Shown here piece by piece: positions 1-64,000 of a stretch of DNA of 64,000 nt. Each line of letters opens with the position of its first letter. Within the stretch, counting starts at the first letter, position 1. Both the position numbers and the translations under genes were made by a program. The stretch is from a virus (lineage: Duplodnaviria > Heunggongvirae > Uroviricota > Caudoviricetes). Where the stretch lies: IMG/VR virus record IMGVR_UViG_2778261505_000002; one strand, given 5' to 3'. The notes beneath the pieces are model-generated. The model worked only from the letters and a program-made list of their open reading frames with translations. It made no database searches and was not told where the DNA came from.

Positions 1-36
1 GAGAAAATTTCTATCTTTATATTATCCACGAGTAAA

Positions 37-306
37 CTACTCCATGCTTTTCAGACGATCAGCAGCTCGTTTCAGCTTGTCGTTCGGTGCCGGAGGATTG
101 CTTATAGCGTCCATAACCAGATTCCAGGATTCTTCATTCAGAACTAGTCTACGGTGTTGCTCTATAACTTTCACGGCACGTTCAGATGCACTGCTAACCA
201 TAAACTGAGTAATGCTCTGGTTAGACATTGCGGCAGCTTCCTCGATGATGCTTTTATCGTCATCGGTTAATCTCAAATCGATGCGCTGCTTTTTTAGTGC
301 TGACAT
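37..306 (-). CDS. RHH-type antitoxin, DUF1778/TacA-like; partner toxin expected just beyond window start
   Basis: Track ORF 37..345; likely start at internal ATG (304-306) preceded by GGAGG. 89 aa with RIDLRLT...QSITQF N-terminal segment and PPAPNDKLKRA tail, as I recall for DUF1778 antitoxins of GNAT toxins. Confidence 0.5.
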   Translation of the reverse strand: MSALKKQRIDLRLTDDDKSIIEEAAAMSNQSITQFMVSSASERAVKVIEQHRRLVLNEESWNLVMDAISNPPAPNDKLKRAADRLKSME

Positions 307-316
307 GTATTCCTCC

Positions 317-344
317 TGATGGCCGTGATGTAGGAAGGCCATCA
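317..344. promoter_or_regulatory. Inverted repeat TGATGGCC-N12-GGCCATCA upstream of antitoxin start (candidate operator)
   Basis: 8-bp perfect inverted arms read directly, 11-38 bp upstream of the minus-strand start codon. Confidence 0.3.
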
Positions 345-624
345 ATCTCCTCTGTTCAAACTGAGTTTTCGACTCAAAAATTACTTTAAAAGGCTATAGC
401 CCATTACGTGTGCATTATCAAATTGTGTACGGCATATCACCGTACTTGTAATATAGAGGTCATTGTTACTTTTTTCAACAGACAAATACAAGCTATGTTT
501 GCCAATTGTTAATCACAACCTACCATTTAACCTTTACACCGCAGCCGTAGGCATTTAGGCTATATCACATATAAGAAAACAAGTTGTTTCAGACGATAAT
601 TATATACGCAAAGGGAACTCTCCA

Positions 625-1293
625 ATGACCAAGATCTTTGTGGTTGGCGGCACAAAGGGCGGGCCTGGCAAATCCACCGTTGCCCAGCAAATTGCCGTTT
701 GCCTGAAAGTCAAAAAGAAGAAGAAGGTTTATATTACCGATATAGATATTCAGCGCACGACAACGAGCTGGTGTGAAGACCGTCGACAGAACGAAGACCT
801 TGAGCTGATTCCTTTTGCATACGTTCAGGATGACATCATTAAGCACCTAAAATCGCTTCAGGGTAGAGCTGAGTTTGTAGTGGTAGATGCTGGTGGCTTC
901 GACTCCGAAATTCAGCGACAAGCGATGCTGATGGCTGACGTTATCATTATCCCGCTGCGTCCTAAGCGTCGTGATTTGAAATCTTTACGTGACATCGATC
1001 CTATTATCGACAATGTTCGCAATGTAAACGATAAAGTGAAGGTCCGCGCGGTCATGAACCAGTGCCCGGCTTTGCCATCACAAGTGTCTCGCATTCTGGC
1101 GGCTAAAGAGATTGTTGAGACGTTTGGAATCGAGTCTGCGCCAGTCAATCTATATAACCGCAACGTCTATGATGATGCGGAAGAGTCTGGTCGTTCTATC
1201 TTTGAAATGACCGGTAGCGAGCGCGACAAAAAGGCGGAAGCCGAGTTTGAAGAATTTGTAGATTATCTGTTGAGTCTGGAGGAAGAAGAATAA
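625..1293 (+). CDS. parA: ParA/MinD-family partition ATPase (small, type Ib-like)
   Basis: 222 aa; deviant Walker A GGTKGGPGKST near N-terminus; stop overlaps start of a small downstream partner gene. Confidence 0.85.
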   Translation: MTKIFVVGGTKGGPGKSTVAQQIAVCLKVKKKKKVYITDIDIQRTTTSWCEDRRQNEDLELIPFAYVQDDIIKHLKSLQGRAEFVVVDAGGFDSEIQRQAMLMADVIIIPLRPKRRDLKSLRDIDPIIDNVRNVNDKVKVRAVMNQCPALPSQVSRILAAKEIVETFGIESAPVNLYNRNVYDDAEESGRSIFEMTGSERDKKAEAEFEEFVDYLLSLEEEE

Positions 1294-1652
1294 TGTCCAT
1301 GAAAATGGGTGACCTAGCAAAGCGCAAAGAGCCTGATGCACCGGCTAAGAACACAACTCCTTTGCGCCAACCAGTCAGACCACAGGGACGCCCGACTCGT
1401 GGCAAAGAGAAAATTAAAAGCCGCACAATGTCACTGGAGGACGAATACTTCGAACTGCTGGAGATGATGAAGTTCATCCCTCGCTTCGAGAAGTTCACTC
1501 GTTCTGACGTGATTCGAGCAGCCATTTTCCATCTGGCAGAGAAGTCACCGCAGGAAATCGAGGACATCGTGAAATTGAATGAGGCGATCACCGCTGCCGA
1601 TGTCACGATGCGTACCGATGAAATCAAACGAGAGTTGATGAAGAAAGGTTAA
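1293..1652 (+). CDS. Small partition partner protein (ParG/RHH-like centromere-binding protein candidate)
   Basis: 119 aa; start overlaps parA stop (TAATG); basic disordered N-terminus and small C-terminal domain; small-ParA plus small-partner arrangement typical of type Ib par loci. Confidence 0.45.
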   Translation: MSMKMGDLAKRKEPDAPAKNTTPLRQPVRPQGRPTRGKEKIKSRTMSLEDEYFELLEMMKFIPRFEKFTRSDVIRAAIFHLAEKSPQEIEDIVKLNEAITAADVTMRTDEIKRELMKKG

Positions 1653-1657
1653 AAATC

Positions 1658-1688
1658 ATGCATTGGCGCGTACATTGCGCCAATGCAT
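1658..1688. terminator. Bidirectional hairpin between convergent genes
   Basis: Perfect inverted repeat ATGCATTGGCGC-N7-GCGCCAATGCAT between + strand partner gene and - strand GIY-YIG gene. Confidence 0.45.
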
Positions 1689-1704
1689 AACTACAGTGTC
1701 AGCT

Positions 1705-2472
1705 TTATGCCGCGCTAACACTATGTTCAGTCCTAACCACCCCAACCTTCACAAAAGGGCTACCGTAGCTTGGTGGCTTCTTGATTAATTTGCCTACATA
1801 CAGTTTTCTAATATGCTCATCGGCTATTCTGCCAACAAATTCATAACGTTTTGTGTCGGGGCCAAGAGCTATATCCCTTGTAAAGTACTGCTGAGAACCG
1901 GCTTTGACCCAGCATTCAATCTGATAAACTTCCATTATCAGCCCACCATATGTAGCGTAGGCATATTTGAGATTCTCGTCTCTTGGAACCTTTGCCCATA
2001 CGCCACGCGTAGCTTCATATAATGCCAGAGCGGACATTCCTGACTTGTAGGTGCTGTTTAGCAGGAAGGCAAGACCGGCGTGCTCAGGAGCAATTTCAGT
2101 TTCCTCTTGCAGCACTAAGTGATGGTAGGCGTCTAGTGATATTCTGCCCATCATGGAACCACTTCCTCGTACCTTATTCGTAAGCTCTCCGACCCCCATA
2201 AGGTCGATGCATGTCGCCTCAACAAGTTTGGCTGTGGTTTCATCCATACCATGACGAAGTATATCTATGCCTAATTTTTTATTAGCCAAAAGTTCTTTGA
2301 TCCGCATGGATTTGGGAGAGTCATCGGGATACTTGATGTGATCGAGACAACGAGTCGATTTGCCTTTTCCTATGTAAAACGGTCTTTTCATCTTGTCTTC
2401 TGTATCATAGAGACAGTAAACATAGTATTTAGCCTTATCCAATGATCTCGCGTATACCGATAAATCGTCCAT
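1705..2472 (-). CDS. GIY-YIG-motif nuclease-like protein
   Basis: 255 aa; N-terminal YYVYCLYD...RPFYIGKGKSTRCLDH resembles the GIY-YIG catalytic motif (compare UvrC N-terminus); one of very few minus-strand genes in the element. Confidence 0.5.
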   Translation of the reverse strand: MDDLSVYARSLDKAKYYVYCLYDTEDKMKRPFYIGKGKSTRCLDHIKYPDDSPKSMRIKELLANKKLGIDILRHGMDETTAKLVEATCIDLMGVGELTNKVRGSGSMMGRISLDAYHHLVLQEETEIAPEHAGLAFLLNSTYKSGMSALALYEATRGVWAKVPRDENLKYAYATYGGLIMEVYQIECWVKAGSQQYFTRDIALGPDTKRYEFVGRIADEHIRKLYVGKLIKKPPSYGSPFVKVGVVRTEHSVSAA

Positions 2473-2583
2473 TATTGCATCTCTTTGCTACTGACTAATG
2501 CGTTCTATTTTACACATAAGTTTTTAATCAATTTAACAGGCTCAAAGTGTAGAGCTTCTGGGCGTCTAAGACGACAAGTTATG

Positions 2584-2638
2584 CCTGCTTCCGTATATAT
2601 AAATAATAAGTAACTTATTAAATATATACGGAAGCAGG
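2584..2638. repeat. Long hairpin element, copy 1 (17-bp perfect arms CCTGCTTCCGTATATAT, 21-nt loop)
   Basis: Read directly; loop itself is a near-palindrome TAATAAGTAACTTATTA; homologous copy at 48528..48584; followed by T-rich tract. Confidence 0.6.
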
Positions 2639-2754
2639 TCTTTTAAAAGACACCACCAGAACAACTCCCTTCCGTTTCCACTTCCAAAAACTGCCACCAG
2701 TCGCTATCATCCGCTCATTGTGATAAGTAAGTAACTACCTACCAGGTGAGCCAC

Positions 2755-3495
2755 ATGAGCCAAATCTTTTTCGATACCATCGACAACGACCAGTACGACT
2801 TCATGACAGAGTGGAATACCGCTGTTATGGACAAGTGGGTCGCTGAAAACATTGGTTTGTCGCGCTGTAAAGACGAGGCTGAACTCTTCGAGACGAAGTG
2901 GTTTGATTACCGCGACATGCATCCTCTCATGGCCACCTGTCTTTTTACGGAGGCATACAAACGTCAGTACTCAAATATCATGCTGACGCACGGTCGCGAA
3001 CACTTTGAAACAGCTCCGTTCACCACCGGGTTAAAACGTCTGCCTTATCAGGAGTTGTCGACTGCCAATAAAACGTCGCTATGGAAAGCACGCCAGTTTG
3101 CGGATCGCTATTGCTGCTCATACGACTACTTTATCTCCACCGTTCTTTCCGCAGCTGCACGACGGCTGTGGGACAAGCTGCCGCGCCCACAGCATTTATG
3201 GCAGCCAGAACTGATTGAGATATTTGAAGAGAAATTAGCCAGACGCGCAACAACCCGTCTGGATGACTCTCTGGTTAGCTTTAAGCATATGGGAGACATG
3301 CAGTTCAACCCGATTCAGGAAAGCTATTTTGAGTGGATTCTGGAGCGTTTGCGCACCATCCCTCGCAGCAAGCGCATACGCGCAATTTTCTCCGCTATCT
3401 GGCTAATGGAAATCGTTCCAGAGCGCCTTATTTCCGCCCACTTTCCAGAAGAACTGGAAGAAGCACGGCGGTTTATTGATCCCCTATCTAATTAA
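2755..3495 (+). CDS. Hypothetical protein
   Basis: Track ORF 2746..3495 (GTG); ATG at 2755 after AGGTGAG; no recognisable motif. Confidence 0.45.
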   Translation: MSQIFFDTIDNDQYDFMTEWNTAVMDKWVAENIGLSRCKDEAELFETKWFDYRDMHPLMATCLFTEAYKRQYSNIMLTHGREHFETAPFTTGLKRLPYQELSTANKTSLWKARQFADRYCCSYDYFISTVLSAAARRLWDKLPRPQHLWQPELIEIFEEKLARRATTRLDDSLVSFKHMGDMQFNPIQESYFEWILERLRTIPRSKRIRAIFSAIWLMEIVPERLISAHFPEELEEARRFIDPLSN

Positions 3496-3538
3496 CTAAT
3501 ACTAGAAAACAATTTGTTTAAAAAACAAAGGAAAGCAC

Positions 3539-4879
3539 ATGACCGAACTTTGCCATACAGGACGCGGGCTGTCCGAAGAATTTGATGAAGATTTCCAGAA
3601 CAGACTGACGGCATATTTTTGTCGTGATCACGAGTTTCTTACTCGTGCGGGAGATCTGGTTGTGCCTAGCCAGTTTGCCAATGCGGCCAATGCCATATTG
3701 GTTAATATGGTTTCGGGCTATTACCGTATGTACAAGAGCGCGCCCTCTTCATCTGCAATTCTGGATATGCTTAAGCGTGCGAAACGCGATAAGACTATCC
3801 GTGAGGAACTATTCGCCGATGTTGTTGCTGCGTTTAAGCGCATCCTTGCAGAAAAATTGTCCGATACCTCGTACATGGTTGACCAGGTATCAACCTTCGC
3901 AAAAAGTGTAGCGTTTGATGATGCTCTGATTAAGGCTGCTGAACTGAAAGAGAAAGGCGACTTTCAGGGGGCGATGGCAATCATGGCCAAGGTTCAGCAG
4001 ATTGGATCGAACGAAGCGACCGGAATCTATGACTACTACACCTCCGCAAGTGAGCGATTGAAAGCGCGTGAATATGAGGCTTCAGAGGAGTATGTACCAA
4101 ACAGTATTACAACTGGACTCCCTCTTCTCGATAGGTTGCTGTACCAAAAAGGCTGGGCAAAGCGCGAAATGGTGCTCTTCATGGGGTTCGCTAAATCCGG
4201 TAAATCGACCGCAATGGGGGAGTTTTCCATAAACGCAACACTTGCTGGCTACAATGTTCTGTATCTCTCGCTGGAGGTTCACACCACCATTTTATCCGAC
4301 CGTTTTGATGCAAGATTGTCGGAGACGGAAATGTCCAAGTTGGTGGAACGGCGCGATGAAGTTCATCGTAAGTTGGCAGAGTTGGGAGCCTCTAAGGGGA
4401 TTGGTAGTTTGTGGGTTGTTGAGCGTCCGTCAGGAAGTATGTCACCGGCAGATCTGGACCGTATGCTTAACAGTATGAAAGCCAATGGCATGGTGCCTGA
4501 CATGGTTGTTGTCGACTACGCAGATTTGATGCGTGCCAGTTATGACCTTCGTGATGATCGCGCCAACATTCGTAGTATCTACACCGATTTACGTGCTCTT
4601 TATGACAAGCATAACGTTGCTGGGATCACGGCATCGCAGACAAACCGTGAAGGTGGCGCGTCAGAAGTTGCCACAATGATGCACGCTGCCGACAACATCG
4701 AAAAAGTACGTATTGCTGACCTGGTAATAACGATCAACAAAACCGAAGAAGAAGAAGCGAAAGGAGAGGCTCGTCTCTACTTTGCTGGTTCACGTAACCA
4801 GCAGGGAGGGATCAGCATTCGCGTTAAACAAAACCTCGAACAAATGCGCTTCATTGAGCGAATCTTAGACGTTACCTAA
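3539..4879 (+). CDS. DnaB-like replicative DNA helicase
   Basis: 446 aa; RecA-fold core with Walker A GFAKSGKST and Walker B-like VVVDYADLM; conserved upstream AAAGGAAAGCACATG start context. Confidence 0.8.
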   Translation: MTELCHTGRGLSEEFDEDFQNRLTAYFCRDHEFLTRAGDLVVPSQFANAANAILVNMVSGYYRMYKSAPSSSAILDMLKRAKRDKTIREELFADVVAAFKRILAEKLSDTSYMVDQVSTFAKSVAFDDALIKAAELKEKGDFQGAMAIMAKVQQIGSNEATGIYDYYTSASERLKAREYEASEEYVPNSITTGLPLLDRLLYQKGWAKREMVLFMGFAKSGKSTAMGEFSINATLAGYNVLYLSLEVHTTILSDRFDARLSETEMSKLVERRDEVHRKLAELGASKGIGSLWVVERPSGSMSPADLDRMLNSMKANGMVPDMVVVDYADLMRASYDLRDDRANIRSIYTDLRALYDKHNVAGITASQTNREGGASEVATMMHAADNIEKVRIADLVITINKTEEEEAKGEARLYFAGSRNQQGGISIRVKQNLEQMRFIERILDVT

Positions 4880-4960
4880 AAAATAAGCGTGGAGAACACC
4901 TCCACGCTTGATTCATTGGTGAAACAACTTTTCTTTTGCCAAACCACAAAAGAAAAACAC

Positions 4961-6142
4961 ATGAGCCTTTATGTTATATCAACATTTAGGTTGGTCACAA
5001 TATTGCCTGTTAAAAGTGGAATTATCGTGAGCGAGCTGAAAGAGCTAATTACCGAATTAGATTTTGAACAATGGTTGGATACTGAAGGTATCGTTTATCG
5101 ACGTGGAGGCGTGAGTGCTCGCGGTCGTGAAGTGAATATCAAGGAGTGTCCGGTATGCGGCAGCTCCAACTGGAAGGTATATTTCAATCTGACCAGTGGC
5201 GTCGGTAAATGCTTCGCTGGTGATCATCCCGAAGAGATTCAGTTCAATAAGCTGGTCTTCCTCAAGCACTACAGCGGCAAATCACGACGACAGTTCGAGG
5301 AATATGTGCAGAACGCCCTTCTTTCCCAGGGGTGGGCACCAAAGAAAGAAGAGCTAGTGCTTGCAAGCACAGTCGAGTTAGAGGGGCCAGTTGCACTCCC
5401 TCGTCATTACGAGCTTCCTATAGATGGTCGTCTTCCAGACTATCTGGTTGAACGAAACATATCGCCTGAAATGGCAAAGTATTTTGACCTACGATACTGC
5501 GTCGAAGGCAAGCACGCCTATGTAGATCCGTATACAGATCAGGTTAAAGGACAGATATTCGATATGCGAATACTGATACCGGTTTACGATCTGGATGGGG
5601 TAATGAAGACATTTCAGGGACGAGACATTACCGGTACAGCAGAACGCCGCTACCTCTTTCCTATGCAGCTTCCAGCTTCAGGTAAATTTCTCTACAACGG
5701 CCATAATGCAGTCGGCAAACAGACTGTAGTTGTCTGTGAGGGTGCGTTCGATGTTATGGGGGTCAAACGAGCTATTTTCGACGAAGAAACATTACGTGAT
5801 TACGTGGAGCCAATAGGAACGTTCGGGATGCATCTATCTGGCAACACCACTCAGGATGCAGAAGATCAGTTGGGCGCGTTCCTGACGCTCAAGGCGCGTG
5901 GATTACGTAATGTGATCATGATGTGGGATAGTGAAAAGCAAGCTATACGCAACACGATGGCCGCAGCCAGGCGACTGACCAGTATTGGTCTTAATGTCAA
6001 AGTGGCGTGTTTGGGCGAGGAAGGACTCGACCCGGGCGATGCAACGCCAGAGCAAATCATCAAAGCCTATTATCGGGCAAAACCGTATACCAAGCAGTTG
6101 GAGTTGCAAAGCAAGGTTTTGGGCATTAAGGCTCTATCATAA
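4961..6142 (+). CDS. DNA primase (zinc-ribbon plus TOPRIM, DnaG-like)
   Basis: CPVCGSSNW zinc-ribbon and VVVCEGAFDVMG TOPRIM motif; start placed at ATG 4961 with AAAAGAAAAACACATG context (track ORF begins at 4889). Confidence 0.75.
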   Translation: MSLYVISTFRLVTILPVKSGIIVSELKELITELDFEQWLDTEGIVYRRGGVSARGREVNIKECPVCGSSNWKVYFNLTSGVGKCFAGDHPEEIQFNKLVFLKHYSGKSRRQFEEYVQNALLSQGWAPKKEELVLASTVELEGPVALPRHYELPIDGRLPDYLVERNISPEMAKYFDLRYCVEGKHAYVDPYTDQVKGQIFDMRILIPVYDLDGVMKTFQGRDITGTAERRYLFPMQLPASGKFLYNGHNAVGKQTVVVCEGAFDVMGVKRAIFDEETLRDYVEPIGTFGMHLSGNTTQDAEDQLGAFLTLKARGLRNVIMMWDSEKQAIRNTMAAARRLTSIGLNVKVACLGEEGLDPGDATPEQIIKAYYRAKPYTKQLELQSKVLGIKALS

Positions 6143-6217
6143 CAATCACCTTCAAAATAAGTAGATGATTACTTATCTTTCTGTGAGAATACTTTCATCT
6201 GTTAGCTAGGAGTTGGT

Positions 6218-7000
6218 ATGAAAGACGAAATTCAGAAATTAGCCTGCGACATCATTGATAAAACTGGTTTAGAAATCAGCGAGAGCAATCGGCTAGACAT
6301 CATTGAAAAAGCCGTAAAAACAGCAATGGATCATATCGCCACTCGTTTGGTCGAGATCCCGCTACCGGGGCTACCTTATCTGAAGGTTAAGTTACACGTA
6401 TGGGGTGAACCTTCTTGTGCACGGCGTTCTGCATTAGTTGTTTTTATTAGCAAAGAAAACCCGATCAGTCTTAAAGTGCAGGTTGGGGCATGGATGGATG
6501 GCAAAGTGATCTACACAAATACCGTTTTTTGTGCGTCAAATGACAGTATTATTGAAGAGGCTATTCAAGAATCACTTCTAACTATGCATAGCTTATTTTT
6601 GCTGGAAGACAAGCAAAACTACGAAGAGTACTTACGGTCGATAAAAGGTGAGAGAACATTGTCACTTAAAGCCGATTTCGTTACCCCGACAAACCTGTTG
6701 GAAGTCTTGCTTAATAAAGGGGCTAATGATGCCGTAAATGTAATCAGAGAGAGTGAGTATGCGTCTCTTTGCGACATGTGCAAAAGCCAGTTGGATCTGG
6801 TGCATATCGTTATTGATGCTGGGAAGGCATGTGATGGCGTAATGGCGGAGTTTGCTGGGAAGATGGTCAGGATTGCTAACGAATTACCGATGATAGAGCA
6901 AGAGGCTAAATCATACGCCACCAATCATGTCACAGAGCTTCTTGTCCCCTATCGCTTAGAAAGCGATCAGCGCAAGATGATTAGCTGGGGAAGTTGGTAA
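6218..7000 (+). CDS. Hypothetical protein
   Basis: 260-aa ORF, AGGAG RBS before ATG; no recognisable motif. Confidence 0.5.
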   Translation: MKDEIQKLACDIIDKTGLEISESNRLDIIEKAVKTAMDHIATRLVEIPLPGLPYLKVKLHVWGEPSCARRSALVVFISKENPISLKVQVGAWMDGKVIYTNTVFCASNDSIIEEAIQESLLTMHSLFLLEDKQNYEEYLRSIKGERTLSLKADFVTPTNLLEVLLNKGANDAVNVIRESEYASLCDMCKSQLDLVHIVIDAGKACDGVMAEFAGKMVRIANELPMIEQEAKSYATNHVTELLVPYRLESDQRKMISWGSW

Positions 7001-7055
7001 GCTCTCAGTGTGTCGTTTTTTACGCAAATAATGATAGGTAAGCACAAGATTATTT

Positions 7056-7538
7056 TTGGCGGTAATTGTGAAAGCTGATTTGTCAAAAATCCCCTCTATT
7101 TCAGGAAATAATGGTTATTCACTTCGTTGTGAGGAAGTAAAGATAAACGGTGAGTCGGCATATTGCAGCTACTCCGTTTGCCAGCACACCATTCTTGCCT
7201 TCAAAGAAAACCGTCTTCCTCGAACTTCATTCCAGTCGTGCGCAACCGCTATCAAAGCAGGCAAATGCAAGGCGTTAAAAATGATGGTTGAAGAGATTCG
7301 TAAAGGAGAATCTCTGTATTTCGAAGATATGACCGCGCTCATTAAGGAGGTTGAAGAACGGAATAAACAAGCCAGAACTTTAAAACGAAAACGTGACAGT
7401 GTAACGATTAATAGCATGGTTAAGAAGAGCGCCACATCACAAACAGCGATCACTGACGTGTATGCGGCGTTGCTTGAAGAAACAACAAAAGAAACACATG
7501 AGCAAATCGATCAACATATGGAGGTAAAACAACAATGA
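7056..7538 (+). CDS. Hypothetical Cys-rich protein (start uncertain)
   Basis: Track ORF starts at TTG; several Cys residues; true start may be an internal GTG/ATG. Confidence 0.35.
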   Translation: MAVIVKADLSKIPSISGNNGYSLRCEEVKINGESAYCSYSVCQHTILAFKENRLPRTSFQSCATAIKAGKCKALKMMVEEIRKGESLYFEDMTALIKEVEERNKQARTLKRKRDSVTINSMVKKSATSQTAITDVYAALLEETTKETHEQIDQHMEVKQQ

Positions 7539-8857
7539 AAAAGTTGATCGCACTTAAGCATAAGCTGGACGAAATGAAAGTTATGGGCACCAATGCAAAA
7601 AAAGAGGCATTGGCCAACATGGATGACTTTGAACAAAGCATGGTTTCATTGATGCTCAACCCTTTCATCCGTTTTGGGGTAAAGAAATACAAAGTGGCAG
7701 AGCCGCTTAGTGAGTCCATCCCAAGTGACGAAAAAGCCATTGATGTACTGAATAAGCTGGCCTCTCGCGAGCTAACGGGGAACGCAGCAATAGCAGCTGT
7801 TGAGTCTATCGTGGCGTCAATGTGCGCCGATGGGCAGGACGTGTTCCGTCGTTTCCTCTTAAAAGACCCGAAAGCTGGCGTTGGGATTAGCCTATGCAAC
7901 AAGGTTTTTGAAAATCCCATTCCGAAATTCGAGGTGCAGCTGGCGTCACCGTATAAAGAAAAAGGCGACAAATACCCCTTCAAGCCAAATCCTAAAGCAA
8001 AATGGCCGATGATTGGCAGTCTTAAGCTCGATGGTTTGCGAGTAATTTGCGAGGTTATTGTTGACGAGGAAGAGGTTAACTTCCTTTCTCGTACTGGTAA
8101 TCCAATCACGTCTCTCGATCACCTAAAGCCAGCCATGCTCGAATTAGGCAAACTTTCAGGCCACAAACACATCTTCTTCGATGGTGAAGGAACTGCCGGT
8201 TCATTTAACCAGTCCGTATCTGCATTGCGCAAAAAGAACGTGCAGGCAATTGGCGCTATTTATCATGTTTTCGACTTCTTCCTACCGGAATGGCGAGCAC
8301 AGGCTAAATCCAAAGAGTATGCAAAGACAGGTATGAAGCTGAAAGAGCGCCTGGCTATGCTGGTGGCGTTGTTCAAAAACGATCGCAGTGAAGGCTACAC
8401 ACAAGACATTCACCTGCATCCGTTCTATATCATCCATAGCCACGAAGACTTCATCGAACGCTTCATGAAACGCCTGGACGATAACGAAGAAGGGGAGATG
8501 GGCAAAGATCCGAACTCTGTTTACGAGTTTAAACGTACCCGCAGCTGGTGGAAGTTAAAAGACGAAGATTCAGAAGATGGTGAAATTATCGACTTTGAGC
8601 CGGGCGACCCGGACTCTGGTTTTGCCAACACACTTGGAAAAATTGTTATTCGTCTTGAAAACGGCGTCATCGTTCGTGCGAGCGGCATTAAGCATAAATA
8701 TCTGGATGAGATCTGGAACAACAAAGAGAAGTACCGTGGTCGTATTGTCGAGGTTCATTGTCACGAGAAAACACCGGACGGCAGCTTACGCCACCCACGA
8801 CTGAAATGGCCGCGTTGCTTACGCGATACAGAAGATCGAATCGGAGATAAAGAATGA
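7535..8857 (+). CDS. ATP-dependent DNA ligase
   Basis: 440 aa; adenylation motif I GSLKLDGLR (KxDG), FFDGEG, and C-terminal LRHPRL OB-fold signature. Confidence 0.8.
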   Translation: MKKLIALKHKLDEMKVMGTNAKKEALANMDDFEQSMVSLMLNPFIRFGVKKYKVAEPLSESIPSDEKAIDVLNKLASRELTGNAAIAAVESIVASMCADGQDVFRRFLLKDPKAGVGISLCNKVFENPIPKFEVQLASPYKEKGDKYPFKPNPKAKWPMIGSLKLDGLRVICEVIVDEEEVNFLSRTGNPITSLDHLKPAMLELGKLSGHKHIFFDGEGTAGSFNQSVSALRKKNVQAIGAIYHVFDFFLPEWRAQAKSKEYAKTGMKLKERLAMLVALFKNDRSEGYTQDIHLHPFYIIHSHEDFIERFMKRLDDNEEGEMGKDPNSVYEFKRTRSWWKLKDEDSEDGEIIDFEPGDPDSGFANTLGKIVIRLENGVIVRASGIKHKYLDEIWNNKEKYRGRIVEVHCHEKTPDGSLRHPRLKWPRCLRDTEDRIGDKE

Positions 8858-9033
8858 TGCTCGGCTGGATGATTGCATTTTTAGCAGTTGGTTTTTTCAT
8901 AGGTATTGTGGTGATGTCCAGTTGCATCAATGACTACATTAAAAGCGGTGTTATAGAAAGACGCGGTCGTATTTATCGCATTGTAGAAATAACCAACACC
9001 CTGAAGGAGATTAAGGATGATCGTATTAAGTAA
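8854..9033 (+). CDS. Small membrane protein (59 aa, not in ORF track)
   Basis: ATG overlaps ligase stop (ATGA); MMLGWMIAFLAVGFFIGIVVM hydrophobic helix. Confidence 0.35.
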   Translation: MMLGWMIAFLAVGFFIGIVVMSSCINDYIKSGVIERRGRIYRIVEITNTLKEIKDDRIK

Positions 9034-9232
9034 ACGGGAGAAGGAAACGCTTCATGAAATCAGTAAGTGGCCGGAGTTCCCTGAGTACTGGAAGCCTAAA
9101 ACGCGAGCTAAGTTAGAGCGTTTAGGGTTGGTTGCAAACGTTTCTGAAACGTGGTGTTCGGCCAACTACCAGTTAACTGATAAAGGGAAAGTATTGCTAC
9201 AGCAATTAGTAGAATCAGGAGCGTTAAAATGA
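9017..9232 (+). CDS. Hypothetical protein
   Basis: 71-aa ORF with AAGGAG RBS 7 nt upstream. Confidence 0.4.
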   Translation: MIVLSKREKETLHEISKWPEFPEYWKPKTRAKLERLGLVANVSETWCSANYQLTDKGKVLLQQLVESGALK

Positions 9233-9381
9233 TTCCATACATCTCATTAGCTTTTATGGGTGGCTTCCTTATCGGCTTCGGCATCTGTCGTGATTTAATT
9301 AAGCAGGAACTTAAAACCAAAACACTGTGCATCGGAAAGCGTGTGTATCGGGTAGTTCATGAAACAAAGGTGAAAATATGA
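9229..9381 (+). CDS. Small membrane protein (50 aa, not in ORF track)
   Basis: ATGA overlap with previous stop; MIPYISLAFMGGFLIGFGI helix; its first 16 nt recur at 10240 and 11892. Confidence 0.35.
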   Translation: MIPYISLAFMGGFLIGFGICRDLIKQELKTKTLCIGKRVYRVVHETKVKI

Positions 9382-9668
9382 GCAATTTAACTTCTTGGGA
9401 ATGGTGGTTGGCCACCTATTTCTTAGCGGCCGGAGTCGCATTCGCCTTTTACGTAGGTCAGTTAGTCGTAAAACTGTTGCTGATTAAATTTGCTAGTCAT
9501 AAACGTATCGATGATGGTCTGTGGCGTCTTGGCACCCTGGTGGAAACTCGCTACGGGCAACTTAAGGAGAACGAAACCATTACTATCCAAGCGAAACGAT
9601 TCACTGCCACCATTACAAGAACACCTAGTCGTAGAGTGGCCTTGATCAAAAAAGTCACAACCGAATAA
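9378..9668 (+). CDS. Hypothetical membrane protein
   Basis: 96 aa; N-terminal hydrophobic segment; start overlaps previous stop. Confidence 0.4.
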   Translation: MSNLTSWEWWLATYFLAAGVAFAFYVGQLVVKLLLIKFASHKRIDDGLWRLGTLVETRYGQLKENETITIQAKRFTATITRTPSRRVALIKKVTTE

Positions 9669-17714: not shown

Positions 17715-20700
17715 CTTCTCACTTGGGGAGTCGGCTCTAAAAGCAGAAAACGCGGTGAAGATTGCCAGAGAAGCTGGCTACACCGCTGTAATTTCAGCAG
17801 ATAGCATGAATATTGCGAGCGTTATTCCACTACAACGTGCCGCTGGTGACGACATGGCGGTTATTTGTGGTGTGAAACTAAACATTGTTGATGATCCCAC
17901 ATACGAGCACCGGGCTAAACTTGCTAAAGAATCTATGAGATGTATGGAATCATTAGAGCGAGGACGTAACTACTCGTTTACCGCTCTAATTAAAAATGAG
18001 AAAGGATATCGCGACATCTGCGAACTAATGACGGCGGCCAACACACGAGAACAGTTCTACTTTGTACCGCGTCTCTCGCTCGAACAGTTGGTTTCTACAT
18101 ATGCCAAAGGCAACATCATCCTGCTTACTTCCGACATCGGTAGCGTGTTCCAACGCAACGATTTTGCAAAAATCATAAGCACACTGATTACAGCGGGTGG
18201 AAAAGACAACTTCTATAGTGTGGTTTATCCGCACCCTACCCCATTCTACGACCAGATTAACGTCCGGGCGATGAAAGTCGCCAGCGCATTGAAAATAGAG
18301 CCAGTGGCGTTCTATCCCGCTTATTACGAATCGATCGACGATGCAGACATTAAAGACATTGCGCACATGGTTACGAACAACATCAAAATCGACCAGCCGC
18401 ATCGTCTGCGTATCCCCCACCAGCGAGATAACGCCGTCAATGGTCGCCGCCATCTCCTTGAGGCGCTTAAAGCCTTCTCCGTTCGCATGGATGTGCCGGT
18501 AACAGCTGCAATGGCCTCAACAACGCAGGATACCATTATCGATGCCTGCACATGGCGCTGGCATGAATTGCCGCCAGCACTGCCAAAGATGGCAGACGAC
18601 GAGCCTGCAACGCTGATGAAACTGGCTGTTGCAGGGCTGCGTAAACGTCTTACCACAAAAGAGTTTGGATACACACCACCTGCTTCTGAGAACAGGGTTT
18701 ATGTTGAGCGGCTAAAGTACGAAATGGACACGCTGACTCGCCTGGGATTCTGTGGTTACTTCCTGATGGTACGCGATCTGATGAATCACAGCCGTGAAAC
18801 TGGCATTCCTGTCGGGCCTGGTCGTGGTTCCTCCGCTGGATCTCTGGTGGCATGGTGCATAGGCATAACCAACGTCGACCCAATCCGTCACGGTCTTCTG
18901 TTTGAGCGTTTCATCAACCCTGAGCGTCTCGACTTGCCAGATGCGGATTTGGACTTCAGCCAGGCACGTCGCCATGAGGTGATCGAGTATCTGAATGAAC
19001 GATACGGCGAAGATTACGTTGCAGGTATTCCTAACTTCACATATCTGGGCGCAGCCTCTGCACTACGTGACACCGCTCGTATTTATGGTGTGGAGTCCGC
19101 AGATATGGCGGTATCAAAAGAGCTGAGGAACGTCGAGGATGATAGCCTTCCATTGGAAGAGCTGCGCGAACAACTGGCAAGTCTCGACAAATACGCGACA
19201 AAATACCCTGATGCATTCAATGCAGCCTGCAAGTTACAAAGCCTTATGCGTGGCTTTGGTAGACATGCGGCAGGGATGATTGTAGCAGGTGTTCCTCTGA
19301 CAGAACGTACACCGGTTGAACGACGTGGTGACGCGCGTTGTATCGCATTTGACAAGCGTTACTGCGAGGCTATGGGCCTAATTAAGCTGGACGTGCTTGG
19401 CCTGGCAACTCTCGATTTGCTCGATAGTGCAAAACGCTACATAAAAGAGAACACAGGTGAAGATATCAATCTTGATGCCATTTCTCTTGAAGATCGCAAG
19501 GTGCTGGATGGTTTTGCTGCTGGGTACACTCAAGGTGTTTTCCAGCTTGAATCAGGCCCAATGCGCAAGCTGCTTAAAGATTTAGGTGGTGGAATTGAGC
19601 CAATGAGCTTTAAAACGGTCGTTGCTACGACTGCGCTCTTCCGGCCGGGGCCAATTCAGTCAGGCATGTTGGATGATTATGTTTCTGTCGCCAAAGGCTT
19701 TATGACGCCGGAATCATTACACCCCGTTCTTGATGAACTTACCGCAGAAACAAATGGCGTGATTCTTTATCAGGAACAGACGATGAACGCGACTCGATTG
19801 CTTGCTGGCTTCACAATGGCTGAAGCTGACGGCGTTCGTAAAGCGATCGGCAAAAAAGACATGGAGAAAATGAAGAGCATGGGTGAGAAGTTCATCGTTC
19901 AGGCTCAAGCTGGCTGGATAGACGTTGAGCTGGAAGATGGCACTACACAGCGCATTCACCGTGCGGAACATTTTAAATGCGAAGACGGAACACTGAAAAC
20001 TGTCGAAGAGGCACTTGAGTACGGCGCAAAACTACCTATAAACGCAGTACGCGTTACAGCGTCACATCCAGGGCTATCAGAGATGAAAGCGAAGGAGATC
20101 TGGACCGCATTCGAAAAGAATGGTGCCTACCAGTTCAACAAATCACACTCTGTTGCTTACTCCTTAATCAGTTATCAATCTATGTGGTTGAAAACTCATT
20201 ATCCCGCAGAGTTTTTCGCTGCTGCTCTCACTATTCTTGGCGAAGATAAACACCAGGGGCTGGTTAAAGATGCGCTGACCTATGGTATTCGCGTATTGCC
20301 ACCAGACGTTAACGTGTCATCTAACCGAATCGAGATCCGCACGCTTGAAGATGGCAGCCAGGTGCTGTATGCGCCCTTCTCTGCTGTGAAAGGGTGTTCT
20401 GAGAATGGCTGCCAAGCCATCATGAGAGCGCGAGAAAAAGTTGGCGGCAAATTCGAGTCACTGGCGCAATTCGAAGAAGCTGTCGAGAAACGTGCCTGTA
20501 ATAGTCGAGTGCGCGAATCACTGCAAAAAGTAGGTGCGTTTGCATCCATCGAGCCAGGTAGTCTGCCAGCAACTGATCCAGAGCGTCTCCGCGACCAGGC
20601 TGAATTGATGGGAAACCTTGTCATAGACGCAGTTAAAGCCTCACGTCCGTTTGAGATGAACCCCAAACGTTCGGCTGAAATTAACGCACTCATGACACGG

Positions 20701-21207
20701 ATGGCGGCTGAAATGGGCTTAGGTGATGAACTAATCCGCCCCAGCATTGGTATTAAGCCGAAAATCATGATCATTCTGGACAATGCGAACGGCAATGATG
20801 CTCGAACCGGTTACTTCATGGAGAACGGATACGACGACTTTAAGGCCAAGCTATTGACGGCTGGAGATTTACGCATGGGCGATCTCTATGTCACAGGCGT
20901 TTGCAAGAAGGTTAAAGACAAAGAAAAAGACTACACCAAAGACGAGATCGGCCAGTTCACCGACTTTATACGTGAAGAGATCAATCTGGTGCGTCCGACC
21001 TATGTGCTGACGTGTGGCAGCCGGGCAACGGCATTGTTTAACAACAAAAACAAGCCATCCGATTTGGTCGGCAGGAAGGAGTATCTTCCAGACCTTGACG
21101 TTACTGTCTTTTACGGGTTTAACCCCAACATTCTTTACTTCAGACCTGAAGAGGGAGAACGACTAGAAGCGATATTAGCCGACGTAGCAGAAACTATTAA
21201 GACGTGA
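17689..21207 (+). CDS. DnaE-like DNA polymerase III alpha-type polymerase with degenerate PHP domain and C-terminal UDG-superfamily-like domain
   Basis: 1172 aa; core GPGRGSSAGSLVAWCIGITNVDP...LLFERFINPERLDLPDADLDFS and FNKSHSVAYSLISYQSMWLKTHYPAEF match DnaE; N-terminal metal-binding His replaced (MVRTDFS); C-terminus LYVTGVCK...LVRPTYVLTCG resembles family-4 UDG fold. Confidence 0.85.
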   Translation: MKALMVRTDFSLGESALKAENAVKIAREAGYTAVISADSMNIASVIPLQRAAGDDMAVICGVKLNIVDDPTYEHRAKLAKESMRCMESLERGRNYSFTALIKNEKGYRDICELMTAANTREQFYFVPRLSLEQLVSTYAKGNIILLTSDIGSVFQRNDFAKIISTLITAGGKDNFYSVVYPHPTPFYDQINVRAMKVASALKIEPVAFYPAYYESIDDADIKDIAHMVTNNIKIDQPHRLRIPHQRDNAVNGRRHLLEALKAFSVRMDVPVTAAMASTTQDTIIDACTWRWHELPPALPKMADDEPATLMKLAVAGLRKRLTTKEFGYTPPASENRVYVERLKYEMDTLTRLGFCGYFLMVRDLMNHSRETGIPVGPGRGSSAGSLVAWCIGITNVDPIRHGLLFERFINPERLDLPDADLDFSQARRHEVIEYLNERYGEDYVAGIPNFTYLGAASALRDTARIYGVESADMAVSKELRNVEDDSLPLEELREQLASLDKYATKYPDAFNAACKLQSLMRGFGRHAAGMIVAGVPLTERTPVERRGDARCIAFDKRYCEAMGLIKLDVLGLATLDLLDSAKRYIKENTGEDINLDAISLEDRKVLDGFAAGYTQGVFQLESGPMRKLLKDLGGGIEPMSFKTVVATTALFRPGPIQSGMLDDYVSVAKGFMTPESLHPVLDELTAETNGVILYQEQTMNATRLLAGFTMAEADGVRKAIGKKDMEKMKSMGEKFIVQAQAGWIDVELEDGTTQRIHRAEHFKCEDGTLKTVEEALEYGAKLPINAVRVTASHPGLSEMKAKEIWTAFEKNGAYQFNKSHSVAYSLISYQSMWLKTHYPAEFFAAALTILGEDKHQGLVKDALTYGIRVLPPDVNVSSNRIEIRTLEDGSQVLYAPFSAVKGCSENGCQAIMRAREKVGGKFESLAQFEEAVEKRACNSRVRESLQKVGAFASIEPGSLPATDPERLRDQAELMGNLVIDAVKASRPFEMNPKRSAEINALMTRMAAEMGLGDELIRPSIGIKPKIMIILDNANGNDARTGYFMENGYDDFKAKLLTAGDLRMGDLYVTGVCKKVKDKEKDYTKDEIGQFTDFIREEINLVRPTYVLTCGSRATALFNNKNKPSDLVGRKEYLPDLDVTVFYGFNPNILYFRPEEGERLEAILADVAETIKT

Positions 21208-21216
21208 TCCCATAAA

Positions 21217-21240
21217 CATGGCCTCTATGGCCATGTTTTC
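21217..21240 (+). terminator. Rho-independent terminator
   Basis: CATGGCC-TCTA-GGCCATG followed by TTTTCC. Confidence 0.5.
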
Positions 21241-21332
21241 CCTTATCCCCTCATATCCCCTATCCTCGAACTCCTTGCCTTATCATCACAATGATATAAT
21301 CAATATAAGATGATAAGTAAAAAGGAAAGCAC

Positions 21333-21764
21333 ATGATCACCGATATTTACGAGAAAATAATGTCTGATCTCGAGTTTGACCGAGACAATCTGGAGGAAGT
21401 CTGGCGTAGACAACCCCGCCTTTTAATGGAGTATGGCTCAAAACTCGCTCATGCAGAAAGAAGTGTCGCAGAGGCAAAACTTAACCTTGAAGCTGTTGAA
21501 GCAAAGCTATACGACACAGAGCGTAAGAACTTGAGTATGAACGGCATTAAGTTCAACGAATCTGTACTGGACGCTAAGGTTAAAACAAACCCACAGTATC
21601 TGTCTAAACGGCAGAAGTTGGATGAAGCACGGCACATCGCAGACATATACAAACATGCTGTCGCCGCCTTTTCGCATCGCCGAGACATGATCGTTCAGGC
21701 GTCAAAGATGGCCATCGTTGAATTAGAGCGATTAGGCTCTGAACGCTTTATTACTCCCCGTTGA
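21333..21764 (+). CDS. Hypothetical protein
   Basis: 143-aa ORF with AAAGGAAAGCACATG start context; sits between polymerase and SSB-like gene. Confidence 0.5.
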   Translation: MITDIYEKIMSDLEFDRDNLEEVWRRQPRLLMEYGSKLAHAERSVAEAKLNLEAVEAKLYDTERKNLSMNGIKFNESVLDAKVKTNPQYLSKRQKLDEARHIADIYKHAVAAFSHRRDMIVQASKMAIVELERLGSERFITPR

Positions 21765-21881
21765 TTTTTGATAGATAATAAGTAAGTACTGATCTATCAT
21801 TTAACAGCTCGAAAGAGCCACGAATGAACGAAAGCCCAACGCGCATAGCGCCATCGGCCAAATCACAACAAGGAGAAACAC

Positions 21882-22910
21882 ATGTCTAAGACATTACTTG
21901 ATTTGCTTAACAAAACTCGTGAAGACATTGCCGCCAAACGTGGTAACAACGTTGATCTGACTCGCTTAAAAGACGGCGTCAACTATATTCGCATCTTCCC
22001 GAATAAAGACGACCCAAACGGTAAGTTCTTCCAGACTTTCGGTATGCACTACGTTAAGTATCAGAACGAGGAAGGTAAAGAAGCAACCAACGCTTATATT
22101 TGTGAGCAACATACTCACGGTCGCGCTTGTCAGCTATGCGAAATGGTGATGGAAGGTCGCGCTCGTCACAAGGGTAACAAAGCAATGGAAGAACGCATCG
22201 GTCAAATGCGTGCCACTCCTCGCTACCTGGTCAACGGCATTCTTTCTGCTCGTGAGGATTTCGCAGATGCTGAGAAATGCCAGTTAATCGAGCTGCCGTC
22301 TACTGTATTCGATGATATCTGCAAAGCAATCACCGAAGACATCGCTGATGATATCGGCAATCCACTGAGCAAAGAGGAAGGCTACGCATTCCTGATTAAA
22401 CGTACTGGCTCTGGTCGCGATACCAAATATGACGTCTCGCCTAAGCGTAAAGTCTACAAAGGCGATATCGAAGATAAATTCTGGAATACCCAGCATGATC
22501 TGATCGCATACGCAAATCAGGCTGATGAAACTCGTCTTCTGTCGACAGTTCGCACTATGGGTCGTCTGATTGGCATCGCTGCACCAACTGCCGCAGCATC
22601 TGCACCAGCAATTTCCTCAACCGCGAAAACATCGGCTGCGGCACTACCTGGATTTGGCTCTGTCACTGGTCATACGGAGGGTGCGACTGCTGTAGCTACC
22701 GCTCATACCCCAGCTTCTGAACCAACCAGTCTGGTTGATGAAGAAATCCTCCGTGCCGTTGAAACTGAATTTAAACCAGAAGCAAGTCCCGCTGCCGTTG
22801 CAGTATCAGTCAAAGAGTCTGAAGCAGTCGCAGCGACATCTGTAGCAGCCGCATCTGCGACGGAAGATGAAGGTCTGGATGACCTACTGAGAGAGCTGGA
22901 CTCTCTGTAA
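21882..22910 (+). CDS. gp32-like single-stranded DNA-binding protein
   Basis: 342 aa; YIRIFPNKDD and Cys/His cluster CEQHTHGRACQLC resemble T4 gp32 zinc-binding core; A/S/T-rich linker and acidic C-terminal tail EDEGLDDLLRELDSL. Confidence 0.55.
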   Translation: MSKTLLDLLNKTREDIAAKRGNNVDLTRLKDGVNYIRIFPNKDDPNGKFFQTFGMHYVKYQNEEGKEATNAYICEQHTHGRACQLCEMVMEGRARHKGNKAMEERIGQMRATPRYLVNGILSAREDFADAEKCQLIELPSTVFDDICKAITEDIADDIGNPLSKEEGYAFLIKRTGSGRDTKYDVSPKRKVYKGDIEDKFWNTQHDLIAYANQADETRLLSTVRTMGRLIGIAAPTAAASAPAISSTAKTSAAALPGFGSVTGHTEGATAVATAHTPASEPTSLVDEEILRAVETEFKPEASPAAVAVSVKESEAVAATSVAAASATEDEGLDDLLRELDSL

Positions 22911-22926
22911 TCCCATTACGTGACCA

Positions 22927-22955
22927 GTAAGGCGTCTACGGACGCCTTACTTTTT
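22927..22955 (+). terminator. Rho-independent terminator
   Basis: GTAAGGCGTC-TACG-GACGCCTTAC followed by TTTTT. Confidence 0.7.
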
Positions 22956-22970
22956 GGAAGGAATGTACCG

Positions 22971-23915
22971 GTGAATTATCTCTTCGTAGATGGCAATAGC
23001 CTGGGTTATTACCACCAACAATCTGACAAATTGCACAACGGCGAAATGGAAGTACAGGCTGCTTTCGGCTTTGTTAAGAACGTCCGTCGTTATGCCTCCA
23101 TCCTTCATGCCCGACCTATGATTCTTTGGGATGGATTTAGTGACAAGCGTCGCGACTTTTACCCGGACTACAAAGCAAATCGCGACGACGATCCTGATAT
23201 GAAAAAGATGAAGGAAGGCTTTGCTATCCAGAAGCCATACATCCTCAAAATGATGACCGCGCTTGGAGTTACCCAACTCATTGCAAAAGATGCAGAAGCG
23301 GATGATCTGGCCGGGCTGCTGGTAGCCAGCATTGCACCGCAGCCAATCGTTGAACACATCTATCTGTTAACAGGCGATAGCGACTGGCTTCAGTTAGTTC
23401 GCGAAAACGTAAGCTGGGTAAGCCTGCGCGAAGACGCCAAAAACAAGCAGGTTAATTTTGAGCAATTTGCGGAACTGACAGGATTCGCTACTCCTCGCGC
23501 ATTTTTGGAAGCAAAAGCATTACAAGGCGATAACTCGGACAACATTAGCGGTGTTGGTGGCATTGGTGCTGGCGGTGCGAAAGAGCTGCTGCATGAATGG
23601 GGAAGTGTCGCAACGATGGTACGCGGCATCAACGACGGCTCAATCGTGGTTAATAAAGGGCGTCATAAGACCGCCTTCAACAAACTAGCGAAGAATGCCT
23701 TCAACGAGAAAACAGGCTGTCGAATGCTCGAAGCGTTCAAGAGAAACATCACGCTAATGAACCTGATTGAGACGAAGTTTCCGCCTACCGAAATCGAAAC
23801 AATCAAAGGCAATCGTGACGTGAAAGCATTCGAGCAACTGTGCTACGAGCTGAATTTCCGTTCGTTCCTTGAAGACCTTGAAGTGTTTGTTCTTCCATTC
23901 GAAAGGTATTGCTAA
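22971..23915 (+). CDS. 5'-3' exonuclease / flap endonuclease (FEN family)
   Basis: LFVDGNSLGYY, YKANRDD and H3TH-like GVGGIGAGGAKELL motifs; start placed at GTG 22971 after GGAAGG because the track start 22920 lies inside the upstream terminator. Confidence 0.75.
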   Translation: MNYLFVDGNSLGYYHQQSDKLHNGEMEVQAAFGFVKNVRRYASILHARPMILWDGFSDKRRDFYPDYKANRDDDPDMKKMKEGFAIQKPYILKMMTALGVTQLIAKDAEADDLAGLLVASIAPQPIVEHIYLLTGDSDWLQLVRENVSWVSLREDAKNKQVNFEQFAELTGFATPRAFLEAKALQGDNSDNISGVGGIGAGGAKELLHEWGSVATMVRGINDGSIVVNKGRHKTAFNKLAKNAFNEKTGCRMLEAFKRNITLMNLIETKFPPTEIETIKGNRDVKAFEQLCYELNFRSFLEDLEVFVLPFERYC

Positions 23916-24181
23916 TGCTTAAATCGATTATCAATGGCGCTACAACCACCCCTGCCCAACTGGCAAAAGAGATTGTCTTTTATCACGGTGAGTACGCTGT
24001 CATCGCACTGCCGTCAATTCTAGGCGCTGCCGGAATGAAAGCGACAGATCGCGAGTTTGGATTAGTCAGCGAGCAGGTCGTAAAAATCCTCGCTCGTGTA
24101 TCCAGACTCCTTAACCACGATGCGATTGTATTCGATGAATCCGCCGCTTTAAAACGAATCAACGAAACAAAAGGAGCCTGA
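23915..24181 (+). CDS. Hypothetical protein
   Basis: ATG overlaps FEN stop (TAATG); track ORF starts at TTG 23909. Confidence 0.4.
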   Translation: MLKSIINGATTTPAQLAKEIVFYHGEYAVIALPSILGAAGMKATDREFGLVSEQVVKILARVSRLLNHDAIVFDESAALKRINETKGA

Positions 24182-24183
24182 TC

Positions 24184-25257
24184 ATGGCAAAAGGAAAATC
24201 CGCACTGGCACTTGCTCTGAAAAAGAAAATCGGTAGCAACGACGAAATTCAGAAAGTAACTCATTGGATTGATACAGGCTTTCCACCGTTAAACAAAGCT
24301 ATTTCTGGTCGTTACGATGGCGGCTTCCCATGTGGTCGTATCGTCGAAGTATTCGGTCCTCCAAGTGCAGGGAAAACGTTCCTTGCAACAGCAGCGATGA
24401 TCTCCGCTCAAAAACAAGATGGTCTGGCGGTATTCCTCGATCATGAAAACAGTTTTGACGTTGGCCTGGCTGTCGCCAATGGCCTGAACGCAGATGAGGA
24501 TGACGGTCAGTGGGTATACAAGCAGCCTGACACCTTCGAAGACTCTGTAGAGTTGATCGGCACAATACTTAAATTGGTACGTGATGAAGAGCTTATCCCT
24601 GAATCAGCACCTATCTGTATCGTGGCTGACTCACTTGCGTCTATGGTTCCGAACTCCAAAGCCGAGAAGTTCGAAAAGATGGCTGAAGGCACTGCCAAAG
24701 ACAAAGATCAGCTAAACATGAACGACAATACGGCACTGGCTCGTGCGACAAGTGCGAACTTCCCTACTCTGGCTTTGTGGGCACGCAAATACAACGCCTG
24801 CATCATCTTCTTGAATCAGGTTCGCACAAAAATCGGTGTAATGTTTGGCGACCCTACTACGTCGCCAGGTGGAGATTCACCGAAGTTCTACGCTTCTGTA
24901 CGTATCCGTCTTGGTGCATCGGTGATGAAGGATGGTAAAGAGAAGATCGGCCAGGACGTAGGCGCAGAATGCATCAAAAACAAAGTTGCACCACCGTATG
25001 GCAAATGCACCTGGAAATTCTACTTCGATCCTACTCGTGGCCTCGACGTTATCGAATCGCTCGTCGAGTACATGCTGGAAGAAGGATACCTGCCAAAGAA
25101 CGCCAGCGGGCGAGTTGAAATTGGTGACAAGAAATACACCAAATCACAGATCGTCGAGATGTATCGGGAGAAGCCACTGGCTGAAATCATTGCGGCTTTG
25201 CAGGCAATCGACGACCGAAGAGCAAAAGACAACCCCACCGAGTCAGTAGAAGAGTAA
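24184..25257 (+). CDS. RecA/UvsX-like recombinase
   Basis: 357 aa; Walker A GPPSAGKTFLA in a RecA-fold core, Walker B-like CIVADSLAS. Confidence 0.85.
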   Translation: MAKGKSALALALKKKIGSNDEIQKVTHWIDTGFPPLNKAISGRYDGGFPCGRIVEVFGPPSAGKTFLATAAMISAQKQDGLAVFLDHENSFDVGLAVANGLNADEDDGQWVYKQPDTFEDSVELIGTILKLVRDEELIPESAPICIVADSLASMVPNSKAEKFEKMAEGTAKDKDQLNMNDNTALARATSANFPTLALWARKYNACIIFLNQVRTKIGVMFGDPTTSPGGDSPKFYASVRIRLGASVMKDGKEKIGQDVGAECIKNKVAPPYGKCTWKFYFDPTRGLDVIESLVEYMLEEGYLPKNASGRVEIGDKKYTKSQIVEMYREKPLAEIIAALQAIDDRRAKDNPTESVEE

Positions 25258-25261
25258 ACAC

Positions 25262-25287
25262 AAGGCGTCCACAGGACGCCTTTTTTA
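25262..25287 (+). terminator. Rho-independent terminator
   Basis: AAGGCGTCC-ACA-GGACGCCTT followed by TTTTTAT. Confidence 0.7.
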
Positions 25288-25349
25288 TCTCTTGAAAATA
25301 TATAAGTACTTACTTATTATTTTCGCATAACAACCACATAGGAAAACAC

Positions 25350-25550
25350 ATGATCAAAATCTATCTATTGGCAGTAGCCACAGGCGTTTCAGTGGCTCTC
25401 ATCTACGGTTTACTGGTTCCGTCGCTGATTTCTACCAAGAGTGATTTAGCCGTCATGTTTGGAGTTATCGTTGGTTTTGGTGCTCCTGTAATCGGTCTTA
25501 TTGCTGGTCGTAAGTTTATCAACTCATTAATCAAAGCAAAGGGGAAATAA
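25350..25550 (+). CDS. Small two-helix membrane protein
   Basis: 66 aa; two hydrophobic segments; GGAAAACACATG start context; immediately upstream of the SPFH gene. Confidence 0.45.
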   Translation: MIKIYLLAVATGVSVALIYGLLVPSLISTKSDLAVMFGVIVGFGAPVIGLIAGRKFINSLIKAKGK

Positions 25551-25553
25551 GTA

Positions 25554-26384
25554 ATGAAGAAAGGTTTACTTGCAGTTGCTCTGGCGGCTATTTGCACAAT
25601 GGGTCTTACTGGCTGTGATCGCGTGGAGCCTGGATACGTTGGCATCAAAGTAAACAAATTAGGTGAAGACAAAGGGATCGGTGAAGTGGTTGGCGTTGGG
25701 CGCCAATGGACAGGTCTTAACACCGAACTTTACGTATTCCCGACCTTCAAACAAATGAAGACCTACGACGAACCGTTCACATTCCAGATGAGTGACGGTA
25801 CTGCTATTGGTCACAAAATTGGCGTTGCGTATCTGGTTAATCGTGACAAGGTAACGACGGTGTTCCAGACCTATCGCAAAGGCGTAGACGATATCACCGA
25901 ATCAGATCTGCGTCAGAAAATTGCCGACTCTCTAAACCGTTTGGCCAGCCGTATGACCACTGACTCATTTATCGACGGTGGTAAGGCGCAATTGCTGGAC
26001 AACGCACTGAAAGATATTCAGAAAGAGATGTCTCCGGTTGGTATTGAGGTACTGAGCCTGTCATGGGTTGGAAAGCCTGATTACCCAAAAACCGTCATTG
26101 AATCTATCAACGCCAAAGTAACGGCTAACCAGCGTACTCTGCAACGTCAGCAGGAAGTTGAACAACGTAAAGCTGAGGCGAATATGCTACGTGAACAGGC
26201 TAATGGTGAAGCTGATGCTATCCGTGCTCGCGCGCAAGCAGAAGCCGACGCCATTCGTCTGCGCGGTGAAGCTCTGCGTCAAAACCCGAACGTTATGGAG
26301 CTGGAAGCCATCAATAAATGGAATGGCCAGTTACCGCAGTACATGACTCAAGGGGCTAACACTCCTTTCATTACAGTGAAATAA
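25554..26384 (+). CDS. SPFH/band-7 domain lipoprotein
   Basis: 276 aa; lipoprotein signal with lipobox LTGC; SPFH-like core followed by Ala/Glu/Arg-rich coiled-coil EADAIRARAQAEADAIRLRGEALRQ. Confidence 0.65.
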   Translation: MKKGLLAVALAAICTMGLTGCDRVEPGYVGIKVNKLGEDKGIGEVVGVGRQWTGLNTELYVFPTFKQMKTYDEPFTFQMSDGTAIGHKIGVAYLVNRDKVTTVFQTYRKGVDDITESDLRQKIADSLNRLASRMTTDSFIDGGKAQLLDNALKDIQKEMSPVGIEVLSLSWVGKPDYPKTVIESINAKVTANQRTLQRQQEVEQRKAEANMLREQANGEADAIRARAQAEADAIRLRGEALRQNPNVMELEAINKWNGQLPQYMTQGANTPFITVK

Positions 26385-26402
26385 CTCTCATTAAGAAGAT
26401 CA

Positions 26403-26430
26403 GGCGTCCAGTTGGACGCCGTTTTATTCT
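26403..26430 (+). terminator. Rho-independent terminator
   Basis: GGCGTCCA-GTT-GGACGCC followed by GTTTTATTCT. Confidence 0.65.
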
Positions 26431-26479
26431 CGTTATTATCACACACAAGAAAACAATTTGTTAAAAGGTTAAGTTAATT

Positions 26480-27304
26480 ATGCCCAACCACATTACAAAC
26501 GAAATCCGAGTCATAGGTGGTACAAATAAACAACGCTTAGATTTCATACGTGCCATAACTAACAAAAAAGGTCTAATTGACTTTAATACCATTTGCAGAC
26601 GTCCGAAAAGTATAGAAATGGAAGAAAACAATCATATCAGGCGCATGGCCTCTGCAATGGCGGGCGAAACAGTTTACGACCACATGTTCGGTGAATTAAA
26701 AACTCCAGAACAGGTCGAATTAGCTATGCGTGAATCAGGAATGACACGCAAGGAAATTCGCAAAATCAAAGAGCAGGCTCTTATGCGGCTTGAGAATTAT
26801 CGTCGCTATGGCTATTACTCATGGTTTGACTGGTCGCGAGCTAATTGGGGAACAAAATGGAATGCCTACAACATCGAAATGCCCGTAAAACGTATCCCTA
26901 CACGTATTAAGTACGGCCATAATTTCCGCCATACACACGTTCGAGCATATGCAAAACGAATCTATAAAAAACGTCTTGCAAGACATGCCGCAACTGGTGG
27001 TGAGTTGGTGATTCGCTTTGAAACAGCATGGTCTATGCCAAAACCAATTTATCAGGCGATGGCTAGAAAGTTCCCGCACCTTGAGTTTGTAATACGTTAT
27101 GCAGACGAAGACTTCGGCAATAACTGCGGATTCATTTTACTTCGCAACGGCAAATGGGAATATGACTACATTGCACCGGCGAATAACGAACAATCGTCAG
27201 AAGAAAAAATCAAATGGTGCAAGTTCGCCTTTGAGTTATGTTGTCCTGGTATCACTCCACAAGAATACGGTCTAAATGAAAAATACGAATACGCCGGATA
27301 TTAA
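26480..27304 (+). CDS. Hypothetical protein
   Basis: 274-aa ORF; conserved WFDWSRANWGTKWNAY segment but no family I can name. Confidence 0.5.
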   Translation: MPNHITNEIRVIGGTNKQRLDFIRAITNKKGLIDFNTICRRPKSIEMEENNHIRRMASAMAGETVYDHMFGELKTPEQVELAMRESGMTRKEIRKIKEQALMRLENYRRYGYYSWFDWSRANWGTKWNAYNIEMPVKRIPTRIKYGHNFRHTHVRAYAKRIYKKRLARHAATGGELVIRFETAWSMPKPIYQAMARKFPHLEFVIRYADEDFGNNCGFILLRNGKWEYDYIAPANNEQSSEEKIKWCKFAFELCCPGITPQEYGLNEKYEYAGY

Positions 27305-28077
27305 TGCTTTACGCACGAAGCATAGAGGTTAAGAAGATGAAAAGAAAAATTGAAGAACCAAAAACGACCCTTAATAAACATGGGGAAAAAATTCAAACAC
27401 ACCCAGCGTTCGGTCTTGTGAAAACAAGCCGTGTTAGCACGACTGGCATTCGTCTATTTGATTCAGAACTGGAACATAGAGACTATATTGAAATAGGCGT
27501 TTACGAGGCTGAACTATCCTTGGATAATGAACGAACCCGGCCACAAAGGAGTAGCAATAGACGGCCTTTAGTTGAAATTAGACTTAGCCAGGCACAATGG
27601 GCTGCTATGGTTAGCAGTTTTGGTGTGGGCGAAGGTGTGCCATGCACTATTTCATATAAAACCATTGGCGACTCAATTAGAGTTCATGATATTGCCGAGC
27701 AAAAAAGTATTCGACAAAAATTCAACGATCAAATAAAGGCAGCTACGAATAGTGAGATTGATCGACTTAATCAGCAAGTATCAGAGCTAGGTGAGCTTGT
27801 GAAAAAAGGAAGAGCTGGAAAACGTGACCTTGAAGAACTATATAGAAAACTTGCATCTGCTGTAGCTAACCTTCCTGAAAATCTGTGCTTTGCTACCGAA
27901 TTAATGCAGGAGCAAATGGATGAAATTGTCTCATCTGGAAAGGCGGAGATTGAGGCGTATGTTGCAGGCACTGTTATGCGTAAAGGGTTAGCAGCATTAG
28001 GCACAGAATCATGCATTAACGATGCTCCTACTGTCTCTATCACCAAAATGGAAAGCGGTAAAGAATTACTGCCATAA
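27304..28077 (+). CDS. Hypothetical coiled-coil protein (start may be ATG 27337)
   Basis: 257-aa ORF; GAGG RBS precedes ATG 27337. Confidence 0.45.
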   Translation: MLYARSIEVKKMKRKIEEPKTTLNKHGEKIQTHPAFGLVKTSRVSTTGIRLFDSELEHRDYIEIGVYEAELSLDNERTRPQRSSNRRPLVEIRLSQAQWAAMVSSFGVGEGVPCTISYKTIGDSIRVHDIAEQKSIRQKFNDQIKAATNSEIDRLNQQVSELGELVKKGRAGKRDLEELYRKLASAVANLPENLCFATELMQEQMDEIVSSGKAEIEAYVAGTVMRKGLAALGTESCINDAPTVSITKMESGKELLP

Positions 28078-28097
28078 ATGTATCTGAGGTACTGACA

Positions 28098-28487
28098 ATG
28101 CTTTTAATTCAACCTGGGTTCGGTTTAAAGATAAAAAAAGGACATATGTTCGGTTTCAAAGAATCGAAACGAAAAATTCTGTCCATTAGATTGCCGTTTA
28201 TCACCATTCATTGGTTAAACAGAGAGTCAACCGATTATTGGTATAAATGTGCTCTGGCCGCATTTAACGACCCTGACTGGTTTATAGAAAACCACCATGC
28301 TGTTCGTCAGGCAAAGAGAAAAGCTAATACGACATACATGAAGGCGTATCGGAAGGCATGGAAAGAACACCGCGATCGATACCAAAAAGACATGGAGAAA
28401 CTTGAATTGGAAAATATGGATCTAAGAAGGAAGCTCGGTGAAGCACGGCGAGATATTGAAGCATATAAACGTCTTGTATCGGAGTGA
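28098..28487 (+). CDS. Hypothetical protein
   Basis: 129-aa ORF with GAGG RBS; basic coiled-coil C-terminus. Confidence 0.45.
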   Translation: MLLIQPGFGLKIKKGHMFGFKESKRKILSIRLPFITIHWLNRESTDYWYKCALAAFNDPDWFIENHHAVRQAKRKANTTYMKAYRKAWKEHRDRYQKDMEKLELENMDLRRKLGEARRDIEAYKRLVSE

Positions 28488-28489
28488 AT

Positions 28490-28624
28490 ATGACTTTACA
28501 TTGTTTTTTCAAAGGGCATTGCTTTTCACTATACAGAAACAGAAATAATAATGGGGCATTCTACATATGTAGTAAATGTGGGAGGACAAAATATCTTCCA
28601 GATGTCAAATTTGAAGGTCCTTGA
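28490..28624 (+). CDS. Small zinc-ribbon-like protein (44 aa, not in ORF track)
   Basis: HCFFKGHC...YICSKCG Cys pattern; ATG follows previous stop by 2 nt. Confidence 0.3.
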   Translation: MTLHCFFKGHCFSLYRNRNNNGAFYICSKCGRTKYLPDVKFEGP

Positions 28625-28650
28625 ATGTTTGCATTAAATGGGCAATACAG

Positions 28651-29067
28651 ATGATCACAACAGACTTTTCTAAATTAAGTGATTTTGAAATTAACAGACG
28701 AGTATGTGAGGCTTTAGATATGGAGGAGTATTTCTTCATACCTGATGACGAAGCAGATTTCGATTCGGAGATCCCCACTGACGAAAGAGGTCCTGTTTGG
28801 CAGACGTCAAAAAGGGATATTAATGGCTTCCGTGCTTCAAACGGAAATTGCTTCAATCCTTGCAACAACCCGGCGGACGCAAAGCCCATTATCGTAGAGA
28901 ACAGAATTGGCATTATTCCTGCGCCAGAAAATGGATTATGGAAGGCAGCGCATAGAAAGATTGGTAACGATAATACTCCATACCATATGACTCAAAATGT
29001 AAATCCACTCCGCGCCGCCATGATTGTCTTTCTGATGATGAAAGAAAGTGAGAGTTGTACCGATTAA
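28651..29067 (+). CDS. Hypothetical protein
   Basis: Track ORF 28621..29067 starts at TTG; first ATG at 28651. Confidence 0.45.
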   Translation: MITTDFSKLSDFEINRRVCEALDMEEYFFIPDDEADFDSEIPTDERGPVWQTSKRDINGFRASNGNCFNPCNNPADAKPIIVENRIGIIPAPENGLWKAAHRKIGNDNTPYHMTQNVNPLRAAMIVFLMMKESESCTD

Positions 29068-29366
29068 TGAATATATACGATTTTTTTAAAAAACCTAACA
29101 CATGTGTCAGAAAAGGGTATAAACCGTCAGTCATCGATTGCTGGTCGCTATCAGCAAATAATCTCAACAATGTATTCAAAATGCATTGGGAGTTTCTTTG
29201 TGAAGCGCGCGGCGTTCTCGACATGACAGTCAGAGAAGCAATTATCTGGATTCTTTGGTTTCCGGTAAGAACATTTATGACTCTGACGTACCCATTTACC
29301 TTCTGGATTTGGGGAACCGTCCTTTATTTCATATTAAAAGGAGAAGTAAAACATGGCAGCAATTAA
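29067..29366 (+). CDS. Hypothetical membrane protein
   Basis: Track ORF 29055..29366 (TTG); ATG at 29067 overlaps previous stop; hydrophobic Trp/Phe-rich C-terminus. Confidence 0.4.
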   Translation: MNIYDFFKKPNTCVRKGYKPSVIDCWSLSANNLNNVFKMHWEFLCEARGVLDMTVREAIIWILWFPVRTFMTLTYPFTFWIWGTVLYFILKGEVKHGSN

Positions 29367-29778
29367 GAAACTCTACGATGCCGCAAACGCGGCTCTGGAT
29401 GTTATTGATGATGAAGTATCAAAAGGCTTTCCTGAACCTGATTGGGCGCATCAGCTACGAAACGCTATCGCCGAAATGAATCCACCAGATCCGACCACCG
29501 ACGAGACAGACTGGCAGCGATTTATCCGTATGTACGCTCAGGAAATAGGTCCAACGCCAACGGCAGAGCAAGCAATGCTGCTGAAATACTTCAAAGAGGC
29601 GGGAGAGGATTTACCAATTGATGACTCAGCATATTGGTTCCACTGCGCATGGCGTAAGTATGACGTGATATTCACACAAGGCATGGGAAGCAAAGATATG
29701 GTTGTGTGGCATCTACTCCATATAGACACAGCCGTTGACAGAGTTATTGAACAGTTTTTCCCTAACCAAGAAGATTGA
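29353..29778 (+). CDS. Hypothetical protein
   Basis: 141-aa ORF with AAGGAGAAG RBS. Confidence 0.45.
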   Translation: MAAIKKLYDAANAALDVIDDEVSKGFPEPDWAHQLRNAIAEMNPPDPTTDETDWQRFIRMYAQEIGPTPTAEQAMLLKYFKEAGEDLPIDDSAYWFHCAWRKYDVIFTQGMGSKDMVVWHLLHIDTAVDRVIEQFFPNQED

Positions 29779-29833
29779 TCGCCTATTCATAACTAACAAA
29801 ATAAGTAAACACTAACCACAAAAGGAAAAACAC

Positions 29834-30109
29834 ATGAGAGTTTTAGTTCGAATCGTTACCAGCACTGTCTATGACGTGTTTCCGCTTTTTATGGTCAAAG
29901 TCGATGGCCTTAACGATGAAGAAACTGACGCGCTGATCCAGCGTACTCTTGTTGAATATACAGGTCATGACGCTGATTCAGTGATGGTTGATGATGATGG
30001 TGTTTGTTGGCATAACGGCAACTGTTGGTACGTAGAAGAGACTCAACAAATCAGTAATGAAGATGCTGAACATCTTGAGCGTATTTTAAGCATCAGCACT
30101 TTTGAGTGA
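29834..30109 (+). CDS. Hypothetical protein
   Basis: 91-aa ORF with AAAGGAAAAACACATG start context. Confidence 0.45.
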   Translation: MRVLVRIVTSTVYDVFPLFMVKVDGLNDEETDALIQRTLVEYTGHDADSVMVDDDGVCWHNGNCWYVEETQQISNEDAEHLERILSISTFE

Positions 30110-30148
30110 GTTTACAGTAAAGTTTATATAAGTTAGTATCTACCTATC

Positions 30149-30328
30149 ATGAAGATTTTTATTGAATACTTGTTACTCATCGTTTCAATAGCTTTTGTCA
30201 TCGACTGCATTTTCACTGGTGTCATTCGTAAAGTCTTTTCCCCGGTGCACGACGTAGTCATAAACGCTTTGGCTATCGTGCTCGTATTTAATTCAGCATT
30301 TGATGTAATCAAAGAGGTGGCAGCATGA
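30149..30328 (+). CDS. Small membrane protein (59 aa, not in ORF track; weak)
   Basis: Hydrophobic ORF MKIFIEYLLLIVSIAFVIDCIF; no clear RBS; start abuts a palindromic-motif copy. Confidence 0.3.
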   Translation: MKIFIEYLLLIVSIAFVIDCIFTGVIRKVFSPVHDVVINALAIVLVFNSAFDVIKEVAA

Positions 30329-30660
30329 AGACCATCCCATTCGCGCTGTTGTTTCTTTCTTCGATCGTTGTGGCCGACACCACTGTTTATCAGTGTGAAA
30401 TGTCTGTAGCCGACGTTAAGAATGGCACTCTTACCGACGTCATAAAAGCACCATATGGAGCGATGGTCGTAGACAGCGGCGACCAGTTCTATGTTGTGCG
30501 TGACGATCGAGTGTTGTCATCCCCATATCTCACAAATCGTAATGGCAAATTAACCGGCGTCGGAGAAGACCACTTCGTATACAACAAATACAAGGGCTTC
30601 TATGGCGTTCACGCTTCTCAGCAAAGCTACCTTTTCGATGACTGCAAGGAGGTTGGGTAA
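30325..30660 (+). CDS. Secreted/periplasmic hypothetical protein
   Basis: 111 aa; N-terminal signal-peptide-like MKTIPFALLFLSSIVVA. Confidence 0.45.
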   Translation: MKTIPFALLFLSSIVVADTTVYQCEMSVADVKNGTLTDVIKAPYGAMVVDSGDQFYVVRDDRVLSSPYLTNRNGKLTGVGEDHFVYNKYKGFYGVHASQQSYLFDDCKEVG

Positions 30661-30872
30661 TGGCATTAACACTGGCAGGTCTGGAAATCGAGAAAACAAG
30701 CGGCTACTGGCGTGCTAAGGGTTTCAAGCAGCCTGGCATTCTTGAGCGTCTGGAACGTGAAGATGGGTATATCGTCCACCAGCGGCGTGAATGGCGTATG
30801 TACGATCCAGAAACAGGAAAACTGACTACAAAAGCCGGAACACTTTGGGGTCTGTTAAAGAAAATACACTAA
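30660..30872 (+). CDS. Hypothetical protein
   Basis: 70-aa ORF, start overlaps previous stop. Confidence 0.4.
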   Translation: MALTLAGLEIEKTSGYWRAKGFKQPGILERLEREDGYIVHQRREWRMYDPETGKLTTKAGTLWGLLKKIH

Positions 30873-30918
30873 ATGCAAACTGACTGCGGAACGTGCCGCA
30901 GTCATATTTCATAGTCGT

Positions 30919-31452
30919 CACCGCTGACAGCATACACAATCAACTACCGCTGATAGCATATCGAGAGTCTATCTCACCGCTCACAGCATACATTACTCGA
31001 TTTTTTACCGCTGACAGCATACTTAAGAAATTGCATGAATAATGTGTCCCGGTATGGGTATAACCAGAACAAAATTACCGCTGGCAGCATACGAATGTCT
31101 GACATATACCATTAATTACCGCTGATAGCATATCCAAACAAAAATTCCTCAATAAAACACCGCTGACAGCATACATTCTATCAGAGAGTAGCAGGCAATA
31201 AATGCCTTTCACTACAAGCAATCAGCGCAATAGCAATAGAATGTTAGTGAGCGCAAACCTATATGGAATGCACTCTTCGAGGTTAGTAACCACTGGGGAG
31301 GTATGACAGAGCATTGAGTGGTGATAGATGATTTACCGCTCACAGCATACGTTCATCTCACTATACCGCTGGTAGCATATCTTTAACCGTTCACAGCATA
31401 CTTTTCAGAAAAATAGCCGCTGATAGCATACATTTCACCGCTGACAGCATAT
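30919..31452. repeat. Iteron array (about 12 copies of ~17-bp repeat ACCGCTGACAGCATAC) downstream of repA
   Basis: Copies counted by eye with minor variants (CTGATAGCATAT, CTCACAGCATAC, CTGGCAGCATAC); irregular spacing with a ~150-bp gap between copies 7 and 8. Confidence 0.8.
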
Positions 31453-32546
31453 CAAAGCAGTTTGAGACTATTGGAAAGGATCTCAATCATCTTGATATTT
31501 TCAGGCGTCAAATTCTGCGAAAGTTCGGTTATCTTGTTGATAATGTTCTGTTTGGCATCAATTTCCCCAGCTTTCTCATCTGGTTTTTTGGGTTCGATGT
31601 CTTCAGGTTTTGGCGGTGCGACTTTGAGTTTTGGATTGCGGCTGTGAATCTGGATATAGATCGACCGCCCACGCTTAATCTCGCTGTATTCGAGATAGCC
31701 CAAATCTTGGAGAGCTTTTAAGCCGTTACGTATAGTCTGATTCTGCGAGCTGACATTCCTGCTACTCAAATTGAGTCGCGCACGCAATCGAGCAAGCGAT
31801 ACCGGCGCAGGCTTGGTTGGAAGACTTTCGATGAAGGTGTACAGAGCCTGTGCTGTTTCTTTGCGTGGTAGCTTATTGATAACCTTTAACTGCAAAAGAA
31901 CCTTATGGTCAAAGCGATATAGTTCGGCCAGCTTCGGTTCTGCATAGAACACCACCGTATCTTTCTGCTCGTTGTAGTCCACGCTATTGATGAGGTGCAC
32001 CATCAGAAGCGAGATCTTGTTAGAGCCGTCGACGTTCTTTTCTTCATACGTTCTCTGGAAAGACAGAGTTGTACGCATGATCTTCAAAAGACTGTTTGTA
32101 AGCCGGTCGCGGAGTGTTTTGCGGATCTGTGACGATGGATAGCCACAAAACTTAGCAAATTTCGTGATACTTAACTCGACACGACCGTTAGGTTCGCCGT
32201 ATTCTGCCAGCGAACGCACAACGCCCACCCACGTTTTGAAATCATGATCCATGTCGAGACGAGGACCGGTTATCTTGATATCGGAATAGCCTTCAGAACG
32301 GGCTACTTCGAGCTGGACAAGCTCCTTTGAAGCATCGATCTCATTTGGCTTGTTACGTTTACTGTATTTTGTTCCCTTAAGCGTGGGGACGAACAACCCC
32401 AGTCGCATCAACGCAATTGGTTGGACTGTATTGTTGCTATTAGGGACAAGTTCCCCTGTGTACAATTCAAGGGAACCTTCTTCAAAGTTGTCGATGTTAT
32501 CTTCTACTTCTTTGTTATTTTTACCTTTTTTATTTTTTGTGGACAT
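31452..32546 (-). CDS. repA: Iteron-binding replication initiator RepA
   Basis: 364 aa from Met at 32546 (track ORF extends into the upstream iterons); NSNNTVQPIALMRLGLFVP and IKITGPRLDMDHDFKTW segments match what I recall of P1/RepFIB-type RepA; flanked by iteron arrays. Confidence 0.8.
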   Translation of the reverse strand: MSTKNKKGKNNKEVEDNIDNFEEGSLELYTGELVPNSNNTVQPIALMRLGLFVPTLKGTKYSKRNKPNEIDASKELVQLEVARSEGYSDIKITGPRLDMDHDFKTWVGVVRSLAEYGEPNGRVELSITKFAKFCGYPSSQIRKTLRDRLTNSLLKIMRTTLSFQRTYEEKNVDGSNKISLLMVHLINSVDYNEQKDTVVFYAEPKLAELYRFDHKVLLQLKVINKLPRKETAQALYTFIESLPTKPAPVSLARLRARLNLSSRNVSSQNQTIRNGLKALQDLGYLEYSEIKRGRSIYIQIHSRNPKLKVAPPKPEDIEPKKPDEKAGEIDAKQNIINKITELSQNLTPENIKMIEILSNSLKLL

Positions 32547-32565
32547 GTGGACACCTTTGTCATTC

Positions 32566-32668
32566 AACCGCTGACAGCATACTTGATTTGCCGCTGACAG
32601 AATACCAAAAACAGTTGGCAGCATACGGTGAACCGCTGACAGACTATCAATTACCGCTGACAGCATAC
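32566..32668. repeat. Origin-side iterons (5 copies) upstream of repA
   Basis: Same CCGCTGACAGCATAC repeat family, five copies within ~100 bp immediately 5' of repA. Confidence 0.75.
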
Positions 32669-32708
32669 ATGAACATGACTTCAGACCAGTCGTGGCGCGG
32701 CTTACAGC

Positions 32709-32781
32709 GATCGGGGATCTTATTTGATCTATATAAGGATCTATCTATGGATCTCTTTATTAGGATCTATCCTGTGGATAT
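32709..32781. other. Candidate replication origin: GATC cluster plus DnaA-box-like site
   Basis: Six GATC sites within 59 bp (32709-32767) and TGTGGATAT at 32773-32781 (8/9 to DnaA box), adjacent to origin-side iterons. Confidence 0.5.
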
Positions 32782-32867
32782 GTGAATAATTAAAACAGGC
32801 ATTTACTACCTTCGGCGCACCTGGTGGGTTATCGTTGCCTCGGCTAACAATCACAGAAAAATGACAT

Positions 32868-33512
32868 ATGGATCTAAAACGCACGCGCTGGGTTCGTCGT
32901 CTTGAAGACGGCTCCTACACTATCGAATCAAATTCCAACCTGAATAAGCAGAAGTTGCTTTGTGACATCTGCGGTATAGCGGCGAAGTGCCCGATCTACG
33001 AAACCAGAATTAAACTTGATAAGGCTGGTGTGAATTTTCATTTAAACAGTTGCATCAGGTACGTTCCATTACTCGCATTTCGTAAACCGATCATCGGATT
33101 GGATGCCCCCTACTTCAACACACTCCGTTCAGGTGTGACGTGGCGAGATCGTTTATCACCAGACAAGCTGATTTGCCTCGTATCCGCAGACACAGGGAAA
33201 ATCATCCGTTTTGGGAAAGTAGACAAGGTTTACTCAGGCCCAGTAGACGAAATGTTGCGGAAACACAGCCGGTTTAATCATCTCTGTATGGGTGGTGAGA
33301 AAATCGAGAAGGTAGAAGAAGTGATCCGCAAATCCTACGGACACTTTCTGACCAAAGATAGCCTGCTCACCGCAATCTACATCAGACATGTAAAACGTGA
33401 GTTCGACCTCGAATACCACAGCGAAGAAGAGCTTAACCTTGTTGACCCACGTCCAAAAGCTGGCGTCATAAGCATAAACGCAGCGCGTAAAAAGCCCACT
33501 GACGCGCTGTAA
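32868..33512 (+). CDS. Hypothetical protein
   Basis: 214-aa ORF; Cys pairs near N-terminus (CDICGIAAKCP). Confidence 0.45.
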   Translation: MDLKRTRWVRRLEDGSYTIESNSNLNKQKLLCDICGIAAKCPIYETRIKLDKAGVNFHLNSCIRYVPLLAFRKPIIGLDAPYFNTLRSGVTWRDRLSPDKLICLVSADTGKIIRFGKVDKVYSGPVDEMLRKHSRFNHLCMGGEKIEKVEEVIRKSYGHFLTKDSLLTAIYIRHVKREFDLEYHSEEELNLVDPRPKAGVISINAARKKPTDAL

Positions 33513-33766
33513 CCCTCCAGATCGTATATTGGCGTAGATAGAATCTACGCCTCCTCAAAATAGCTCTCATAGCGTTCTACAGTGATCCTGTCTTATTTTT
33601 AGTCATACAGACAAGCAAAGTTGCGCCACAATAAATAGGTATATACTTACTTATAAATTTTGTATATTAAGACGCTCGTTTCATTCCTAACATACCGTTA
33701 TGCATAGTTGTTTACCTTCTCATTGCTCTTAAAATTTGTATCAAAATAACCACAAAGGAAAAACAC

Positions 33767-34852
33767 ATGACTTTGCCATACGGCGTCATTTCTGACTGCC
33801 ACTACCACAAATGGGATGCGTTCTCCACGACGAACGCAGAGGGGCTTAACTCCAGACTTGAAATACAGTTGGAAGCAACGAAAGAAGCAGCCATCGCCAT
33901 GAAGAAGGCCGGTTGTAAGTACATGTTGGTTGCCGGTGATACATTTCACGTCCGAGGAACTGTGTCCCCTTCTGTTTTGCATTACGTAACTGAAACGTAC
34001 AAGTGGATTATCAACGAGCTTGATCTGACAGTAGTAATGCTGGCCGGTAATCACGATCTTGAAACCAACGATTCAGTATATAGCGCCAACGCAGCAGCAT
34101 CGCTGAGTTCTATCGGCGTGGTAATCGTATGTGGCAAACGCCCACACTCAATAAAAATTGGTGATGTGACTGTCCACCTGATTAGCTGGCGTAACAATCA
34201 TGCGGAGCTTATCAGCGATCTGAAAGCATTACGTAAGAGCGTAGAAGGTGATAATCATGACGTTGTTATCCATACATCCATTAACAAAGCCATTCCAACA
34301 ATGCCTGACGTCGGTATCGATGCGCAGGAGTTAAAGGATATCGGCTTTCGTCTCGTGCTTAGTGGGCATTACCACAACCACAAAGAGGTCATTCCTGGAG
34401 TTATCAGTGTCGGTGCGCTGACCCATCAAAATTGGGGAGATGTTGGATCTCTGGCTGGTTACATGATCGTAAACCCGGACGGCAGTTTCAGTCACTACGA
34501 AACCAGTGCGCCTAAATTCATTAACCTGGAAGATTATGTTGCCGATGACCAAATTCGCGGCAACTACGTGCGTTTCCGCGCCGTAATTGAGAACGATGAA
34601 GAAGGCATTAAGTACCAGAACATCCTCAAAACAATGGGTGCAAAAGGTGTCGTGTGCAACTTCATCCGTAAGTCATCAATGATGGAAGGGACAGCAAGCA
34701 CAACGGAAACCAGCAAAATCGATAGCCTGGGAGAGTCGGTATCTGCTTATTGCAAGATTGTCCACGATACTGACGGCGGATTTGATCTGAGCAAGTTGGA
34801 TATTTTGTGTCAGGAAATCCTCACCGAAGCGGAGAGTTCGGAGGCTGTGTGA
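33767..34852 (+). CDS. SbcD/Mre11-family nuclease (calcineurin-like phosphoesterase)
   Basis: 361 aa; phosphoesterase motifs ISDCHYH, VAGDTFH, LAGNHD, LSGHYH. Confidence 0.8.
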   Translation: MTLPYGVISDCHYHKWDAFSTTNAEGLNSRLEIQLEATKEAAIAMKKAGCKYMLVAGDTFHVRGTVSPSVLHYVTETYKWIINELDLTVVMLAGNHDLETNDSVYSANAAASLSSIGVVIVCGKRPHSIKIGDVTVHLISWRNNHAELISDLKALRKSVEGDNHDVVIHTSINKAIPTMPDVGIDAQELKDIGFRLVLSGHYHNHKEVIPGVISVGALTHQNWGDVGSLAGYMIVNPDGSFSHYETSAPKFINLEDYVADDQIRGNYVRFRAVIENDEEGIKYQNILKTMGAKGVVCNFIRKSSMMEGTASTTETSKIDSLGESVSAYCKIVHDTDGGFDLSKLDILCQEILTEAESSEAV

Positions 34853-34893
34853 GGCAAAGTCGTTATGGGAGCTTTCGAGACTTTGCCATCACG

Positions 34894-35085
34894 ATGAAAA
34901 GACTTGAACGAGGCCAGACGGTGATGTTTCACAAGCCCTACCCGCCACAAGGAAATCCCGTAGCGTTTTATCTTGGAAGGTTAACCAGAAAAGGCGTATT
35001 GAGGCGCAGATCCTTCCCGGCGCATACGGAGTTCAGATTGAAAGAAGGTCAAAAGCTAACACACGGTATCAAAGGTGTTATATGA
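34894..35085 (+). CDS. Small basic hypothetical protein (weak)
   Basis: 63-aa segment of track ORF 34807..35085 from first ATG; sits between sbcD-like and sbcC-like genes. Confidence 0.25.
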   Translation: MKRLERGQTVMFHKPYPPQGNPVAFYLGRLTRKGVLRRRSFPAHTEFRLKEGQKLTHGIKGVI

Positions 35086-36998
35086 AGTTTTTAAAGCTCC
35101 AGGTTGAGAATTTTATGGCTATCGCCAGCGCGGAGGTCGAGTTAGATCAGCGTGGTTTAGTGCTCATTCAGGGTGTTAATAGTGATGATAGTTCCGCATC
35201 AAGTAATGGCTCTGGAAAGTCAACGCTAATGAATAGCCTGATGTGGTGTCTTTATGGCGAAACAGCTCATGGTGTGAAGGGTGACGATGTGTTGTCTACC
35301 GACCATGAAAAGAACTGTCGTGTTGCAGTAACCATCGAGGATGAAGGCAAGAGATATGCGATCATTCGTCACCGTAAACACAAAGAGTTCAAAAATCGGC
35401 TTATCGTTCGTGGTGAAGACGGCGATATGACGAAAGGCAAAGATGCGCTGACGCAAGAGTTCGTCGAGCGTCTGATCGGTGCATCTAAAGAGGTTTTCAT
35501 GGCTTCCATCTATGCGAGCCAAGAAGCTATGCCAGATTTACCTGGAATGTCCGACAAAAACCTCAAAACCATCGTAGAAGAAGCCGCTGGCGTTGACAGA
35601 CTGACACGCGCCTACGCTATTGCTCGTGAGCGAGCTAATGCAGCTGCCGCACGTATGGATGTGGTTAAAACCAAATTGGAGTCGACAATCTCGACCATTG
35701 AGGCAACACAGTCAGAAATTGAGTCAGCGAAAGCCTCCTCTGAATCATGGGAGCAAGAGCGTTCTAAACGTTATGACGATGCCCTGGCTGGGCTGGCCAG
35801 TGCCGAAGTTGAGTTAACGGAAGTTGAACTTGAGATCCGCACTCTTCCCGAACAGATCCGTGATACCGAGAAGGCAATCGAAAGTGAGCGCAAAAAGTTA
35901 GCCTCAAAAGAAGAACATGACGCCAAGTTGCTCAAAGTTCGTGGTGCGATAACTGATATTCGGGCAAGCATCAAAGCTACAGAAAATAGTCAGGCTGATG
36001 CAATGAGCCGCGCGCGTAATTTTAAGACCAAAGCAGAAGAGGTTGGTACTAAAGTGGGATCACCATGCCCTACTTGTGGCAAAGCCTACTGCGAAGAAGA
36101 TCTATCAACGGTGAAGGAGAATTTCATTGAACAAGCACGTCAGGAAATTGGTCAGGCGAAGACACTTGCAGAGGCAATGGCTAAACACAAAACGAATCTT
36201 GAGAAAGCGTTAAGCATTGAGTCTGCCCTTGTTAAAACGACACCTGATGTAACGGCTATCATTGCCCGGATTGAAGAGCTTACGAAACAACTCTCATCTT
36301 TGCGTCATCGTGAGAAGGAGGTTGTTGCTATTGAGTCTCTTGTGACTCGTGCTCGTACTGAGGTCGATCGTATATCAAAAGAGATTAATCCGTTTATTGC
36401 TCTTATCGCCAGACACGAAGATAACCTGGTATCCAGTAAGTCTACCTTCAAGTCCTTAAAAGATGAGTTGAAGGCTATTCAGGAACAAACGTTGCTATTG
36501 GAAAAAGCTCGTCAGGTCTACTCTCCTGCCGGGGTGCGTTCTCATATTTTGACGTCTGTTACGCCTTTCCTGAATACACGCACTGCCGAGTACCTCAATA
36601 CGTTGTCTGACGGGAATATTACTGCTGAGTGGTCGACGATGGATGTCACCAAAAAAGGTGAGTATCGCGACAAATTCAACATTAGTGTGCAGAAGAAAGG
36701 TTCAAGTAAGTCGTTCCAGACCCTCTCTGGTGGTGAGAAGCGGAAGGTTCGCATTGCGTGTTCTTTGGCATTGCAGGATCTGGTTAGTAACCGGGCGAGT
36801 AAAAACATCGATTTGTTTATCGGCGACGAAATTGACGATGCACTCGATACAGCCGGTCTTGAACGCCTCATGGGTATTCTGGAGTCCAAAGCTCGCGAGC
36901 GAGGTACTGTGCTGATTATCTCCCATAAAGAGATGAAGTCATGGTTCCGGGAAACTATTACGCTGGAAGTTAAAGAGGGGCGCAGCTATGTCGTTTAA
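35082..36998 (+). CDS. SbcC/Rad50-family ATPase
   Basis: 638 aa; Walker A GSGKST, central coiled coil with zinc-hook CPTCG, signature LSGGEKRKV, Walker B LFIGDEIDDALD. Confidence 0.8.
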   Translation: MKFLKLQVENFMAIASAEVELDQRGLVLIQGVNSDDSSASSNGSGKSTLMNSLMWCLYGETAHGVKGDDVLSTDHEKNCRVAVTIEDEGKRYAIIRHRKHKEFKNRLIVRGEDGDMTKGKDALTQEFVERLIGASKEVFMASIYASQEAMPDLPGMSDKNLKTIVEEAAGVDRLTRAYAIARERANAAAARMDVVKTKLESTISTIEATQSEIESAKASSESWEQERSKRYDDALAGLASAEVELTEVELEIRTLPEQIRDTEKAIESERKKLASKEEHDAKLLKVRGAITDIRASIKATENSQADAMSRARNFKTKAEEVGTKVGSPCPTCGKAYCEEDLSTVKENFIEQARQEIGQAKTLAEAMAKHKTNLEKALSIESALVKTTPDVTAIIARIEELTKQLSSLRHREKEVVAIESLVTRARTEVDRISKEINPFIALIARHEDNLVSSKSTFKSLKDELKAIQEQTLLLEKARQVYSPAGVRSHILTSVTPFLNTRTAEYLNTLSDGNITAEWSTMDVTKKGEYRDKFNISVQKKGSSKSFQTLSGGEKRKVRIACSLALQDLVSNRASKNIDLFIGDEIDDALDTAGLERLMGILESKARERGTVLIISHKEMKSWFRETITLEVKEGRSYVV

Positions 36999-37731
36999 AT
37001 TAAGCCGCTCGCAGTTTTTGCAGGTATTTGCAGTGATGCAGTCGATAAAACTGATCAATGGGCATACTTCCAATGGTGCGGCTCCACGTATTCTGTGGGG
37101 CAGCAACAATATTGACGGAGTACAATTTGCCGCGTTGCTTGGTCTAATATCCGAGACGCCATTGATGCAAAGTTTGAAATCACTACCACCTGGATGTATT
37201 GCGCCGATCCTGATTAATCCTTTTGTTGAGGGGGGATATCTTCCCAACGTCGGGCCTGGGTTTATTGCATCCCATGAAAATGAAGATCTTAACATTAATA
37301 GCGAAGGGTTCTTTGGGGGAATGGGTGCGCATCACTGTATGGCTTTCACGAACCTTATTCGACTTGCCAATAAGCGGGTGGATAGTTTGGCATCGCCAGG
37401 TGATGCTTTTACTGGTTTCCTTATCCAAAGGAGGGATAAAAAGTACAGTGCGGACAAACTACAGTTTGTTGGTAAGTATGGAGAAATGGTAGAAATCGAA
37501 CTTCAGCTCCCGCATGTTTTAGCAAACGATAGTGCAGACAGTCGGAGGCTGTTGGGCATCATGCGTCATTTCATAGCAAGTGGCGTTAAACATGCCGTAG
37601 ATAAACGTGTCACGCAGGAAAATGAGTATTCAGACTTTGCAAACTCTCCCCAACCAACGTTGCAAACGGCAATAGTAACCAATTCGTTGGAGGCGAGATT
37701 ATTGGAAAACCCTATATGGGGAACATGGTAA
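36988..37731 (+). CDS. Hypothetical protein
   Basis: 247-aa ORF overlapping sbcC-like stop; no recognisable motif. Confidence 0.45.
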   Translation: MSFKLSRSQFLQVFAVMQSIKLINGHTSNGAAPRILWGSNNIDGVQFAALLGLISETPLMQSLKSLPPGCIAPILINPFVEGGYLPNVGPGFIASHENEDLNINSEGFFGGMGAHHCMAFTNLIRLANKRVDSLASPGDAFTGFLIQRRDKKYSADKLQFVGKYGEMVEIELQLPHVLANDSADSRRLLGIMRHFIASGVKHAVDKRVTQENEYSDFANSPQPTLQTAIVTNSLEARLLENPIWGTW

Positions 37732-37740
37732 GGAGACTAT

Positions 37741-38310
37741 ATGAGTAAAAAAATCAGCGTAGTTGGTGTTGATCCCTCAATGAGCAACTTTGGGCTTGCT
37801 GTGGGCACTTTAGACCTTGAGACGGACGAACTTGAGATTCACGGCCTTACTCTTGTTGAGACTAAAGCGGGGAGTAACAAAAAGACCGTTCGTGTGAACA
37901 GTGACGATCTGCGCCGAGCCAGTGAAATATGGCGTGTTGCGAAGCCAATCATTGATAAGGCAAATATGGTTTTTTGTGAGCTACCGGTTGGGAGCCAAAG
38001 CTCTCGTTCGCAGACGTCTTACGGTATTTGTATCGGTGTACTTGCGTGTGTGGATAAGCCATTGATCCAGGTTACTCCAAACGAAATTAAGCATTTTGTC
38101 GGCAATAAACTTACTACATCGAAAGAAGAGATTATCCAGTGGGCTACGAAAAAACACCCTAAAGCACCGTGGCTGCGTCGTAAGCAATCTGGACAGGATG
38201 TTCTCGTGAACAAAAACGAACATTTGGCTGATGCGGTGGCTGCCATCCATACCGGTATGCAAACAGATCAGTTCCGCCAGGTGCGCGATGTTCTTAAGTC
38301 TCTCATTTGA
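37741..38310 (+). CDS. RuvC-like Holliday junction resolvase
   Basis: 189 aa; VVGVDPSMSNFGLAV, FCELP and HLADAVAAIH correspond to RuvC catalytic segments. Confidence 0.65.
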   Translation: MSKKISVVGVDPSMSNFGLAVGTLDLETDELEIHGLTLVETKAGSNKKTVRVNSDDLRRASEIWRVAKPIIDKANMVFCELPVGSQSSRSQTSYGICIGVLACVDKPLIQVTPNEIKHFVGNKLTTSKEEIIQWATKKHPKAPWLRRKQSGQDVLVNKNEHLADAVAAIHTGMQTDQFRQVRDVLKSLI

Positions 38311-38344
38311 TTTCATTGATAGGTAAGTACTTATCTATTAACAT

Positions 38345-38375
38345 GGGCCACTATATTTAGTGGCCCTCTTTATTT
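38345..38375 (+). terminator. Rho-independent terminator
   Basis: GGGCCACTA-TATT-TAGTGGCCC followed by TCTTTATTT. Confidence 0.6.
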
Positions 38376-38383
38376 GGTGATAC

Positions 38384-40699
38384 ATGATAAGCATCGTAAA
38401 ACGTAACGGCCAAACAGAGCCGTTATCCGAAGAAAAATACAACCGCGTCGTAATGTATGGCGTAGAAGGCATTCGTGGTGTAAGCGCATCCGCTGTAGCA
38501 ATGGGAGCTGCGGCCAGCATTTTTGATGGGATGACCACCAGCCAGTTGCATGAGGCTTTGGTTAAATCTGCCGCTGATTTGATCTCACCAGAAGCACCAA
38601 ATTACTCACAGGTGGCTGCCCGCCTGAACATTTTTAAAATCCGCAAAGATGCCTTCGGTCGTTACGACTATCCGAACTTCTACCAACACATTGTCAAGAA
38701 CGTTAACAAGGGCGTTTATGACAAGGATTTGCTGACACATTATTCGTTTGAAGAGATCGAAGAACTCGGCAATTACATTAAGCCTAAACGTGACGATCTT
38801 TTTGGCTATGCAGCTACGGTGCAGTTGCAAAGCAAATACCTCGTTCAAAACCGTGTTACTGGTGAGATTCATGAGGGGCCGCAACATATCTATATGCTGG
38901 TAGGCATGTGTCTGTTCCAGAATTGGGAAGACGACTGCGCTGGCAAAACACGTATGGAGATGGTCAAAGGTTTCTATGACGTTACAAGTACGTTCAAACT
39001 GTCTCTGCCCACACCAATCATGGCCGGCGTCCGTACTCCAACCCGTCAGTTCTCCAGTTGTGTGCTGATTGAGTCTGGCGATAGTCTGAAAGGGATTAGT
39101 GCAGCTTCAGCCGCAATTATCGACTACGTTTCACGTCGTGCTGGAATTGGTATTGGTTTTGGCCGTATCCGTGCGCTGGGCAGCGAGATCCGCAATGGTG
39201 AAGCCACCCATACCGGAGTTATTCCATTCCTGAAGCATTTCCAGACAGCTGTTAAATCTTGTTCGCAAGGTGGTGTTCGTGGTGGCGCAGCAACAGCGTT
39301 TTACCCGATCTGGCATCTTGAAGTTGAAAGTCTGCTGGTGGTGAAAAATAACCGTGGTATTGATGAAAACCGCGTTCGCCATCTTGATTACGGCGTCATG
39401 AGTAACCGTCTAATGTACCGTCGACTCGTCAGAAGCGAGAACATCACTCTGTTCAGCCCGCATGATGTGCCTGATATGTACGAAGCCTTCTTCACAGACC
39501 AGGAGCTGTTTGAAAAGCTGTACCATAAATACGAAGCCGATGATTCAATTCGCAAGAAGTCAGTACCTGCCATTGAGCTGTTCTCATCTCTGATGCAGGA
39601 ACGAGCGTCCACGGGCCGAATTTATATTGCGAACGTCGATCATATTAATGAGCATGGCGCTTTCATTCCTGCTCTTGCACCTGTCCGCCAGTCAAACCTG
39701 TGTATGGAGATCACCCTACCCACCCGTCCACTGGCATTTACCGACGACCCGAACGGTGAGATCGCGCTATGCACTTTATCCGCTTTTAACCTCGGAGCCA
39801 TCCGTTCACTGGAGTCTCTTAAAGAGGTGGCGTTCTATGCCGTTGCTGCACTGGATTCGTTACTGGATTATCAAGACTATCCGATGGAGGCAGCCGAAGT
39901 GCCTGCCAAAGCTCGTCGTAGCTTGGGAATTGGTGTAACCAACTTTGCTTATTACCTGGCAAAGAATGGCGTTCGTTATTCTGATACCGCTGGTAATAAA
40001 CTGGTGCATGAAACATTCGAAGCTATCCAGTATTACCTTCTTGATGCCAGCTGCCGACTTGCTGAAGCAAAAGGTGAGTGTGACTGGTTTGAGCAGACCA
40101 AGTACGCAATTGGTCAGTTGCCGATCGACCATTACCGTTCTTCATTAGACGAAAGTGGCGAAACCAACTTTGAGTTAAAGATGCCGTGGGAAGAACTGCG
40201 TGAACGTATTGCAAAATACGGCCTTCGCAACTCCACACTGACGGCACAAATGCCATGCGAGACTTCCAGCCAGATCACTAATTCCACCAACGGCATCGAA
40301 CCGCCTCGTGGCCCGGTGTCGGTGAAATCTTCTAAGGACGGCATCGTTAAGATGGTCGTGCCTGAGTTTGAAAAACTGAAGGAACAGTATGAATACCTGT
40401 GGGATATGCCGGACAACCGCGGCTATCTGACAAAGGTGGCGATCATCCAGAAGTTCTTTGACCAGGCTATTTCAGCCAATACCAACTATGACCCTTCTCG
40501 CTTTGAAGGCGATAAAGTCCCAATGATGACGCTACTGTCAGATTTGCTTCTCGCCTACAAGATGGGAGTTAAAACGCTTTACTACCACAACACCAGAGAT
40601 GGTGCAGGAAAGCGTGATGACGACGAACCGCAGAATCCACTGGCGCAAGCTGTAGCCGTCGAGCCAGAAGATGAGTGCGACGGAGCCTGCAAAATCTGA
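38384..40699 (+). CDS. nrdA: Ribonucleoside-diphosphate reductase alpha subunit (class Ia)
   Basis: 771 aa; collinear and highly similar to enterobacterial NrdA as I recall it (VQNRVTGEI, TRQFSSCVLIE, SNLCMEI, C-terminal CxxC tail). Confidence 0.9.
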   Translation: MISIVKRNGQTEPLSEEKYNRVVMYGVEGIRGVSASAVAMGAAASIFDGMTTSQLHEALVKSAADLISPEAPNYSQVAARLNIFKIRKDAFGRYDYPNFYQHIVKNVNKGVYDKDLLTHYSFEEIEELGNYIKPKRDDLFGYAATVQLQSKYLVQNRVTGEIHEGPQHIYMLVGMCLFQNWEDDCAGKTRMEMVKGFYDVTSTFKLSLPTPIMAGVRTPTRQFSSCVLIESGDSLKGISAASAAIIDYVSRRAGIGIGFGRIRALGSEIRNGEATHTGVIPFLKHFQTAVKSCSQGGVRGGAATAFYPIWHLEVESLLVVKNNRGIDENRVRHLDYGVMSNRLMYRRLVRSENITLFSPHDVPDMYEAFFTDQELFEKLYHKYEADDSIRKKSVPAIELFSSLMQERASTGRIYIANVDHINEHGAFIPALAPVRQSNLCMEITLPTRPLAFTDDPNGEIALCTLSAFNLGAIRSLESLKEVAFYAVAALDSLLDYQDYPMEAAEVPAKARRSLGIGVTNFAYYLAKNGVRYSDTAGNKLVHETFEAIQYYLLDASCRLAEAKGECDWFEQTKYAIGQLPIDHYRSSLDESGETNFELKMPWEELRERIAKYGLRNSTLTAQMPCETSSQITNSTNGIEPPRGPVSVKSSKDGIVKMVVPEFEKLKEQYEYLWDMPDNRGYLTKVAIIQKFFDQAISANTNYDPSRFEGDKVPMMTLLSDLLLAYKMGVKTLYYHNTRDGAGKRDDDEPQNPLAQAVAVEPEDECDGACKI

Positions 40700-40704
40700 C
40701 ATAT

Positions 40705-40733
40705 GGTGGGGGATATCCCCACCTTCTCTTTGA
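40705..40733 (+). terminator. Rho-independent terminator
   Basis: GGTGGGGGAT-ATCCCCACC hairpin followed by T-rich tract. Confidence 0.55.
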
Positions 40734-40805
40734 TTTGTAAGCCTTGTTTAAACACATAAGATAACAACTTGTTTAAACGCACCAAAAAAGAAAAAGGAAA
40801 AACAC

Positions 40806-41948
40806 ATGTCATATTCAACGTTCCGTTTGGGTGCTAATGATGCAACCAAAGAGCCTATGTTCCTCGGACAATCTGTCAACGTGGCACGTTACGATCAGCA
40901 AAAATACCGTGATTTTGAAAAGTTGATTGAACGTCAATTGTCTTTCTTCTGGCGGCCGGAAGAAGTTGATATTTCGAGCGATCGTATCGACTTCAACACG
41001 AAGCTGCGGGACCACGAACGTCACATTTTTCTGAGCAATCTCCGTTATCAAACGTTACTCGATTCAGTTCAGGGACGTAGTCCAAATGCAACGCTGCTGC
41101 CGCTTATCTCTATTCCTGAACTGGAAACGTGGGTTGAAACGTGGTCTTTCTCTGAGACTATCCATAGCCGCAGCTACACCCACATTATTCGTGGCATGGT
41201 GGACGATCCGAGCATTGTTTTTGACGGTATTGTTACGGATGAAGAAATCATCAACCGAGCGATCAGTATCTCTGCTGAATATGACAGGCTTTATGGGATG
41301 ACCTGCGAGCGCCAGTCGTTAGGTGAGAAGGAATTTGAGCGTCTGTACGTAAATGAATATGGCTGGGAGCCATACCCTTTGCATCGTCAGCTTTTCCGCA
41401 CGTTGGTGTCCATTAATGCGCTTGAGGCGATCCGTTTCTACGTAAGTTTTGCATGTACGTTTGCCTTTGGTGAACGGAAGTTGCTTGAGGGTAACACCAA
41501 AATTATGCGCTTTATTGCCCGTGATGAAGCTCTGCATTGCGAAGGAACTGAACGCATGATCCGCTTCATGCGTACCGGTCGCGAAGGTTTATTGTGGAAA
41601 GAGATTGCTGCTGATGAAGAAAACGTCATTTACGACACCATGAAATCAGTCGCCGAACAAGAAATGAACTGGGCAGACTATCTCTTCAAAGACGGTTCGA
41701 TGATTGGTTTAAACGCGGATATTCTCAAAACCTATGTAAAATACCGCACCAATCTGGCTATGAATCGTCTTGGCCTGAAGGCTTTATTTCCAGAAGTTAC
41801 CACTGATCCGCTGGTCTGGATGAACAAGTGGTTGTTAACCGACACACTGCAAATTGCGCCACAAGAGGCAGAGCAAAGCACATATCTGGTAGGTCAGATC
41901 GATTCTACCGTGGATAAGGCTTCTCTAAGCCAGTTTGCAGACCTGTAA
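40806..41948 (+). CDS. nrdB: Ribonucleoside-diphosphate reductase beta subunit (class Ia)
   Basis: 380 aa; collinear with enterobacterial NrdB ([41 protein letters not shown]). Confidence 0.9.
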
Positions 41949-42025
41949 ACCGATACAAAGCATTATATGGCCTGGCAACGCTGGGCCACAATGGATCACA
42001 AGAATTAAGAAGGAGCAAAACTAGC

Positions 42026-42895
42026 ATGAACTTTACCAAACTGACTGACCACCTGAAACTTGCCACCGATCGACTCATTGGATTTAAGCCAGAACCATAT
42101 GAGTTGCATGAAGGCCATGGTGTAGCCACTGAAAGTATTTACAAGATGGTCGATCAGTTTCATGAACTCTTCCAGCATCCGAGACGCGTTATGCCGACAC
42201 CAGAGCTGCTTCGTCTCCGTGCAAGCCTGATTCATGAAGAAGCTGTAGTGGAAGGTATTCCAGCCGCAATGAATGGGGATATTGAGCAACTGCTGGATGC
42301 AATGGCCGACTTTTTATACGTTGGTGTTGGTACGATGGTCGCCATCAAAGGTGGTATTTCTACCGGCATGACTTATTACACGCAGGAACAGAGCATTGAT
42401 CGCTTTATGCAGACAATTTTTGTGCCTGGTAACACTGTTTTCGATGATATGGCAATGCCATTTCAGGAAGCTCGTGAGGCGTCATGTATGCTCGAAGAGC
42501 TGGCAGATAAACTTGAGAAGAAGACTGTTAAGGATTCTGAGCTGATTCAGGAACTGCGCCGTGTAATGAACAAAATCTATGTGGCGTGCATGATGACTTA
42601 TCGACTGGCTGATTTTCTCGGTATCAATGTCGTCGAGCTGGTTGGCGAAATTCATCGGTCCAACATGACAAAATTATGGCCTGCAGATGCCGAAGAGCGT
42701 CGCCATGCTGTGGCCAACTGCAAATACGACTCTTCTGACCTGGGATTTCGCCATGCTGATGGCACCGATAAGATGATCGGTTTTCGAATTTCCGATGGAA
42801 AGATTCTGAAGTCTCCAACCTATAGTGATGTCGATTTATCCTCCTTTGTTGAGCAAGCTAAAGCCTCAGCAATGTACGGAATGATCAAAAAATAA
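42026..42895 (+). CDS. Hypothetical protein; possible MazG/HisE-like nucleotide pyrophosphohydrolase
   Basis: 289 aa; acidic helix pairs IHEEAVVEG ... DIEQLLDAMADF loosely fit the MazG-type ExxE...ExxD pattern. Confidence 0.35.
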   Translation: MNFTKLTDHLKLATDRLIGFKPEPYELHEGHGVATESIYKMVDQFHELFQHPRRVMPTPELLRLRASLIHEEAVVEGIPAAMNGDIEQLLDAMADFLYVGVGTMVAIKGGISTGMTYYTQEQSIDRFMQTIFVPGNTVFDDMAMPFQEAREASCMLEELADKLEKKTVKDSELIQELRRVMNKIYVACMMTYRLADFLGINVVELVGEIHRSNMTKLWPADAEERRHAVANCKYDSSDLGFRHADGTDKMIGFRISDGKILKSPTYSDVDLSSFVEQAKASAMYGMIKK

Positions 42896-42964
42896 TTGTA
42901 GGTAGTTATCTATCTGTGTATATTGCGCTGGCGCGTTAAATTTCTGAAACAACTATTCGTTTTT

Positions 42965-42990
42965 GGTGGCCTATGGCCACCATTTTTTTA
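42965..42990 (+). terminator. Rho-independent terminator
   Basis: GGTGGCC-TAT-GGCCACC followed by TTTTTTT. Confidence 0.7.
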
Positions 42991-43039
42991 TCTGTCTGGT
43001 CTTGTTCTCTCAATAAATGTAAACTCACGCAATGAATAA

Positions 43040-44170
43040 GTGGTTACTTATCTTTGTGAGGTTTTTGTGTCACTCCTTTTGAATCGTGAGCATACGAACG
43101 GTCAGGTAACAAACGCATCGTATGCAAAAGTTATTGAGACGGTGCTTAAAAGCGGCGTGCAGGCTGATGATCGCACAGGCACTGGTACTTTAAGCACCTG
43201 CTACGTTCCCTCTTACTACATGCTTACTGGTGGGACTGTGCCGCTTATTTCTGGAAAGGCGGTAAATCTTAAGCCACTGCTTGTCGAACTTGAGTGGTAT
43301 CTGAAAGGCACGGGCAACATCCAATTTCTCAAGGATAACGGCGTTAAGATTTGGGATGCATGGGCCGATGAGAATGGCGATTTGGGGCCGGTTTACGGTA
43401 AGCAGTGGCGTCGATGGGAAGATACCCGCATCGTGAGCCATAGTGAATATCTGAGCAAGATCGCTACTTTCCGTGAACGCGGGTACAAAGTCGAGGGATA
43501 CCTGGGTATCAGTGAAGATCGCGTAGTGCTGTCCCGTGAAATCGATCAGCTACAGCGTATTGTCGATACACTGCGCACGAACCCTACCGATCGTCGCATC
43601 ATGCTTAACGCATGGAACGTAGGCGAGCTTGAGGATATGAAACTGCCACCTTGCCACTTTGTCTTCTCTTTGTGGAGTCGTGAACTGGATTTTGAAACCC
43701 GTTTAACGATGGCAACTGACATTGGTCTTCAACACAGTCGCCTCGGTTACGAGTCTATCTACACCAAGATGCTATACGATCTGGAGATGGACGGCAGTGT
43801 TACTGAAACTGAACTGGATGAACTTGGAATCCCCAAACGCATCCTCAACTCCTGCCTCGTACAGCGTAGCGTAGACACTTTTGTTGGTATGCCATTCAAT
43901 ATTGCTGGCTATGGCATTCTCACTCATTTTCTCGCGAAGATTACGGGTCACATGGCCGGTGCATTTGTGCATTTTGGCTTTGACGTGCATTTGTACAACA
44001 ACCACATGGAAGGTGTGTGTGAGCTAATGCAACGACAGGCTCCAGAGCATTCAGATCCGGTCGTTATATTCCCTAATGAATGGTCTGAGCTGGATGATTT
44101 CAAATGGGACGAGATTCTTATTCTTGGCTATGCCCCTCTACCGTGGATCAAGGTTCCAGTGGCGGTGTGA
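43040..44170 (+). CDS. thyA: Thymidylate synthase (ThyA family) with two internal insertions; start uncertain
   Basis: DRTGTGTLS, WADENGDLGPVYGKQWR, RRIMLNAWNVGELEDMKLPPCH, MPFNIAGY; ~30-aa and ~50-aa insertions relative to E. coli ThyA; track start is GTG 43040, alternative GTG 43067. Confidence 0.85.
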   Translation: MVTYLCEVFVSLLLNREHTNGQVTNASYAKVIETVLKSGVQADDRTGTGTLSTCYVPSYYMLTGGTVPLISGKAVNLKPLLVELEWYLKGTGNIQFLKDNGVKIWDAWADENGDLGPVYGKQWRRWEDTRIVSHSEYLSKIATFRERGYKVEGYLGISEDRVVLSREIDQLQRIVDTLRTNPTDRRIMLNAWNVGELEDMKLPPCHFVFSLWSRELDFETRLTMATDIGLQHSRLGYESIYTKMLYDLEMDGSVTETELDELGIPKRILNSCLVQRSVDTFVGMPFNIAGYGILTHFLAKITGHMAGAFVHFGFDVHLYNNHMEGVCELMQRQAPEHSDPVVIFPNEWSELDDFKWDEILILGYAPLPWIKVPVAV

Positions 44171-44171
44171 T

Positions 44172-44585
44172 ATGGCAAGAGGTATGTATGTCTTATGCGA
44201 AATTGAAGGTGTGCTGGCAAATACCAGCCATCGTAAATCTGTATCTGACTCGGATGCAGGCCAATTCATTGCCGGTGATGAACTCATTTTCCCCACCAGC
44301 CGTATGTTGCGTGGTTTTGCTCGCTCAGGGGCTGAAGTGGTGCTTATCAGTAGCCGCTCTGAAACTCTTGAAGCGCCCACTAAACGATGGCTGAAAGATT
44401 TTGGTGTTGATTACGACTGGCTTCACCTCGTACCGAATAGCACTAGTTATGAGAAGCATATTAAGCGCACATTAGCGGAGCATAAAGGCGATCTGCTTAT
44501 CGCTGCGCTGGTGCACGATCCTCGACTCCGTGCCGCTTTAGCTGACTCTCATCATAGACCGGTCATCTATGAGGTGAGCAAATGA
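44172..44585 (+). CDS. Hypothetical protein
   Basis: Track ORF 44076..44585 overlaps thyA; first ATG after thyA stop at 44172. Confidence 0.4.
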   Translation: MARGMYVLCEIEGVLANTSHRKSVSDSDAGQFIAGDELIFPTSRMLRGFARSGAEVVLISSRSETLEAPTKRWLKDFGVDYDWLHLVPNSTSYEKHIKRTLAEHKGDLLIAALVHDPRLRAALADSHHRPVIYEVSK

Positions 44586-45058
44586 AGATGATAGCTGCTG
44601 TTGGCCGTAACTATGAGATCGGCATAGCGAACGAACTGCCCTGGCGTTGTTCTACCGATCTGAAGCTATTTAAGAGACTCACCAAAAACGCCACTGTCGT
44701 TATGGGGCGTAAAACGATGGAAAGTCTCAAACGCCCTCTTCCAGAGCGTCATAACCTCGTTTTGACGCGCTCTCATGGCTTTGTACCAAATGGATTCTAC
44801 CCTGCTGGTGTGGATGATGTGTTGCGATTACCAGAGCCTGTGTGGGTGATTGGCGGGGAACAAATTTACTCGCTATTCATGCCGCATGTTGAAGAGATTT
44901 GGCTCTCCCACATCGGCGTTGATGTGCCAAACGCCGATGCATTCTTCCCGGCAAGCATGATGCGTAATTTAGGCTTTGTGCCTGTTGAAACAGCTTATAC
45001 CCAACGAGCCAGCGAGGAAGAGCCTGGCTTTTCGCAGATCGTATACAGAAGGTCGTAA
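44582..45058 (+). CDS. Dihydrofolate reductase
   Basis: 158 aa; IAAVGRNYEIG, LPW, VVMGRKT and VIGG segments align with FolA-type DHFR. Confidence 0.8.
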   Translation: MKMIAAVGRNYEIGIANELPWRCSTDLKLFKRLTKNATVVMGRKTMESLKRPLPERHNLVLTRSHGFVPNGFYPAGVDDVLRLPEPVWVIGGEQIYSLFMPHVEEIWLSHIGVDVPNADAFFPASMMRNLGFVPVETAYTQRASEEEPGFSQIVYRRS

Positions 45059-45702
45059 TGGATTACCGGATTGGGATCACTGGTGCTCAGGGCAGTGGGA
45101 AAACAACCCTGGCTAAATATATCGACAAACATTACGGAATCCCTTACGTGGATGCTGGTGTCGGAAGTTTGATGAGCCGCCTCGGTGTTCGAGTAAGTGA
45201 TTCTATGCCTCTATATGAGCGGCTTCAGATTCAAATGGAAATAGCAAAGCATATAGAGCTACTTACGCGTGGTGCTGAAGGCTTTGTTATCGATCGCACA
45301 CCTGCTGATGTTATGGCCTACACGTTGGATTTGGTCGGCCATACAAATGAAGATCGGTGTATTGAGTTAGCCCTCGATATCGAAAAGTTTTGCCACAAAA
45401 CTGCTATTTCAAACTTTAACGCCATTGCTGGCCTACGCCCGGGGGTCGCTCTCTCAGAGCGAGATTACTTGCGGTCACAACGAGCATCATTAGACCGTCT
45501 GTATGTCGCTCGTATTGATGCGTTGATGTGCGGGGAACTGACAAAAATTCACCTGCATCCGCAAAGGGGAGATCTGCAAACCTTCGTCGTTTCCAACCGG
45601 TATCGCACAGTTGAAGCAAGAGCCAGATCAGTGATGAGAATGCTAGATAACGCTGTAGAAAAGATAGAAAACCGGTTCTGTGGCCGAGTGACCGTTCATT
45701 AG
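45058..45702 (+). CDS. P-loop nucleotide kinase-like protein (dNMP kinase candidate)
   Basis: 214 aa; N-terminal Walker A ITGAQGSGKTTLA; FVIDRTPAD downstream. Confidence 0.5.
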   Translation: MDYRIGITGAQGSGKTTLAKYIDKHYGIPYVDAGVGSLMSRLGVRVSDSMPLYERLQIQMEIAKHIELLTRGAEGFVIDRTPADVMAYTLDLVGHTNEDRCIELALDIEKFCHKTAISNFNAIAGLRPGVALSERDYLRSQRASLDRLYVARIDALMCGELTKIHLHPQRGDLQTFVVSNRYRTVEARARSVMRMLDNAVEKIENRFCGRVTVH

Positions 45703-45763
45703 AAATTGTTCGCCTCTTCGACATTGCGACAATAAAACTCTCAAAATGGGTTAAGGATAAAAA

Positions 45764-46183
45764 ATGTTTAGTGAAATGTTGCTTGAAGATGAACTGGATC
45801 GGAAAACAACAGAGGCTTTGATTCGTGTAGCGGACGAACATTCCCGGTCGCTTATGAGCGATCGAGAGGCTCGTCTGGCTATTCGTGCCATATTCGAAAC
45901 TGCGCAGGGGCTTGTTGGTACACAAGTGGGTGAAGCCATTAACATCGCCATGTCTCAGTTCAGTGAAGGCAGTAAAAAGCCTCTGTTTCCTATGCATTTG
46001 ATGCTGGCTGGTGGCACGGTGCTTTATATCTCTGTTTGTCTGGATAGCAACCAAATCAATATTCTCAACACTGTGTCAGGTAAGTGGAAAGATCCGATTG
46101 TCTGTGAAACCAGTGAAGAAACTTTGAAAAAAGCGGCTCAATTTGTACGTAGCGCACTACTTAAGGGCGCTAAGAAGTTGTAA
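45764..46183 (+). CDS. Hypothetical protein
   Basis: 139-aa ORF; no recognisable motif. Confidence 0.45.
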   Translation: MFSEMLLEDELDRKTTEALIRVADEHSRSLMSDREARLAIRAIFETAQGLVGTQVGEAINIAMSQFSEGSKKPLFPMHLMLAGGTVLYISVCLDSNQINILNTVSGKWKDPIVCETSEETLKKAAQFVRSALLKGAKKL

Positions 46184-46192
46184 GGAGTTCTG

Positions 46193-46750
46193 ATGACAAC
46201 GATTGTTGCAGGCATCGATATCGAGTCTACGGGACTGGATTTCCTTGCTGGTCATAAAATTATTGAAATCGCAATTACCCGCTATGAACTGGAGACACAG
46301 AGACATATTGATAGTCTGGAGATGCGTTTTAACCCTCGCAGAAACATAGATCCGAAAGCTCAAGCCGTTCATGGCATTTCATTGGAACAGCTCGCAGCTG
46401 AACCTTTGTTGTCAAATCATGCCAGCGAAATTGGCGCTTATATGGGGGCATGTAGTGTGTGGGTTGCTCATAACGGCGAAGCATTTGATATACCATTTAT
46501 TCGACACGAGTTTTCAGGGTATGGAGTAAGACTGCCAGAAGTTCCTGTTATAGATACTATGTTATCGGGATTTTGGGCCACAGAAGACGGTAAACGTCCC
46601 CGCCTTGAAGAGTTGGCCTTCTCTCTTGGCTTTATATACGATCATGCCAAAGCACATAGTGCCTTATATGACACAAACTTAATGATGCAATGCTTCTTTA
46701 AGGCACGTAATAAGTACGGATTTTTTAAATTACCCTCTGAAATTGTGTAA
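46193..46750 (+). CDS. DnaQ-like DEDDh 3'-5' exonuclease
   Basis: 185 aa; Exo I GIDIESTGL, Exo II VAHNGEAFDIPF, Exo III HSALYD. Confidence 0.75.
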   Translation: MTTIVAGIDIESTGLDFLAGHKIIEIAITRYELETQRHIDSLEMRFNPRRNIDPKAQAVHGISLEQLAAEPLLSNHASEIGAYMGACSVWVAHNGEAFDIPFIRHEFSGYGVRLPEVPVIDTMLSGFWATEDGKRPRLEELAFSLGFIYDHAKAHSALYDTNLMMQCFFKARNKYGFFKLPSEIV

Positions 46751-46754
46751 AACA

Positions 46755-46793
46755 AAAGCCTACTTTAAAAAGTTTAAAGTAGGCTTTCTTTTA
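46755..46793 (+). terminator. Rho-independent terminator
   Basis: AAAGCCTACTTTAAA ... TTTAAAGTAGGCTTT long hairpin followed by CTTTT. Confidence 0.65.
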
Positions 46794-46908
46794 AAGAACA
46801 GTCGCCTTTCAATCATTTCCTGCCTGTATTTAATACTTTTCCGCCTGATAGGTTTAGTCAAAATGCAGCCATCGAAACGCAAATGTAACCAAACAGAAGG
46901 AGACTTAC

Positions 46909-47718
46909 ATGAGTTCGGTTGAAAATGTAATGACAAATGATGATCTGGACGAGCTGACAGCCATGTTGCAATCACTTGATGAACCAGTAAAAAAAGCTGC
47001 ACAGGTTGAAAATACTGATGATATTGACGATCTGCTGCTCGGCCTAGATGCTGGCGTAGCCATGAGTTCTGATGATGTTGCCGAAGAACTGTTCAATGAA
47101 GAAAAAGCAGGTGATTTCAGCTCTGCTTTAAATGAGTTGGAGTTAGCGCATGAGCCTATAAACGTAATTAACGCTGAAAGTGTTGAAGCTGCCGAAAACG
47201 AGCCAGAACAATTGGGATTTATTGAGGTTGAAGAGTGTGTTGAGGTTAATGATGAATTAAAAGTTCAACAGTCAAATGATAGCAATACAAATAAAAAAGC
47301 TCGTACTGCAAGAGGTCCTCGTTTTACTTTAAGTGATAAAGATGATTCGTTTTTCAATAAAGCGGGCTTAGAAAAAGATATTTTCTTAGACGCTTACGAT
47401 AACGCGCCTGTCAAAGCAAAGGATAAGATATTAAACCTTCTTAATTGGTTTAGCGGAGGTCCAGATATTAGTGTTTACACGGTAATTTCCATGAGACACC
47501 TTCTCACAGAAAAGAAGGCTACAAGTAATAGTATTAAGATTGCTTTAATGAGCAATCCAGAAAAACCGTATCCGCTTAATACTGCGTCAACTCAGGCTGG
47601 GCAAATGATGGCTGTATTTCCAGCGACAGGAATTGCCGTTAGAGACGGTGGAAATCTAACATTGAACGAAGAATCACCGATCGTTAAGAAGTTTGTCGCG
47701 GAGTACACTATTGGATGA
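46909..47718 (+). CDS. Hypothetical protein with strongly acidic N-terminal half
   Basis: 269 aa; first ~110 residues are D/E-rich. Confidence 0.45.
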   Translation: MSSVENVMTNDDLDELTAMLQSLDEPVKKAAQVENTDDIDDLLLGLDAGVAMSSDDVAEELFNEEKAGDFSSALNELELAHEPINVINAESVEAAENEPEQLGFIEVEECVEVNDELKVQQSNDSNTNKKARTARGPRFTLSDKDDSFFNKAGLEKDIFLDAYDNAPVKAKDKILNLLNWFSGGPDISVYTVISMRHLLTEKKATSNSIKIALMSNPEKPYPLNTASTQAGQMMAVFPATGIAVRDGGNLTLNEESPIVKKFVAEYTIG

Positions 47719-47901
47719 CGTTCCCCTACTTAAAATAAAGCCCATAGAGAGCTTTATAGTACTGGGTAAGCCAATCACATACCCAGCACCACAAAAACGC
47801 GCTAGAGAGCTTCTCGTTTGCATTTCTGGCGCGTTTTATTTGATTGCCAGACATAAAATCAAATGCAAAAATAGGTATATACTTACCTATCGAGAAAGAA
47901 G

Positions 47902-48495
47902 ATGATTGCAGCCGAAAAAATCAAACAGCGAAAGCGCGACAACTCTCTTCGTGACCTCTGGAGAACACCTGACTGGCTGTTTTCTGCCATTCAACGTTAT
48001 CTTGGAGTGACATTTGATGTTGACGTTGCCTGCAACAAGGACAATGCAAAGCTGCCTAATTTCATAGGCGTTGAGCGTGATGCTTTGAAATCTGAATGGG
48101 GACAGCCAGGTACAATTGCCTTCCTCAATCCACCCTACTCCAAAATCTACCCCTGGATTGATGCGGCTATACGTGAGCAGGCTCGCGGAGTTACAACAGT
48201 GATGCTAATTCCTCAATCCCTAGATACAAAGTGGTATGAGCGTGCAACAGAGTGTGCGAATGAGACGATTATTCTGTCTGGTGGCCGCGTAGCGTTTGTC
48301 GAGCCTGACGTAAATCTGGGGCAGGTAGAAGTAAACATCAACCCAGGTGGCAGTATGCTCGTTGTTTTTCGAGGATTCTGTCAGGACGCTGGGCACTCTA
48401 TAAGCAAGATCCCTTTGGACGTCATGAAAAGTCTGGGAGGGTATGATCCTGCGAATGTGATCAGGAAAAAAAGACCATCAAAGAAGGCTGCTTAG
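47902..48495 (+). CDS. DNA N6-adenine methyltransferase (phage Dam-like, orphan)
   Basis: 197 aa; WRTPDWLF N-terminal motif and catalytic NPPYS; no adjacent restriction endonuclease gene. Confidence 0.75.
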   Translation: MIAAEKIKQRKRDNSLRDLWRTPDWLFSAIQRYLGVTFDVDVACNKDNAKLPNFIGVERDALKSEWGQPGTIAFLNPPYSKIYPWIDAAIREQARGVTTVMLIPQSLDTKWYERATECANETIILSGGRVAFVEPDVNLGQVEVNINPGGSMLVVFRGFCQDAGHSISKIPLDVMKSLGGYDPANVIRKKRPSKKAA

Positions 48496-48527
48496 TTTGT
48501 TCTGGCGTCTGTAATTAGCCTGCTTCT

Positions 48528-48584
48528 GTATATATAAATAACTACATATTAATTATTAATATACGGAAGAAGGCTGTTTTGTAT
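48528..48584. repeat. Long hairpin element, copy 2 (homolog of 2584..2638)
   Basis: GCCTGCTTCTGTATATAT ... ATATACGGAAGAAGGC imperfect inverted repeat around an AT-rich loop; followed by GTTTTG. Confidence 0.6.
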
Positions 48585-48656
48585 CAGAGACTCCAGACCT
48601 GAACATCACTACAGAATCCACTAGAACCCCTTCCCAGACGCTTTAAAATCGATTTT

Positions 48657-48911
48657 ATGAACCACTTTAAGGAAACCAACATGTCATACCCGACTAATGT
48701 CGTTGCGCTCGTAGAGAGCGATTTTCTGGCCCAGGCTCGTGAAATGATGAAAGATCGTGAGCAGGCTTTCAACTTGTACGAATGGGCAATTAAGTGCTTG
48801 CATCTTGGCGAGCATCGCGAACTTGTTGAACAGCTTTTAGGTGAGTTGATCAATGAGGTGTTTGCCTTGAATGTTCAACTACATGGTAGAGAAAATAATC
48901 AATCACAATGA
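48657..48911 (+). CDS. Hypothetical protein
   Basis: 84-aa ORF; no recognisable motif. Confidence 0.4.
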   Translation: MNHFKETNMSYPTNVVALVESDFLAQAREMMKDREQAFNLYEWAIKCLHLGEHRELVEQLLGELINEVFALNVQLHGRENNQSQ

Positions 48912-49494
48912 TAGATAAGTACAAACTATTCATAAAGTGAATTGTAAGTGCTAAGATCTGATAGTTTCCAGTCGTAGACTGGAGACTCGACCTGATGGGT
49001 GGGGGTAAGCGTCACTGGCGTCAGGTTTAAAAAAAGCTCACTACCAGCGTAGAACTGGTGCCGTTTAGGTGTCGGGGAAGGGGGAACCAAAGTGAGCAGA
49101 GACAAGGGTCACTTTATGATTGTCGAGTCTGGGGTGTTTCGAGAGGTTGAATCCAGTACTCCCCTTCATAAAGTGTGGGAAGATCTCGGTTCTGGGGTGC
49201 TGTCATCCATAACTTCCCAAGTCTAAGCTGGCAGTAGACTTAGACCATAACTTTTCAGGTTATGAAACGACCAGGTTGGTGAGAGATTTTTATACTCACC
49301 TCCCTGGGAGAGTATTACCTGAAAAGACAACCTCTCACTTCGTTCGAGGTGAACTTCACTCACTTCGTTCGTTCAGTTCAGGTTTATAAAAACCTGTTCT
49401 GGGAAGTAATTTGTTTATTTTAATAATTATTAACACGCACGCGTGTGCGCACGCGCGAGGAAAAATCGGCGCGGCGCTTGATTCAGGAGTTTAT

Positions 49495-50085
49495 ATGACG
49501 ACGAAGACACCAGCCCGATCGCAAGCAAAAACTCGCAAAAAAGCCAAAAACAAAAATTCCCCCCGCACCAATCCCACAACGCCTGTCGTAGAGTTCAATC
49601 CCCAGCTTAAAACCGTGAAAATCTTTAGTGATGGCTCTTGCCTTAAAAATCCGGGTGGCCCGGGCGGTTACGGTATCGTTCTCCAGTATCGTGGTGAGGA
49701 ACGCGAGTTCTCAGATGGTTTTCATAGCACCACCAATAACCGCATGGAGATGATGGGGGCACTTATCGGGCTGGAGCGTTTGAAATATCCATGCAACGTT
49801 ATTTTGCACTCTGATAGCCAGTATCTGAAAAACGGCATGACACAGTGGATGAAATGGTGGAAACGCAATGGATGGATGACTTCTGACAAAAAACCAGTAA
49901 AGAATGTTGATCTGTGGAAGCGTCTGGATGAGGCCGCAAGTCGACATAATGTTCGCTGGAAGTGGGTTAAAGGTCACGCCGGGCATCGTGAAAATGAAAT
50001 ATGTGATCGACTCGCGAAGATCGCAGCTTTTTCAGCAGCAGATATGCCTCACAAGAAAGATATTGGTTTTGTTTATAATAAATAG
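49495..50085 (+). CDS. Ribonuclease HI with basic N-terminal extension
   Basis: Start at ATG 49495 after CAGGAG (track ORF begins 49411 inside a GC-rich palindromic tract); RNase H core IFSDGSC...[28 protein letters not shown]. Confidence 0.8.
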
Positions 50086-50522
50086 TAAGTAAGTGTTTAC
50101 CTATCATTTTAAATCATGTATCTTATCGGCGTCAGGATGACAATGTGTCGGTAAGACACAGTTCCAGGATGGAACGAGAAAGGCGGCTGGCAATCGCCAG
50201 CCGCAACTCTTTCTGACACTGGATGGAGTCCACATGGCACGTCAAACCTATTTCACTTCTGTAACTAAACGTCCTCGTTCTTTACGTCAAATTTTGGCCG
50301 AATTATTTAGCGGTCGGGTTATGTCACGCCTTGATGAACTAGAGACTACCGTTCGGTTGCTGAATGAACGTTTAGATAATCAAGCGTCAGTTGTTGCGAA
50401 CGTGGGGGCGATTGTTGCCTCTGGTTCTTCACGCGAAGCGAAAAATGCACGGCCTTTAGTGAAGGAGAAAAACAACAAGGACAGTTCGAATGGAAAATTT
50501 TCAAAGAAAGAGGCTGAAACCA

Positions 50523-50741
50523 ATGGCCTACGTTCTCATTATAGTTTCACTGGCGACGGTAGCCGTTCCAGCCGGTCAGAGCCTTTTGATGCCGGATTCA
50601 TCCATCACCACACCTTCGTCGACGACAATTACCACCACTCCAGTGGAGCGTCCTGTCACTCTGGATGGGATGGCGGTGGATGCGATACCTCAAGTTCATC
50701 CAGTTACTCAGGATCATGCTGTGACTAAGGCGGTTGTATGA
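50523..50741 (+). CDS. Small secreted/membrane protein with Thr/Pro-rich tail
   Basis: 72 aa from ATG 50523 after AGAGG; signal-like MAYVLIIVSLATVAVPA; overlaps alternative-frame ORF 50234..50728. Confidence 0.4.
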   Translation: MAYVLIIVSLATVAVPAGQSLLMPDSSITTPSSTTITTTPVERPVTLDGMAVDAIPQVHPVTQDHAVTKAVV

Positions 50742-50926
50742 ACTGGTTTTCAAATCACTTTGGAAAAATTTGGCTGGCAATTCTTGCCCTTATGGCCGCC
50801 GGTTGGGTATCGAACATTATAAAACTTGTTTGCTCTGGCGATCTCCAGTTTCAGGCTGGCATGACCTTGGCTCGTGTAGTTGGGATTTTTGTTTTTCCAG
50901 TTGGTTCGGTACTTGGTTATTTCTGA
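50738..50926 (+). CDS. Small membrane protein
   Basis: 62 aa; ATGA overlap with previous stop; two hydrophobic segments. Confidence 0.4.
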   Translation: MNWFSNHFGKIWLAILALMAAGWVSNIIKLVCSGDLQFQAGMTLARVVGIFVFPVGSVLGYF

Positions 50927-51019
50927 CGGCTGTTAGTGCATATGCATTGACCATCTCTGCGTAAGCTATTTATGTAATTAGAAAACAACTTGTTTTGACA
51001 AATAATAAAAGGAAAGCAC

Positions 51020-51445
51020 ATGTTAGGTTTCTTCAAAAAGAAAACTCGTAAAGCTGTTATCGAAGTCAAAAAAATGGAGAACCGTGATGCGGTTGAGGCC
51101 ACCGTGTGGGGCGCGTACATGATCTCCTATGCTGACGGCACATGTGACGCAAAAGAAATTGCCATTCTTGAGAAGACAATTGCAGCTCTGCCTGCGTTTT
51201 CTCCGTTTGCTGGTGAAATTGCCCAAATGAGCGCCAATATCCGTGCTCGTTACGAAGCGTCCCCTCGTTCTGCTAATGCACAGGCTATTCGTGAGCTGTC
51301 TGATATTGCGGGTACTCCAGAGGCGGTCGATGTTCTGTGTCTGTGCCTTGATATTGCCGATCAGGACGGCATTGGTGAACAAGAAGAGCAGGCACTGAAA
51401 AAGATCGCCCAGGCGCTTCAGTTGTCACTGGATGCTTATCTCTAA
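51020..51445 (+). CDS. TerB-like domain protein
   Basis: 141 aa; paired acidic helices (YADGTCDAKEIAILEK ... DIADQDGIGEQEEQALKKIAQAL) resembling the TerB fold. Confidence 0.5.
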   Translation: MLGFFKKKTRKAVIEVKKMENRDAVEATVWGAYMISYADGTCDAKEIAILEKTIAALPAFSPFAGEIAQMSANIRARYEASPRSANAQAIRELSDIAGTPEAVDVLCLCLDIADQDGIGEQEEQALKKIAQALQLSLDAYL

Positions 51446-51603
51446 TGCTTGAGAGATTCCGGCTTGTGATCGTCATTGCTCTTCTGGTGATGGCGGTGTT
51501 GGTGGATTTTACGGGAAAGATGATGTCTGTCATTTCTGATGGCGTCCTCATTGGTTTGGCGATCTACTTCGCTTATCCGTTAGTTCGTAAAGCAAAGTGT
51601 TAA
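51445..51603 (+). CDS. Small membrane protein (52 aa, not in ORF track)
   Basis: ATG overlaps TerB-like stop (TAATG); two hydrophobic helices; followed by strong terminator. Confidence 0.4.
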   Translation: MLERFRLVIVIALLVMAVLVDFTGKMMSVISDGVLIGLAIYFAYPLVRKAKC

Positions 51604-51604
51604 T

Positions 51605-51637
51605 GACAAGGGCCAAATGGCCCTTGTGTTTCGTTGA
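51605..51637 (+). terminator. Rho-independent terminator
   Basis: GACAAGGGCC-AAAT-GGCCCTTGTG followed by TTTCGTT. Confidence 0.7.
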
Positions 51638-51742
51638 CCGAAATAGAGAGTTTGCACCTTTACGTTTAGCTTGCTCCCCTTTTATGCCACATCACAATAA
51701 AGCCAATAAGAAAACAACTTGTTTAAGTATTAGGAAAAACAC

Positions 51743-52309
51743 ATGTGCAAGAAATGCAGAGCGATAGCTGATGAACAAAACGCCTTATTCGAAGAAATGG
51801 ATGCTAATGAACTGGTCAAAATGTTAGCCATTCTTCGAGGAATAGAAGACGTTTCCATATTTGAGAGACTGTTTACAATACTTAATTTTAATTCCACCTT
51901 TGAAGAGCCAACTCAGATTGTAGCTTTGGCACACCATTTCGGTGTTCATTACCTTGCTGAAAAAGAGAGAGCTGATAAGTTGCAAGCGACTTTGGATATG
52001 GTGAGCGAGACTCCAGGACCTCATGACGGTAACAAAAGTGAGACGATTATTGCCAGCAAAGATCGTGAAATTGCCGGGCTTAAATCCTCTCTAACGATGT
52101 TGATGTCTGCAATTAACCTTATGTCTTCTAAAGCAGGTTCTAAAATGCCATCACTAAACAGCGACGATCCGATGGCCGTTCGCCAGCTTTTAGGTGCAAT
52201 GGCCGACCAGCTCGACGACACAAAGAGTCGCCTTGAAGACATGATGCGGGAGCTCACGCATCGCCATGACTTGAATAAGCAGCCGCACAAAACGCAATAC
52301 GCACTCTAA
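51743..52309 (+). CDS. Hypothetical coiled-coil protein
   Basis: 188-aa ORF with GGAAAAACACATG start context. Confidence 0.5.
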   Translation: MCKKCRAIADEQNALFEEMDANELVKMLAILRGIEDVSIFERLFTILNFNSTFEEPTQIVALAHHFGVHYLAEKERADKLQATLDMVSETPGPHDGNKSETIIASKDREIAGLKSSLTMLMSAINLMSSKAGSKMPSLNSDDPMAVRQLLGAMADQLDDTKSRLEDMMRELTHRHDLNKQPHKTQYAL

Positions 52310-52326
52310 TACAGCACCAGTCGACA

Positions 52327-52348
52327 GGGGGCGACAGCCCCCATTTTT
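52327..52348 (+). terminator. Rho-independent terminator
   Basis: GGGGGC-GACA-GCCCCC followed by ATTTTT. Confidence 0.65.
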
Positions 52349-52450
52349 ACGCCTTAAATCTGCTGTAACGCCTATGAATGCAGCTTTTATGCCTTTTCAA
52401 GTTTGCGATAATTACACCAATCAGAAAACAAATTATTTAATGGTGTAATT

Positions 52451-54136
52451 ATGAATACAGCCCTTTCCATCATCGACGATGCCAGCTCAAACACGGCTAT
52501 CGACTATCGTCAGGAAATGAATGTCATCCACGAAATCGTGGCCGAGTGCGAGAAAGAGATCGCCTTCATGTATCAGGTTCACGACTTCGTTTATGGAGAC
52601 GAACGCCACAACATGATTAATCGCCTGCTGAGACTAAACCATCGACCAGATGAAGATCGCTCGCGTTTAAATCGAGGTTGGTTGGATAAAGTCGATCTGG
52701 AATGGGTGAAACAGAATATTTGGGCCGAGTACTGGAGGAAGGTCACGGACATGACTAACGTTTTGCTGATCATGCCAGCTTCCCGTCGAGATGAGTGGCG
52801 CGAGCAGTTTATAGAGGGCAAACAGGAAGTCATCAAAACTGACAGAACCGGCTACCAGATGAAGGTTAAAGAGTTCGTTGGTGTACCGGAGTTCAAAGCA
52901 GAAACGGTCATACCCACGATGCTTAATTTGCTGAATGACAGGCACAAATATCTCTCTGAGCGCGTGTATGGCTTGTTTAAGGCGCTGAGTCCTGCGCACA
53001 AGACAAATAAGACAAACGGTTTCAGCGAGCGTCTGATAATCGCTGACTGCATTTCTGATTTCTGGCGGGACAGCGTTAGCGTGAACTATCGCAAAGAGGA
53101 CTACATCGACGATCTGCGTGTCTTGCTTCATTTCTTCGCGCACAAAGAATTTATTACCATCAACCGCACTGCTGAGGTGCTATCAGCTGCGTATCGAGCA
53201 AACGACTGCCAGACCGGTGACTGGATGAACGTCGATGGAAATCTGATGCGCGTGAAGATGTTCAAGAACGGCAACGTTCACTTTGAAATACATCCTGACG
53301 TGGCCTGGAAGTTGAATGAGGTGCTGGCTTACAGTATGCCTGCTGCAATCCCCGCGCCATGCCGAACTGCGCCAAAAACACGGGCACCAAAGCAGTTCGG
53401 GTTAATCCAGAAGACGATCTCCGTGCCGGTTCGCACTGCGCTTCGTGACGGGCGATTGAGCAAAGACAAAGGCGTATGGTACTTCTCTGATTCAGCTCTC
53501 CAGAAGTCGCAGGTGGAAGAGCTTGAGCGCACACTGAGCTTCATTGGCGGCGTGCAGGAGAAAAAGCACTGGCAGTTCCCGTATGACATCGGCCATACGC
53601 TAAATACGATTGTGGCTACCGGTTTAATACCGGATACAAAATCACACCAGTTCTACCCTACCCCACGCTTGATTGCTGAGTACGTTGCCAGAGCCACTGA
53701 ATTGAAGCCTGGTGAGAAGCTGCTGGAGCCTCAAGCCGGACGTGGGGATCTTCTGGCCTATATTAACGCCGATCTGGAAGATGTTACCTGCATAGAAATC
53801 GCACCTCTCTTCGCTGATATCCTGCGTGGAAAAGGGTATACGAACACGATTTGCTGCGACTTCATAAAGTGGTCTGAGGACAACGCAGGTTATCAGTTCG
53901 ACAAAATCGTTATGAACCCGCCGTACTCGCTTGGTCGTCATAGAGAGCACACGCTGGCTGCGCTGGGGCATCTGAAAGTCGGCGGGCGTCTTGTAGCAGT
54001 ATTGCCGGGCACTGCGCCAATACTGGACTGGATGACGATGGATAATTACGTTTATGCCAGAGGGAAGTCGTTTACCAACGAGTTTGAAGACACAGGGATC
54101 ACAGTCAGCGTATACGTTTTCAAACGCGTTAAATGA
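52451..54136 (+). CDS. Putative N6-adenine DNA methyltransferase with large N-terminal domain of unknown function
   Basis: 561 aa; C-terminal ~180 aa carry FYPTPR, SAM-binding-like LEPQAGRGDLL and catalytic NPPYS (gamma-class order); N-terminal ~380 aa unassigned. Confidence 0.6.
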   Translation: MNTALSIIDDASSNTAIDYRQEMNVIHEIVAECEKEIAFMYQVHDFVYGDERHNMINRLLRLNHRPDEDRSRLNRGWLDKVDLEWVKQNIWAEYWRKVTDMTNVLLIMPASRRDEWREQFIEGKQEVIKTDRTGYQMKVKEFVGVPEFKAETVIPTMLNLLNDRHKYLSERVYGLFKALSPAHKTNKTNGFSERLIIADCISDFWRDSVSVNYRKEDYIDDLRVLLHFFAHKEFITINRTAEVLSAAYRANDCQTGDWMNVDGNLMRVKMFKNGNVHFEIHPDVAWKLNEVLAYSMPAAIPAPCRTAPKTRAPKQFGLIQKTISVPVRTALRDGRLSKDKGVWYFSDSALQKSQVEELERTLSFIGGVQEKKHWQFPYDIGHTLNTIVATGLIPDTKSHQFYPTPRLIAEYVARATELKPGEKLLEPQAGRGDLLAYINADLEDVTCIEIAPLFADILRGKGYTNTICCDFIKWSEDNAGYQFDKIVMNPPYSLGRHREHTLAALGHLKVGGRLVAVLPGTAPILDWMTMDNYVYARGKSFTNEFEDTGITVSVYVFKRVK

Positions 54137-54196
54137 TAGGTAAATACTTACTTAGTTTATGTAAGAATGTAGTAACTAAACGATAAGAGAAAACAC

Positions 54197-54901
54197 ATGA
54201 GCAACCTCCAGTTAGAGCATTTTAACGTCACAGGCCATTCCGATTTTCCTTTCAAGTTTACATTGAAAGGTTATGCAGAGGATGCGGTAGGCCAGATCAT
54301 TATTGATAAAGGCATCGTTAAGTTTGAGGGGAATTTTGATGAATCCGCGAAAACATTCATAGACTTCGTTGCCAAACGTTGGAGCGAGCAATGGAAAGAC
54401 CTGGAAAAGCGCGCTAGTGAGTTTGATCGGTTCATGGATGCAATGGATACAGCAAAAGAGGCTCTTGCTGCCGGTACTCCGTTAGATCTGGAGTCACTTT
54501 TCAACGGCGAAGTGGCCTCTGCGATGTTCGCCACCATGTTCGCGGGTGAGTTCGTCCGCAGCGGTGCCAAAAACTACCTTGAGCTGGATTACAACGTCCC
54601 TGCAATTGGCGACTTCGTCGTTACCATCCAACGCAAAGAAGGTAAGACGCCAGGTGAACGCGTCGCAGAGCTTGAGGCCGTTGTGGATCAGCGTAACGGA
54701 GAGTGTGACCGTTTGATCAACGAGCTTCATGCACTTCGGGAAGAAAGAATATGTGCGGGTAGCAATACACGTAATGCAGCGGATATCTACTTCCAGTTAG
54801 TTGAGGAATGCCAGATTCCACCAGGTGGCTCTCTTGTCGATTACGTCAGACATTTAATGGCGGAAGTTAACTCCAGCCATAAAGATGGTGAGGTGCGCTG
54901 A
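54197..54901 (+). CDS. Hypothetical protein
   Basis: 234-aa ORF with GAGAAAACACATG start context. Confidence 0.45.
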   Translation: MSNLQLEHFNVTGHSDFPFKFTLKGYAEDAVGQIIIDKGIVKFEGNFDESAKTFIDFVAKRWSEQWKDLEKRASEFDRFMDAMDTAKEALAAGTPLDLESLFNGEVASAMFATMFAGEFVRSGAKNYLELDYNVPAIGDFVVTIQRKEGKTPGERVAELEAVVDQRNGECDRLINELHALREERICAGSNTRNAADIYFQLVEECQIPPGGSLVDYVRHLMAEVNSSHKDGEVR

Positions 54902-55281
54902 TGTTTGGCATTGACGCACAGCGTATAGCCGCTTTTGCAAAAAGCCCTCTTGATAATCCCTTGTCTCGTAGTGAGCAAATGGAGCTGGCAAGGCTTTTTC
55001 TTCACATTCAAAAACAGGCAGACATTTTCAATAACATGCCTAATCAACCTATTCTGGATGGTCACATCCAGATGGTCATTAACAGTCATGAGAAAGGCTG
55101 GGCTGCAATCGTCCCCTGCACAATTACATACAAGTTGGCGAAAGAGGTTCAAGAGTTTCGAAAAGCCAGTGTCGAATCGGAGTCTACCAAAGCCGCAATA
55201 AACACTCTTATTCGCATGGGGTTCACATGGACCGGTGGAGCCTACTGGCAAGCACCTCACCCCATTTTATCCGGCAATTAG
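54901..55281 (+). CDS. Hypothetical protein
   Basis: 126-aa ORF, start overlaps previous stop. Confidence 0.4.
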   Translation: MFGIDAQRIAAFAKSPLDNPLSRSEQMELARLFLHIQKQADIFNNMPNQPILDGHIQMVINSHEKGWAAIVPCTITYKLAKEVQEFRKASVESESTKAAINTLIRMGFTWTGGAYWQAPHPILSGN

Positions 55282-55400
55282 ACGCTACAAATCCTTCGGC
55301 ATGAATAAATAAAGGCCATAAGTTGTGGCCTTAAATAAATTGTTTTCTACCTTTTCTTATTTGTGAAAATAACCACAACTAGAAAACAACGGAGTTAAGA

Positions 55401-56042
55401 ATGTCTAGTATTTCCGAAGCTCATATGTTCGCCGCTGGCGCTCATGGTGGCGTTGGTCAGAAAAGAAAATATACCGGCGAAGACTACATCAACCACCCGG
55501 TTGCTGTCCGAGAGATTGTTGCATTGCATGACGGAACCGTGGAGATGCAAATCGCGGCGCTTCTGCATGATGTGGTCGAAGACACCCATGTAACCATAGA
55601 GATGGTTCGTGATCACTTCGGTGAGCGCGTAGCTGAAATGGTTCAGGCTCTGACCAACATTGCAAGGCCAGAAGACGGCAATCGAATACAGCGTTTCATC
55701 ATCAATGTCCGGGAGCTGGAGCAAAATCTCGACATGCAGACGCGCATGATCAAGCTGGCTGACCTGCTCGACAATACCTCTTCTATCGTGAGTCGCGATC
55801 CCGAGTTTTCAGCTATCTACCTTGCAGAGAAAGAGCTGATGCTGGACGTACTTTTTAACGGGAAGGAGATTGGTGCCAACGCTGATGTTGTCGAGTACAT
55901 GGAGAGGATAGGTATAGAACACCCGTTGCTATTAAGCGCAATGGCGAAAGTCACTGAAGGTATTGCGCTTCTGAAACCGGAACACATCAAACGTTATGAA
56001 AAACACAAATCGCTGATCTGGAGCGCGTGGGAGGCTGCATGA
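55401..56042 (+). CDS. HD-domain (p)ppGpp hydrolase-like protein (small alarmone hydrolase candidate)
   Basis: 213 aa; HPVAVREIV...AALLHDVVEDT matches the RelA/SpoT hydrolase HD motif; no synthetase domain. Confidence 0.65.
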   Translation: MSSISEAHMFAAGAHGGVGQKRKYTGEDYINHPVAVREIVALHDGTVEMQIAALLHDVVEDTHVTIEMVRDHFGERVAEMVQALTNIARPEDGNRIQRFIINVRELEQNLDMQTRMIKLADLLDNTSSIVSRDPEFSAIYLAEKELMLDVLFNGKEIGANADVVEYMERIGIEHPLLLSAMAKVTEGIALLKPEHIKRYEKHKSLIWSAWEAA

Positions 56043-56581
56043 AGGTAGAAAAAATAGATGTTCTTTCCTTTGTGCTGACGGATCTGGAACGTCTCGATCC
56101 GGTTCGAGTGATGATTGAAAACTACGAACCTGGTAAGGGAAGAATCACCATCACCTGCTACGGAAAAGCGTGGACTGCGGCTTGGTTTGCTATGGGCGGT
56201 GATGATGTGCAGACGTTCATCAAGCGAGTTAGCAACGACTATCTAATCGACAATTTCGACCCTCAACTGCTAAGCACGGTCGACGATGACAACGATGCAA
56301 ATCTGCTTTTCGTGAAGTCAGAAATCATAAAGTTACGAAGAGAGAGAGAAATCGACGCCGTACTAGCTCGCGAAATGTGGGACGAGGCGGAAAACGCCGA
56401 TGACGTAAAAGAAAGCTGCTGCTGTTTCGGCGTCGGTAACAAACTACTGAATCTCTTTGGTGATGATCCGTGGTATGCCGACTGGCCAACGGTACCAAAC
56501 CCGAAATACCAGTATCTGGAACGCATTGTGAACGCGGTACGTGAAGGGCTGAAAGAGTTAGACAAGTTAGAGGCATCGTAA
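56039..56581 (+). CDS. Hypothetical protein
   Basis: Track ORF 56027 (GTG); ATG 56039 overlaps previous stop; Cys triplet CCCFG. Confidence 0.4.
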   Translation: MKVEKIDVLSFVLTDLERLDPVRVMIENYEPGKGRITITCYGKAWTAAWFAMGGDDVQTFIKRVSNDYLIDNFDPQLLSTVDDDNDANLLFVKSEIIKLRREREIDAVLAREMWDEAENADDVKESCCCFGVGNKLLNLFGDDPWYADWPTVPNPKYQYLERIVNAVREGLKELDKLEAS

Positions 56582-57087
56582 TGAGAGAGAAAATCAAGAA
56601 CCCGGTCGTCGTATTGTATAAACGGGAAACCAGCGATTCTTATGCGGTATCCATCACTGATGGAAGCCAGAACATGCACGATGGTCTGCTAATGGCCGCC
56701 GTATCTCCTGATGATTCGGACTACCCTTTCGCCACTTTCGCTATGGTTGGTTACTACATGGCTGCCGAAATTGAGAAGTTGCGGGCGCAGAGAGACGCAT
56801 TAGCGGCGGAGAATGTGGCATTGCGATCTAAGGCTGCGGAACTGGCACATGAAGCGTCAAAAATTTACTCGGCATATAACGCCACTATCACAGAGCCTGA
56901 CGGGGATTTTATGGACATGCAGACATTGCATGAAATGCAGTGCATAGAAACTCCAGCCACCGACGCTTTTCTGGCTGAAGTACGTGCGCAGGGCGTGGAG
57001 ATGTTTGCGGAGTGTGCATACACACTTGAACATCATGATCACGCAGTAGCTTTTGCCGCCGAGCTACGTGAAGGAGGCAACCAGTGA
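56581..57087 (+). CDS. Hypothetical protein
   Basis: 168-aa ORF; coiled-coil segment. Confidence 0.4.
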   Translation: MREKIKNPVVVLYKRETSDSYAVSITDGSQNMHDGLLMAAVSPDDSDYPFATFAMVGYYMAAEIEKLRAQRDALAAENVALRSKAAELAHEASKIYSAYNATITEPDGDFMDMQTLHEMQCIETPATDAFLAEVRAQGVEMFAECAYTLEHHDHAVAFAAELREGGNQ

Positions 57088-57383
57088 CTGTATGTCTTAT
57101 TGATAAACGTCGACGTGGGCAACAAATACCATCTGTTGAAATGCCGAATCACACATGGTTTTGCGTACTTGATATCGATGGTATGGATACGTTGATCGAC
57201 ACTCGTCATTACTGCGATACCGCAACAGCTACTCCTGCAAAAGCAAAGAAAATGGCTGCTCTGATAGAAAACTGGACTCCACCTGATGGTTGGTGCAATG
57301 GGAATGATCGAGATTGGCACGAAAAAATGAAGGGCTATATCTGCGATTTTTTACGTAAATGCAACGGATTCGGGGTGATGTGA
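57084..57383 (+). CDS. Hypothetical protein
   Basis: 99-aa ORF; several Cys/Trp residues. Confidence 0.4.
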   Translation: MTVCLIDKRRRGQQIPSVEMPNHTWFCVLDIDGMDTLIDTRHYCDTATATPAKAKKMAALIENWTPPDGWCNGNDRDWHEKMKGYICDFLRKCNGFGVM

Positions 57384-57384
57384 T

Positions 57385-58107
57385 ATGACCAAAATTAACT
57401 ATCAGGCACTGCGTGAGGCGGCAGAGCGTGCAATTCCGGCAATGGAACGCCTGTTAATGTTGCCAGTTGATGATGATCTGATAAGCGAGCAGGAACTTAA
57501 AGATAGCGGTGTTGATATTGATGCGCTCAACGCCTTCAAAATTCTGGCCGGACCAGAAACCGTGCTGGCGCTACTGGATGAACGGGAAAGAAACCAGCAA
57601 TACATCAAATCTCGCGACCAGGAGAACGAGGATATTGCGCTAACGGTAGGGAAGCTGTTAATCGAAAACGGTCAGCTTGTTGCCGATACGCTACGCCACT
57701 TAGCTGATAACGAAATCGACTCTGATTATTTTGCTATCACCTCAACTAATGAGAACGGTACTGAAATTGATCATGAGATGTCTATTACCGATTACGCACT
57801 GCAAGCTGCCGGAACTGTAGACGAATTGGTTGCGGCGCTGGAAGCCGCAAAATCAAAACTCAACGAGCAGCGTGAATATTACGAGGGAGTAATCGCGGAT
57901 GGAAGTAAGCGCATAGCAGAGTTAGAAAGTGGTTCTCAGGCACAAAAGTTAGTTGAAGCAATCATTGTTGCGATAGAAAACGAACAGGAACGTCTTTTTG
58001 ATGAAGATTACCTAATGGATTCGAAAGAATGCATTGACGTAATTCGTGAAGAAGTAAAGCGATGGAATGATTCCCGCGCCGCTGGCATTCGCATCAAAGG
58101 AGAGTGA
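57385..58107 (+). CDS. Ead/Ea22-like protein (lambdoid accessory family)
   Basis: 240 aa; N-terminal [13 protein letters not shown] resembles the conserved start of Ead/Ea22-like prophage proteins as I recall them; acidic coiled-coil body. Confidence 0.45.
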
Positions 58108-58108
58108 G

Positions 58109-58432
58109 ATGACCACATCGCATTCTGCTATTACCCAGGAAAAAGCCTTCAACATACTCGAACGACTAGAGACGCTCGCTACGGAGGAGGAGATATCCCC
58201 GGAGAAACTGGTTGAGTTCAGCCGTGTGATATTGCGTCGCAAGAACGATATGGAGCGGCTGACATCTGGCGCTCCATCCTTATCAGTCAGGCGAACACTT
58301 TGTTGCAGCTTCTGCAACAAATCCCAGTACGCCGTCAAAAAGTTAATTGCTGGGGACGCCGTTTTCATCTGCGACGAGTGTGTGGATGTGTGCAACAGAA
58401 TTATCCGGGGAGAGAAAGAGGGATCAACATGA
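58109..58432 (+). CDS. Small protein with C-terminal ClpX-type zinc-binding domain
   Basis: 107 aa from ATG 58109; [35 protein letters not shown] closely matches the ClpX N-terminal C4 zinc-binding domain; no AAA+ module follows. Confidence 0.6.
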
Positions 58433-58959
58433 AATTTTCCAAATTTTCTGAGTTGGTGAATCGTATTTTGTCCAACAACCACAGCCATCGTCGAGATATG
58501 GATGTAACGATCGTTGTTCATTCGCCTGGTCGCATCGGTTCAACACCATCAGTTGAGGTTCAGTCAATTAAGGCGGGTTTTGATTGGGATGCCGGGCAAG
58601 TGATGATTTTTCCATCACAGCCACTGACCACGCTAACACCAGAGCAGGTTGCTGATATCACTGATAGTGTGCGCAAAGGTCAGTCTTGGCACGCGTATCA
58701 GGAATACAAGAAGCATAAAGAGCAGTTGGAAAAATTGTCGATGGAGTTGGAAGCCGCTAAACAGCGGGAAAAAGATCTGTTTATGGAAAATGTTCGACTT
58801 AAGTCAGGTATAGCCGGTCTGATACACCTCGGTATTCGATATGCGGATGTTGAGGTCATGAAAATTGCTGGAGATGCCCAGCTTTCTACTCCATGCACTG
58901 ACAGCATCATAAACAGCATTGCAGCAGGCATTTTAACCAAAGAGGGGTCAGCACGATGA
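58429..58959 (+). CDS. Hypothetical protein
   Basis: 176 aa from ATG 58429 (ATGA overlap with previous stop); coiled-coil segment. Confidence 0.45.
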
Positions 58960-59141
58960 GAACACTAGAAGTTCGCGCTGAAGACGTAATCCCTGGTGAT
59001 GTGCTCATAACATCTAAAGGTCAACAATGTGCGGTTAAATCTTTTTGGATGGAAGATGACAAAGTGACTCTGTTCGGTACGGATGGTTCCGAAACTGATT
59101 ATGACTACGACGAATTGCTTGTTGTTGAGAGAGCTGCCTAA
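58956..59141 (+). CDS. Hypothetical protein
   Basis: 61-aa ORF, translationally coupled to neighbours. Confidence 0.35.
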   Translation: MRTLEVRAEDVIPGDVLITSKGQQCAVKSFWMEDDKVTLFGTDGSETDYDYDELLVVERAA

Positions 59142-59794
59142 TGACCACCGTTAACAATAAGAAATGCTACCCAAGCGAGAAATATCTTAATGAGCTGATC
59201 GCCAACATTGAGTTTGCTGCAAGGGCACCAGTTGAAGTCGTGAGAGCGATTGCAGCAGAGCTACAGAAGCACCGTAAGGCCTATGCCAATACAGCCGCAT
59301 CTAAGGATGGTTGGATAAGCTGTAGTGAGCGAATGCCTGTAATTGGCGAGCTAAATTGGAGAACTAGTTTTCCTTTACTGGTTACGTGTGAGATCGGCGT
59401 TATACCTGCTTATTACGGCTTTGTGAGCGTTAATGGTGATAGGCATTATGGCTTTATGGAGAGTCTTAAATACGGAGACGATAACGGCAACCATCCTCAA
59501 ACTAATGAATATGGTCTGATTAGCAATGTCACACACTGGATGCCACTACCAGAACGCCGCAGGAGTCGAACAGTGAATAAAGCAGAGTTATTTCAGAAAA
59601 TATCGGCTCTCGCGACTGAATGCCACGCTATAGCATCTGAGCTTGATGTTGGCGATGAACGAACCGAGATGTTCGAAATATACAGTGTGCTGCGCAATCT
59701 CTGTCGGCGTGGCTACGCCACTCAAGTAGGGCGAATGACTAACCCACTACTCTCATCCTGTGATGAGGATGACTCGGATGAGGATGACGAATGA
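59141..59794 (+). CDS. DUF551-like phage protein
   Basis: 217 aa; HWMPLPE motif typical of DUF551 as I recall; acidic C-terminal tail. Confidence 0.45.
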   Translation: MTTVNNKKCYPSEKYLNELIANIEFAARAPVEVVRAIAAELQKHRKAYANTAASKDGWISCSERMPVIGELNWRTSFPLLVTCEIGVIPAYYGFVSVNGDRHYGFMESLKYGDDNGNHPQTNEYGLISNVTHWMPLPERRRSRTVNKAELFQKISALATECHAIASELDVGDERTEMFEIYSVLRNLCRRGYATQVGRMTNPLLSSCDEDDSDEDDE

Positions 59795-60462
59795 TGCATA
59801 AATCAGTAGCCGGTGAGCTTCAGAAGGAAGTCGATAATACTACCGTTCTATTGGACGATATTTTAAGCATTCTCGCGCTGCTTGAGGCTGGCGATTGGTC
59901 AGAACATTGCACTAAAACAGAGCTAGGCGGTCGGCTTGAAAGAGAGATTACACGACTTATTGGTGATGCGCAGGAAGCTACAGTCACTAGTTATGAGTTA
60001 ATCGCTGAAGCCTGGCGTTTGATGGATGGACAAGATCCTAAAACCAGCGATTGGCATAGCAAGGCTTCGAAGTATTTAAATTCCAATAGGGTAGAAAAAG
60101 TTGATGATGTGAAACCGAAGCCAGTAGACCACGGTTTCCGCGATAACTGCGAATGCTCTAGTTGCCAGACCACGGCCCGTATTTGTTCCGAATTGATAGA
60201 TAAGTCCAGCCTAATCTACGAAGTTAATGTAGGCGGTAATACATGGGTCGAATGCACAAGAGCTGCATACGTAAGAGCAAAAGACAAGGGTGAATTAACC
60301 AGAGTTGTTACCCATCACCCAAATAATGAGCTTAAAGATCACCAGATTAGAGAACTGGTGAACGAGTTGCGGGATATTGCGGTTCAGTACCACGGAGCGC
60401 AGCAATTGCGGGAGAAAATTGCCAGAGCAGTGAACAACTCAATTAGATCAGAAAGTATGTAG
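59791..60462 (+). CDS. Hypothetical protein
   Basis: 223-aa ORF; Cys cluster CECSSC; last + strand gene of the element in this window. Confidence 0.45.
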   Translation: MMHKSVAGELQKEVDNTTVLLDDILSILALLEAGDWSEHCTKTELGGRLEREITRLIGDAQEATVTSYELIAEAWRLMDGQDPKTSDWHSKASKYLNSNRVEKVDDVKPKPVDHGFRDNCECSSCQTTARICSELIDKSSLIYEVNVGGNTWVECTRAAYVRAKDKGELTRVVTHHPNNELKDHQIRELVNELRDIAVQYHGAQQLREKIARAVNNSIRSESM

Positions 60463-61220
60463 TCAATACAATAAAATGGCCCCATTTGGATGGGGCCGGT
60501 AACAACTAGCATTATGGGCGCTGGTTGACGTACTCAATGATCGCTTCGATGATTGCGAACATAGGCGGCACGATTTTGAAAAGTAAGTTAAGCACTATAG
60601 GCCTCACTTAGTTTTATCGCACCTAGCTGCAAATACCTTTGAGCTTGCCTTTGCAGTTGCAATATCTGTAGTCGCCAGATACTTACGGCACGATTTCGAG
60701 TTAAGGTAAGGTTTTAGAGTCACCAAAAACCTGGACTTAAATCTTCTTTGAGAACAACGATGTTTGGTAAATGGTCATTATTACCTAGCATGACGGCTCA
60801 ACGTTTCTTGATGAATCCAGTACATTCGGTTAATCTTAGCTCAGTCGCCAGATACTTATGGCTCAGGAACAGAGCCGCAAACTCTGTTTCCTTTTAAAAA
60901 GCCCAGCCTAGTCAACTGGGCTTTTTAATGTCTATTTTTAACCCAACATACCCTCAATACTGCAACATCAGTGTCTTGCGAATTAAGATAGTGTGAATAG
61001 ATTTTTCATGCAAGTGCATAAGCCTGTGGATAACTCAGGAAGGAAAAAGTGACTTCTGCGCACTTTAGACCGGACAAGGCGTTCGAAAAAGTCAATGGGA
61101 AGAAAAAATTTGTTAAAAATAACGTTTGTTTGAATTGTATATATTTATGCCTTTCAATAGTTAGCATCTTATTAACATCTTTTTTAAGAGATAGAGTTCA
61201 AAAATATATAGCTTCAATAT

Positions 61221-61241
61221 ACACTGTATGTGTATACAGTA
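61221..61241. promoter_or_regulatory. LexA (SOS) box
   Basis: TACACTGTATGTGTATACAGTA fits CTGT-N8-ACAG; 17 bp upstream of the UmuD'-like start codon. Confidence 0.65.
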
Positions 61242-61257
61242 TTAAGAGGCGAGTATT

Positions 61258-61647
61258 ATGGGCTTCCCTTCTCCTGCGGCGGATTATGCTGAGAGCCGTA
61301 TTTCTCTTGATCAGCAGATAATTAGACATCCTTCAGCGACCTACTTCATGAGGGCAGCTGATAGTCATCATCGTGAGGGAATATTACAGGGTGCATTGCT
61401 GGTGGTCGATTCCTCACTTACCCCGGTTGATGGTTCTCTGCTTGTATGCGCTCTGGATGGGGAATATCGCGTAAAAAGATACCGGAAGTACCCACGTCAG
61501 CATCTGGAGGATTTAAGAACCGGTAAGAAGGAAGCATTGCCAAAGGATGACGATGGATGCACGGGCAGCAATGCCGTGTTTGGTGTGATCACTCACATTA
61601 TCAACGACGCAAGAAGTGGCGAGTTTGATGATTGTCCCGTGATGTAG
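61258..61647 (+). CDS. UmuD'-like protein (S24 peptidase family, natively lacking the UmuD N-terminal pro-segment)
   Basis: 129 aa; begins MGFPSPAADYAE, aligning with UmuD from the post-cleavage Gly onward; GAGG RBS; no umuC-like gene downstream. Confidence 0.7.
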   Translation: MGFPSPAADYAESRISLDQQIIRHPSATYFMRAADSHHREGILQGALLVVDSSLTPVDGSLLVCALDGEYRVKRYRKYPRQHLEDLRTGKKEALPKDDDGCTGSNAVFGVITHIINDARSGEFDDCPVM

Positions 61648-61659
61648 GAGAACTGATTA

Positions 61660-61683
61660 GGCGGTGCAATGCACCGCCTTTTT
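61660..61683. terminator. Hairpin terminator between convergent UmuD'-like and apbC genes
   Basis: GGCGGTGC-AAT-GCACCGCC followed by TTTTT. Confidence 0.6.
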
Positions 61684-61684
61684 A

Positions 61685-62785
61685 TCACACTGCGCGGAAT
61701 GCGATTTCGCCAGGTATTACTTCACCTTGCCAATACATTTGGGCAGCAACGCGATCTGCGAGGTCACGATAAATAGCTGTAAATTCGCTATCTGGACGAC
61801 TAATAACGGTTGGTGTTCCGTTATCCAGATCTTCACGAAGAGAGATATGAAGTGGCATTTGGCCTAACAACTGCGTGTTGTATTTCTCGGCCAGTTTCTG
61901 TGCGCCACCGGTGCCAAAAATTGGCTCGTGATGACCGCAGTTACTGCAAATATGCACACTCATGTTTTCAACGATACCCAGTACCGGCACTTCGACTTTT
62001 TCGAACATCACAATGCCTTTCTTCGCATCGATCAGCGCGATGTCTTGCGGCGTAGTTACCACAACCGCACCAGTTACAGGAATGTTCTGCGCCAGCGTCA
62101 ACTGAATATCACCAGTGCCCGGCGGCATATCGAGAACAAGATAGTCCAGATCAGGCCACAATGTTTCCTGCAACATCTGCATCAGCGCCTTGCTGGCCAT
62201 CGGTCCACGCCACACCATTGCATTGTCGTCGGTGACCAGATAACCAATAGAGTTGGTTGCCAGGCCATGAGACATGATAGGTGCCATGTGAGTACCGTCA
62301 GGTGAGGTTGGACGTTGGTTTTCCGCGCCCAGCATGGTTGGAATTGATGGACCATAGATATCGGCATCCAAAATACCAACTTTCGCACCTTCAGCAGCCA
62401 ACGCCAGTGCCAGGTTTACCGCCGTGGAGGATTTACCCACGCCGCCCTTGCCTGAGCTGACGGCGATAATGTTCTTAACGCCATTAATGCCTGGTTGGTT
62501 TTTGACGCGCTTAAGCGTGGCAATGTTGTACGACAGCTTCCAGTCAATAGCCTTTGCGCCAGTGATACGGAGCAGATCACCACTACATTGCTCTTTCAGG
62601 TCTTCAAAAGGCTTATTCCACACGAAAGGCATGATTAGTTCGACATGCAGTGTGTCATCCATCAACGCAACATGGTGTAACGCTTTAAGCGTAGTCAGGT
62701 TGTGTTTCAGGGTTGGGTGCTGAAAATTAGCCAGCGTACCGGCTACCATTGCTCTCAGGGCATCCGGCGATTTGGACTCGCTCAT
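61685..62785 (-). CDS. apbC: Fe-S cluster carrier ATPase ApbC/Mrp
   Basis: 366 aa; near-identical to enterobacterial Mrp/ApbC as I recall it (P-loop SGKGGVGKSS, CxxC); divergent from metG as in enterobacterial chromosomes. Confidence 0.9.
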   Translation of the reverse strand: MSESKSPDALRAMVAGTLANFQHPTLKHNLTTLKALHHVALMDDTLHVELIMPFVWNKPFEDLKEQCSGDLLRITGAKAIDWKLSYNIATLKRVKNQPGINGVKNIIAVSSGKGGVGKSSTAVNLALALAAEGAKVGILDADIYGPSIPTMLGAENQRPTSPDGTHMAPIMSHGLATNSIGYLVTDDNAMVWRGPMASKALMQMLQETLWPDLDYLVLDMPPGTGDIQLTLAQNIPVTGAVVVTTPQDIALIDAKKGIVMFEKVEVPVLGIVENMSVHICSNCGHHEPIFGTGGAQKLAEKYNTQLLGQMPLHISLREDLDNGTPTVISRPDSEFTAIYRDLADRVAAQMYWQGEVIPGEIAFRAV

Positions 62786-62942
62786 CCCGTCTCCTTTATT
62801 TTAATTTGCGCAATTGTCGCCTTGTAGTGTACTCCAGCTACGACATTTAATCATTTATGAGAAATGCTGTTATCACATGGCAGACATAAGGCCATTTTGT
62901 TACTATCAAGCCCCTTTTCACTACAAAGAAGTAATGCCTACT

Positions 62943-64000
62943 ATGACCCAAGTCGCGAAGAAAATTCTGGTGACGTGCGCGCTGCCGTACGCTAACGGCT
63001 CAATCCACCTCGGCCATATGCTGGAGCACATCCAGGCTGATGTCTGGGTTCGTTACCAGCGAATGCGCGGCCACGAGGTTAATTTCATCTGTGCCGACGA
63101 TGCCCACGGTACGCCAATCATGCTGAAAGCACAGCAGCTTGGTATCACACCGGAACAGATGATTGGCGAAATGAGTCAGGAACATCAGACTGATTTCGCA
63201 GGCTTTAACATCAGCTATGACAACTATCACTCGACGCACAGCGAAGAGAACCGTCAGTTGTCCGAGCTTATCTATACTCGCCTGAAAGAGAACGGTTTTA
63301 TTAAAAACCGCACCATCTCTCAGCTGTACGACCCGGAAAAAGGCATGTTCCTGCCGGACCGTTTTGTAAAAGGTACATGCCCGAAATGTAAAGCGCCGGA
63401 TCAATACGGCGATAACTGTGAAGTCTGCGGCGCGACATACAGCCCGACGGAACTGATCGAGCCGAAATCAGTGGTTTCTGGCGCTACACCGGTAATGCGT
63501 GATTCCGAACACTTCTTCTTTGATCTGCCTTCTTTCAGCGAAATGTTGCAGGCATGGACCCGCAGCGGTGCGTTGCAGGAGCAGGTGGCAAACAAAATGC
63601 AGGAGTGGTTTGAATCTGGCCTGCAACAGTGGGATATCTCCCGTGACGCACCTTACTTCGGTTTTGAAATCCCGAACGCACCGGGCAAATACTTCTACGT
63701 CTGGCTGGACGCGCCGATTGGCTACATGGGTTCTTTCAAGAATCTGTGCGACAAACGCGGCGACACTACCAGCTTCGACGAATACTGGAAGAAAGACTCC
63801 ACCGCCGAGCTGTACCACTTCATCGGCAAAGATATCGTTTACTTCCACAGCCTGTTCTGGCCTGCCATGCTGGAAGGCAGCAACTTCCGCAAGCCGACCA
63901 ACCTGTTTGTTCACGGCTATGTGACGGTGAACGGCGCGAAGATGTCCAAGTCTCGCGGCACCTTTATTAAAGCCAGCACCTGGCTGAATCATTTTGACGC
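62943..64000 (+). CDS. metG: Methionyl-tRNA synthetase, 5' partial (runs off window end)
   Basis: Translation from ATG 62943 gives [29 protein letters not shown] with HLGH motif and zinc knuckle CPKC...CEVCG; open to window end; absent from the ORF track because it has no stop. Confidence 0.9.

Follow-up and report, generated by a model that had tools for sequence, protein, structure and literature searches.

A reading frame of 164 codons in the phage DNA analyzed here, a stretch of 64,000 nt that we refer to as the window, shares its 3' part with a second frame open on the same strand. The question is whether the locus holds two genes, a single gene that ends earlier than its stop codon suggests, or a single gene continued by a +1 frameshift, all three of which were left open by the original prediction made from the letters alone. 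The comparison of relatives presented below argues for two genes. ORFs A and B are probably, at a rough probability of 0.8, a genuine same-strand overlapping gene pair of an SSU5-like phage-plasmid. The features of the locus, all on the plus strand, are as follows.

50096..50124, + strand: putative sigma-70-like promoter of the A/B/C unit (by inference only)
50127..50221, + strand: conserved structured 5' leader, with a long-range closing helix, three hairpins, and GGAUG motifs
50225..50228, + strand: Shine-Dalgarno GGAG of ORF A, 5 nt before its ATG, read from the sequence
50234..50728, + strand: ORF A, 164 aa, from the reading-frame list
50477..50481, + strand: Shine-Dalgarno AAGGA of ORF B, 8 nt before its ATG and within ORF A
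50490..50741, + strand: ORF B, 83 aa, +1 frame relative to A
50490..50728, + strand: candidate dual-coding overlap of A and B, 239 nt
50584..50587, + strand: T4 run; loss of 1 nt here joins A to B in the database proteins P0011, P0013, P0014, and P0018 (168 aa)
50661..50672, + strand: invariant island CTGGATGGGATG, read as SGWD in A and LDGM in B, from seven aligned clade representatives
50738..50926, + strand: ORF C, 62 aa, with two hydrophobic segments; phrog_6006, E = 2e-25

The locus and its three reading frames

The window is an SSU5/pHCM2-like phage-plasmid. Elements of this kind are common in clinical Escherichia, Klebsiella, Salmonella, Enterobacter, and Cronobacter, and the A/B locus is carried by 450-680 plasmid records. 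It is located in the early/accessory region, with rnhA on one side and a TerB/TciA-like gene on the other, and methyltransferases are also among its neighbors. Immediately 3' is a P1 tciA/tciB-like cluster (TerB plus DUF3927), which is replaced by an antirepressor or Rha-family gene at the loci of SSU5, pHCM2, and pTB212 (L085, L005, and L009). The SSU5 homologs of A and B are found at 80054-80561.

A sequencing or assembly artefact, in which a frameshift error splits or extends a single gene, was given practically no credence, as nothing beyond the caution in the original prediction speaks for it. The overlap region is 100% identical to NZ_LR882992.1, a finished E. coli plasmid, and sequencing error is excluded on that basis. 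The suggested error check was further answered by many independent finished assemblies with identical or nearly identical sequence, and the two-frame layout holds in clades at only 40-55% protein identity. The artefact reading is already refuted by these comparative data.

ORF A was found as originally described. Its layout comprises a basic N-terminus, a long helix spanning residues 17-70, a Lys-rich, disordered linker, and the His/Ser/Gly/Cys-rich tail whose composition had been remarked upon, which contains the peptide SEPFDAGFIHHHTFVDDNYHHSSGASCHSGWDGGGCDTSSSSSYSGSCCD and ends in C.SGWD..G.D.S...CCD. The AlphaFold2 model of A is mostly of low confidence (pLDDT 56), with the segment inside the overlap predicted, again with low confidence, to be disordered; the single long helix at 17-70 is consistent with the coiled-coil N-terminal half proposed earlier. 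The hydropathy maximum of A is 1.45 at residues 51-65 (Kyte-Doolittle, 15 residues), and the N-terminus has no hydrophobic segment. Outside the overlap, the dN/dS of A is about 0.2-0.3. A purine-rich GGA motif precedes A in all clades aligned, and A is annotated as hypothetical in all records inspected.

The +1 frame is open from 50466 to the stop at 50741 and has ATG codons at 50490 and 50523. The start originally assigned to B, 50523, with an overlap of about 206 nt, is probably too far downstream. The start codon at 50490 is kept in every clade, as ATG or, in L087, as GTG, and in all clades an SD-like motif (AAGGA, AGGGA, GGAG, or GGAAGG) stands 5-9 nt before it, persisting although the A residues encoded there differ among clades. 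The second Met, at 50523, is Ile or Leu in three clades. The comparison favors initiation at 50490, which would give the overlap of 239 nt.

Read from 50490, B begins with a basic n-region, MENFQRKRLKP, followed by the hydrophobic segment MAYVLIIVSLATVAV at residues 12-26 (Kyte-Doolittle 2.53, 15 residues). This bears out the description of a signal-peptide-like small protein, the order of a basic n-region and an h-region of 12-15 residues being that of a Sec-type signal. The hydrophobicity of the segment is kept across clades while its residues vary. A possible signal-peptidase site can be read as VPA↓G, and V/I-P-A/T/S then G/T is conserved there; B may be cleaved by signal peptidase, and could equally stay anchored. 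The downstream part of B is Thr/Pro-rich, with an invariant LDGM.(L/V)D motif, and B also contains the peptide LDGMAVDAIPQVHPVTQDHAVTK. In the AlphaFold2 model, which is mostly of low confidence (pLDDT 54), residues 3-24 form a helix and the rest is disordered. The RefSeq/GenBank records inspected list only A and leave B without annotation. B is nonetheless very probably a real gene, judging from the comparison with distant relatives, and would encode a small exported or membrane protein that usually goes unannotated.

A matched phrog_10411 (E = 7e-79), and residues 12-83 of B matched phrog_15659 (E = 8e-47), the profile of which begins at the second Met of B. The strength of these matches indicates that gene calls for both ORFs already exist in some phage genomes. 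All three families, phrog_6006 included, are labelled 'unknown function', and no record was found of 10411 and 15659 overlapping or being jointly constrained. A, B, and C had no significant match in Pfam, NCBIfam, or PADLOC, and PDB profile searches gave none, the best being a SlyX-like coiled coil with E = 0.16. The profile of A, when searched against 1.84 billion representatives, revealed only 20 proteins at E <= 0.001. Except for one weak match to a repeat protein (P0056), every match retrieved with it is a relative, a fragment, or a frame-fusion of A or B. Among them was no homolog of A lacking the tail or the overlap, by which the overprinting might have been dated.

The ATG of C overlaps the TGA stop of B in the sequence ATGA, 10 nt past the stop of A, which suggests translational coupling of B and C. 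Of the 79 loci scored, 66 have an ORF of 62 or 65 codons starting at the ATGA, and in the others it is absent or shorter; C is absent from clades L004, L007, and L008.

Retention of both frames and sporadic fusions

Comparing both frames in homologs had been proposed as a check, and we did so with about 80 loci, representing 52 unique sequences and roughly 10 clades. Both frames were retained across these divergent clades. In all but 2 loci, A is 158-179 aa and B, counted from the conserved Met, is 82-92 aa, with the stop of B 13 nt past that of A (10 nt in L087). Both ORFs are likewise present in the remote homologs L087, L090, and L092, where B ends 10, 13, and 13 nt, respectively, past A. 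Both frames are open even where the N-terminal part of A is only 25% identical. In the remotest homolog, the tail of A has 48% and B 42% identity versus 25% for the unique part of A, indicating slower evolution of the overlap, and the C-terminal motif ..SG.D..G.DS..SSS..CD and the Cys pattern of A persist. The invariant island has one change in L087, by which D becomes E in B and W becomes G in A.

A stop codon or frameshift resolving the overlap in homologs had been named as the observation that would count against an overlapping pair. We found only 2 of about 80 loci that carry fusions of the two frames. They bear on the possibility that a programmed +1 frameshift, or transcriptional slippage, joins the N-terminal part of A to the C-terminal part of B in a protein of about 168 aa. 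B does lie in the +1 frame of A, and the 168-aa proteins found in the databases are such fusions, several of them at the one T4 run. The fusions, however, arise at several different sites from 1-nt indels in the DNA, and the 30 best finished plasmids contain none. The clades share no conserved shift site, and the longest homopolymers, A5 and T4, are too short for transcriptional slippage. B has its own start and Shine-Dalgarno sequence in all clades, a fusion would bury its signal-like N-terminus, and the frame of A past any shift point is open against expectation. The fusions at the T4 run look like sporadic mutations or assembly errors rather than a programmed site. We consider the frameshift suggested in the original prediction highly improbable. 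A prfB-type programmed +1 frameshift was likewise rejected, there being no conserved shift site and the downstream frame, B, having a start of its own.

Selection on the two frames

Outside the overlap, variability at positions 1, 2, and 3 of the A codons is 0.86, 0.67, and 1.63. Within alignment codons 90-125, position 1 of A, which is position 3 of B, is the most variable (1.0-1.3), and position 3 of A, which is position 2 of B, the least (0.33-0.47). In this alignment the phase of variability is seen to switch from A to B at the overlap, which is evidence for B.

Synonymous divergence was compared with that of the flanks, where pS is 0.66 for the non-overlapping part of A, mostly 0.66-0.89 for rnhA, and mostly 0.64-0.83 for C. 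Inside the overlap, pS is 0.14 for A and 0.45 for B in the first half, and 0.51 and 0.52, respectively, in the second. These NG86 estimates, close to saturation between clades, show less synonymous divergence in both frames than in the flanking genes, which is evidence for both frames. In the first half, where pN/pS for A is 2.3, A shows no separate constraint at the amino-acid level; evolution is rapid in both frames over the second half (pN/pS about 0.66). We also counted the four-fold sites that underlie invariant residues: outside the overlap, 11 of 12 are variable, as compared with 1 of 7 for the A frame and 3 of 8 for the B frame within it (Fisher P = 0.0017 and 0.018, respectively; the counts are small).

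These results bear on whether A alone is a gene, the +1 ORF being a by-product of a Ser/Gly/His-rich tail that rarely makes +1 stops. All records inspected annotate only A, and the probability that the B frame is open given the A protein is 0.34-0.71 in several clades. In the window alone it is 0.71, so that the openness of B there is uninformative and the evidence for B is comparative. Were A the only gene, its synonymous positions would not be expected to be least variable in the first half of the overlap, nor 6 of 7 of its four-fold sites to be invariant. Every clade has an open B frame, even L090, where the probability given the A protein is 0.017. B is also conserved beyond what A predicts, keeps its start, Shine-Dalgarno sequence, and hydrophobic segment, and has its own PHROG family. 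We regard it as very unlikely that A is the only gene.

The converse probability, that A is open given the B protein, is 0.02-0.13 per clade. Its product over 8 clades is 4e-11 and that for B given A is 6e-6, both of which overstate significance because the clades share ancestry. In a re-encoding test, each protein was conserved beyond the prediction from the other in 10/10 clade pairs, with P <= 0.03 even when 30% codon identity by descent was allowed. When evolution was simulated forward with selection on B only, 6-17% of lineages still had an open A frame once B had reached its observed divergence. The earlier suggestion that A ends before its stop codon is thus unsupported. In every clade the A frame extends to the same point, which selection on B alone would be unlikely to produce, and invariant residues of A rest on four-fold synonymous sites of B.

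A related possibility is that only B and the N-terminal 85-95 residues of A matter, with the tail of A a coupling or spacing device devoid of protein function. Ribosomes reading the open A frame would then keep the mRNA unfolded, pass the start of B, and stop 10 nt before the ATG of C. The first half of the overlap is indeed purely B-phased, the tail is of low complexity and predicted to be disordered, and the stop of A has a fixed position relative to the stop of B and the start of C. Codon usage in the overlap also fits B better than A (+0.10 versus -0.05), and the L087 change in the invariant island is conservative in B and radical in A. However, A reaches the same end point in the clades that lack C, its C-terminal motif and Cys pattern survive in the remotest homolog, and its tail is conserved beyond what conservation of B predicts. 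In addition, the invariant residues N97, L99, G107, G144, and D146 of A sit on invariant four-fold sites of B. In our estimate, a tail without protein function is unlikely.

The reading of A and B as an overlapping gene pair is the alternative of the original prediction that drew support, from the start and Shine-Dalgarno sequence of B, the B-phased periodicity, the depressed synonymous rates, and the maintenance of both ORFs. The locus has the shared frames, maintenance beyond chance, internal start signals, and depressed synonymous change in the B phase that define an overprinted pair. Across the aligned clades, preservation and constraint of both frames over long divergence are shown, and the constraint is stronger on B, especially in its signal-like half. 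Part of the constraint at B-synonymous sites could be at the RNA level, and part could serve only to keep the ribosomes of A running to the stop beside the start of C.

Expression, comparison with known systems, and possible role

The blocks of the putative promoter are a -35 TTTACC (50096-50101) and a -10 TATCTT (50119-50124), separated by a 17-nt spacer, and are conserved in 10/10 clades aligned. They fit the consensus at only 8/12 positions, which accounts for the promoter not being listed by the promoter scan. The structured leader that follows has a minimum free energy of -53.6 kcal/mol (z = -5.1), and compensatory changes support two of its hairpins. It occurs once in the window, and may be either a regulated 5' UTR or a short RNA that ends at the hairpin at 50183-50204. 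Against the Rfam CsrB model (RF00018), the leader scored 16.8 bits (E = 0.08), below the gathering score of 71, and it shares only GGA-in-loop motifs with CsrB/RsmB-type RNA. An Rfam scan of the overlap detected no known RNA.

With A and B as an overlapping pair, a single transcript, probably from the conserved promoter and structured leader just upstream, would carry A, with B nested in its 3' third in the +1 frame behind its own Shine-Dalgarno sequence and ATG at 50490. Ribosomes would initiate independently at the two starts, and C, a small two-TM gene, would be translationally coupled to B via the ATGA. A would be cytoplasmic, with a single long helix and a Cys/His-rich, disordered tail. 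B, a small protein, would carry a Sec-type signal or a membrane anchor and would hence presumably be exported to or anchored in the envelope.

The +1 overlapped architecture led us to consider spanins, of which the 'overlapped' type is exemplified by P2 lysB/lysC, with the lambda Rz/Rz1 genes embedded, and whose inner gene is usually missed by gene callers (Kongari et al. 2018, PMC6139136). As in overlapped spanins, the gene for a small, Pro/Thr-rich, largely unstructured protein, predicted here to be exported, begins in the +1 frame within the 3' portion of a coiled-coil gene and continues beyond the stop of that outer gene. Unlike spanins, A has no N-terminal transmembrane domain and B has no lipobox; B of the window lacks Cys altogether, and the Cys of B in the L008 clade (ITIC) is not in a lipobox context. 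A and B also lie among replication and accessory genes (rnhA, TerB) rather than in a lysis cassette, and the SSU5 spanin pair has been mapped at 28585-29000 (Kongari et al. Table S4, PMC6139136). Spanin identity was rejected because of the lack of transmembrane domain and lipobox, the location, and the SSU5 spanins mapped elsewhere.

Classic overprinted same-strand pairs of small phages are phiX174 E within D and K across A/C, and MS2 L. The A/B pair resembles them in its out-of-frame sense overlap, in an inner gene with its own Shine-Dalgarno sequence and start, in the small and, for B, predicted membrane-targeted inner product, and in the depressed synonymous change in the overlap. It differs in being on a 100-kb temperate phage-plasmid with no obvious genome-size pressure, in having no indicated lysis role, and in that both A and B are orphans restricted to SSU5-like elements. 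As predicted at A/B, the overlapping segments of such pairs are disordered or of low complexity, according to reviews (PMC8227390, PMC6195259).

The P1 tciA/tciB-like cluster downstream also consists of small membrane-associated accessory genes of the 'moron / host takeover' category, but has no sequence relation to A, B, or C, and its association with them is positional and not universal. The Cys/Ser/Gly tail of A recalls microcin B17-type cores; a RiPP or microcin-like precursor was dropped as a candidate, since no modification enzymes are nearby. A is absent from the Cyrano genes reported to be expressed in lysogeny (PMC9928086).

Family, structure, and defence-system searches with A and B gave no match that indicates a function, and a literature search on the locus or its overlap in SSU5-like elements returned nothing specific. 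As a low-confidence guess, the pair might act in host takeover or exclusion, directed at the envelope and expressed during the lytic or early programme, much like the neighboring TciA/TciB-type membrane genes. A fuller proposal, which we hold to be doubtful, is that B is a lineage-restricted overprinted gene for an exported peptide acting on the host envelope, for instance in exclusion or host takeover, and that an A/B/C operon is controlled by the conserved leader, previously undescribed, which binds or titrates CsrA via GGAUG loops. If that were true, the locus would be a new regulatory and effector module of phage-plasmids and more than a missed ORF.

Standard annotation lists one gene of the two at this locus, and the second protein would add a candidate envelope-targeted effector to SSU5/pHCM2-like elements. 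The pair would also be a clean case of dual coding in a bacterial virus, with constraint measurable in both frames, and a warning that a 'hypothetical protein with a low-complexity tail' can conceal an overlapping gene. Single-base changes that separate the two products are available. T50491C together with T50524C removes both ATG codons of B and is silent in A (Asn86 and Asn97), and G50594T introduces a TGA at codon 121 of A and is silent in B (Pro35).

Arrangement of the overlapping frames

Sequence relationships identify the window as an SSU5/pHCM2-like phage-plasmid: 49400-51500 matched the E. coli plasmid NZ_LR882992.1 at 100% identity and the Escherichia phages Cyrano, PhiR41_1, and CMS-2020a at 96-99%, and the matching plasmids were nearly all of ~110 kb and typed 'non-mobilizable'.

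Local gene order around ORF A (window positions)
49495-50085: rnhA, as annotated; first in the local order
50234-50728, + strand: ORF A, after rnhA
50738-50926, + strand: ORF C, a 62-aa protein with two TM segments, after ORF A
51020-51445: TerB/TciA-like gene, after ORF C
Downstream of the TerB/TciA-like gene, in order: DUF3927/TciB-like gene, a 188-aa protein, a DUF4942 methyltransferase

Both ORFs were found as the original prediction described them. ORF B lies in the +1 frame of ORF A, with ATG codons at 50490 and 50523 and its end at 50741; its stop is 13 nt past the TAA of A, and its TGA overlaps the ATG of C (ATGA). In all annotated records inspected, including six divergent plasmids and two phages, A is a hypothetical protein, and in none of them is the +1-frame ORF annotated. 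The PHROGs families phrog_10411 and phrog_15659 correspond to A and to B residues 12-83, respectively, and a few gene calls of B exist in NCBI, ENA, and Logan. At E <= 0.001, 1.84 billion representatives yielded 20 proteins of the A family, which is found only in these elements and always adjoins rnhA.

When the A tail protein was held fixed and codons were redrawn, the +1 frame was open in 71% of resamplings; the window alone therefore carries little information on B, and the real test is comparison. Both frames were found by tblastn in ~680 plasmid records, down to 42-55% identity. The loci compared were the annotated stretches of these six plasmids and two phages, a further 75 taken from collections of genomes and viral contigs, and three more remote homologs obtained by profile search of the 1.84 billion representative proteins. 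In all but two loci, A was 158-179 aa and B 82-92 aa from a conserved Met (MENFQ, MEKFQ, or MDQFQ), and the distance between the B and A stops was exactly 13 nt despite several in-frame indels. The arrangement was alike in the remote homologs L090 and L092. Even L087, the remotest, with 25% identity in the part unique to A, kept both ORFs, with a GTG start for B and a B end 10 nt past that of A.

A Shine-Dalgarno-like motif lies 5-9 nt before the B start in every clade, where the A residues vary (KD, TG, ME, KE). The start at 50523 chosen in the original prediction gives way to 50490, the likelier start by sequence comparison, because the second Met of B is Ile or Leu in three clades. In 66 of the 79 loci scored, ORF C (62-65 aa) started at the ATGA on the B stop, but the clades to which L004, L007, and L008 belong lack it or have a truncated form; the downstream partner is thus exchangeable, while A/B is constant.

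Maintenance of and selection on both frames

The selection tests rest on ~10 related clades, near-saturation substitution counts, and simple mutation models. Given the B protein, the A frame was stop-free with P = 0.02-0.13 per clade (product over eight clades, 4e-11), and given the A protein, the B frame was open with P = 0.017-0.71 (product, 6e-6). The shared ancestry of the clades inflates the significance of these products, and a forward simulation in which selection acted on B alone was therefore added. With B identity at the observed 0.42-0.60, A was open in 6-17% of simulated lineages and the same A stop was kept in 2-7%, so that under this model an open A in each of ~10 lineages would not be expected without selection on the A frame.

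Codon-phase variability was scored as extra bases per column across seven clade representatives. Outside the overlap, A had the classic pattern (0.86/0.67/1.63 at positions 1/2/3). At alignment codons ~90-125 the pattern was reversed to the coding phase of B: variability was highest at A position 1 (1.0-1.3; B position 3) and lowest at A position 3 (0.33-0.47; B position 2). Variability was about equal at all three positions in the last third of the overlap. Nei-Gojobori proportions pooled across 10 clade pairs were as follows.

Pooled pN and pS by frame and segment
A, non-overlap: pN 0.30, pS 0.66
A, first half of overlap: pN 0.32, pS 0.14
B, first half of overlap: pN 0.20, pS 0.45
A, second half of overlap: pN 0.34, pS 0.51
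B, second half of overlap: pN 0.34, pS 0.52

The flanking genes were near saturation between deeply separated clades (pS 0.66-0.89 for rnhA and 0.64-0.83 for C), and the dip in the overlap is therefore not due to low local divergence. Four-fold sites under invariant residues varied in 11 of 12 codons outside the overlap, compared to 1 of 7 in the A frame (Fisher P = 0.0017) and 3 of 8 in the B frame (Fisher P = 0.018) within it, all small numbers. Each invariant four-fold site of B coincides with the first base of an invariant A residue (N97, L99, G107, G144, and D146). One protein was then held fixed, codons were redrawn, and the identity of the other frame was compared with this null; the observed identity was higher in 10 of 10 clade pairs in both directions, with P <= 0.03 even if 30% of the codons for shared residues were left identical by descent. 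In L087, identity was 48% in the A tail and 42% in B versus 25% in the N-terminal part of A; the overlap thus evolves more slowly than the unique part of A, the usual dual-coding signature. Codon usage within the overlap (log2 per codon: B +0.10, A -0.05, third frame -0.17) hints that B is the better adapted frame. Every relative compared has the overlap.

A-to-B fusions by single-base indels occurred in L059 and L084, two of ~80 loci, and at varied sites in several database proteins of 168 aa or similar length. Several of these indels fall at the T4 run at 50584-50587, and the A5 run at 50469-50473 was also noted. As the 30 best finished plasmids had no such fusion, assembly error or sporadic mutation is the probable origin.

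The original prediction had left three readings open. An A gene ending before its stop does not fit a frame that is kept open, and a +1 frameshift does not fit fusions made by single-base indels at varied sites; neither reading is supported by the frame-maintenance and constraint data. Sequencing error, for which a check had been advised, was excluded. Overlapping genes, the third reading, agree with the B-phase periodicity, the low four-fold variation, and the keeping of both frames across clades. Judged by these comparisons, B is a real coding frame and the dominant constraint across its signal-like first half, and the A tail is also maintained, a few of its residues being conserved as amino acids (or as nucleotides). 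A weaker explanation is that the A frame is open mainly so that ribosomes reach a stop beside the C start, and not for the tail sequence; however, clades without C retain the same A end point, B-synonymous sites beneath conserved A residues are invariant, and the C-terminal Cys/Ser/Gly/Asp motif of A is still present in the remotest homolog. By these comparisons the dual coding at this locus is real and conserved, in an overprinted pair of genes on one strand.

Mosaic forms of A, in which the N-terminal part and the overlap region come from different clades, were seen in the database proteins P0008, P0012, and P0016 and in locus L073. Recombination breakpoints therefore lie at differing places inside the A gene, and the overlap moves as a unit.

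Predicted products and likeness to known systems

The predicted structure of A has a basic N-terminus and a single confident long helix at residues 17-70 (pLDDT up to 93), with disorder elsewhere. In its tail the pattern C.SGWD..G.D.S..(C)..G.S.CCD is conserved and flanked by His residues; speculatively, this pattern might bind metal. B begins with a basic n-region and a 15-residue hydrophobic stretch (Kyte-Doolittle 2.53), followed by a conserved junction, V/I-P-A/T/S | G/T, which is a possible signal-peptidase site. Next come a Thr/Pro-rich segment that varies in length and the LDGM.(L/V)D motif, which is invariant. These features suggest that B may be exported, and the ATGA overlap that it may be coupled to C. 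C has two hydrophobic segments. The products had no functional match in Pfam, NCBIfam, PADLOC, or PDB.

Same-strand overprinted genes include phiX174 E/D and MS2 L, and the A/B locus is best classed with these in kind. Overlapping genes in phages are already familiar; A/B offers a clean, experimentally tractable dual-coding case in a clinically widespread mobile element.

The architecture is also like that of 'overlapped' two-component spanins, in which a small exported protein in the +1 frame begins within a coiled-coil protein gene and extends beyond its stop, the small gene being routinely overlooked by gene callers (PMC6139136). Unlike spanins, A lacks an N-terminal TMD and B a lipobox, and the locus is not part of a lysis cassette; the actual SSU5 spanin pair was mapped at 28585-29000 (PMC6139136), whereas the SSU5 homologs of A/B are at 80054-80561. 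A spanin identity fails on every defining feature tested and was rejected. The overlapping segments of A/B are predicted to be disordered and are compositionally biased, as reported in reviews on overlapping genes (PMC8227390, PMC6195259).

For Cyrano, the LF82 phage-plasmid, the reported set of lysogeny-expressed genes does not include A (PMC9928086), which is therefore probably part of a lytic or early program.

Upstream leader and neighboring elements

Between rnhA and ORF A, a highly stable, single-copy conserved structured RNA leader (50127-50221, + strand; MFE -53.6 kcal/mol, z = -5.1) was found in the window. A long-range helix closes it and encloses three hairpins, and compensatory changes across clades were seen in two of these. 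One GGAUG motif lies at 50135-50139, another within the hairpin at 50161-50175, in its loop region, and a third overlaps the Shine-Dalgarno sequence of A; these motifs resemble CsrA binding sites. The last hairpin (50183-50204) is terminator-like with a weak U tail. Against Rfam, the leader gave only a sub-threshold CsrB match (E = 0.08). The leader may act as a 5' UTR under CsrA control, as an attenuator, or as a short RNA. Just upstream, 50096-50124 (+ strand) contains TTTACC, a 17-nt spacer, and TATCTT, conserved in 10 of 10 clades; it fell below the threshold of a consensus promoter scan and is a plausible promoter of the A/B/C unit.

Upstream of rnhA, the 500-nt stretch 48912-49410 lacks long ORFs. 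Within it, a small ORF (49092..49226, + strand, 44 aa, GTG start) matches by position CYRAN_81, which is among the prophage genes expressed in lysogeny, at 12x local background, in the LF82 study (PMC9928086). It could encode a moron peptide or mark a non-coding RNA.

Follow-up and report, generated by a model that had tools for sequence, protein, structure and literature searches.

The locus considered here raises two questions: whether a pair of small adjacent genes in a 64,000-nt stretch of viral DNA (the window, meaning the whole stretch that was analysed) forms an unrecognised membrane-associated module, and what such a pair may do for the phage that carries it. A sequence-only reading had proposed that a TerB-like gene and a small membrane ORF, preceded by a palindrome and closed by a terminator, constitute a two-gene module of unknown function. 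The pair is indeed real and tightly linked, but it had already been recognised as tciA/tciB of phage P1 (PHROGs 632 and 1470), to which it is orthologous, and therefore it is not an unrecognised module. The locus is a P1-type tciA-tciB accessory cassette in an SSU5-like E. coli phage-plasmid. The names tciA and tciB were reportedly first given in phage P1, two decades ago, and a function was assigned to the P1 tci genes only 'by homology'. The pair is now known and annotated, including in hundreds of near-identical plasmids: plasmid records name the genes 'TerB family tellurite resistance protein' and 'DUF3927 family protein', and the record of phage Cyrano labels them 'P1 TciA-like' and 'P1 TciB-like'.

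The region is 99.8% identical to deposited non-mobilizable E. coli plasmids of about 110 kb and 97-98.6% identical to the Escherichia phages Cyrano and CMS-2020a. Judged from these alignments, the window is an SSU5/pHCM2-type phage-plasmid, an assignment that is consistent with its neighbouring genes, since thymidylate synthase, DHFR, Dam methylase, RNase HI, ribonucleotide reductase and Pol III alpha fit such an element. ARAGORN reports four tRNA genes in the window, three of which are also found by Rfam. Between 50960 and 51640 the order on the plus strand is palindrome, AAGGAAAG, a 141-codon ORF, TAATG, a 52-codon ORF and a hairpin, and the features are the following:

50983..50995, no strand: perfect 13-nt palindrome AAACAACTTGTTT (extended consensus AGAAAACAAnTTGTTT), cassette-start/operator-like
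51009..51016, plus strand: Shine-Dalgarno-like AAGGAAAG for tciA, a direct reading of the letters
51020..51445, plus strand: tciA, 141 aa, ATG start, TerB-family
51443..51447, plus strand: TAATG junction, in which the tciA TAA stop and the tciB ATG share 1 base, read from the letters
51445..51603, plus strand: tciB, 52 aa, DUF3927 protein, from Pfam and PHROG matches
51606..51635, plus strand: terminator-like GC-rich hairpin (51606-51627) followed by GTTTCGTT, from folding and a consensus scan
51712..51724, no strand: next palindrome copy, the start of the following cassette, from the motif scan
51743..52309: 188-aa ORF of the following cassette

The product of tciA is a soluble TerB-fold protein, as judged from profile and model comparisons. 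The similarity that had been supposed for the 141-aa protein was confirmed, since TciA matched the Pfam TerB family PF05099 over residues 33-136 with 31.5 bits, above the gathering score of 24.4 (E 2.4e-7), and matched PHROG 632, 'tellurite resistance', from end to end (E 4.8e-63). A DjlA-type domain had also been suggested as a target for the profile search, and in the Pfam scan TciA matched PF05099 alone. Additionally, a profile built from the window protein and eight other divergent phage homologues aligned over its full length with the solved Klebsiella KP-TerB 2JXU (E 1.7e-14, residues 14-138 to 20-145). The window TciA shares 78.7% identity with phage P1 TciA over 141/141 residues. The AF2 model of TciA contains a confident six-helix domain spanning residues 22-132 (pLDDT 86) and an unstructured N-terminus, and its best Foldseek match was the small helical protein 2H5N (probability 1.0, TM 0.5-0.6). 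The first 21 residues are basic (net +5) and the core is acidic (net -10, pI 4.2), with a duplicated acidic motif in the form of two ADG-x5-E motifs. Across nine divergent phage TciA sequences, D39-G40-E46 and G117-E122 are invariant, as are D23, E66 and D95.

Regarding the second gene, the small two-helix membrane ORF that had been pointed out at 51445..51603 is a real gene and not a chance ORF, since its 52-aa product matched both Pfam DUF3927 PF13064 (46.6 bits against a threshold of 25, E 3.4e-12, residues 4-50) and PHROG 1470 'TciB-like' (E 1.4e-21, residues 1-51). The ORF had been called unlisted, which is partly right, as the form that PGAP often calls in plasmid records starts at ATG 51490 and has only 37 aa, but a DUF3927 gene is annotated in public records. 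The longer start at ATG 51445 is favoured over the 37-aa form because the Pfam and PHROG family alignments cover it. The window TciB shares 39% identity with phage P1 TciB (E 1e-10), and a profile search of a 1.84-billion-protein library recovered only 165 DUF3927 clusters, nearly all of 45-65 aa. Its hydropathy profile contains two hydrophobic stretches, and both ends are basic (+1 and +3), for which the predicted topology is a membrane hairpin of two helices with N-in/C-in orientation; the tciB product is thus predicted to be a DUF3927 two-helix inner-membrane peptide. The conserved columns are D21-F22, S28, D32-G33 and P45, with D21 and D32 adjacent to the short predicted external loop.

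The overlap of the tciA stop with the tciB start, which the sequence-only reading had described, is a general property of the pair. In fact, stop and start overlapped by 1-8 nt in 92 of 95 distinct tciA-tciB pairs, with three junction types, in the forms TAATG/TGATG or GTGA/ATGA, and the genes of the other three pairs were 0-3 nt apart. Given this conserved overlap, tciA and tciB are arranged for coupled translation. The start context that had been noticed upstream of tciA is also present, with the GG-AAA of the ribosome-binding site kept across aligned relatives. The closing hairpin was likewise borne out: ACAAGGGCC-AAAT-GGCCCTTGT begins 3 nt past the tciB stop, folds into a 9-bp stem, 6 of whose pairs are GC, around a 4-nt loop (free energy -21.6 kcal/mol; z -5.4 relative to shuffled sequences), and was marked as terminator-like by the consensus scan. 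Its tail GTTTCGTT is an imperfect T-tract with 5 T in 8, and Klebsiella relatives carry a hairpin with compensatory changes at the equivalent position. A tciC gene was not found after tciB; the sole ORF there (51597..51767) crosses the hairpin and the next palindrome and, from its position and appearance, looks non-coding.

The upstream palindrome had been taken as the unit's own. It does lie upstream, with its centre 30 nt from the tciA ATG, and its core is invariant in the Klebsiella and Cyrano relatives while the flanks have diverged, but it is not private to the pair. The palindrome pattern has 13 matches in the 64,000-nt window against 1.1 expected by chance, and AGAAAACAAnTTGTTT occurs in 9 copies, all of them on the plus strand and each centred 18-41 nt ahead of a start codon; further copies after tciAB lie at 51712 and 52426. 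The palindrome is therefore a plasmid-wide cassette-start element. DNA similarity with Klebsiella plasmids begins at 50981 and ends at about 51758, its limits coinciding with two successive motifs, and in Salmonella Typhi pHCM2 the slot keeps the motif, but its cargo is a Rha-family regulator gene instead of tciAB. Given the pHCM2 swap and the motif-to-motif similarity, the region is a string of exchangeable motif-cargo-hairpin cassettes, of which tciAB is one cargo. In its GC content the cassette does not stand out as foreign. The sigma-70 scan near tciA returned one weak candidate, TAGAAA-16-AATAAT, and transcription beginning where it predicts would truncate the ribosome-binding site. The palindrome was also considered as a promoter recognised by a phage single-subunit RNA polymerase, and this was rejected, as an RNA polymerase was not among the ten large ORFs scanned; those with Pfam matches were replication, nucleotide-metabolism, partition or CobT/AAA-type proteins.

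The association of the two genes was then followed across phages and prophages. Starting from the TciA alignment, the partner was directly adjacent in 80/80 loci on viral contigs and, from a narrower TciA alignment searched against one genome per species, in 19 of 21 loci, one of the two exceptions being a 700-bp contig. The P1 TciB seed gave adjacency in 64/64 loci on viral contigs, and the most distant DUF3927 relatives in the 1.84-billion-protein library all sat directly after a TerB gene (6/6), as did three more relatives in chromosomal prophages, one of them a 48-aa remnant. Among the hand-picked annotated phage records, 9/10 loci carried the partner; the ten comprise two loci nearly identical to the window and eight divergent phages, and the seven partner-carrying members of the latter are P1, P7, D6, a lambdoid phage, an N4-like Salmonella phage, an Erwinia jumbo phage and a Pseudomonas Nickievirus. 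The tciA-tciB pairing is near-obligate. Neither of the outcomes that had been named as contrary to the sequence-only reading, namely a 141-aa protein devoid of TerB-family similarity or a small ORF that is not conserved in homologues, was encountered, because in practically all the homologues examined TerB has the small ORF beside it.

Two real exceptions were found. A Vibrio N4-like phage carries TerB without DUF3927 and has a phage-encoded TerC/Alx just upstream, and in a Pseudomonas juntendi prophage an unrelated 67-aa transmembrane ORF overlaps the terB stop. Even where DUF3927 is missing, these gene neighbourhoods point to a recurring theme of a phage TerB accompanied by a membrane partner. 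Candidate 'Rosetta-stone' proteins, in which TerB would be fused with DUF3927 or another domain (P0113, P0257, P0301, P0313 and P0326), were discarded as frameshifted or chimeric calls from single contigs; AF2 applied to the frameshift-fusion protein P0113 modelled the TciB part with low confidence (pLDDT 54-73) and yielded no interface that could be used.

Concerning the second question, it is possible, on a tentative reading of the combined evidence, that TciB tethers TciA to the inner membrane and that the two form a minimal guard of the Ter type, directed at competing phages and at pore-forming colicins. The membrane part of this proposal draws on the hydrophobic helices and basic ends of TciB, on the charges of TciA, on the membrane partners in the two exceptions and on the reported association of TerB with the membrane and with TerC. 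According to the proposal, TciB would be made in step with TciA through termination-reinitiation and would insert with both ends in the cytoplasm, where it could recruit TciA's acidic TerB domain to the inner face of the membrane or hold it there, the basic N-terminal segment of TciA possibly aiding this membrane holding. The TciA-TciB complex would then correspond, in minimal form, to the membrane complex that TerB and TerC make in ter operons, and tellurite resistance would not be expected from the pair alone. In the most speculative steps, the complex might act mainly in lytic growth or induction, when it might survey the infected cell's inner membrane or make it more stable towards outside insults such as pore-forming colicins and the DNA injected by competing phages; these insults correspond to 'PacB' and 'Phi', phenotypes that have historically been linked to ter genes. 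A role in competition has also been proposed for phage-borne Ter genes by Iyer et al. (2021). More doubtful is the wider proposition that a phage-specific clade of TerB proteins could have DUF3927 as its dedicated membrane partner, the two making up the smallest self-contained 'Ter' module, which temperate and virulent phages of many unrelated families may use during infection as a guard that either excludes competing phages and pore-forming colicins or prevents premature lysis triggered by depolarisation.

The acidic character of TciA leads to another explanation, in which TciA would bind a divalent cation through its ADG-x5-E motifs and, together with TciB, modulate the cation fluxes of the host's TerC-family (Alx-type) proteins or others, so that the supply or toxicity of Mn, Zn or Ca would be adjusted while the phage replicates, and which we regard as unlikely. 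It draws on the invariant acidic residues of the nine TciA sequences and the core pI given above, on the invariant D21 and D32 of TciB beside the short external loop, and on the Vibrio phage, where the same TerB type is paired with TerC/Alx. Moreover, TerC proteins have been tied to Mn and Zn handling (PMC12096827, PMC12054061), and a TerC-TerB complex has been reported (PMC11003894). However, metal binding by TerB is a prediction, no transporter-like gene was found near the cassette in the window, and, unless several copies assemble, a hairpin of 52 aa would make a small transporter.

The guard proposal, and specifically its lytic-growth component, can be examined through the genomic settings of the pair, which occurs in temperate and in virulent families, the virulent ones being N4-like, jumbo Erwinia and Pseudomonas phages. 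In P1, P7 and D6 it lies among tRNA genes upstream of ban and, in P1, on the same strand as Pban, which is repressed by C1, and downstream of it; lambdoid prophages of Klebsiella and E. coli carry it between the antiterminator Q and the holin genes, and in a Serratia prophage it is near a cI-type repressor. A role in the lytic cycle is supported by its presence in virulent phages, by the Q-holin position and by the P1 location downstream of Pban. The lambdoid position could also suggest control of lysis timing, with TciB as a holin/antiholin-like two-helix peptide and TciA as its cytoplasmic regulator, and class II holins do have the same N-in/C-in two-helix layout as that predicted for TciB, whose C-terminus is charged. 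Such a function is nevertheless improbable, as the lambdoid prophages have their own holins immediately downstream, the pair is not beside lysis genes in the window, P1, N4-like or jumbo phages, and the P1 genes tciA, tciB and tciC were non-essential in a genome-wide CRISPRi analysis, in which their knock-down caused no plating defect (PMC10695390).

The same distribution speaks for a lytic-growth role and against a resistance gene that would purely benefit the lysogen, because of the genomic settings and of the virulent phages. A lysogenic-conversion gene, by which the pair would give the carrier cell resistance to tellurite or oxidative stress, is the role implied by the family names used in annotations. 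Ter clusters do improve survival under tellurite and oxidative stress (PMC11003894), and the authors of a study on D6-like prophages, who considered tciA and tciB to be morons in need of tests, suggested a host-fitness role for them (PMC6799933). On the other hand, in one reconstitution of a ter operon TerC and TerD were the minimal resistance genes, TerB was neither necessary nor sufficient, and combinations lacking terC conferred no or only weak tellurite resistance (PMC8779313). Since terB was dispensable in that reconstitution, 'tellurite resistance' should be understood as the name of a family rather than as its function. No terC, terD, terZ, terA or terE is annotated in the roughly 17 kb (8-kb flanks) around the cassette in a 99.8%-identical plasmid, and the Pfam scan of the ORFs around the cassette gave no ter-type neighbours. 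Additionally, strictly virulent phages, in which no lysogen is formed, commonly carry the pair. Resistance conferred on a lysogen is thus very unlikely to be its purpose.

A further line of evidence concerns how the two proteins have evolved relative to each other. Between P1 and P7, TciA shares 31% identity and TciB 83%, and between the window and the lambdoid prophages TciA shares about 86% and TciB 31-42%. The tciA/tciB junction is thus a recombination point, and this decoupling argues against a tightly co-evolved TciA-TciB interface; judged from the alignments, any contact between the two proteins must rest on a few invariant TciB positions, namely D21, F22, S28, D32, G33 and P45. Mix-and-match alleles are also unlike cognate toxin-antitoxin pairs, which bears on the notion that TciB is a small membrane toxin and TciA its antidote, the pair acting in addiction or abortive infection to stabilise the plasmid prophage or to kill infected cells. 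A small hydrophobic peptide with a co-translated soluble partner on a low-copy plasmid prophage would fit that notion, but the pair is also present in virulent phages, neither TciA nor TciB matched any PADLOC defence model, including those of Bunzi and Shango, at E <= 0.1, and in a survey of P1-like elements the tci operon was highly variable and had been lost in about half of subgroup 1 without apparent cost (PMC9603915). A toxin-antidote function is accordingly extremely unlikely. A comparison with NCBIfam likewise gave no match to a defence system.

Some of these observations also weigh on the preferred reading, that of a membrane-anchored guard, which is weakened because the P1 tciABC genes are non-essential, because the PADLOC search gave no match and because identity is decoupled between TciA and TciB. 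It is weakened further by the origin of 'Phi' and 'PacB', both of which were described for whole ter operons, with TerC, TerD and others, and by the reconstitution in which tellurite resistance neither needed TerB nor followed from it alone (PMC8779313).

As a feature of the genome, the cassette is ordinary. What the present analysis adds to the known pair is its near-obligate pairing across phage families, the conserved overlap, the mosaic junction and the SSU5-type cassette architecture. TerB domains are met repeatedly, in DjlA, in anti-phage systems and in operons for tellurite resistance, and this two-gene cassette represents a minimal TerB unit; almost always paired, coupled and found in very different phages, it is simple to test genetically. 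If DUF3927 were in fact the dedicated partner, the cassette would offer a tractable entry to TerB-domain biochemistry, including that of Bunzi and Shango. Moreover, the palindrome that bounds the cassettes may help in reading the regulatory grammar of SSU5-like phage-plasmids, which are clinically relevant carriers of resistance genes.

Among known systems, the closest relatives are tciA-tciB(-tciC) of phage P1, terB/upf69.4 of P7 and orf8/orf7 of D6. In P1, tciA (70233..70658) and tciB (70658..70822) share the same 1-base overlap, at 70658, and are followed by a 35-codon tciC. The P1 and window TciA proteins are equal in length, 141 aa, and both TciB proteins belong to DUF3927/PHROG 1470. In contrast to P1, the hairpin in the window comes straight after tciB, tciC being apparently confined to P1- and P7-type loci. 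Furthermore, the window cassette is not beside tRNA genes or ban and has its own SSU5-type palindromic element, whereas the P1 operon is associated with the C1-controlled Pban.

The TerB of terZABCDE(F) operons (KP-TerB, 2JXU) belongs to the same Pfam family as TciA, and both have an all-helical domain and are basic at the N-terminus and acidic in the C-terminal part. The ter-operon protein has been reported to be membrane-associated and a partner of the multi-pass TerC (PMC11003894, PMC8779313, bioRxiv 10.1101/2022.05.11.491447), whereas the window TciA adjoins a 52-aa DUF3927 hairpin; in addition, the context of the former is chromosomal or IncHI2, and that of the latter is a phage. The anti-phage systems Bunzi and Shango contain a TerB domain, as TciA does, and Millman et al. 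suggested that this domain surveys the membrane against phages (bioRxiv 10.1101/2022.05.11.491447). However, the window pair matched neither of their PADLOC models, the genes annotated in the roughly 17 kb around it form no such system and, unlike Bunzi and Shango, the cassette is borne by phages themselves. In DjlA, a transmembrane helix next to the TerB-like domain keeps that domain on the cytoplasmic side of the inner membrane (bioRxiv 10.1101/2024.08.29.610257), a layout that the proposed TciA-TciB complex would copy in two polypeptides, with the J-domain lacking and the membrane segment made as a separate protein. Finally, Iyer et al. (2021) described stand-alone TerB genes in Erwinia jumbo phages and suggested for them a role in competition with superinfecting phages (PMC7824862).

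The position held by the tciAB cassette, formed by tciA (TerB-family protein) and tciB (DUF3927 membrane peptide), is occupied by another gene in a related element. In the S. Typhi element pHCM2, the tciA–tciB slot (51020-51603 in the window) is filled by a gene coding for a Rha-family transcriptional regulator (L191 2238-3080), which is preceded by the same palindrome and bordered by the same genes that flank tciAB here. The palindrome, AGAAAACAAnTTGTTT, occurs in nine copies in the window, all of them on the + strand and each followed by a start codon 18-41 nt downstream:

577-589, 3507-3519 and 4922-4934, +, palindrome copies 1-3
14037-14049, 26451-26463 and 40762-40774, +, palindrome copies 4-6
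50983-50995, 51712-51724 and 52426-52438, +, palindrome copies 7-9

Upstream of these copies, a common stretch (aTTAAACAcAt) is found with loose conservation, and the ribosome-site context aGGAAA..CAC-ATG accompanies most copies, not all. The repeat probably serves the phage-plasmid as an operator or a promoter element.

The region between rnhA (RNase HI) and tciA, together with the gene lying further downstream of tciAB, comprises the following features:

50183-50204, between rnhA and the 164-aa ORF, GC-rich hairpin with a perfect 9-bp stem, GCGGCTGGC-AATC-GCCAGCCGC
50234-50728, +, conserved 164-aa ORF (PHROG 10411), C-terminus rich in Ser/His/Asp
50738-50926, +, conserved 62-aa membrane ORF (PHROG 6006)
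52451-54136, +, 561-aa protein, N-terminal DUF4942 domain and C-terminal N6-adenine methyltransferase-like half

The hairpin scored as terminator-like on both strands. Since pHCM2 retains the 164-aa and 62-aa ORFs while being devoid of tciAB, neither of them is part of the tciAB module. Upstream of rnhA, the approximately 580 bp at 48911-49495 presented no convincing ORF and no Rfam match; a GC-rich palindrome lies within them at 49440-49457, and several inverted repeats of short length are also present. The 561-aa protein matched the PADLOC 'mad2' model (E 1e-15) as well as type II methyltransferase models, and probably acts as an orphan methylase in anti-restriction.

A membrane partner is still present for both TerB homologues found without DUF3927:

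L111 3441-3644, Pseudomonas juntendi prophage, 67-aa transmembrane ORF, different from DUF3927, overlapping the TerB-gene stop
L010 375-1394, Vibrio N4-like phage, TerC/Alx protein encoded upstream of the TerB homologue

In other phages, tciAB often has phage tRNA genes for Asn, Thr, Met/Ile or Arg as neighbours (L003, L004, L006, L007, L008 and L009, and 35 of 96 distinct tciAB loci); the tRNA cluster of the window (10447-10997; Asn, Tyr, Thr, Ser) is located 40 kb from the cassette.

Between P1 (L003) and P7 (L008), TciB shares 83% identity and TciA only 31%, the reverse of the pattern observed between the window and the lambdoid prophages (L046-L090), in which TciA is more alike than TciB. 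These opposite identities mark a mosaic junction and imply recombination at the tciB start or just inside it. Additionally, phage Cyrano carries two further genes downstream of the 188-aa ORF (51743..52309), the next cassette after tciAB. The tciAB region behaves as a cassette-exchange site and, as depicted in a published figure on pSLy3-type phage-plasmids (PMC9600943), the resistance-gene insertion locus of these elements adjoins DUF3927 and TerB genes.

Follow-up and report, generated by a model that had tools for sequence, protein, structure and literature searches.

A PaSpo-type small alarmone hydrolase gene as probable counter-toxSAS cargo of an SSU5-type phage-plasmid of E. coli

The gene at 55401..56042 of the window (the whole stretch of DNA that was analysed, 64,000 nt) very probably encodes a stand-alone small alarmone hydrolase (SAH), the E. 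coli phage-plasmid orthologue of PaSpo, carried as optional cargo with a proposed role against toxSAS. The hydrolase as such was already known: a 2020 publication described and tested the orthologue group and put forward the same function. The enzyme of Salmonella phage SSU5 is a standard reagent for taming toxSAS, and the window gene has little discovery value; its interest is ecological, as an optional and often inactivated gene in a widespread enterobacterial phage-plasmid family.

The gene and the family of its product

Features of the region around the gene were as follows:
47902-48495, + strand: Dam-type N6-adenine methyltransferase
52451-54136, + strand: DNA methyltransferase, 561 aa, DUF4942 plus C-terminal methyltransferase-like region (PHROG 6263 'DNA methyltransferase')
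54197-54901, + strand: upstream gene, 234 aa
immediately 5' of the hydrolase gene: upstream neighbour, 126 aa
55312..55332, no strand assigned: 7-bp hairpin AAGGCCA-7 nt loop-TGGCCTT, terminator-like, in the 119-nt spacer upstream of the hydrolase gene
55391..55394, + strand: Shine-Dalgarno GGAG, 6 nt before the ATG, read from the sequence
55401..56042, + strand: predicted SAH gene, ATG start, 213 aa, PaSpo-type, single RSH HD domain
56039..56581, + strand: downstream gene, 180 aa, PF26211 (precomputed label of the protein database), phiTE gene 072 family

The motifs INHPVAVREIV and AALLHDVVEDT correspond to residues 30-40 and 52-62 of the product, which is labelled 'HD domain-containing protein' in RefSeq at the same coordinates of near-identical plasmids. 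The hairpin at 55312-55332 was flagged on the minus strand by a terminator scan and lies within a stretch common to phage Cyrano, which is without the hydrolase gene. No sigma-70-like promoter on the + strand was found by promoter scan between this hairpin and the hydrolase gene or elsewhere upstream, and counts of sigma-70-like sites over the hydrolase region were below shuffled expectation. A repeated regulatory element upstream of the gene was considered and rejected; the leader matches two other intergenic sites of SSU5, but is single in the window.

The earlier note had read the motifs as the catalytic signature of the RelA/SpoT family, and the profile search proposed there was run and bore this out. 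Pfam HD_4 matched residues 8-135 with E=1.3e-18 and 67.6 bits (cut-off 27.2 bits), far above the generic Pfam HD profile, which scored 27 bits; the N-terminus of NCBIfam spoT_relA (positions 1-123 of 687) matched with E=1.4e-24 and PHROG 990 'metal-dependent phosphohydrolase' with E=1.3e-53. All PDB sequence matches were Rel/SpoT hydrolase domains, MESH1 or bacterial SAHs, with residues 35-214 of A. baumannii SpoT at the top (E=8e-14). Membership of another phosphohydrolase subfamily, the case named in advance as refuting the assignment, was examined: the motif falls within the RSH subfamily, and no similarity to non-RSH HD subfamilies was seen in Pfam, PDB sequence or Foldseek searches. Tested as a long RSH, the protein failed, only the first ~125-150 of ~700 profile positions being matched and the whole-protein scores being 86 and 60 bits against curated cut-offs of 499 and 947 bits. 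The absence of a synthetase domain was likewise borne out: HD_4 and HD were the only Pfam matches of the 213-aa protein, with no synthetase (RelA_SpoT), TGS or ACT domain. Profiles, fold matches and model support assignment of the window protein as a single-domain RelA/SpoT-homologue (RSH) hydrolase, i.e. a SAH.

Catalytic residues of the hydrolase were predicted from alignment conservation as R22, H32, H56, D57, E60, D61, R98, K118, D121, N125 and E143. In a family alignment of 42 sequences with 43-82% identity to the window protein, R22, Y24, T25, Y29, H32, P33, H56, E60, D61, T62, R98, K118, D121, N125 and E143 were invariant and D57 was kept in at least 90% of the sequences; the motif residues align to the matching motifs of MESH1, SpoT and Rel. 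The roles of the metal ligands (His, His-Asp, Asp), the Glu-Asp pair and the substrate-binding Arg/Asn are presumably those assigned from the RelSeq and MESH1 structures. The AlphaFold2 model (pLDDT 97.3, pTM 0.92) is a single compact helical domain, and its 50 best Foldseek matches in the PDB were all RSH hydrolases at probability 1.00, with MESH1, Drosophila Mesh1, T. thermophilus Rel, a P. aeruginosa SAH, C. glutamicum RelH, SpoT and a (p)ppApp hydrolase among them. Two features set the phage-plasmid clade apart from relatives of ~175 aa: an insertion at roughly 158-175 and an additional helix at the C-terminus (193-212). The gene is under purifying selection, with omega (dN/dS) 0.05-0.18 over the whole gene; the C-terminal region is faster evolving (0.12-0.28) than residues 1-149 (0.03-0.10).

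The SSU5 orthologue and the proposed role

Comparison with gp099 of Salmonella phage SSU5 (AFL47026.1) gave 87% identity over 213/213 residues without a gap. All family-invariant residues were identical; none of the 27 substitutions fell at a family-invariant or near-invariant site, and 18 of them lay in the C-terminal 64 residues. Both genes stand in the same place after the DUF4942 methyltransferase and ea-type genes, are followed by the same PF26211 gene and belong to the same element type, a phage-plasmid of ~105-115 kb; the elements differ in host (Salmonella versus E. coli) and in the immediate upstream genes, which have diverged (63-77% aa). The family profile, run on all six-frame ORFs, picked out a single RSH-HD ORF in each of SSU5 and the window, tblastn gave a single matching place in the SSU5 record, and gp099 is the only SSU5 gene annotated as guanosine-polyphosphate hydrolase. 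Because gp099 is the only RSH-type ORF in SSU5, we infer that it is the published PaSpo SAH tested by Jimmy et al., an identity drawn from the sequence and not read from a stated accession. Orthology and shared gene order with the SSU5 PaSpo would place the window protein in the PaSpo subfamily by proxy.

The earlier note had suggested that the protein could counter alarmone-synthetase toxins, and this has been shown experimentally for the 87%-identical orthologue: the 'Salmonella phage SSU5 SAH (PaSpo)', classed as a stand-alone phage-encoded SAH, neutralised all five toxSAS tested by Jimmy et al. (2020, PNAS), namely CapRel, PhRel2, FaRel2, PhRel and FaRel (PMC7229694, Table 1). The same authors proposed that hydrolase-encoding phages could bypass alarmone- or toxSAS-mediated abortive infection (PMC7229694). 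FaRel2 was neutralised by mere leaky expression of PaSpo-SSU5, which according to the authors removed the tRNA modification (PMC11559606), and PaSpo-SSU5 tamed CapRel-SJ46 so as to allow its purification (PMC9712102). In vitro, MESH1 and ATfaRel restored the aminoacylation of tRNA pyrophosphorylated by FaRel2. The literature found on PaSpo-SSU5 covers in vivo neutralisation only, and no purified-enzyme kinetics on ppGpp, ppApp or tRNA-PP were found in it.

In the proposed mechanism, modelled on family chemistry, a metal centre (Mn2+ in characterised RSH hydrolases) would be held by H32, H56, D57 and D121, E60/D61 and R22/N125 would position water and substrate, and the 3'-pyrophosphate would be removed. 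Because co-expression of the orthologue neutralises every toxSAS tested, nucleotide and tRNA pyrophosphorylation would both be reversed, or their effects otherwise cancelled, a step drawn for the PaSpo lineage from in vivo rescue only. Replication and virion production of the phage-plasmid would be shielded from CapRel-type toxSAS abortive-infection and toxin-antitoxin systems, and lowering of host (p)ppGpp would be a likely side effect or second use. Counter-defence against CapRel-type systems is a plausible natural role: tRNA-pyrophosphorylating CapRel systems, triggered by capsid protein, occur in prophages of E. coli, Enterobacter and Klebsiella, and these three host both CapRel prophages and hydrolase-bearing phage-plasmids. 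We found no published study of a phage or phage-plasmid with versus without the hydrolase gene against toxSAS defence.

It is possible, if somewhat doubtful, that the order of importance is the reverse, i.e. that the enzyme mainly breaks down host (p)ppGpp, keeping the stringent response off the replication, transcription and translation that the phage-plasmid needs, with toxSAS neutralisation as a by-product. The domain is homologous to the (p)ppGpp hydrolase of SpoT/Rel, (p)ppGpp and (p)ppApp are both substrates in vitro for related SAHs, MESH1 for one (PMC7644958), and the large replication and nucleotide module of the element (dnaE, helicase, ligase, ribonucleotide reductase) would gain from a non-stringent host; however, the gene is missing or decayed in most SSU5-type E. 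coli plasmids, which argues against a core life-cycle function, and the literature yielded no (p)ppGpp measurement in lysogens or infected cells and nothing on ppGpp in SSU5-type phage-plasmids. Lowering of host (p)ppGpp and counter-defence are compatible and do not exclude each other.

The counter-defence role could also be extended, though we consider the extension rather unlikely, to a hydrolase expressed in lysogeny that continuously erases tRNA and nucleotide pyrophosphorylation and so disarms the CapRel-type defences of co-resident prophages, protecting the element's own induction and admitting unrelated phages whose infections such defences would otherwise abort. If this were true, patchy presence and decayed alleles would reflect counter-defence against the cost of a blunted stringent response and immunity.

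The phage-plasmid, distribution of the gene and its neighbours

Long stretches of the window were 98-100% identical to E. coli plasmids of ~105-115 kb (e.g. pAVS0968-B and pECAZ162_2), the gene order was that of Salmonella phage SSU5, and the window and related plasmids carried tail genes, dnaE, a DnaB-like helicase, ligase, ribonucleotide reductase, RNase H and a tRNA cluster. On plasmid identity, gene order and gene content, the window is therefore identified by sequence as an SSU5-type phage-plasmid of E. coli, which narrows down the 'phage-like element' of the earlier note. The hydrolase gene is one of a long run of accessory genes, closely packed on one strand, that are of lambdoid 'ea' type (Ead/Ea22, DUF7739, DUF551, ClpX zinc-finger protein). 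The two DNA methyltransferases flanking this accessory region are probably anti-restriction functions.

Three further observations concern the element. The four-tRNA cluster at 10447-10997 (+ strand) comprises Asn(GTT), Tyr(GTA), Thr(TGT) and Ser(TGA), where SSU5 is annotated with tRNA-Asn only. The reported targets of FaRel2 are tRNA-Gly and tRNA-Thr, and defences aimed at tRNA can be bypassed by phage tRNAs (PMC11559606); for this reason, an element-borne tRNA-Thr beside a hydrolase predicted to repair tRNA may merit a look. The normally chromosomal genes apbC (iron-sulfur carrier; 61685-62785, - strand) and metG (methionyl-tRNA synthetase; ~62940-64000, + strand) were present, adjoined by a HumD-like peptidase gene (61258-61647); an additional aminoacyl-tRNA synthetase on a phage-plasmid is unusual, and the same apbC/metG segment was found on plasmids pAVS0968-B and pAMPD1 (L011 11587-14878; L003 3180-6043). 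Positions 518-20482 of the window were inverted relative to pAVS0968-B, the right part (45770-56783) matched directly and the middle (20.5-45.7 kb) gave no match within the 65 kb of pAVS0968-B that were compared. As the window order agrees with that of SSU5, pAVS0968-B, which bears ISEc23 and ISEc52 insertions, appears to be the rearranged one.

The hydrolase gene was found in 44 of 5,426 complete E. coli genomes, on a plasmid every time, and at least 80% of it was matched in 36 of these 44. With the neighbouring DUF4942 methyltransferase as marker of the plasmid family (247 plasmid matches in E. coli), an intact hydrolase was present in ~36 of roughly 247 E. coli plasmids of SSU5 type. Close homologues were seen on contigs of ~105-117 kb from Klebsiella, Raoultella, Enterobacter, Salmonella and E. 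coli, and more distant ones in 249 phage records, many of them jumbo phages. Decayed or chimeric alleles were recognised among the database proteins P0009, P0010, P0011, P0012 and P0035. In one allele D57G (HD to HG) occurs together with H15Y; in a chimeric one, named 'AAA family ATPase', residues 1 to ~58 are swapped for a P-loop N-terminus, and in another chimera the N-terminus comes from the upstream 234-aa gene (deletion fusion); both N-terminal replacements take away the metal ligands. Further alleles are truncated at residue 139 (139-aa product, on 139 contigs) or frameshifted near residue 108, and an IS1-associated rearrangement cuts at least one remnant after 43 nt (L003 3001-3043), with the same 43-nt match on a second plasmid. 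From patchy presence and decayed alleles it follows that the gene is optional cargo and frequently lost; the window copy is intact. Related plasmids can do without the gene and have often lost or inactivated it, so any benefit of the hydrolase is conditional. Intact, HD-to-HG, N-terminally replaced, truncated and deleted alleles in near-identical plasmids form a ready experimental series.

The earlier note had described genes of 200 aa on either side as possible functional partners. Genes do flank the hydrolase on both sides, but their sizes are 126 aa (with the 234-aa gene further upstream) and 180 aa (downstream), and the partnership was not supported. The 234-aa and 126-aa upstream genes are 98-99% identical in phage Cyrano and plasmid pAMPD1, both without a functional hydrolase, and are considered independent of it because they are so closely kept where it is absent. 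Pfam profile search gave neither RelA_SpoT nor any other match for the 126-aa and 180-aa products, and no PADLOC or other defence or anti-defence profile matched the neighbours of the hydrolase.

A two-gene functional module of the hydrolase and the translationally coupled PF26211 gene is improbable. Homology between Cyrano and the window ends at 55375 and resumes near 56581, and that between SSU5 and the window is confined here to 55302-56563 (86.6%), with diverged flanks; because these limits enclose both genes, comparison of the sequences indicates that the two have been acquired or lost together, as a single block of 1.2 kb, in the SSU5 / E. coli / pJN2-26 lineage, absent whole from Cyrano and conserved whole in SSU5. 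Together with the adjacency of the pair in E. coli, Salmonella and Klebsiella pJN2-26 elements and the ATGA overlap of the hydrolase stop with the start of the 180-aa gene, this favours a module. However, start overlaps are the norm along the whole gene string, a fold search with the 180-aa protein gave no informative match, and PF26211 proteins are common where there is no HD gene: in EC.W1-9 (90% identity, beside an eae gene), Kp4856-1, phiTE and Pseudomonas phage 8P, more broadly in phages of 40-48 kb and in phiTE/CR3-type and Pseudomonas phages, and on many chromosome-sized contigs, presumably as prophage copies. Hydrolase clades at 40-55% identity have wholly different downstream genes; in the Klebsiella phage-plasmid clade (~53% identity) the gene lies upstream of the DUF4942 methyltransferase, in the 40%-identical clade it is followed by an unrelated gene of 156 aa, and in a 48-kb phage the hydrolase gene is beside lysis genes. 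A conserved module of the hydrolase with its neighbours was rejected, the upstream genes being independent, the PF26211 link belonging to one lineage only and the neighbours of other clades differing.

Domain composition of the neighbours was also compared. PHROG 3451 (287 positions) matched the N-terminus of the 234-aa protein with positions 11-101 and the whole 180-aa protein with positions 101-282, and some relatives of the 180-aa PF26211 protein carry a DUF551 or DUF7739 domain fused at the N-terminus; by sequence, proteins of the ea region appear to be modular, assembled from shuffled domains. A Tad2-like (anti-Thoeris) gene was located ~2.1 kb upstream of a 40%-identical hydrolase on a 110.6-kb metagenomic phage-plasmid contig (L018 563-877), and a search of the corresponding part of the window gave none. 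Its position is a hint that anti-defence genes accumulate in the accessory region; an anti-defence island in the window was considered and set aside as weakly supported, with the Tad2-like gene in one relative only and just two DNA methyltransferases nearby.

Comparison with characterised hydrolases

The best structural matches were the metazoan SAHs MESH1 and Drosophila Mesh1 (Foldseek E ~1e-6, 25-28% identity, TM ~0.75 on target length). MESH1 has the same metal-binding and catalytic motifs as the window protein, and it too neutralises toxSAS (PMC7229694) and de-pyrophosphorylates tRNA. It differs in being eukaryotic and ~180 aa long, and only the window protein has the insertion at roughly 158-175 and the C-terminal helix 193-212; in addition, MESH1 has been reported to act as an NADPH phosphatase. 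With this report, and with MESH1 bound to NADPH and PAPS (5vxa, 9chy) among the top structural matches, one might read the window protein as an HD phosphohydrolase for another substrate (an NADPH phosphatase like human MESH1, or a nucleotidase), alarmone and tRNA hydrolysis being irrelevant in vivo; we hold this to be very improbable, given that the orthologue rescues from five toxSAS with distinct mechanisms, for which it must act on their products, and that the searches found no likeness to non-RSH HD subfamilies.

SAHs of the PbcSpo type (ATfaRel of C. marina and the SAH of Salmonella phage PVP-SE1) are likewise single-domain RSH hydrolases and form an SAH subfamily separate from PaSpo. ATfaRel and the PVP-SE1 enzyme neutralise all toxSAS tested, and mutation of the active-site Asp of ATfaRel (D54A) abolished antitoxin function (PMC7229694). 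ATfaRel, a type IV antitoxin, adjoins its toxin gene, whereas the window gene has no adjacent synthetase. Although SAH antitoxins exist (e.g. C. marina ATfaRel, PbcSpo subfamily; PMC7229694), a toxSAS module of the element itself, like ATfaRel-FaRel, with the hydrolase as type IV antitoxin, is highly implausible, because neither neighbour carries a RelA/SpoT synthetase domain; the conserved arrangement of two or three genes that includes a toxic SAS was not found, the RefSeq annotation of ~65 kb of near-identical plasmid holds no RelA/SpoT-domain protein, and the SSU5 enzyme was described as stand-alone.

The preferred reading, a stand-alone SAH, also sets the window protein apart from the long RSH enzymes SpoT and Rel, which have a homologous HD domain but are ~700 aa long against 213 aa; the synthetase, TGS and ACT domains and the regulatory switching between synthesis and hydrolysis are absent from the window protein. 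SAHs directed at (p)ppApp (P. aeruginosa, 6yvc and 6z3o; Bacteroides caccae, 7smg) share the fold and are stand-alone, with 20-27% identity; they differ in being chromosomal and tied to immunity against toxins that synthesise (p)ppApp.

What the first reader, a model, noticed from the sequence alone, without database searches (positions are those of the whole stretch)
60463..61220. Element-to-chromosome boundary zone with 20-bp direct repeats, a perfect DnaA box and tandem hairpins but no gene
Between the last element gene and the UmuD'-like gene lie ~760 bp containing AGTCGCCAGATACTTA(C/T)GGC twice (60670 and 60843), a consensus DnaA box TGTGGATAA (61025-61033), and terminator-like hairpins (60478-60497; GGAACAGAG...CTCTGTTCC and AAGCCCAG...CTGGGCTTTTT near 60865-60925). 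This may contain the attachment junction, a small RNA gene, or remnants of integration.
Basis: seen in the sequence. Interest (0 to 1): 0.5.

Follow-up and report, generated by a model that had tools for sequence, protein, structure and literature searches.

The report
Unannotated toxin–antitoxin-like RNA module in phage-plasmid
The "gene-free boundary zone" is an internal cargo slot of a phage-plasmid that holds an unannotated small RNA paired with a 27-residue membrane-type peptide gene (built like the tisB/istR toxin–antitoxin systems), a borrowed copy of the host nrdA promoter that supplies the DnaA box, and the SOS operator of humD.

Summary
Window 58759-64000, including 'apbC' and metG, is collinear with sequenced phages (Cyrano, PhiR41_1) and with about 110-kb circular E. 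coli plasmids. The apbC-metG block is a host-like segment carried inside the phage-plasmid.

The 795-bp gap has three parts.
   - An ~86-nt sRNA lies on the + strand (conserved promoter, three hairpins, terminator).
   - A divergent minus-strand mRNA encodes a conserved 27-aa hydrophobic peptide.
   - The two "20-bp direct repeats" are the sRNA 5' end and its target in the mRNA 5' UTR. They co-vary across homologues, and their mismatches are all G·U-compatible.
2. **60985-61123: a copy of the E. coli nrdA promoter region, 84% identical, on the minus strand.** This explains the DnaA box, which is already annotated in P1.
3. **61224-61239: the LexA box of humD.**

No Rfam, Pfam, NCBIfam, PHROGs or PADLOC family matches the sRNA or the peptide, and RefSeq leaves the module unannotated. 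Toxicity and repression have not been tested. I rate it a new family of a known kind, of moderate interest.

The parts
60478..60497 (-). Intrinsic terminator of the peptide (toxin-like) mRNA: GGCCCCAUCCAAAUGGGGCC followed by AUUUUAUU.
   Evidence: scores it as a terminator on the minus strand only. Every homologue has an equivalent GC hairpin after its last small ORF.
60512..60595 (-). Small ORF of 27 codons plus stop: (GTG)MLNLLFKIVPPMFAIIEAIIEYVNQRP. It is hydrophobic and is the candidate type I toxin.
   Evidence: The reading frame, length and C-terminus are conserved in homologues only ~60% identical in DNA, and the start is ATG in most relatives. Variable sites by codon position are 5/1/13, and 12 of 18 variable codons are purely synonymous. 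GRAVY is 0.86.
60602..60607 (-). Shine-Dalgarno region GUGAGG, 6 nt upstream of the start codon. It sits in a predicted local hairpin.
   Evidence: Conserved as GTGAGG or GTAAGG in the homologues. The predicted probability that it is unpaired is 0.03-0.5.
60616..60623 (-). Element GGUGCGAU. It can pair either with AUCGUGCC at 60694-60687 (next to the sRNA target) or with AUCGUGCC at 60576-60569 inside the ORF. Those two partners are the second direct repeat (D4).
   Evidence: repeat D4. Both helices are kept across 12 homologues, at 91.7% and 84.4% of cells paired. Its functional role was not resolved.
60627..60656 (-). Invariant 5'-UTR hairpin CUGCAAA...UUUGCAG.
   Evidence: All 7 pairs are identical in 12 homologues. 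It served as the search pattern that recovered 29 further loci.
60670..60689 (-). Target site of the sRNA in the mRNA 5' UTR (GCCGUAAGUAUCUGGCGACU), 74 nt upstream of the start codon. Its 3' half forms a small hairpin with GCGACUA in the loop.
   Evidence: Repeat copy 1. It co-varies with the sRNA copy. Duplex energy is -38.5 kcal/mol against -17.5±2.9 for shuffles. The target hairpin is conserved.
60709..60732 (-). 5'-proximal hairpin of the mRNA (AGGUUUU...AAAACCU).
   Evidence: It has compensatory changes, with 9 G·U cells when read on the minus strand and 0 when read on the + strand.
60748..60778 (-). Putative weak promoter of the peptide mRNA (ATGACC / TGtTCTCAA). This is inferred by position only.
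   Evidence: At the equivalent place homologues L004, L020, L021 and L028 have a good promoter, TTGAGA or TTTAGA, 16 nt, TGaTTTAAA. The window's version is poor and was not found.
60808..60836 (+). sRNA promoter: -35 TTGATG, 17-nt spacer, -10 TAATCT. The predicted +1 is A60843, the first base of the repeat.
   Evidence: Read directly from the sequence. TTG...TAAnnT is conserved in all homologues, with TTGAAG / TAAGCT the commonest form.
60843..60928 (+). sRNA of ~86 nt, the candidate antitoxin. It has a 5' seed (repeat copy 2, 60843-60862) partly held in a small hairpin, a middle hairpin at 60865-60892, and a terminator hairpin with a U-run.
   Evidence: Its fold has z = -5.6. RNAalifold gives three hairpins, with 4 pairs showing compensatory change. 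There are 26 G·U cells on the + strand against 4 on the opposite strand. Rfam gives only sub-threshold AgrB, 27.6 bits against a gathering score of 40.
60894..60928 (.). Perfectly symmetrical bidirectional terminator, UUAAAAAGCCCAG...CUGGGCUUUUUAA. It is shared by the sRNA (+ strand) and by anything transcribed from the nrdA-like promoter (minus strand).
   Evidence: inverted repeat I3, 13 nt, 100% complementary.
60985..61123 (-). Copy of the E. coli nrdA promoter and upstream regulatory region. It has -10 TATCTT at 60990-60985, -35 TTGCAT at 61013-61008, DnaA box 2 TTATGCACT at 61021-61013 and the perfect DnaA box TTATCCACA at 61033-61025. It fires toward lower coordinates.
   Evidence: 84% identity over 140 nt to K-12 nrdA upstream DNA, ending at the -10 hexamer. 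A shorter copy in P1 is annotated 'nrdA-like promoter' and 'dnaA box'.
61224..61239 (+). LexA (SOS) operator CTGTATGTGTATACAG, just upstream of humD.
   Evidence: Perfect CTGT-N8-ACAG, and the only one within ≤1 mismatch in 60463-61257. It aligns with the LexA binding site annotated in P1 upstream of humD.
61258..61647 (+). humD (UmuD'-like S24 peptidase), the right-hand flank.
   Evidence: 83% DNA identity to P1 humD. RefSeq annotates it as 'HumD family translesion DNA polymerase'.

Best explanation
The 795-bp gap is a mosaic accessory slot inside a phage-plasmid of the Cyrano / CMS-2020a / PhiR41_1 kind, which is about 110 kb and also occurs as plasmids in E. coli.

**The module.** Its left 460 bp form a self-contained module with the architecture of the divergently transcribed type I toxin-antitoxin systems (tisB/istR-1, zorO/orzO, dinQ/agrB).
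- On the + strand, a conserved sigma-70 promoter drives an ~86-nt sRNA. Its first 20 nt are repeat copy 2.
- On the minus strand, an mRNA of about 260 nt carries the complementary 20 nt (repeat copy 1) in its 5' UTR.
- That target sits 74 nt upstream of a structurally sequestered Shine-Dalgarno and start codon for a 27-aa hydrophobic peptide.

**What is shown.** The sRNA gene, the translated and conserved peptide, and the selected RNA-RNA complementarity are shown by comparative evidence.

**What is inferred.**
- The peptide is a membrane-active toxin.
- sRNA pairing keeps it off. Because the site is far from the ribosome-binding site, this would work by blocking a standby or ribosome-loading region and/or by triggering RNase III cleavage of the duplex.
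- The module stabilises the element (post-segregational killing) or acts in phage-host conflict.

**The rest of the gap.**
- A captured nrdA-type promoter with its two DnaA boxes points at the shared bidirectional terminator.
- An AT-rich spacer follows.
- Last comes the LexA operator of humD.
For: **Context**
- Searches place the region inside circular plasmids and sequenced phages.
- In the 96%-identical phage PhiR41_1, window 60441-61256 is replaced wholesale by other DNA, so this is a variable cargo slot.
- The same module sits in unannotated gaps of unrelated Citrobacter, Klebsiella and E. coli plasmids and in a lambdoid prophage.

**sRNA**
- Its fold has z = -5.6.
- RNAalifold gives three hairpins with compensatory pairs.
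- The -35/-10 hexamers are conserved, and the predicted +1 falls on the first base of the repeat.
- The excess of G·U pairs is specific to the + strand, 26 against 4.

**Peptide**
- The frame, start and C-terminus are conserved at ~60% DNA identity.
- Variable sites fall 5/1/13 by codon position.
- Paralogous tandem ORFs occur in homologues.

**Pairing**
- The two repeat copies change together in different lineages: TAAG to AATG, TTGTTAACCGG, and GGCAGC.
- Every transition mismatch between the copies is of the G·U-compatible kind, at 4 positions.
- The cognate duplex is -38.5 kcal/mol against -17.5±2.9 for shuffles, and the Klebsiella variant is orthogonal.
- The distance from the target to the start codon is conserved at 70-75 nt.

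**Transcription of the UTR on the minus strand**
- G·U cells number 9 against 0 in the 5' hairpin, and 14 against 2 in the helix between the upstream AUCGUGCC copy and GGUGCGAU.

**DnaA box and LexA box**
-.
Against: - There is no expression, toxicity or rescue data. Everything rests on comparative sequence analysis.
- The peptide is less hydrophobic than TisB, DinQ, ShoB or ZorO, with GRAVY 0.86-1.2 against 1.4-1.8.
- No convincing promoter for the peptide mRNA is found in the window itself.
- Modelling the sRNA-bound state did not change predicted Shine-Dalgarno accessibility, so the repression step is not explained structurally.
- The covariation counts rest on about 12 distinct sequences from a few lineages. 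The G·U-direction argument has only 4 independent positions (P about 0.06).
Confidence: 0.7

Rival explanations
1. sRNA-regulated small membrane protein that is not a toxin-antitoxin pair. The peptide would have a phage or plasmid function such as superinfection exclusion, lysis timing or modulation of a transporter. The sRNA would simply tune it, or would mainly act on host targets in trans.
For: - The sRNA, the peptide and the pairing are all supported, but toxicity is not tested.
- The peptide is less hydrophobic than classical type I toxins.
- The module lies among phage early accessory 'ea' genes.
Against: - The layout matches the known divergent type I TA loci point for point: a divergent sRNA, a 5'-UTR target far from a sequestered ribosome-binding site, a peptide under 30 aa, and tandem toxin paralogues.
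- It moves as a self-contained cassette between unrelated plasmids.
- The sRNA seed has no other match in the 64-kb window.
Confidence: 0.2
2. Iteron-type replication origin or control region. The DnaA box, the 20-bp direct repeats and the AT-rich stretch (61124-61215) would together act as a plasmid ori or as incompatibility repeats bound by a Rep protein.
For: - A DnaA box, direct repeats and an AT-rich segment do co-occur within 600 bp.
- In one Citrobacter plasmid the module lies about 650 bp from a RepB gene.
- Co-variation of the repeats could in principle track a DNA-binding protein.
Against: - There are only two repeat copies, 173 bp apart, with no third copy.
- The copies sit at the 5' end of a terminator-bearing structured RNA and in a structured UTR.
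- The mismatches are all G·U-compatible.
- The DnaA box belongs to a 140-nt block homologous to the nrdA promoter. That block is absent from the other homologues of the module.
- Phage PhiR41_1 lacks the whole region yet is a complete phage genome.
Confidence: 0.04
3. Attachment junction or integration scar between a mobile element and the chromosome.
For: DNA to the right (61689-64000) is 86.6% identical to K-12 mrp-metG. Direct repeats are a classic att signature.
Against: - The region and both flanks are contiguous inside circular ~110-kb plasmids and in phage genomes that carry their own apbC and metG.
- The host-like block starts at 61689, beyond humD and not within the finding.
- There is no further copy of the repeat in the window.
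- The repeats are explained by RNA pairing.
Confidence: 0.02
4. Two tandem sRNA paralogues on the + strand, like agrA/agrB. Repeat copy 1 would be the 5' end of a second, degenerate sRNA rather than an mRNA target.
For: The sRNA covariance model gives a weak match at 60670-60742 on the + strand (20.1 bits). A poor promoter-like TTGAGC-18-TATCTG precedes copy 1 (read from the sequence).
Against: - No terminator follows copy 1 on the + strand.
- The helices around copy 1 carry G·U pairs only when read on the minus strand.
- A conserved Shine-Dalgarno, ORF and terminator lie downstream on the minus strand.
Confidence: 0.04

Closest known systems
tisB/istR-1 (E. coli type I TA)
   Same: - The toxin and sRNA genes are transcribed divergently.
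- The pairing region appears in DNA as a ~20-nt direct repeat with one transition that gives G·U. In K-12 this is GCACACTGT(A/G)TTATGTCAACA.
- The target lies far upstream of a structurally sequestered ribosome-binding site: about 100 nt in tisB (PMC7708055), 74 nt here.
- The peptide is a similar length: TisB has 29 aa, this one 27.
- There is a weak ungapped peptide resemblance, LLFKIVPPMFAIIEAIIEY against LILKLIVAALQLLDAVLKY, with z = 4.6 against shuffles.
   Different: - No DNA or profile similarity.
- No IstR match in Rfam and none with the sRNA covariance model.
- No LexA box at the toxin promoter.
- No tisA-like upstream ORF was noted.
- This module is carried on phage-plasmids, plasmids and a prophage, not at a fixed chromosomal site.
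zorO/orzO and dinQ/agrB (E. coli type I TA)
   Same: - The geometry is the same.
- The sRNAs are about 80-86 nt with a 5' seed, an internal hairpin and a terminator.
- There are sub-threshold matches in both directions. Rfam AgrB hits the window sRNA at 27.6 bits and Rfam OrzO-P hits the L004 homologue at 34.2 bits.
- The model built from this sRNA picks out OrzO (28 bits), AgrB and AgrA (about 20.5 bits each) at their annotated coordinates and strand.
- These loci also come as tandem duplicated units: zorO/zorP pairs and agrA/agrB.
   Different: - The scores are below the Rfam gathering thresholds of 40 and 60.
- There is no mRNA or DNA profile similarity.
- The peptides are unrelated to DinQ and ZorO (z < 2).
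- dinQ is LexA-controlled and this module is not.
- Here the duplication affects the toxin ORF inside one mRNA (ORF1 plus ORF2) under a single sRNA, not the whole TA unit or the sRNA.
hok/sok-type plasmid type I TA
   Same: It is carried by plasmids and phage-plasmids, so its likely role is post-segregational killing. It combines a small hydrophobic peptide, an antisense RNA and a highly structured mRNA.
   Different: - In hok/sok the antisense RNA overlaps its target in cis and acts through the overlapping mok reading frame (general knowledge).
- Here the sRNA gene does not overlap the mRNA, and the pairing is limited to 20-25 nt.
- There is no sok or hok Rfam match in the window.
nrdA promoter with DnaA boxes; 'nrdA-like promoter' of phage P1
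   Same: - Window 60985-61123 is 84% identical to K-12 DNA from about -145 to the -10 hexamer of nrdA, and both DnaA boxes are kept.
- P1 carries a shorter copy upstream of hot/humD, annotated in M95666 and NC_005856.
   Different: - Homology stops at the -10 hexamer, so only the promoter and regulatory DNA was captured, not the nrdA leader or gene.
- Here it points at a bidirectional terminator about 50 nt downstream.
- P1's hot and lxr genes are absent.

Membership tests
Type I toxin-antitoxin systems (class) | Small (<60 aa) hydrophobic peptide ORF under purifying selection | tested here: met
   The 27-aa ORF is conserved down to ~60% DNA identity. Variable sites by codon position are 5/1/13. 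GRAVY is 0.86-1.23.
Type I toxin-antitoxin systems (class) | Adjacent sRNA gene with extended complementarity to the toxin mRNA | tested here: met
   The sRNA is supported by its promoter, structure and terminator. The 20-25-nt complementarity co-varies. Duplex energy is -38.5 kcal/mol against -17.5±2.9 for shuffles.
Type I toxin-antitoxin systems (class) | The peptide is toxic when overproduced, and the sRNA prevents its synthesis | not testable with these tools
   This needs expression and rescue experiments.
tisB/istR-1 | IstR sRNA family (Rfam) and a TisB-like peptide | tested here: inconclusive
   There is no IstR match. The peptide resemblance to TisB has z = 4.6, which is suggestive only. 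No DNA profile hit on the K-12 locus.
tisB/istR-1 and dinQ/agrB | LexA box controlling the toxin promoter (SOS induction) | tested here: not met
   The only CTGT-N8-ACAG (≤1 mismatch) in 60463-61257 is at 61224-61239. That is the humD operator, about 480 bp from the putative toxin promoter.
dinQ/agrB | AgrB Rfam model RF02891 at its gathering score; DinQ-like peptide | tested here: not met
   27.6 bits against a gathering score of 40. The loop similarity is not conserved in homologues. DinQ comparison gives z = 0.1. No profile hit.
zorO/orzO | OrzO-P Rfam model RF02083 at its gathering score; ZorO-like peptide and 5' UTR | tested here: not met
   There is no OrzO-P hit in the window. The L004 homologue scores 34.2 bits against a gathering score of 60. 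No similarity to the Nissle zorO locus beyond the terminator. ZorO comparison gives z = 1.4.
Integrative-element attachment junction | The repeat is present at both ends of the element, the flank is element-free chromosome, and the sequence is absent from circular copies | tested here: not met
   The region is internal to circular plasmids and phage genomes. There is no further copy of the repeat in the window.
Iteron plasmid origin | An array of three or more regularly spaced iterons next to a rep gene, with a DnaA box and an AT-rich region | tested here: not met
   There are two copies, 173 bp apart. The DnaA box lies in a block homologous to the nrdA promoter. No rep gene is adjacent in the window.
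nrdA-type DnaA-box promoter (as annotated in P1) | Sequence homology to the nrdA upstream region, including both DnaA boxes and the -35/-10 hexamers | tested here: met
   84% identity over 140 nt to K-12, and 76% over 105 nt to P1. Promoter activity and DnaA binding were not tested.
LexA (SOS) operator | CTGT-N8-ACAG palindrome in front of an SOS gene | tested here: met
   A perfect box lies at 61224-61239. It aligns with P1's annotated LexA site upstream of humD.

The most novel reading that the evidence does not exclude
The module could be a mobile member of a wider superfamily that also includes the chromosomal zor/orz and dinQ/agr loci, and perhaps tisB. That would make phage-plasmids a reservoir or origin for the 'chromosome-only' divergent type I TA systems.

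In the window lineage the module would also be wired to replication and dNTP status. The captured DnaA-box nrdA promoter fires convergently into the antitoxin gene. Read-through or transcriptional collision when DnaA repression is lifted would then lower the sRNA and release the toxin.
Probability: 0.1. Interest if true: 0.75.

Novelty: new member of a known kind. Interest (0 to 1): 0.5.

Why it matters
Divergently encoded type I TA systems that target the 5' UTR (tisB, zorO, dinQ, shoB) are regarded as chromosomal and poorly mobile (PMC5367252, PMC11264685). This cassette has the same design, but its sequence is unrelated or only faintly related to them. It travels on phage-plasmids, conjugative plasmids and a lambdoid prophage of Enterobacteriaceae, and it is absent from the annotation of every record I inspected and of all but two listed in the searches.

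If it is toxic, it is a maintenance or conflict module on about 2% of complete E. coli genomes (115 of 5,426). It also offers natural specificity variants of the seed and one-, two- or alternative-toxin versions, which would be useful for studying how sRNA-toxin specificity evolves.

The case also shows that host-derived genes (apbC-metG) and a host promoter inside a phage-plasmid can look like a chromosome junction.

Tried and rejected
1. **RNA switch.** I tested whether sRNA binding frees GGUGCGAU to close the Shine-Dalgarno hairpin. Both alternative helices are conserved. Partition-function folding with the target blocked left Shine-Dalgarno accessibility unchanged in all 10 homologues, so this stays unresolved and is not claimed.
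2. **AgrB or OrzO membership.** The matches are sub-threshold only, and the AgrB-like loop is not conserved.
3. **DNA or profile homology to known loci.** nhmmer and blastn against K-12 dinQ/agrAB, tisB/istR and shoB/ohsC and against Nissle zorO/orzO found nothing.
4. **Protein families for the peptides.** Pfam, NCBIfam, PHROGs and PADLOC gave nothing. The exact look-up returned only 'hypothetical protein'. tblastn with ZorO against plasmids found no match.
5. **A second sRNA from the nrdA-like promoter (60978-60893, minus strand).** It folds only through the shared terminator. It has no significant complementarity to the toxin mRNA, the sRNA or the humD leader, with z between -1.7 and +0.9. 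The 28-bit covariance-model hit there is mostly the palindromic terminator.
6. **A P1-type late promoter in the AT-rich spacer.** No convincing match.
7. **A LexA box for the toxin.** None found.
8. **Literature.** Searches by topic and by peptide strings found no description of this module. The library does not cover subscription journals.
Full report
**Observation.** The listed features are all present.
- The 20-mer AGTCGCCAGATACTTA(C/T)GGC occurs at 60670 and 60843 and nowhere else in the 64 kb, even with three mismatches allowed (0.01 expected).
- TGTGGATAA lies at 61025-61033.
- There is a GC hairpin at 60478-60497. A hairpin at 60867-60892 has one bulge. A perfectly symmetrical terminator lies at 60894-60928.
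- The gap between ORFs of ordinary size runs from 60463 to 61257.
- The statements 'no gene' and 'boundary' do not hold.

**Context.**
- Window 60400-61700 is 96-99% identical to the interior of many circular E. coli plasmids of about 110 kb. It is 99.5% and 94.5% identical to phages CMS-2020a and Cyrano.
- In Cyrano the order is ea-type genes, the gap, an S24 peptidase, a MinD/ApbC-like gene, MetRS and then further phage genes. Window 58759-64000 is collinear with it at 97.1%.
- Phage PhiR41_1 has 96%-identical flanks. It replaces exactly window 60441-61256 with other DNA, namely a 525-bp ORF and a different LexA box. The gap is therefore a variable cargo slot inside a phage-plasmid.
- The impression of 'chromosome' has a cause. 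Window 61689-64000 is 86.6% identical to K-12 mrp-metG. This is a host-like block that these phages carry, and it begins beyond humD, outside the finding.

**Left part (60470-60930): a module with type I TA architecture.** Distant copies at 67-76% identity lie in unannotated gaps of otherwise unrelated E. coli, Citrobacter and Klebsiella plasmids. A scan with the invariant UTR hairpin recovered 29 more loci, which gave 25 distinct modules in all.

*The sRNA (+ strand).*
- A promoter (TTGATG, 17 nt, TAATCT; 60808-60836) is conserved as TTG...TAAnnT in every homologue. It predicts a start at A60843, the first base of repeat copy 2.
- The 86-nt RNA folds into three hairpins with z = -5.6.
- RNAalifold on 12 distinct sequences keeps all three hairpins, with compensatory changes at 4 pairs.
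- Its helices hold 26 G·U cells when read on the + strand and 4 when read on the other strand.

*The mRNA and peptide (minus strand).*
- The homologues share a 5' hairpin, a small hairpin that presents part of the target in its loop, an invariant CUGCAAA/UUUGCAG hairpin, a GUGAGG Shine-Dalgarno and a small ORF followed by a terminator.
- The window ORF (60595-60512) encodes MLNLLFKIVPPMFAIIEAIIEYVNQRP.
- Most relatives have ATG where the window has GTG.
- Among six distinct sequences of this type, variable sites fall 5/1/13 by codon position, and 12 of 18 variable codons are synonymous.
- Other homologues carry a paralogous ORF1 (MQMLLLFLKLAHPVAVIIMTLLGYWKDR) followed by an ORF2 resembling the window peptide, or ORF1 alone.
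- The UTR helices carry G·U pairs only on the minus strand, 9 against 0 and 14 against 2.

**The repeats are an RNA-RNA pairing site.**
- Because the two genes diverge, complementarity between the RNAs appears as a direct repeat in DNA. The same is true at tisB/istR-1, dinQ/agrAB and zorO/orzO.
- Across lineages the two copies change together: TAAG to AATG, a TTGTTAACCGG variant in Klebsiella, and a GGCAGC variant in Citrobacter.
- The transition differences between the copies, at four positions, are all in the direction that gives G·U rather than A·C.
- The cognate duplex is -38.5 kcal/mol against -17.5±2.9 for shuffled seeds. The Klebsiella pair is predicted to be orthogonal to the others.
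- The target ends 70-75 nt upstream of the start codon in every homologue, and the Shine-Dalgarno sits in a local hairpin.

**Mechanism.**
- Shown by comparison: an sRNA gene, a translated peptide under selection, and selected complementarity between the sRNA 5' end and the mRNA 5' UTR.
- Inferred: the peptide is a membrane toxin, and the sRNA blocks its synthesis at a distance. As in tisB (PMC7708055) and zorO (PMC11264685), this would work by occupying a ribosome standby or loading region and/or by RNase III cleavage.
- I also tested a switch idea. GGUGCGAT (60623-60616) can pair with either copy of a second repeat, AUCGUGCC. One copy is next to the target and the other is inside the ORF, and both helices are conserved. 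Blocking the target in silico does not alter Shine-Dalgarno accessibility, so I leave this open.
- The promoter of the peptide mRNA is clear in several homologues (TTGAGA, 16 nt, TGaTTTAAA) but weak in the window.

**Middle part: the DnaA box.**
- Window 60985-61123 is 84% identical over 140 nt to the K-12 nrdA upstream region, in minus orientation. The homology ends at the -10 hexamer.
- It keeps the perfect box (61033-61025), the second box TTATGCACT (61021-61013), and -35 TTGCAT and -10 TATCTT with a 17-nt spacer.
- P1 has a shorter copy, annotated since the 1990s as an 'nrdA-like promoter' with a 'dnaA box', upstream of hot-lxr-humD. The hot and lxr genes are missing here.
- The promoter points at the bidirectional terminator about 50 nt away. 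The ~85-nt RNA it would make shows no meaningful complementarity to its neighbours. What this promoter is for remains unexplained.

**Right part.** CTGTATGTGTATACAG (61224-61239) is the LexA operator of humD. It aligns with P1's annotated site and is the only such box in the gap.

**Comparison with known systems.**
- The architecture is that of the divergent type I TA loci.
- Membership in any named family fails. Rfam gives AgrB at 27.6 bits (gathering score 40) in the window. In a homologue it gives OrzO-P at 34.2 bits (gathering score 60).
- DNA profiles find nothing in the K-12 or Nissle loci.
- The peptides match no Pfam, NCBIfam, PHROGs or PADLOC model.
- Two leads remain. First, a covariance model of this sRNA picks out OrzO, AgrB and AgrA at their annotated positions with 20-28 bits, but does not pick out IstR-1 or OhsC. 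Second, the peptide resembles TisB weakly, with z = 4.6.
- A 2024 paper noted an unexplained similarity between zor 5' UTRs and plasmid dinQ-like loci (PMC11264685). A distant superfamily is therefore possible but not shown.

**Novelty and verdict.**
- RefSeq annotates nothing under the module in 116 E. coli records. In PLSDB the listed records show 'hypothetical protein' under it only twice.
- The exact look-up returns only 'hypothetical protein'.
- Text searches found no description.
- I rate it a new family of a known kind. It is well supported as an sRNA/small-ORF pair and plausible but untested as a toxin-antitoxin system.
- The junction interpretation is rejected, and the DnaA and LexA boxes are explained by homology.

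Noticed in passing
window 61689-64000: The apbC (mrp)-metG divergent gene pair is 86.6% identical in DNA to K-12 mrp-metG. It is carried inside the phage-plasmid, and also in phages Cyrano and PhiR41_1. So a phage carries its own methionyl-tRNA synthetase and Fe-S carrier, apparently captured from an enterobacterial chromosome.
   Followed up: partly
window 60893-60978 (minus strand): The captured nrdA-type promoter would produce an RNA of about 85 nt that ends at the shared bidirectional terminator, convergent with the sRNA gene. It has no ORF and no significant complementarity to its neighbours. Its purpose is unexplained.
   Followed up: partly
L004:2260-2870, L006, L007, L008, L020 (homologues): Distant versions of the module carry two tandem paralogous small ORFs on one mRNA, each with its own Shine-Dalgarno: ORF1 of 28 aa and ORF2 of 26 aa. 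L005 has only ORF1 and the window has only the ORF2 type. The toxin part is therefore modular.
   Followed up: yes
L044 (E. coli PK6 chromosome 1465443-1473984): The same module lies in a chromosomal lambdoid prophage (kil, erf, anti-RecBCD, torI near dsdC). An ISKox3 is inserted just beyond it and humD is truncated. The cassette therefore also travels in integrated prophages.
   Followed up: partly
L041 (phage PhiR41_1) 1542-2440: A closely related phage replaces window 60441-61256 with a different 525-bp ORF and a different LexA box (TACTGTACAGATAAACAGTA) in front of humD. The LexA control is kept although the DNA is swapped.
   Followed up: partly
L009 (JAEWTL010000044.1, labelled 'Bacillota bacterium' MAG): A contig assigned to a Bacillota MAG carries a 93%-identical copy of this E. 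coli phage-plasmid region. It is probably a mis-binned or contaminant contig.
   Followed up: no
L042 (E. coli Nissle yehK-yehL) and L043 (K-12 mrp-metG-yehF-yehH): The chromosomal zorO/orzO locus sits between yehK and yehL. By my knowledge of the K-12 map, that is only about 10 kb from mrp-metG, the same gene pair that neighbours this module on the phage-plasmid. I take this as coincidence, but did not examine it.
   Followed up: no
L006:4919-5058 (Klebsiella IncFIB plasmid): There is a near-threshold sok antitoxin match (50 bits, gathering score 59) about 2 kb from the module, next to an IS3 transposase. A second type I system may lie in the same plasmid region.
   Followed up: no
window 38049-38057 (minus strand) and 11978-11993: A second perfect DnaA box TTATCCACA lies at 38049, and a second perfect LexA-type palindrome CTGTTTACTTATACAG lies at 11978. 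Neither was examined.
   Followed up: no

Follow-up and report, generated by a model that had tools for sequence, protein, structure and literature searches.

We find that the gene at positions 61258-61647 of the window, the stretch of 64,000 nucleotides analyzed here, is very probably a functional humD of the P1 family, an accessory gene under SOS control on an SSU5-like phage-plasmid of Escherichia coli. The integrity of the gene, its membership of the HumD family, its truncated start, the LexA box ahead of it, and the absence of umuC were each established by computation in this work. Gene and element type are both already known: this humD is one more copy of a gene characterized in 1999, and the RefSeq annotation of near-identical plasmids already uses the name 'HumD family translesion DNA polymerase'.

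The humD reading frame and its family

The locus comprises the following features, in window coordinates:

61197-61225, plus strand: candidate sigma-70 promoter, TTCAAA-17 nt-TACACT
61222-61241: LexA (SOS) box, CACTGTATGTGTATACAGTA, ending 16 nt before the humD ATG
61244-61249, plus strand: Shine-Dalgarno sequence AAGAGG, 8 nt before the ATG, read from the sequence
61258-61647, plus strand: humD ORF, stop codon included, ATG start, 129 aa, MGFPSPAADY...
61659-61686, plus strand: terminator-like hairpin with TTTTTAT, 12 nt past the humD stop (61659-61679 when given as the hairpin with its T run)
61685-62785, minus strand: apbC, convergent with humD; NF008669, 759 bits against a cutoff of 348
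62943 to beyond the window end (64000), plus strand: metG, divergent from apbC

The ORF opens with MGFPSPAADY, as a preliminary description of this DNA had said in calling it a pre-truncated UmuD' homolog, and the alignment with solved protein chains bears this out: Gly2 of the query aligns with Gly25 of UmuD (8gmt_B), the first residue of UmuD'. The start coordinate given there, 61221, lies 1 nt ahead of the LexA box and is not the start of the ORF. Translated in frame, the upstream sequence reads ...IQY*EASIM: a TAA occupies 61243-61245, the ATG follows five codons later, and no ATG, GTG, or TTG stands between the two. Because no start codon intervenes after this in-frame stop, a longer, cleavable UmuD cannot arise from the humD frame, and translation from an upstream non-ATG codon to give a full-length UmuD, an objection that the preliminary description had itself raised, is excluded.

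The candidate promoter is a weak consensus match from a relaxed scan (8 of 12 positions), and its -10 hexamer runs into the left arm of the LexA box; a stricter standard promoter scan returned no plus-strand sigma-70 promoter upstream of humD. The hairpin past the gene has 9 pairs, 7 of them G-C, resembles an intrinsic terminator, and lies outside the stretch homologous to E. coli K-12, which begins at 61689. An Rfam scan of the window at gathering thresholds gave nothing near humD, its sole hits being three tRNAs at 10447-10690.

The product is a true member of the HumD family. Its score on NF051876 ('HumD family translesion DNA polymerase'), the curated HumD equivalog of NCBIfam, is 219.8 bits, where the cutoff is 120, and the match is full-length, with residues 1-129 falling on positions 1-129 of the 129 in the profile. 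The product also matches Pfam PF00717, Peptidase_S24 (37.9 bits against a gathering threshold of 23.3), and, in PHROGs, the UmuD-like protein phrog_811 (183.5 bits). By tblastn against phage genomes, the protein is 100% identical to CYRAN_98 of Escherichia phage Cyrano and 98-99% identical to its counterparts in two other ~108 kb E. coli phages; identity is 91.5-93% to HumD of P1, P7, RCS47, SJ46, and D6, and 60-71% to the UmuD-like proteins of phiKO2, N15, HK140, HK639, and BTP1. The genes of this last group (N15 gp26, phiKO2 gp23, and those of HK140, HK639, and the P22-like BTP1) are likewise stand-alone HumD-type genes of temperate phages or phage-plasmids, and differ in being more distant alleles set in other genomic modules.

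Two other assignments were considered and rejected. UmuD proper (NF007621) scored 87 bits against a cutoff of 110, and the locus has neither an N-terminal arm nor a umuC; the LexA repressor (TIGR00498) scored 27.2 bits against 110.95, the match being confined to the C-terminal S24 region, profile positions 91-166.

The likeness to P1 HumD that the preliminary description had drawn is borne out by the comparison with that protein (AAQ14073.1): both are 129 aa long, share 118 of 129 residues, start at Met-Gly25, and end in the same C-terminal tail. The two genes are 85.5% identical in DNA and 91.5% in protein, with a dN/dS of 0.05, which indicates strong purifying selection and a gene that is no decaying fragment. 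Homologs of HumD fall into 561 clusters at 90% identity in a large protein database, and 103 of the 120 cluster representatives listed measure 126-130 aa. The few longer entries that were checked carry unrelated N-terminal extensions before an internal M-GFPSP and resemble mis-called starts.

Among solved chains, the best matches were UmuD' (1umu, E = 7e-23) and the full-length UmuD in 8gmt, and it is on such matches that the S24 fold is assigned to HumD. Identity to E. coli UmuD/UmuD' (1UMU, 1I4V, 8GMT) is 44%. Ser36 and Lys73 of the window protein align with the UmuD dyad Ser60/Lys97, and the loss of this dyad, which the preliminary description had held out as evidence against its reading, is not seen in this protein. 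Across 100 aligned family members, the catalytic serine position is S in 56, T in 42, and A in 2, the lysine is kept in 99, and the GDSM motif of UmuD and LexA is lost; the window protein has ADSH in its place. A nucleophile relaxed to Ser or Thr fits a protein with no further need of self-cleavage, and the protease activity of HumD is probably not under selection.

Unlike UmuD, the window protein lacks the cleavable N-terminal arm and carries an extra conserved C-terminal tail of ~11 residues. This tail, ...NDARSGEFDDCPVM, which includes GEFDDCPVM and occupies residues 116-129, is nearly invariant in the 100 aligned members, and GEFDDCPVM is missing from UmuD. The model that AlphaFold2 built from the family alignment of 100 sequences was unusable (mean pLDDT 45.7, pTM 0.36), probably because all rows of the alignment share at least 67% identity.

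The LexA box and the missing umuC

The box at 61222-61241, CACTGTATGTGTATACAGTA, departs from the consensus TACTGTATATATATACAGTA at three positions, all of them non-core, and its CTGT-N8-ACAG is intact. It is the sole match at three or fewer mismatches in the 64 kb window, and such a match occurred in 0 of 100 dinucleotide-preserving shuffles. The box is beyond chance expectation and is a predicted LexA operator, in keeping with the earlier statement that humD lies under one. A LexA-type box also stands upstream of E. coli umuD. In P1, the box again stands just before the ATG and no umuC adjoins the gene: the P1 GenBank record places the LexA binding site, common to humD and the divergent lxr, 19 nt before humD, as compared with 16 nt here. 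When the upstream regions of the two are aligned, the LexA site of the P1 record and the coding start are conserved, and the sequences diverge farther upstream.

We then looked beyond E. coli, at 39 full-length HumD-type genes (120-137 aa, MGF start, EFD[DE] tail) from a single scan of species-representative genomes. A LexA-like box lies within 100 nt of 21 of these genes, mostly at -35 to -40 from the ATG (the window box is at -36), and none lies within that distance in the other 18; SOS control is therefore not universal among HumD-type genes. PMC9603915 calls humD a LexA-regulated SOS gene. Ciprofloxacin raises the phage-plasmid Cyrano 39-fold by induction, and CYRAN_98, the humD of Cyrano, is absent from the list of genes expressed in unstressed lysogens, data that are weakly consistent with repression of humD by LexA.

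The only other LexA-like box of the window, at 11976-11995 (TACTGTTTACTTATACAGTG, 4 mismatches), also has CTGT-N8-ACAG intact. A tyrosine recombinase ORF (12022-13125) begins 26 nt downstream of this second box, which recurs in the reference plasmid described below and may tie expression of the recombinase to the SOS response in a ciprofloxacin-inducible element.

No umuC accompanies humD, as had been noted at the outset. A tblastn search of the window and the collinear reference plasmid found no UmuC-like sequence (best E = 0.9, with an E. coli UmuC query), and the PGAP annotation of that plasmid lists no Y-family polymerase. Further, of the 39 full-length HumD-type genes from other species, none had a UmuC homolog within 6 kb.

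The plasmid- and ICE-borne pol V operons mucAB, impCAB, rumAB, and samAB encode full-length cleavable UmuD homologs together with their own UmuC-type polymerase. The humD locus of the window has neither and differs from them in both respects. Like humD, these operons supply UmuD homologs that are borne on mobile elements and linked to the SOS response (PMC7092418).

Two metagenome-assembled genomes, of a Proteobacteria bacterium (locus L065) and a Chitinophagaceae bacterium (locus L066), contain distant UmuD-like ORFs that start MGFPSPA (match from 6001). These ORFs lack the HumD tail, no in-frame upstream start codon was found for them, and a UmuC homolog with 42-45% identity to E. coli UmuC follows directly. 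With their starts being predicted ones, the two loci may hold pre-truncated UmuD' genes inside umuDC-type operons.

HumD as a probable ready-made partner for host UmuC

That the window protein would replace UmuD' is carried over from the 91.5%-identical P1 protein. P1 HumD reportedly substitutes for UmuD' in SOS mutagenesis, a finding credited to McLenigan et al. in 1999. The P1 GenBank record says of HumD that it 'functionally complements E. coli UmuD'', and PMC7092418 states the functional replacement as well.

By analogy with P1, we infer LexA control through the box at 61222-61241, a partnership with host UmuC, and a benefit to the element; the host itself is outside the window, and the presence of umuC in it is assumed. 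In an undamaged cell, host LexA bound to the box, which overlaps the promoter and leader, would keep humD off. Upon DNA damage, active RecA would bring about the self-cleavage of LexA, and HumD would be made. Because it starts at the equivalent of UmuD Gly25, HumD would already have the form of UmuD' and would need no RecA-mediated cleavage, and its dimer could join host UmuC in an active translesion polymerase of the pol V type, formed earlier or in greater abundance than the host alone would supply. The outcome would be replication past lesions, those of the multicopy phage-plasmid included, and more damage-induced mutagenesis. Resistance genes such as CTX-M-15 are frequent cargo of SSU5-like and P1-like phage-plasmids, and the presence there of a pol V subunit that is pre-activated and damage-inducible could increase the supply of mutations under quinolones, although we judge this relevance to be modest.

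HumD could instead act mainly as a regulator, and not as a subunit of pol V, redirecting replication during SOS or lytic induction with the conserved acidic C-terminal tail as its interaction motif. Candidate partners would be host UmuD (as heterodimers), the beta clamp, Pol III alpha or epsilon, RecA filaments, and the DnaE-like and RecA-like proteins of the element. Such a role would suit a tail, NDARSGEFDDCPVM, that is near-invariant in the HumD family and missing from UmuD, a protease nucleophile relaxed to Ser or Thr, and an element that encodes DnaE-like (17689-21207) and RecA-like (24184-25257) proteins of its own; umuD gene products are also said, in the title of a 2012 paper by Silva et al., to disrupt the Pol III alpha-beta complex. 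We nonetheless consider a mainly regulatory role unlikely: the 91.5%-identical P1 HumD reportedly stands in for UmuD' in SOS mutagenesis, there is no evidence of any other HumD partner, and P1, N15, and lambdoid phages have HumD without a DnaE of their own, so that a role tied to element-encoded replication proteins would not be general.

The relaxed Ser/Thr nucleophile, the loss of GDSM, and the near-invariant tail do imply that the HumD family may interact with proteins, or serve functions, that UmuD' does not. Put more boldly, HumD could be more than a UmuD' without its arm, with the acidic tail GEFDDCPVM, which no UmuD/MucA-type protein has, and the Ser/Thr nucleophile marking an undescribed interaction, possibly with the DnaE-like polymerase or the RecA-like recombinase of the element. 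We rate this idea as a long shot, a shade less probable again than a regulatory role; if it is true, HumD would couple the SOS response to a switch in the replication of the element itself, instead of, or besides, arming host UmuC.

The phage-plasmid and its apbC-metG cargo

The carrier of humD can be named from its relatives. The window is collinear over 1-64000, at 97-99.9% identity, with NZ_JBSTRI010000003.1, a circular plasmid of 111,954 bp, with the exception of local insertions and deletions such as an ISEcp1-CTX-M-15 unit that is absent from the window. The annotation of this reference plasmid includes the following:

Siphovirus structural module: terminase, portal, capsid, tape measure, tail fiber
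Plasmid genes: RepB, ParB
DNA-metabolism module: dnaE, recA-like, nrdAB, thyA, dfrA51, ligase, RNase H
Also: three tRNAs, a tyrosine recombinase, and humD followed by convergent apbC and then metG

The neighborhood of humD (58759-64000) is 97% identical to phage Cyrano (pLF82), which has the same humD-apbC-metG arrangement and has been described as an SSU5-like phage-plasmid with a copy number of about 5.5 per cell. A query of 2.5 kb that covers humD and apbC found a full-length match in 98 records among 5426 complete E. coli genomes; the best 30 of these 98 are ~97-99.5% identical, and all are 72-120 kb in size, mostly ~110 kb. About 5,900 further matches at 80-90% identity are chromosomal apbC. 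By these alignments, the window belongs to a ~110 kb SSU5-like phage-plasmid of E. coli and not to the chromosome.

Several other genes of the element deserve mention. The DnaE-like polymerase encoded at 17689-21207 is 1172 aa long, and over its C-terminal ~115 residues it matches uracil-DNA glycosylase family 4 at 30 bits, a score below the cutoff; its gene is a single ORF in the window and is split by an HNH endonuclease gene in NZ_JBSTRI010000003.1. The RecA-like protein (24184-25257) is divergent, scoring 153.7 bits on TIGR02012 against a cutoff of 325. The three tRNA genes at 10447-10690 are consecutive (Rfam tRNA, 75.5, 41.6, and 74.9 bits), and the same region of the collinear plasmid is annotated with Asn, Thr, and Ser tRNAs at other spacing.

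The next gene, as previously described, is a convergent apbC. Its segment, apbC-metG, is 86.6% identical in DNA to K-12 mrp-metG, with the homology starting at 61689, 4 nt past the apbC stop; the encoded proteins are closer, at 94.8% for ApbC and 98.6% for the first 352 residues of MetG. By these comparisons, the element has captured a chromosomal apbC-metG pair, and humD and its terminator lie just outside the captured block. The phage-plasmid keeps in this way an additional Fe-S carrier and Met-tRNA ligase, and the apbC homolog of Cyrano (CYRAN_99) is listed among the genes expressed in lysogens. Because ~110 kb phage-plasmids bear an apbC-metG of their own, apbC is no marker of the chromosome. 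The possibility that it marked one, left open in the preliminary description, does not stand, given the collinearity of the window (97-99.9%) with E. coli phage-plasmids that carry apbC-metG. At the scale of the whole window, the correction is that this DNA is a phage-plasmid and apbC-metG its cargo.

We also weighed whether humD might be a chromosomal SOS gene, neighbor to the apbC of the chromosome where an integrated element ends, and find this very improbable. In its favor, homology to K-12 (86.6% in DNA) sets in 4 nt past the apbC stop, right beyond the humD terminator, and in lambdoid phages humD does adjoin attP/int. Yet both flanks of humD are collinear with circular ~110 kb plasmids and with Cyrano, apbC-metG is internal to these, and the window apbC is just 86.6% identical in DNA to the chromosomal copy. 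On the 3' side of chromosomal mrp/apbC, the place where the preliminary description had proposed to look, K-12 has yehE and not humD. Among the species representatives, no HumD-type locus had an apbC homolog within 6 kb. On these comparisons, a chromosomal location is refuted for the window.

The humD of the window resembles its P1 counterpart in having a carrier phage that persists as a plasmid. It differs in that the carrier is an SSU5-like siphovirus phage-plasmid and the 3' neighbor is the captured apbC-metG. The divergent lxr, hot, and the downstream phd-doc of P1 are missing here, and only a 105-nt stretch resembling upfN/upfO remains upstream; tblastn found no homolog of P1 Lxr divergent from the window humD (E at least 1.9).

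Among the 5426 complete E. coli genomes, 765 contain humD-like DNA, in 691 places on plasmids and 113 on chromosomes. One of the chromosomal copies lies in a lambdoid prophage, next to the integrase, at tRNA-Thr/proA (locus L008, NZ_CP190018.1), and in HK140 the humD-type gene sits between dinI and attP/int. humD is a mobile, often att-proximal, SOS-linked accessory gene of P1-like, N15-like, SSU5-like, and lambdoid elements. Since humD lies beside attP/int in lambdoid phages, the capture of apbC-metG might, speculatively, be a relic of aberrant excision.

Least credible, and effectively refuted by the conservation data, is the reading of humD as an inert leftover, the 3' portion of umuD that outlasted the decay of a umuDC operon and is pre-activated by an accident of truncation: this reading would explain why the N-terminal 24 residues and a umuC partner are missing, but P1 and many species conserve the Met-Gly25 start, the LexA box, and a Shine-Dalgarno sequence proper to the gene, the homologs form 561 clusters at 90% identity (103 of the 120 listed being 126-130 aa), dN/dS against P1 humD is 0.05, and the protein scores below the cutoff for the UmuD subfamily (87 against 110) and far above that for HumD.

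The prophage locus L008 shares more than humD with the window. Positions 6922-8549 of L008 align with window 60121-61748 at 94.8% identity, as a cassette made up of part of the upstream gene, a spacer of ~800 nt, the LexA box, humD, the terminator, and 63 nt of the apbC 3' end. By this alignment, the cassette is the footprint of an exchange of DNA between SSU5-like phage-plasmids and lambdoid prophages. The spacer that travels with humD, 60463-61221, has ~800 nt without an annotated gene and contains a terminator-like hairpin at 60905-60922. Its 105-nt stretch (around 61006-61108) is 76% identical to the upfN/upfO region of P1, which according to the P1 record resembles an E. coli region with DnaA boxes, and a perfect DnaA box, TGTGGATAA, is present at 61025-61033.
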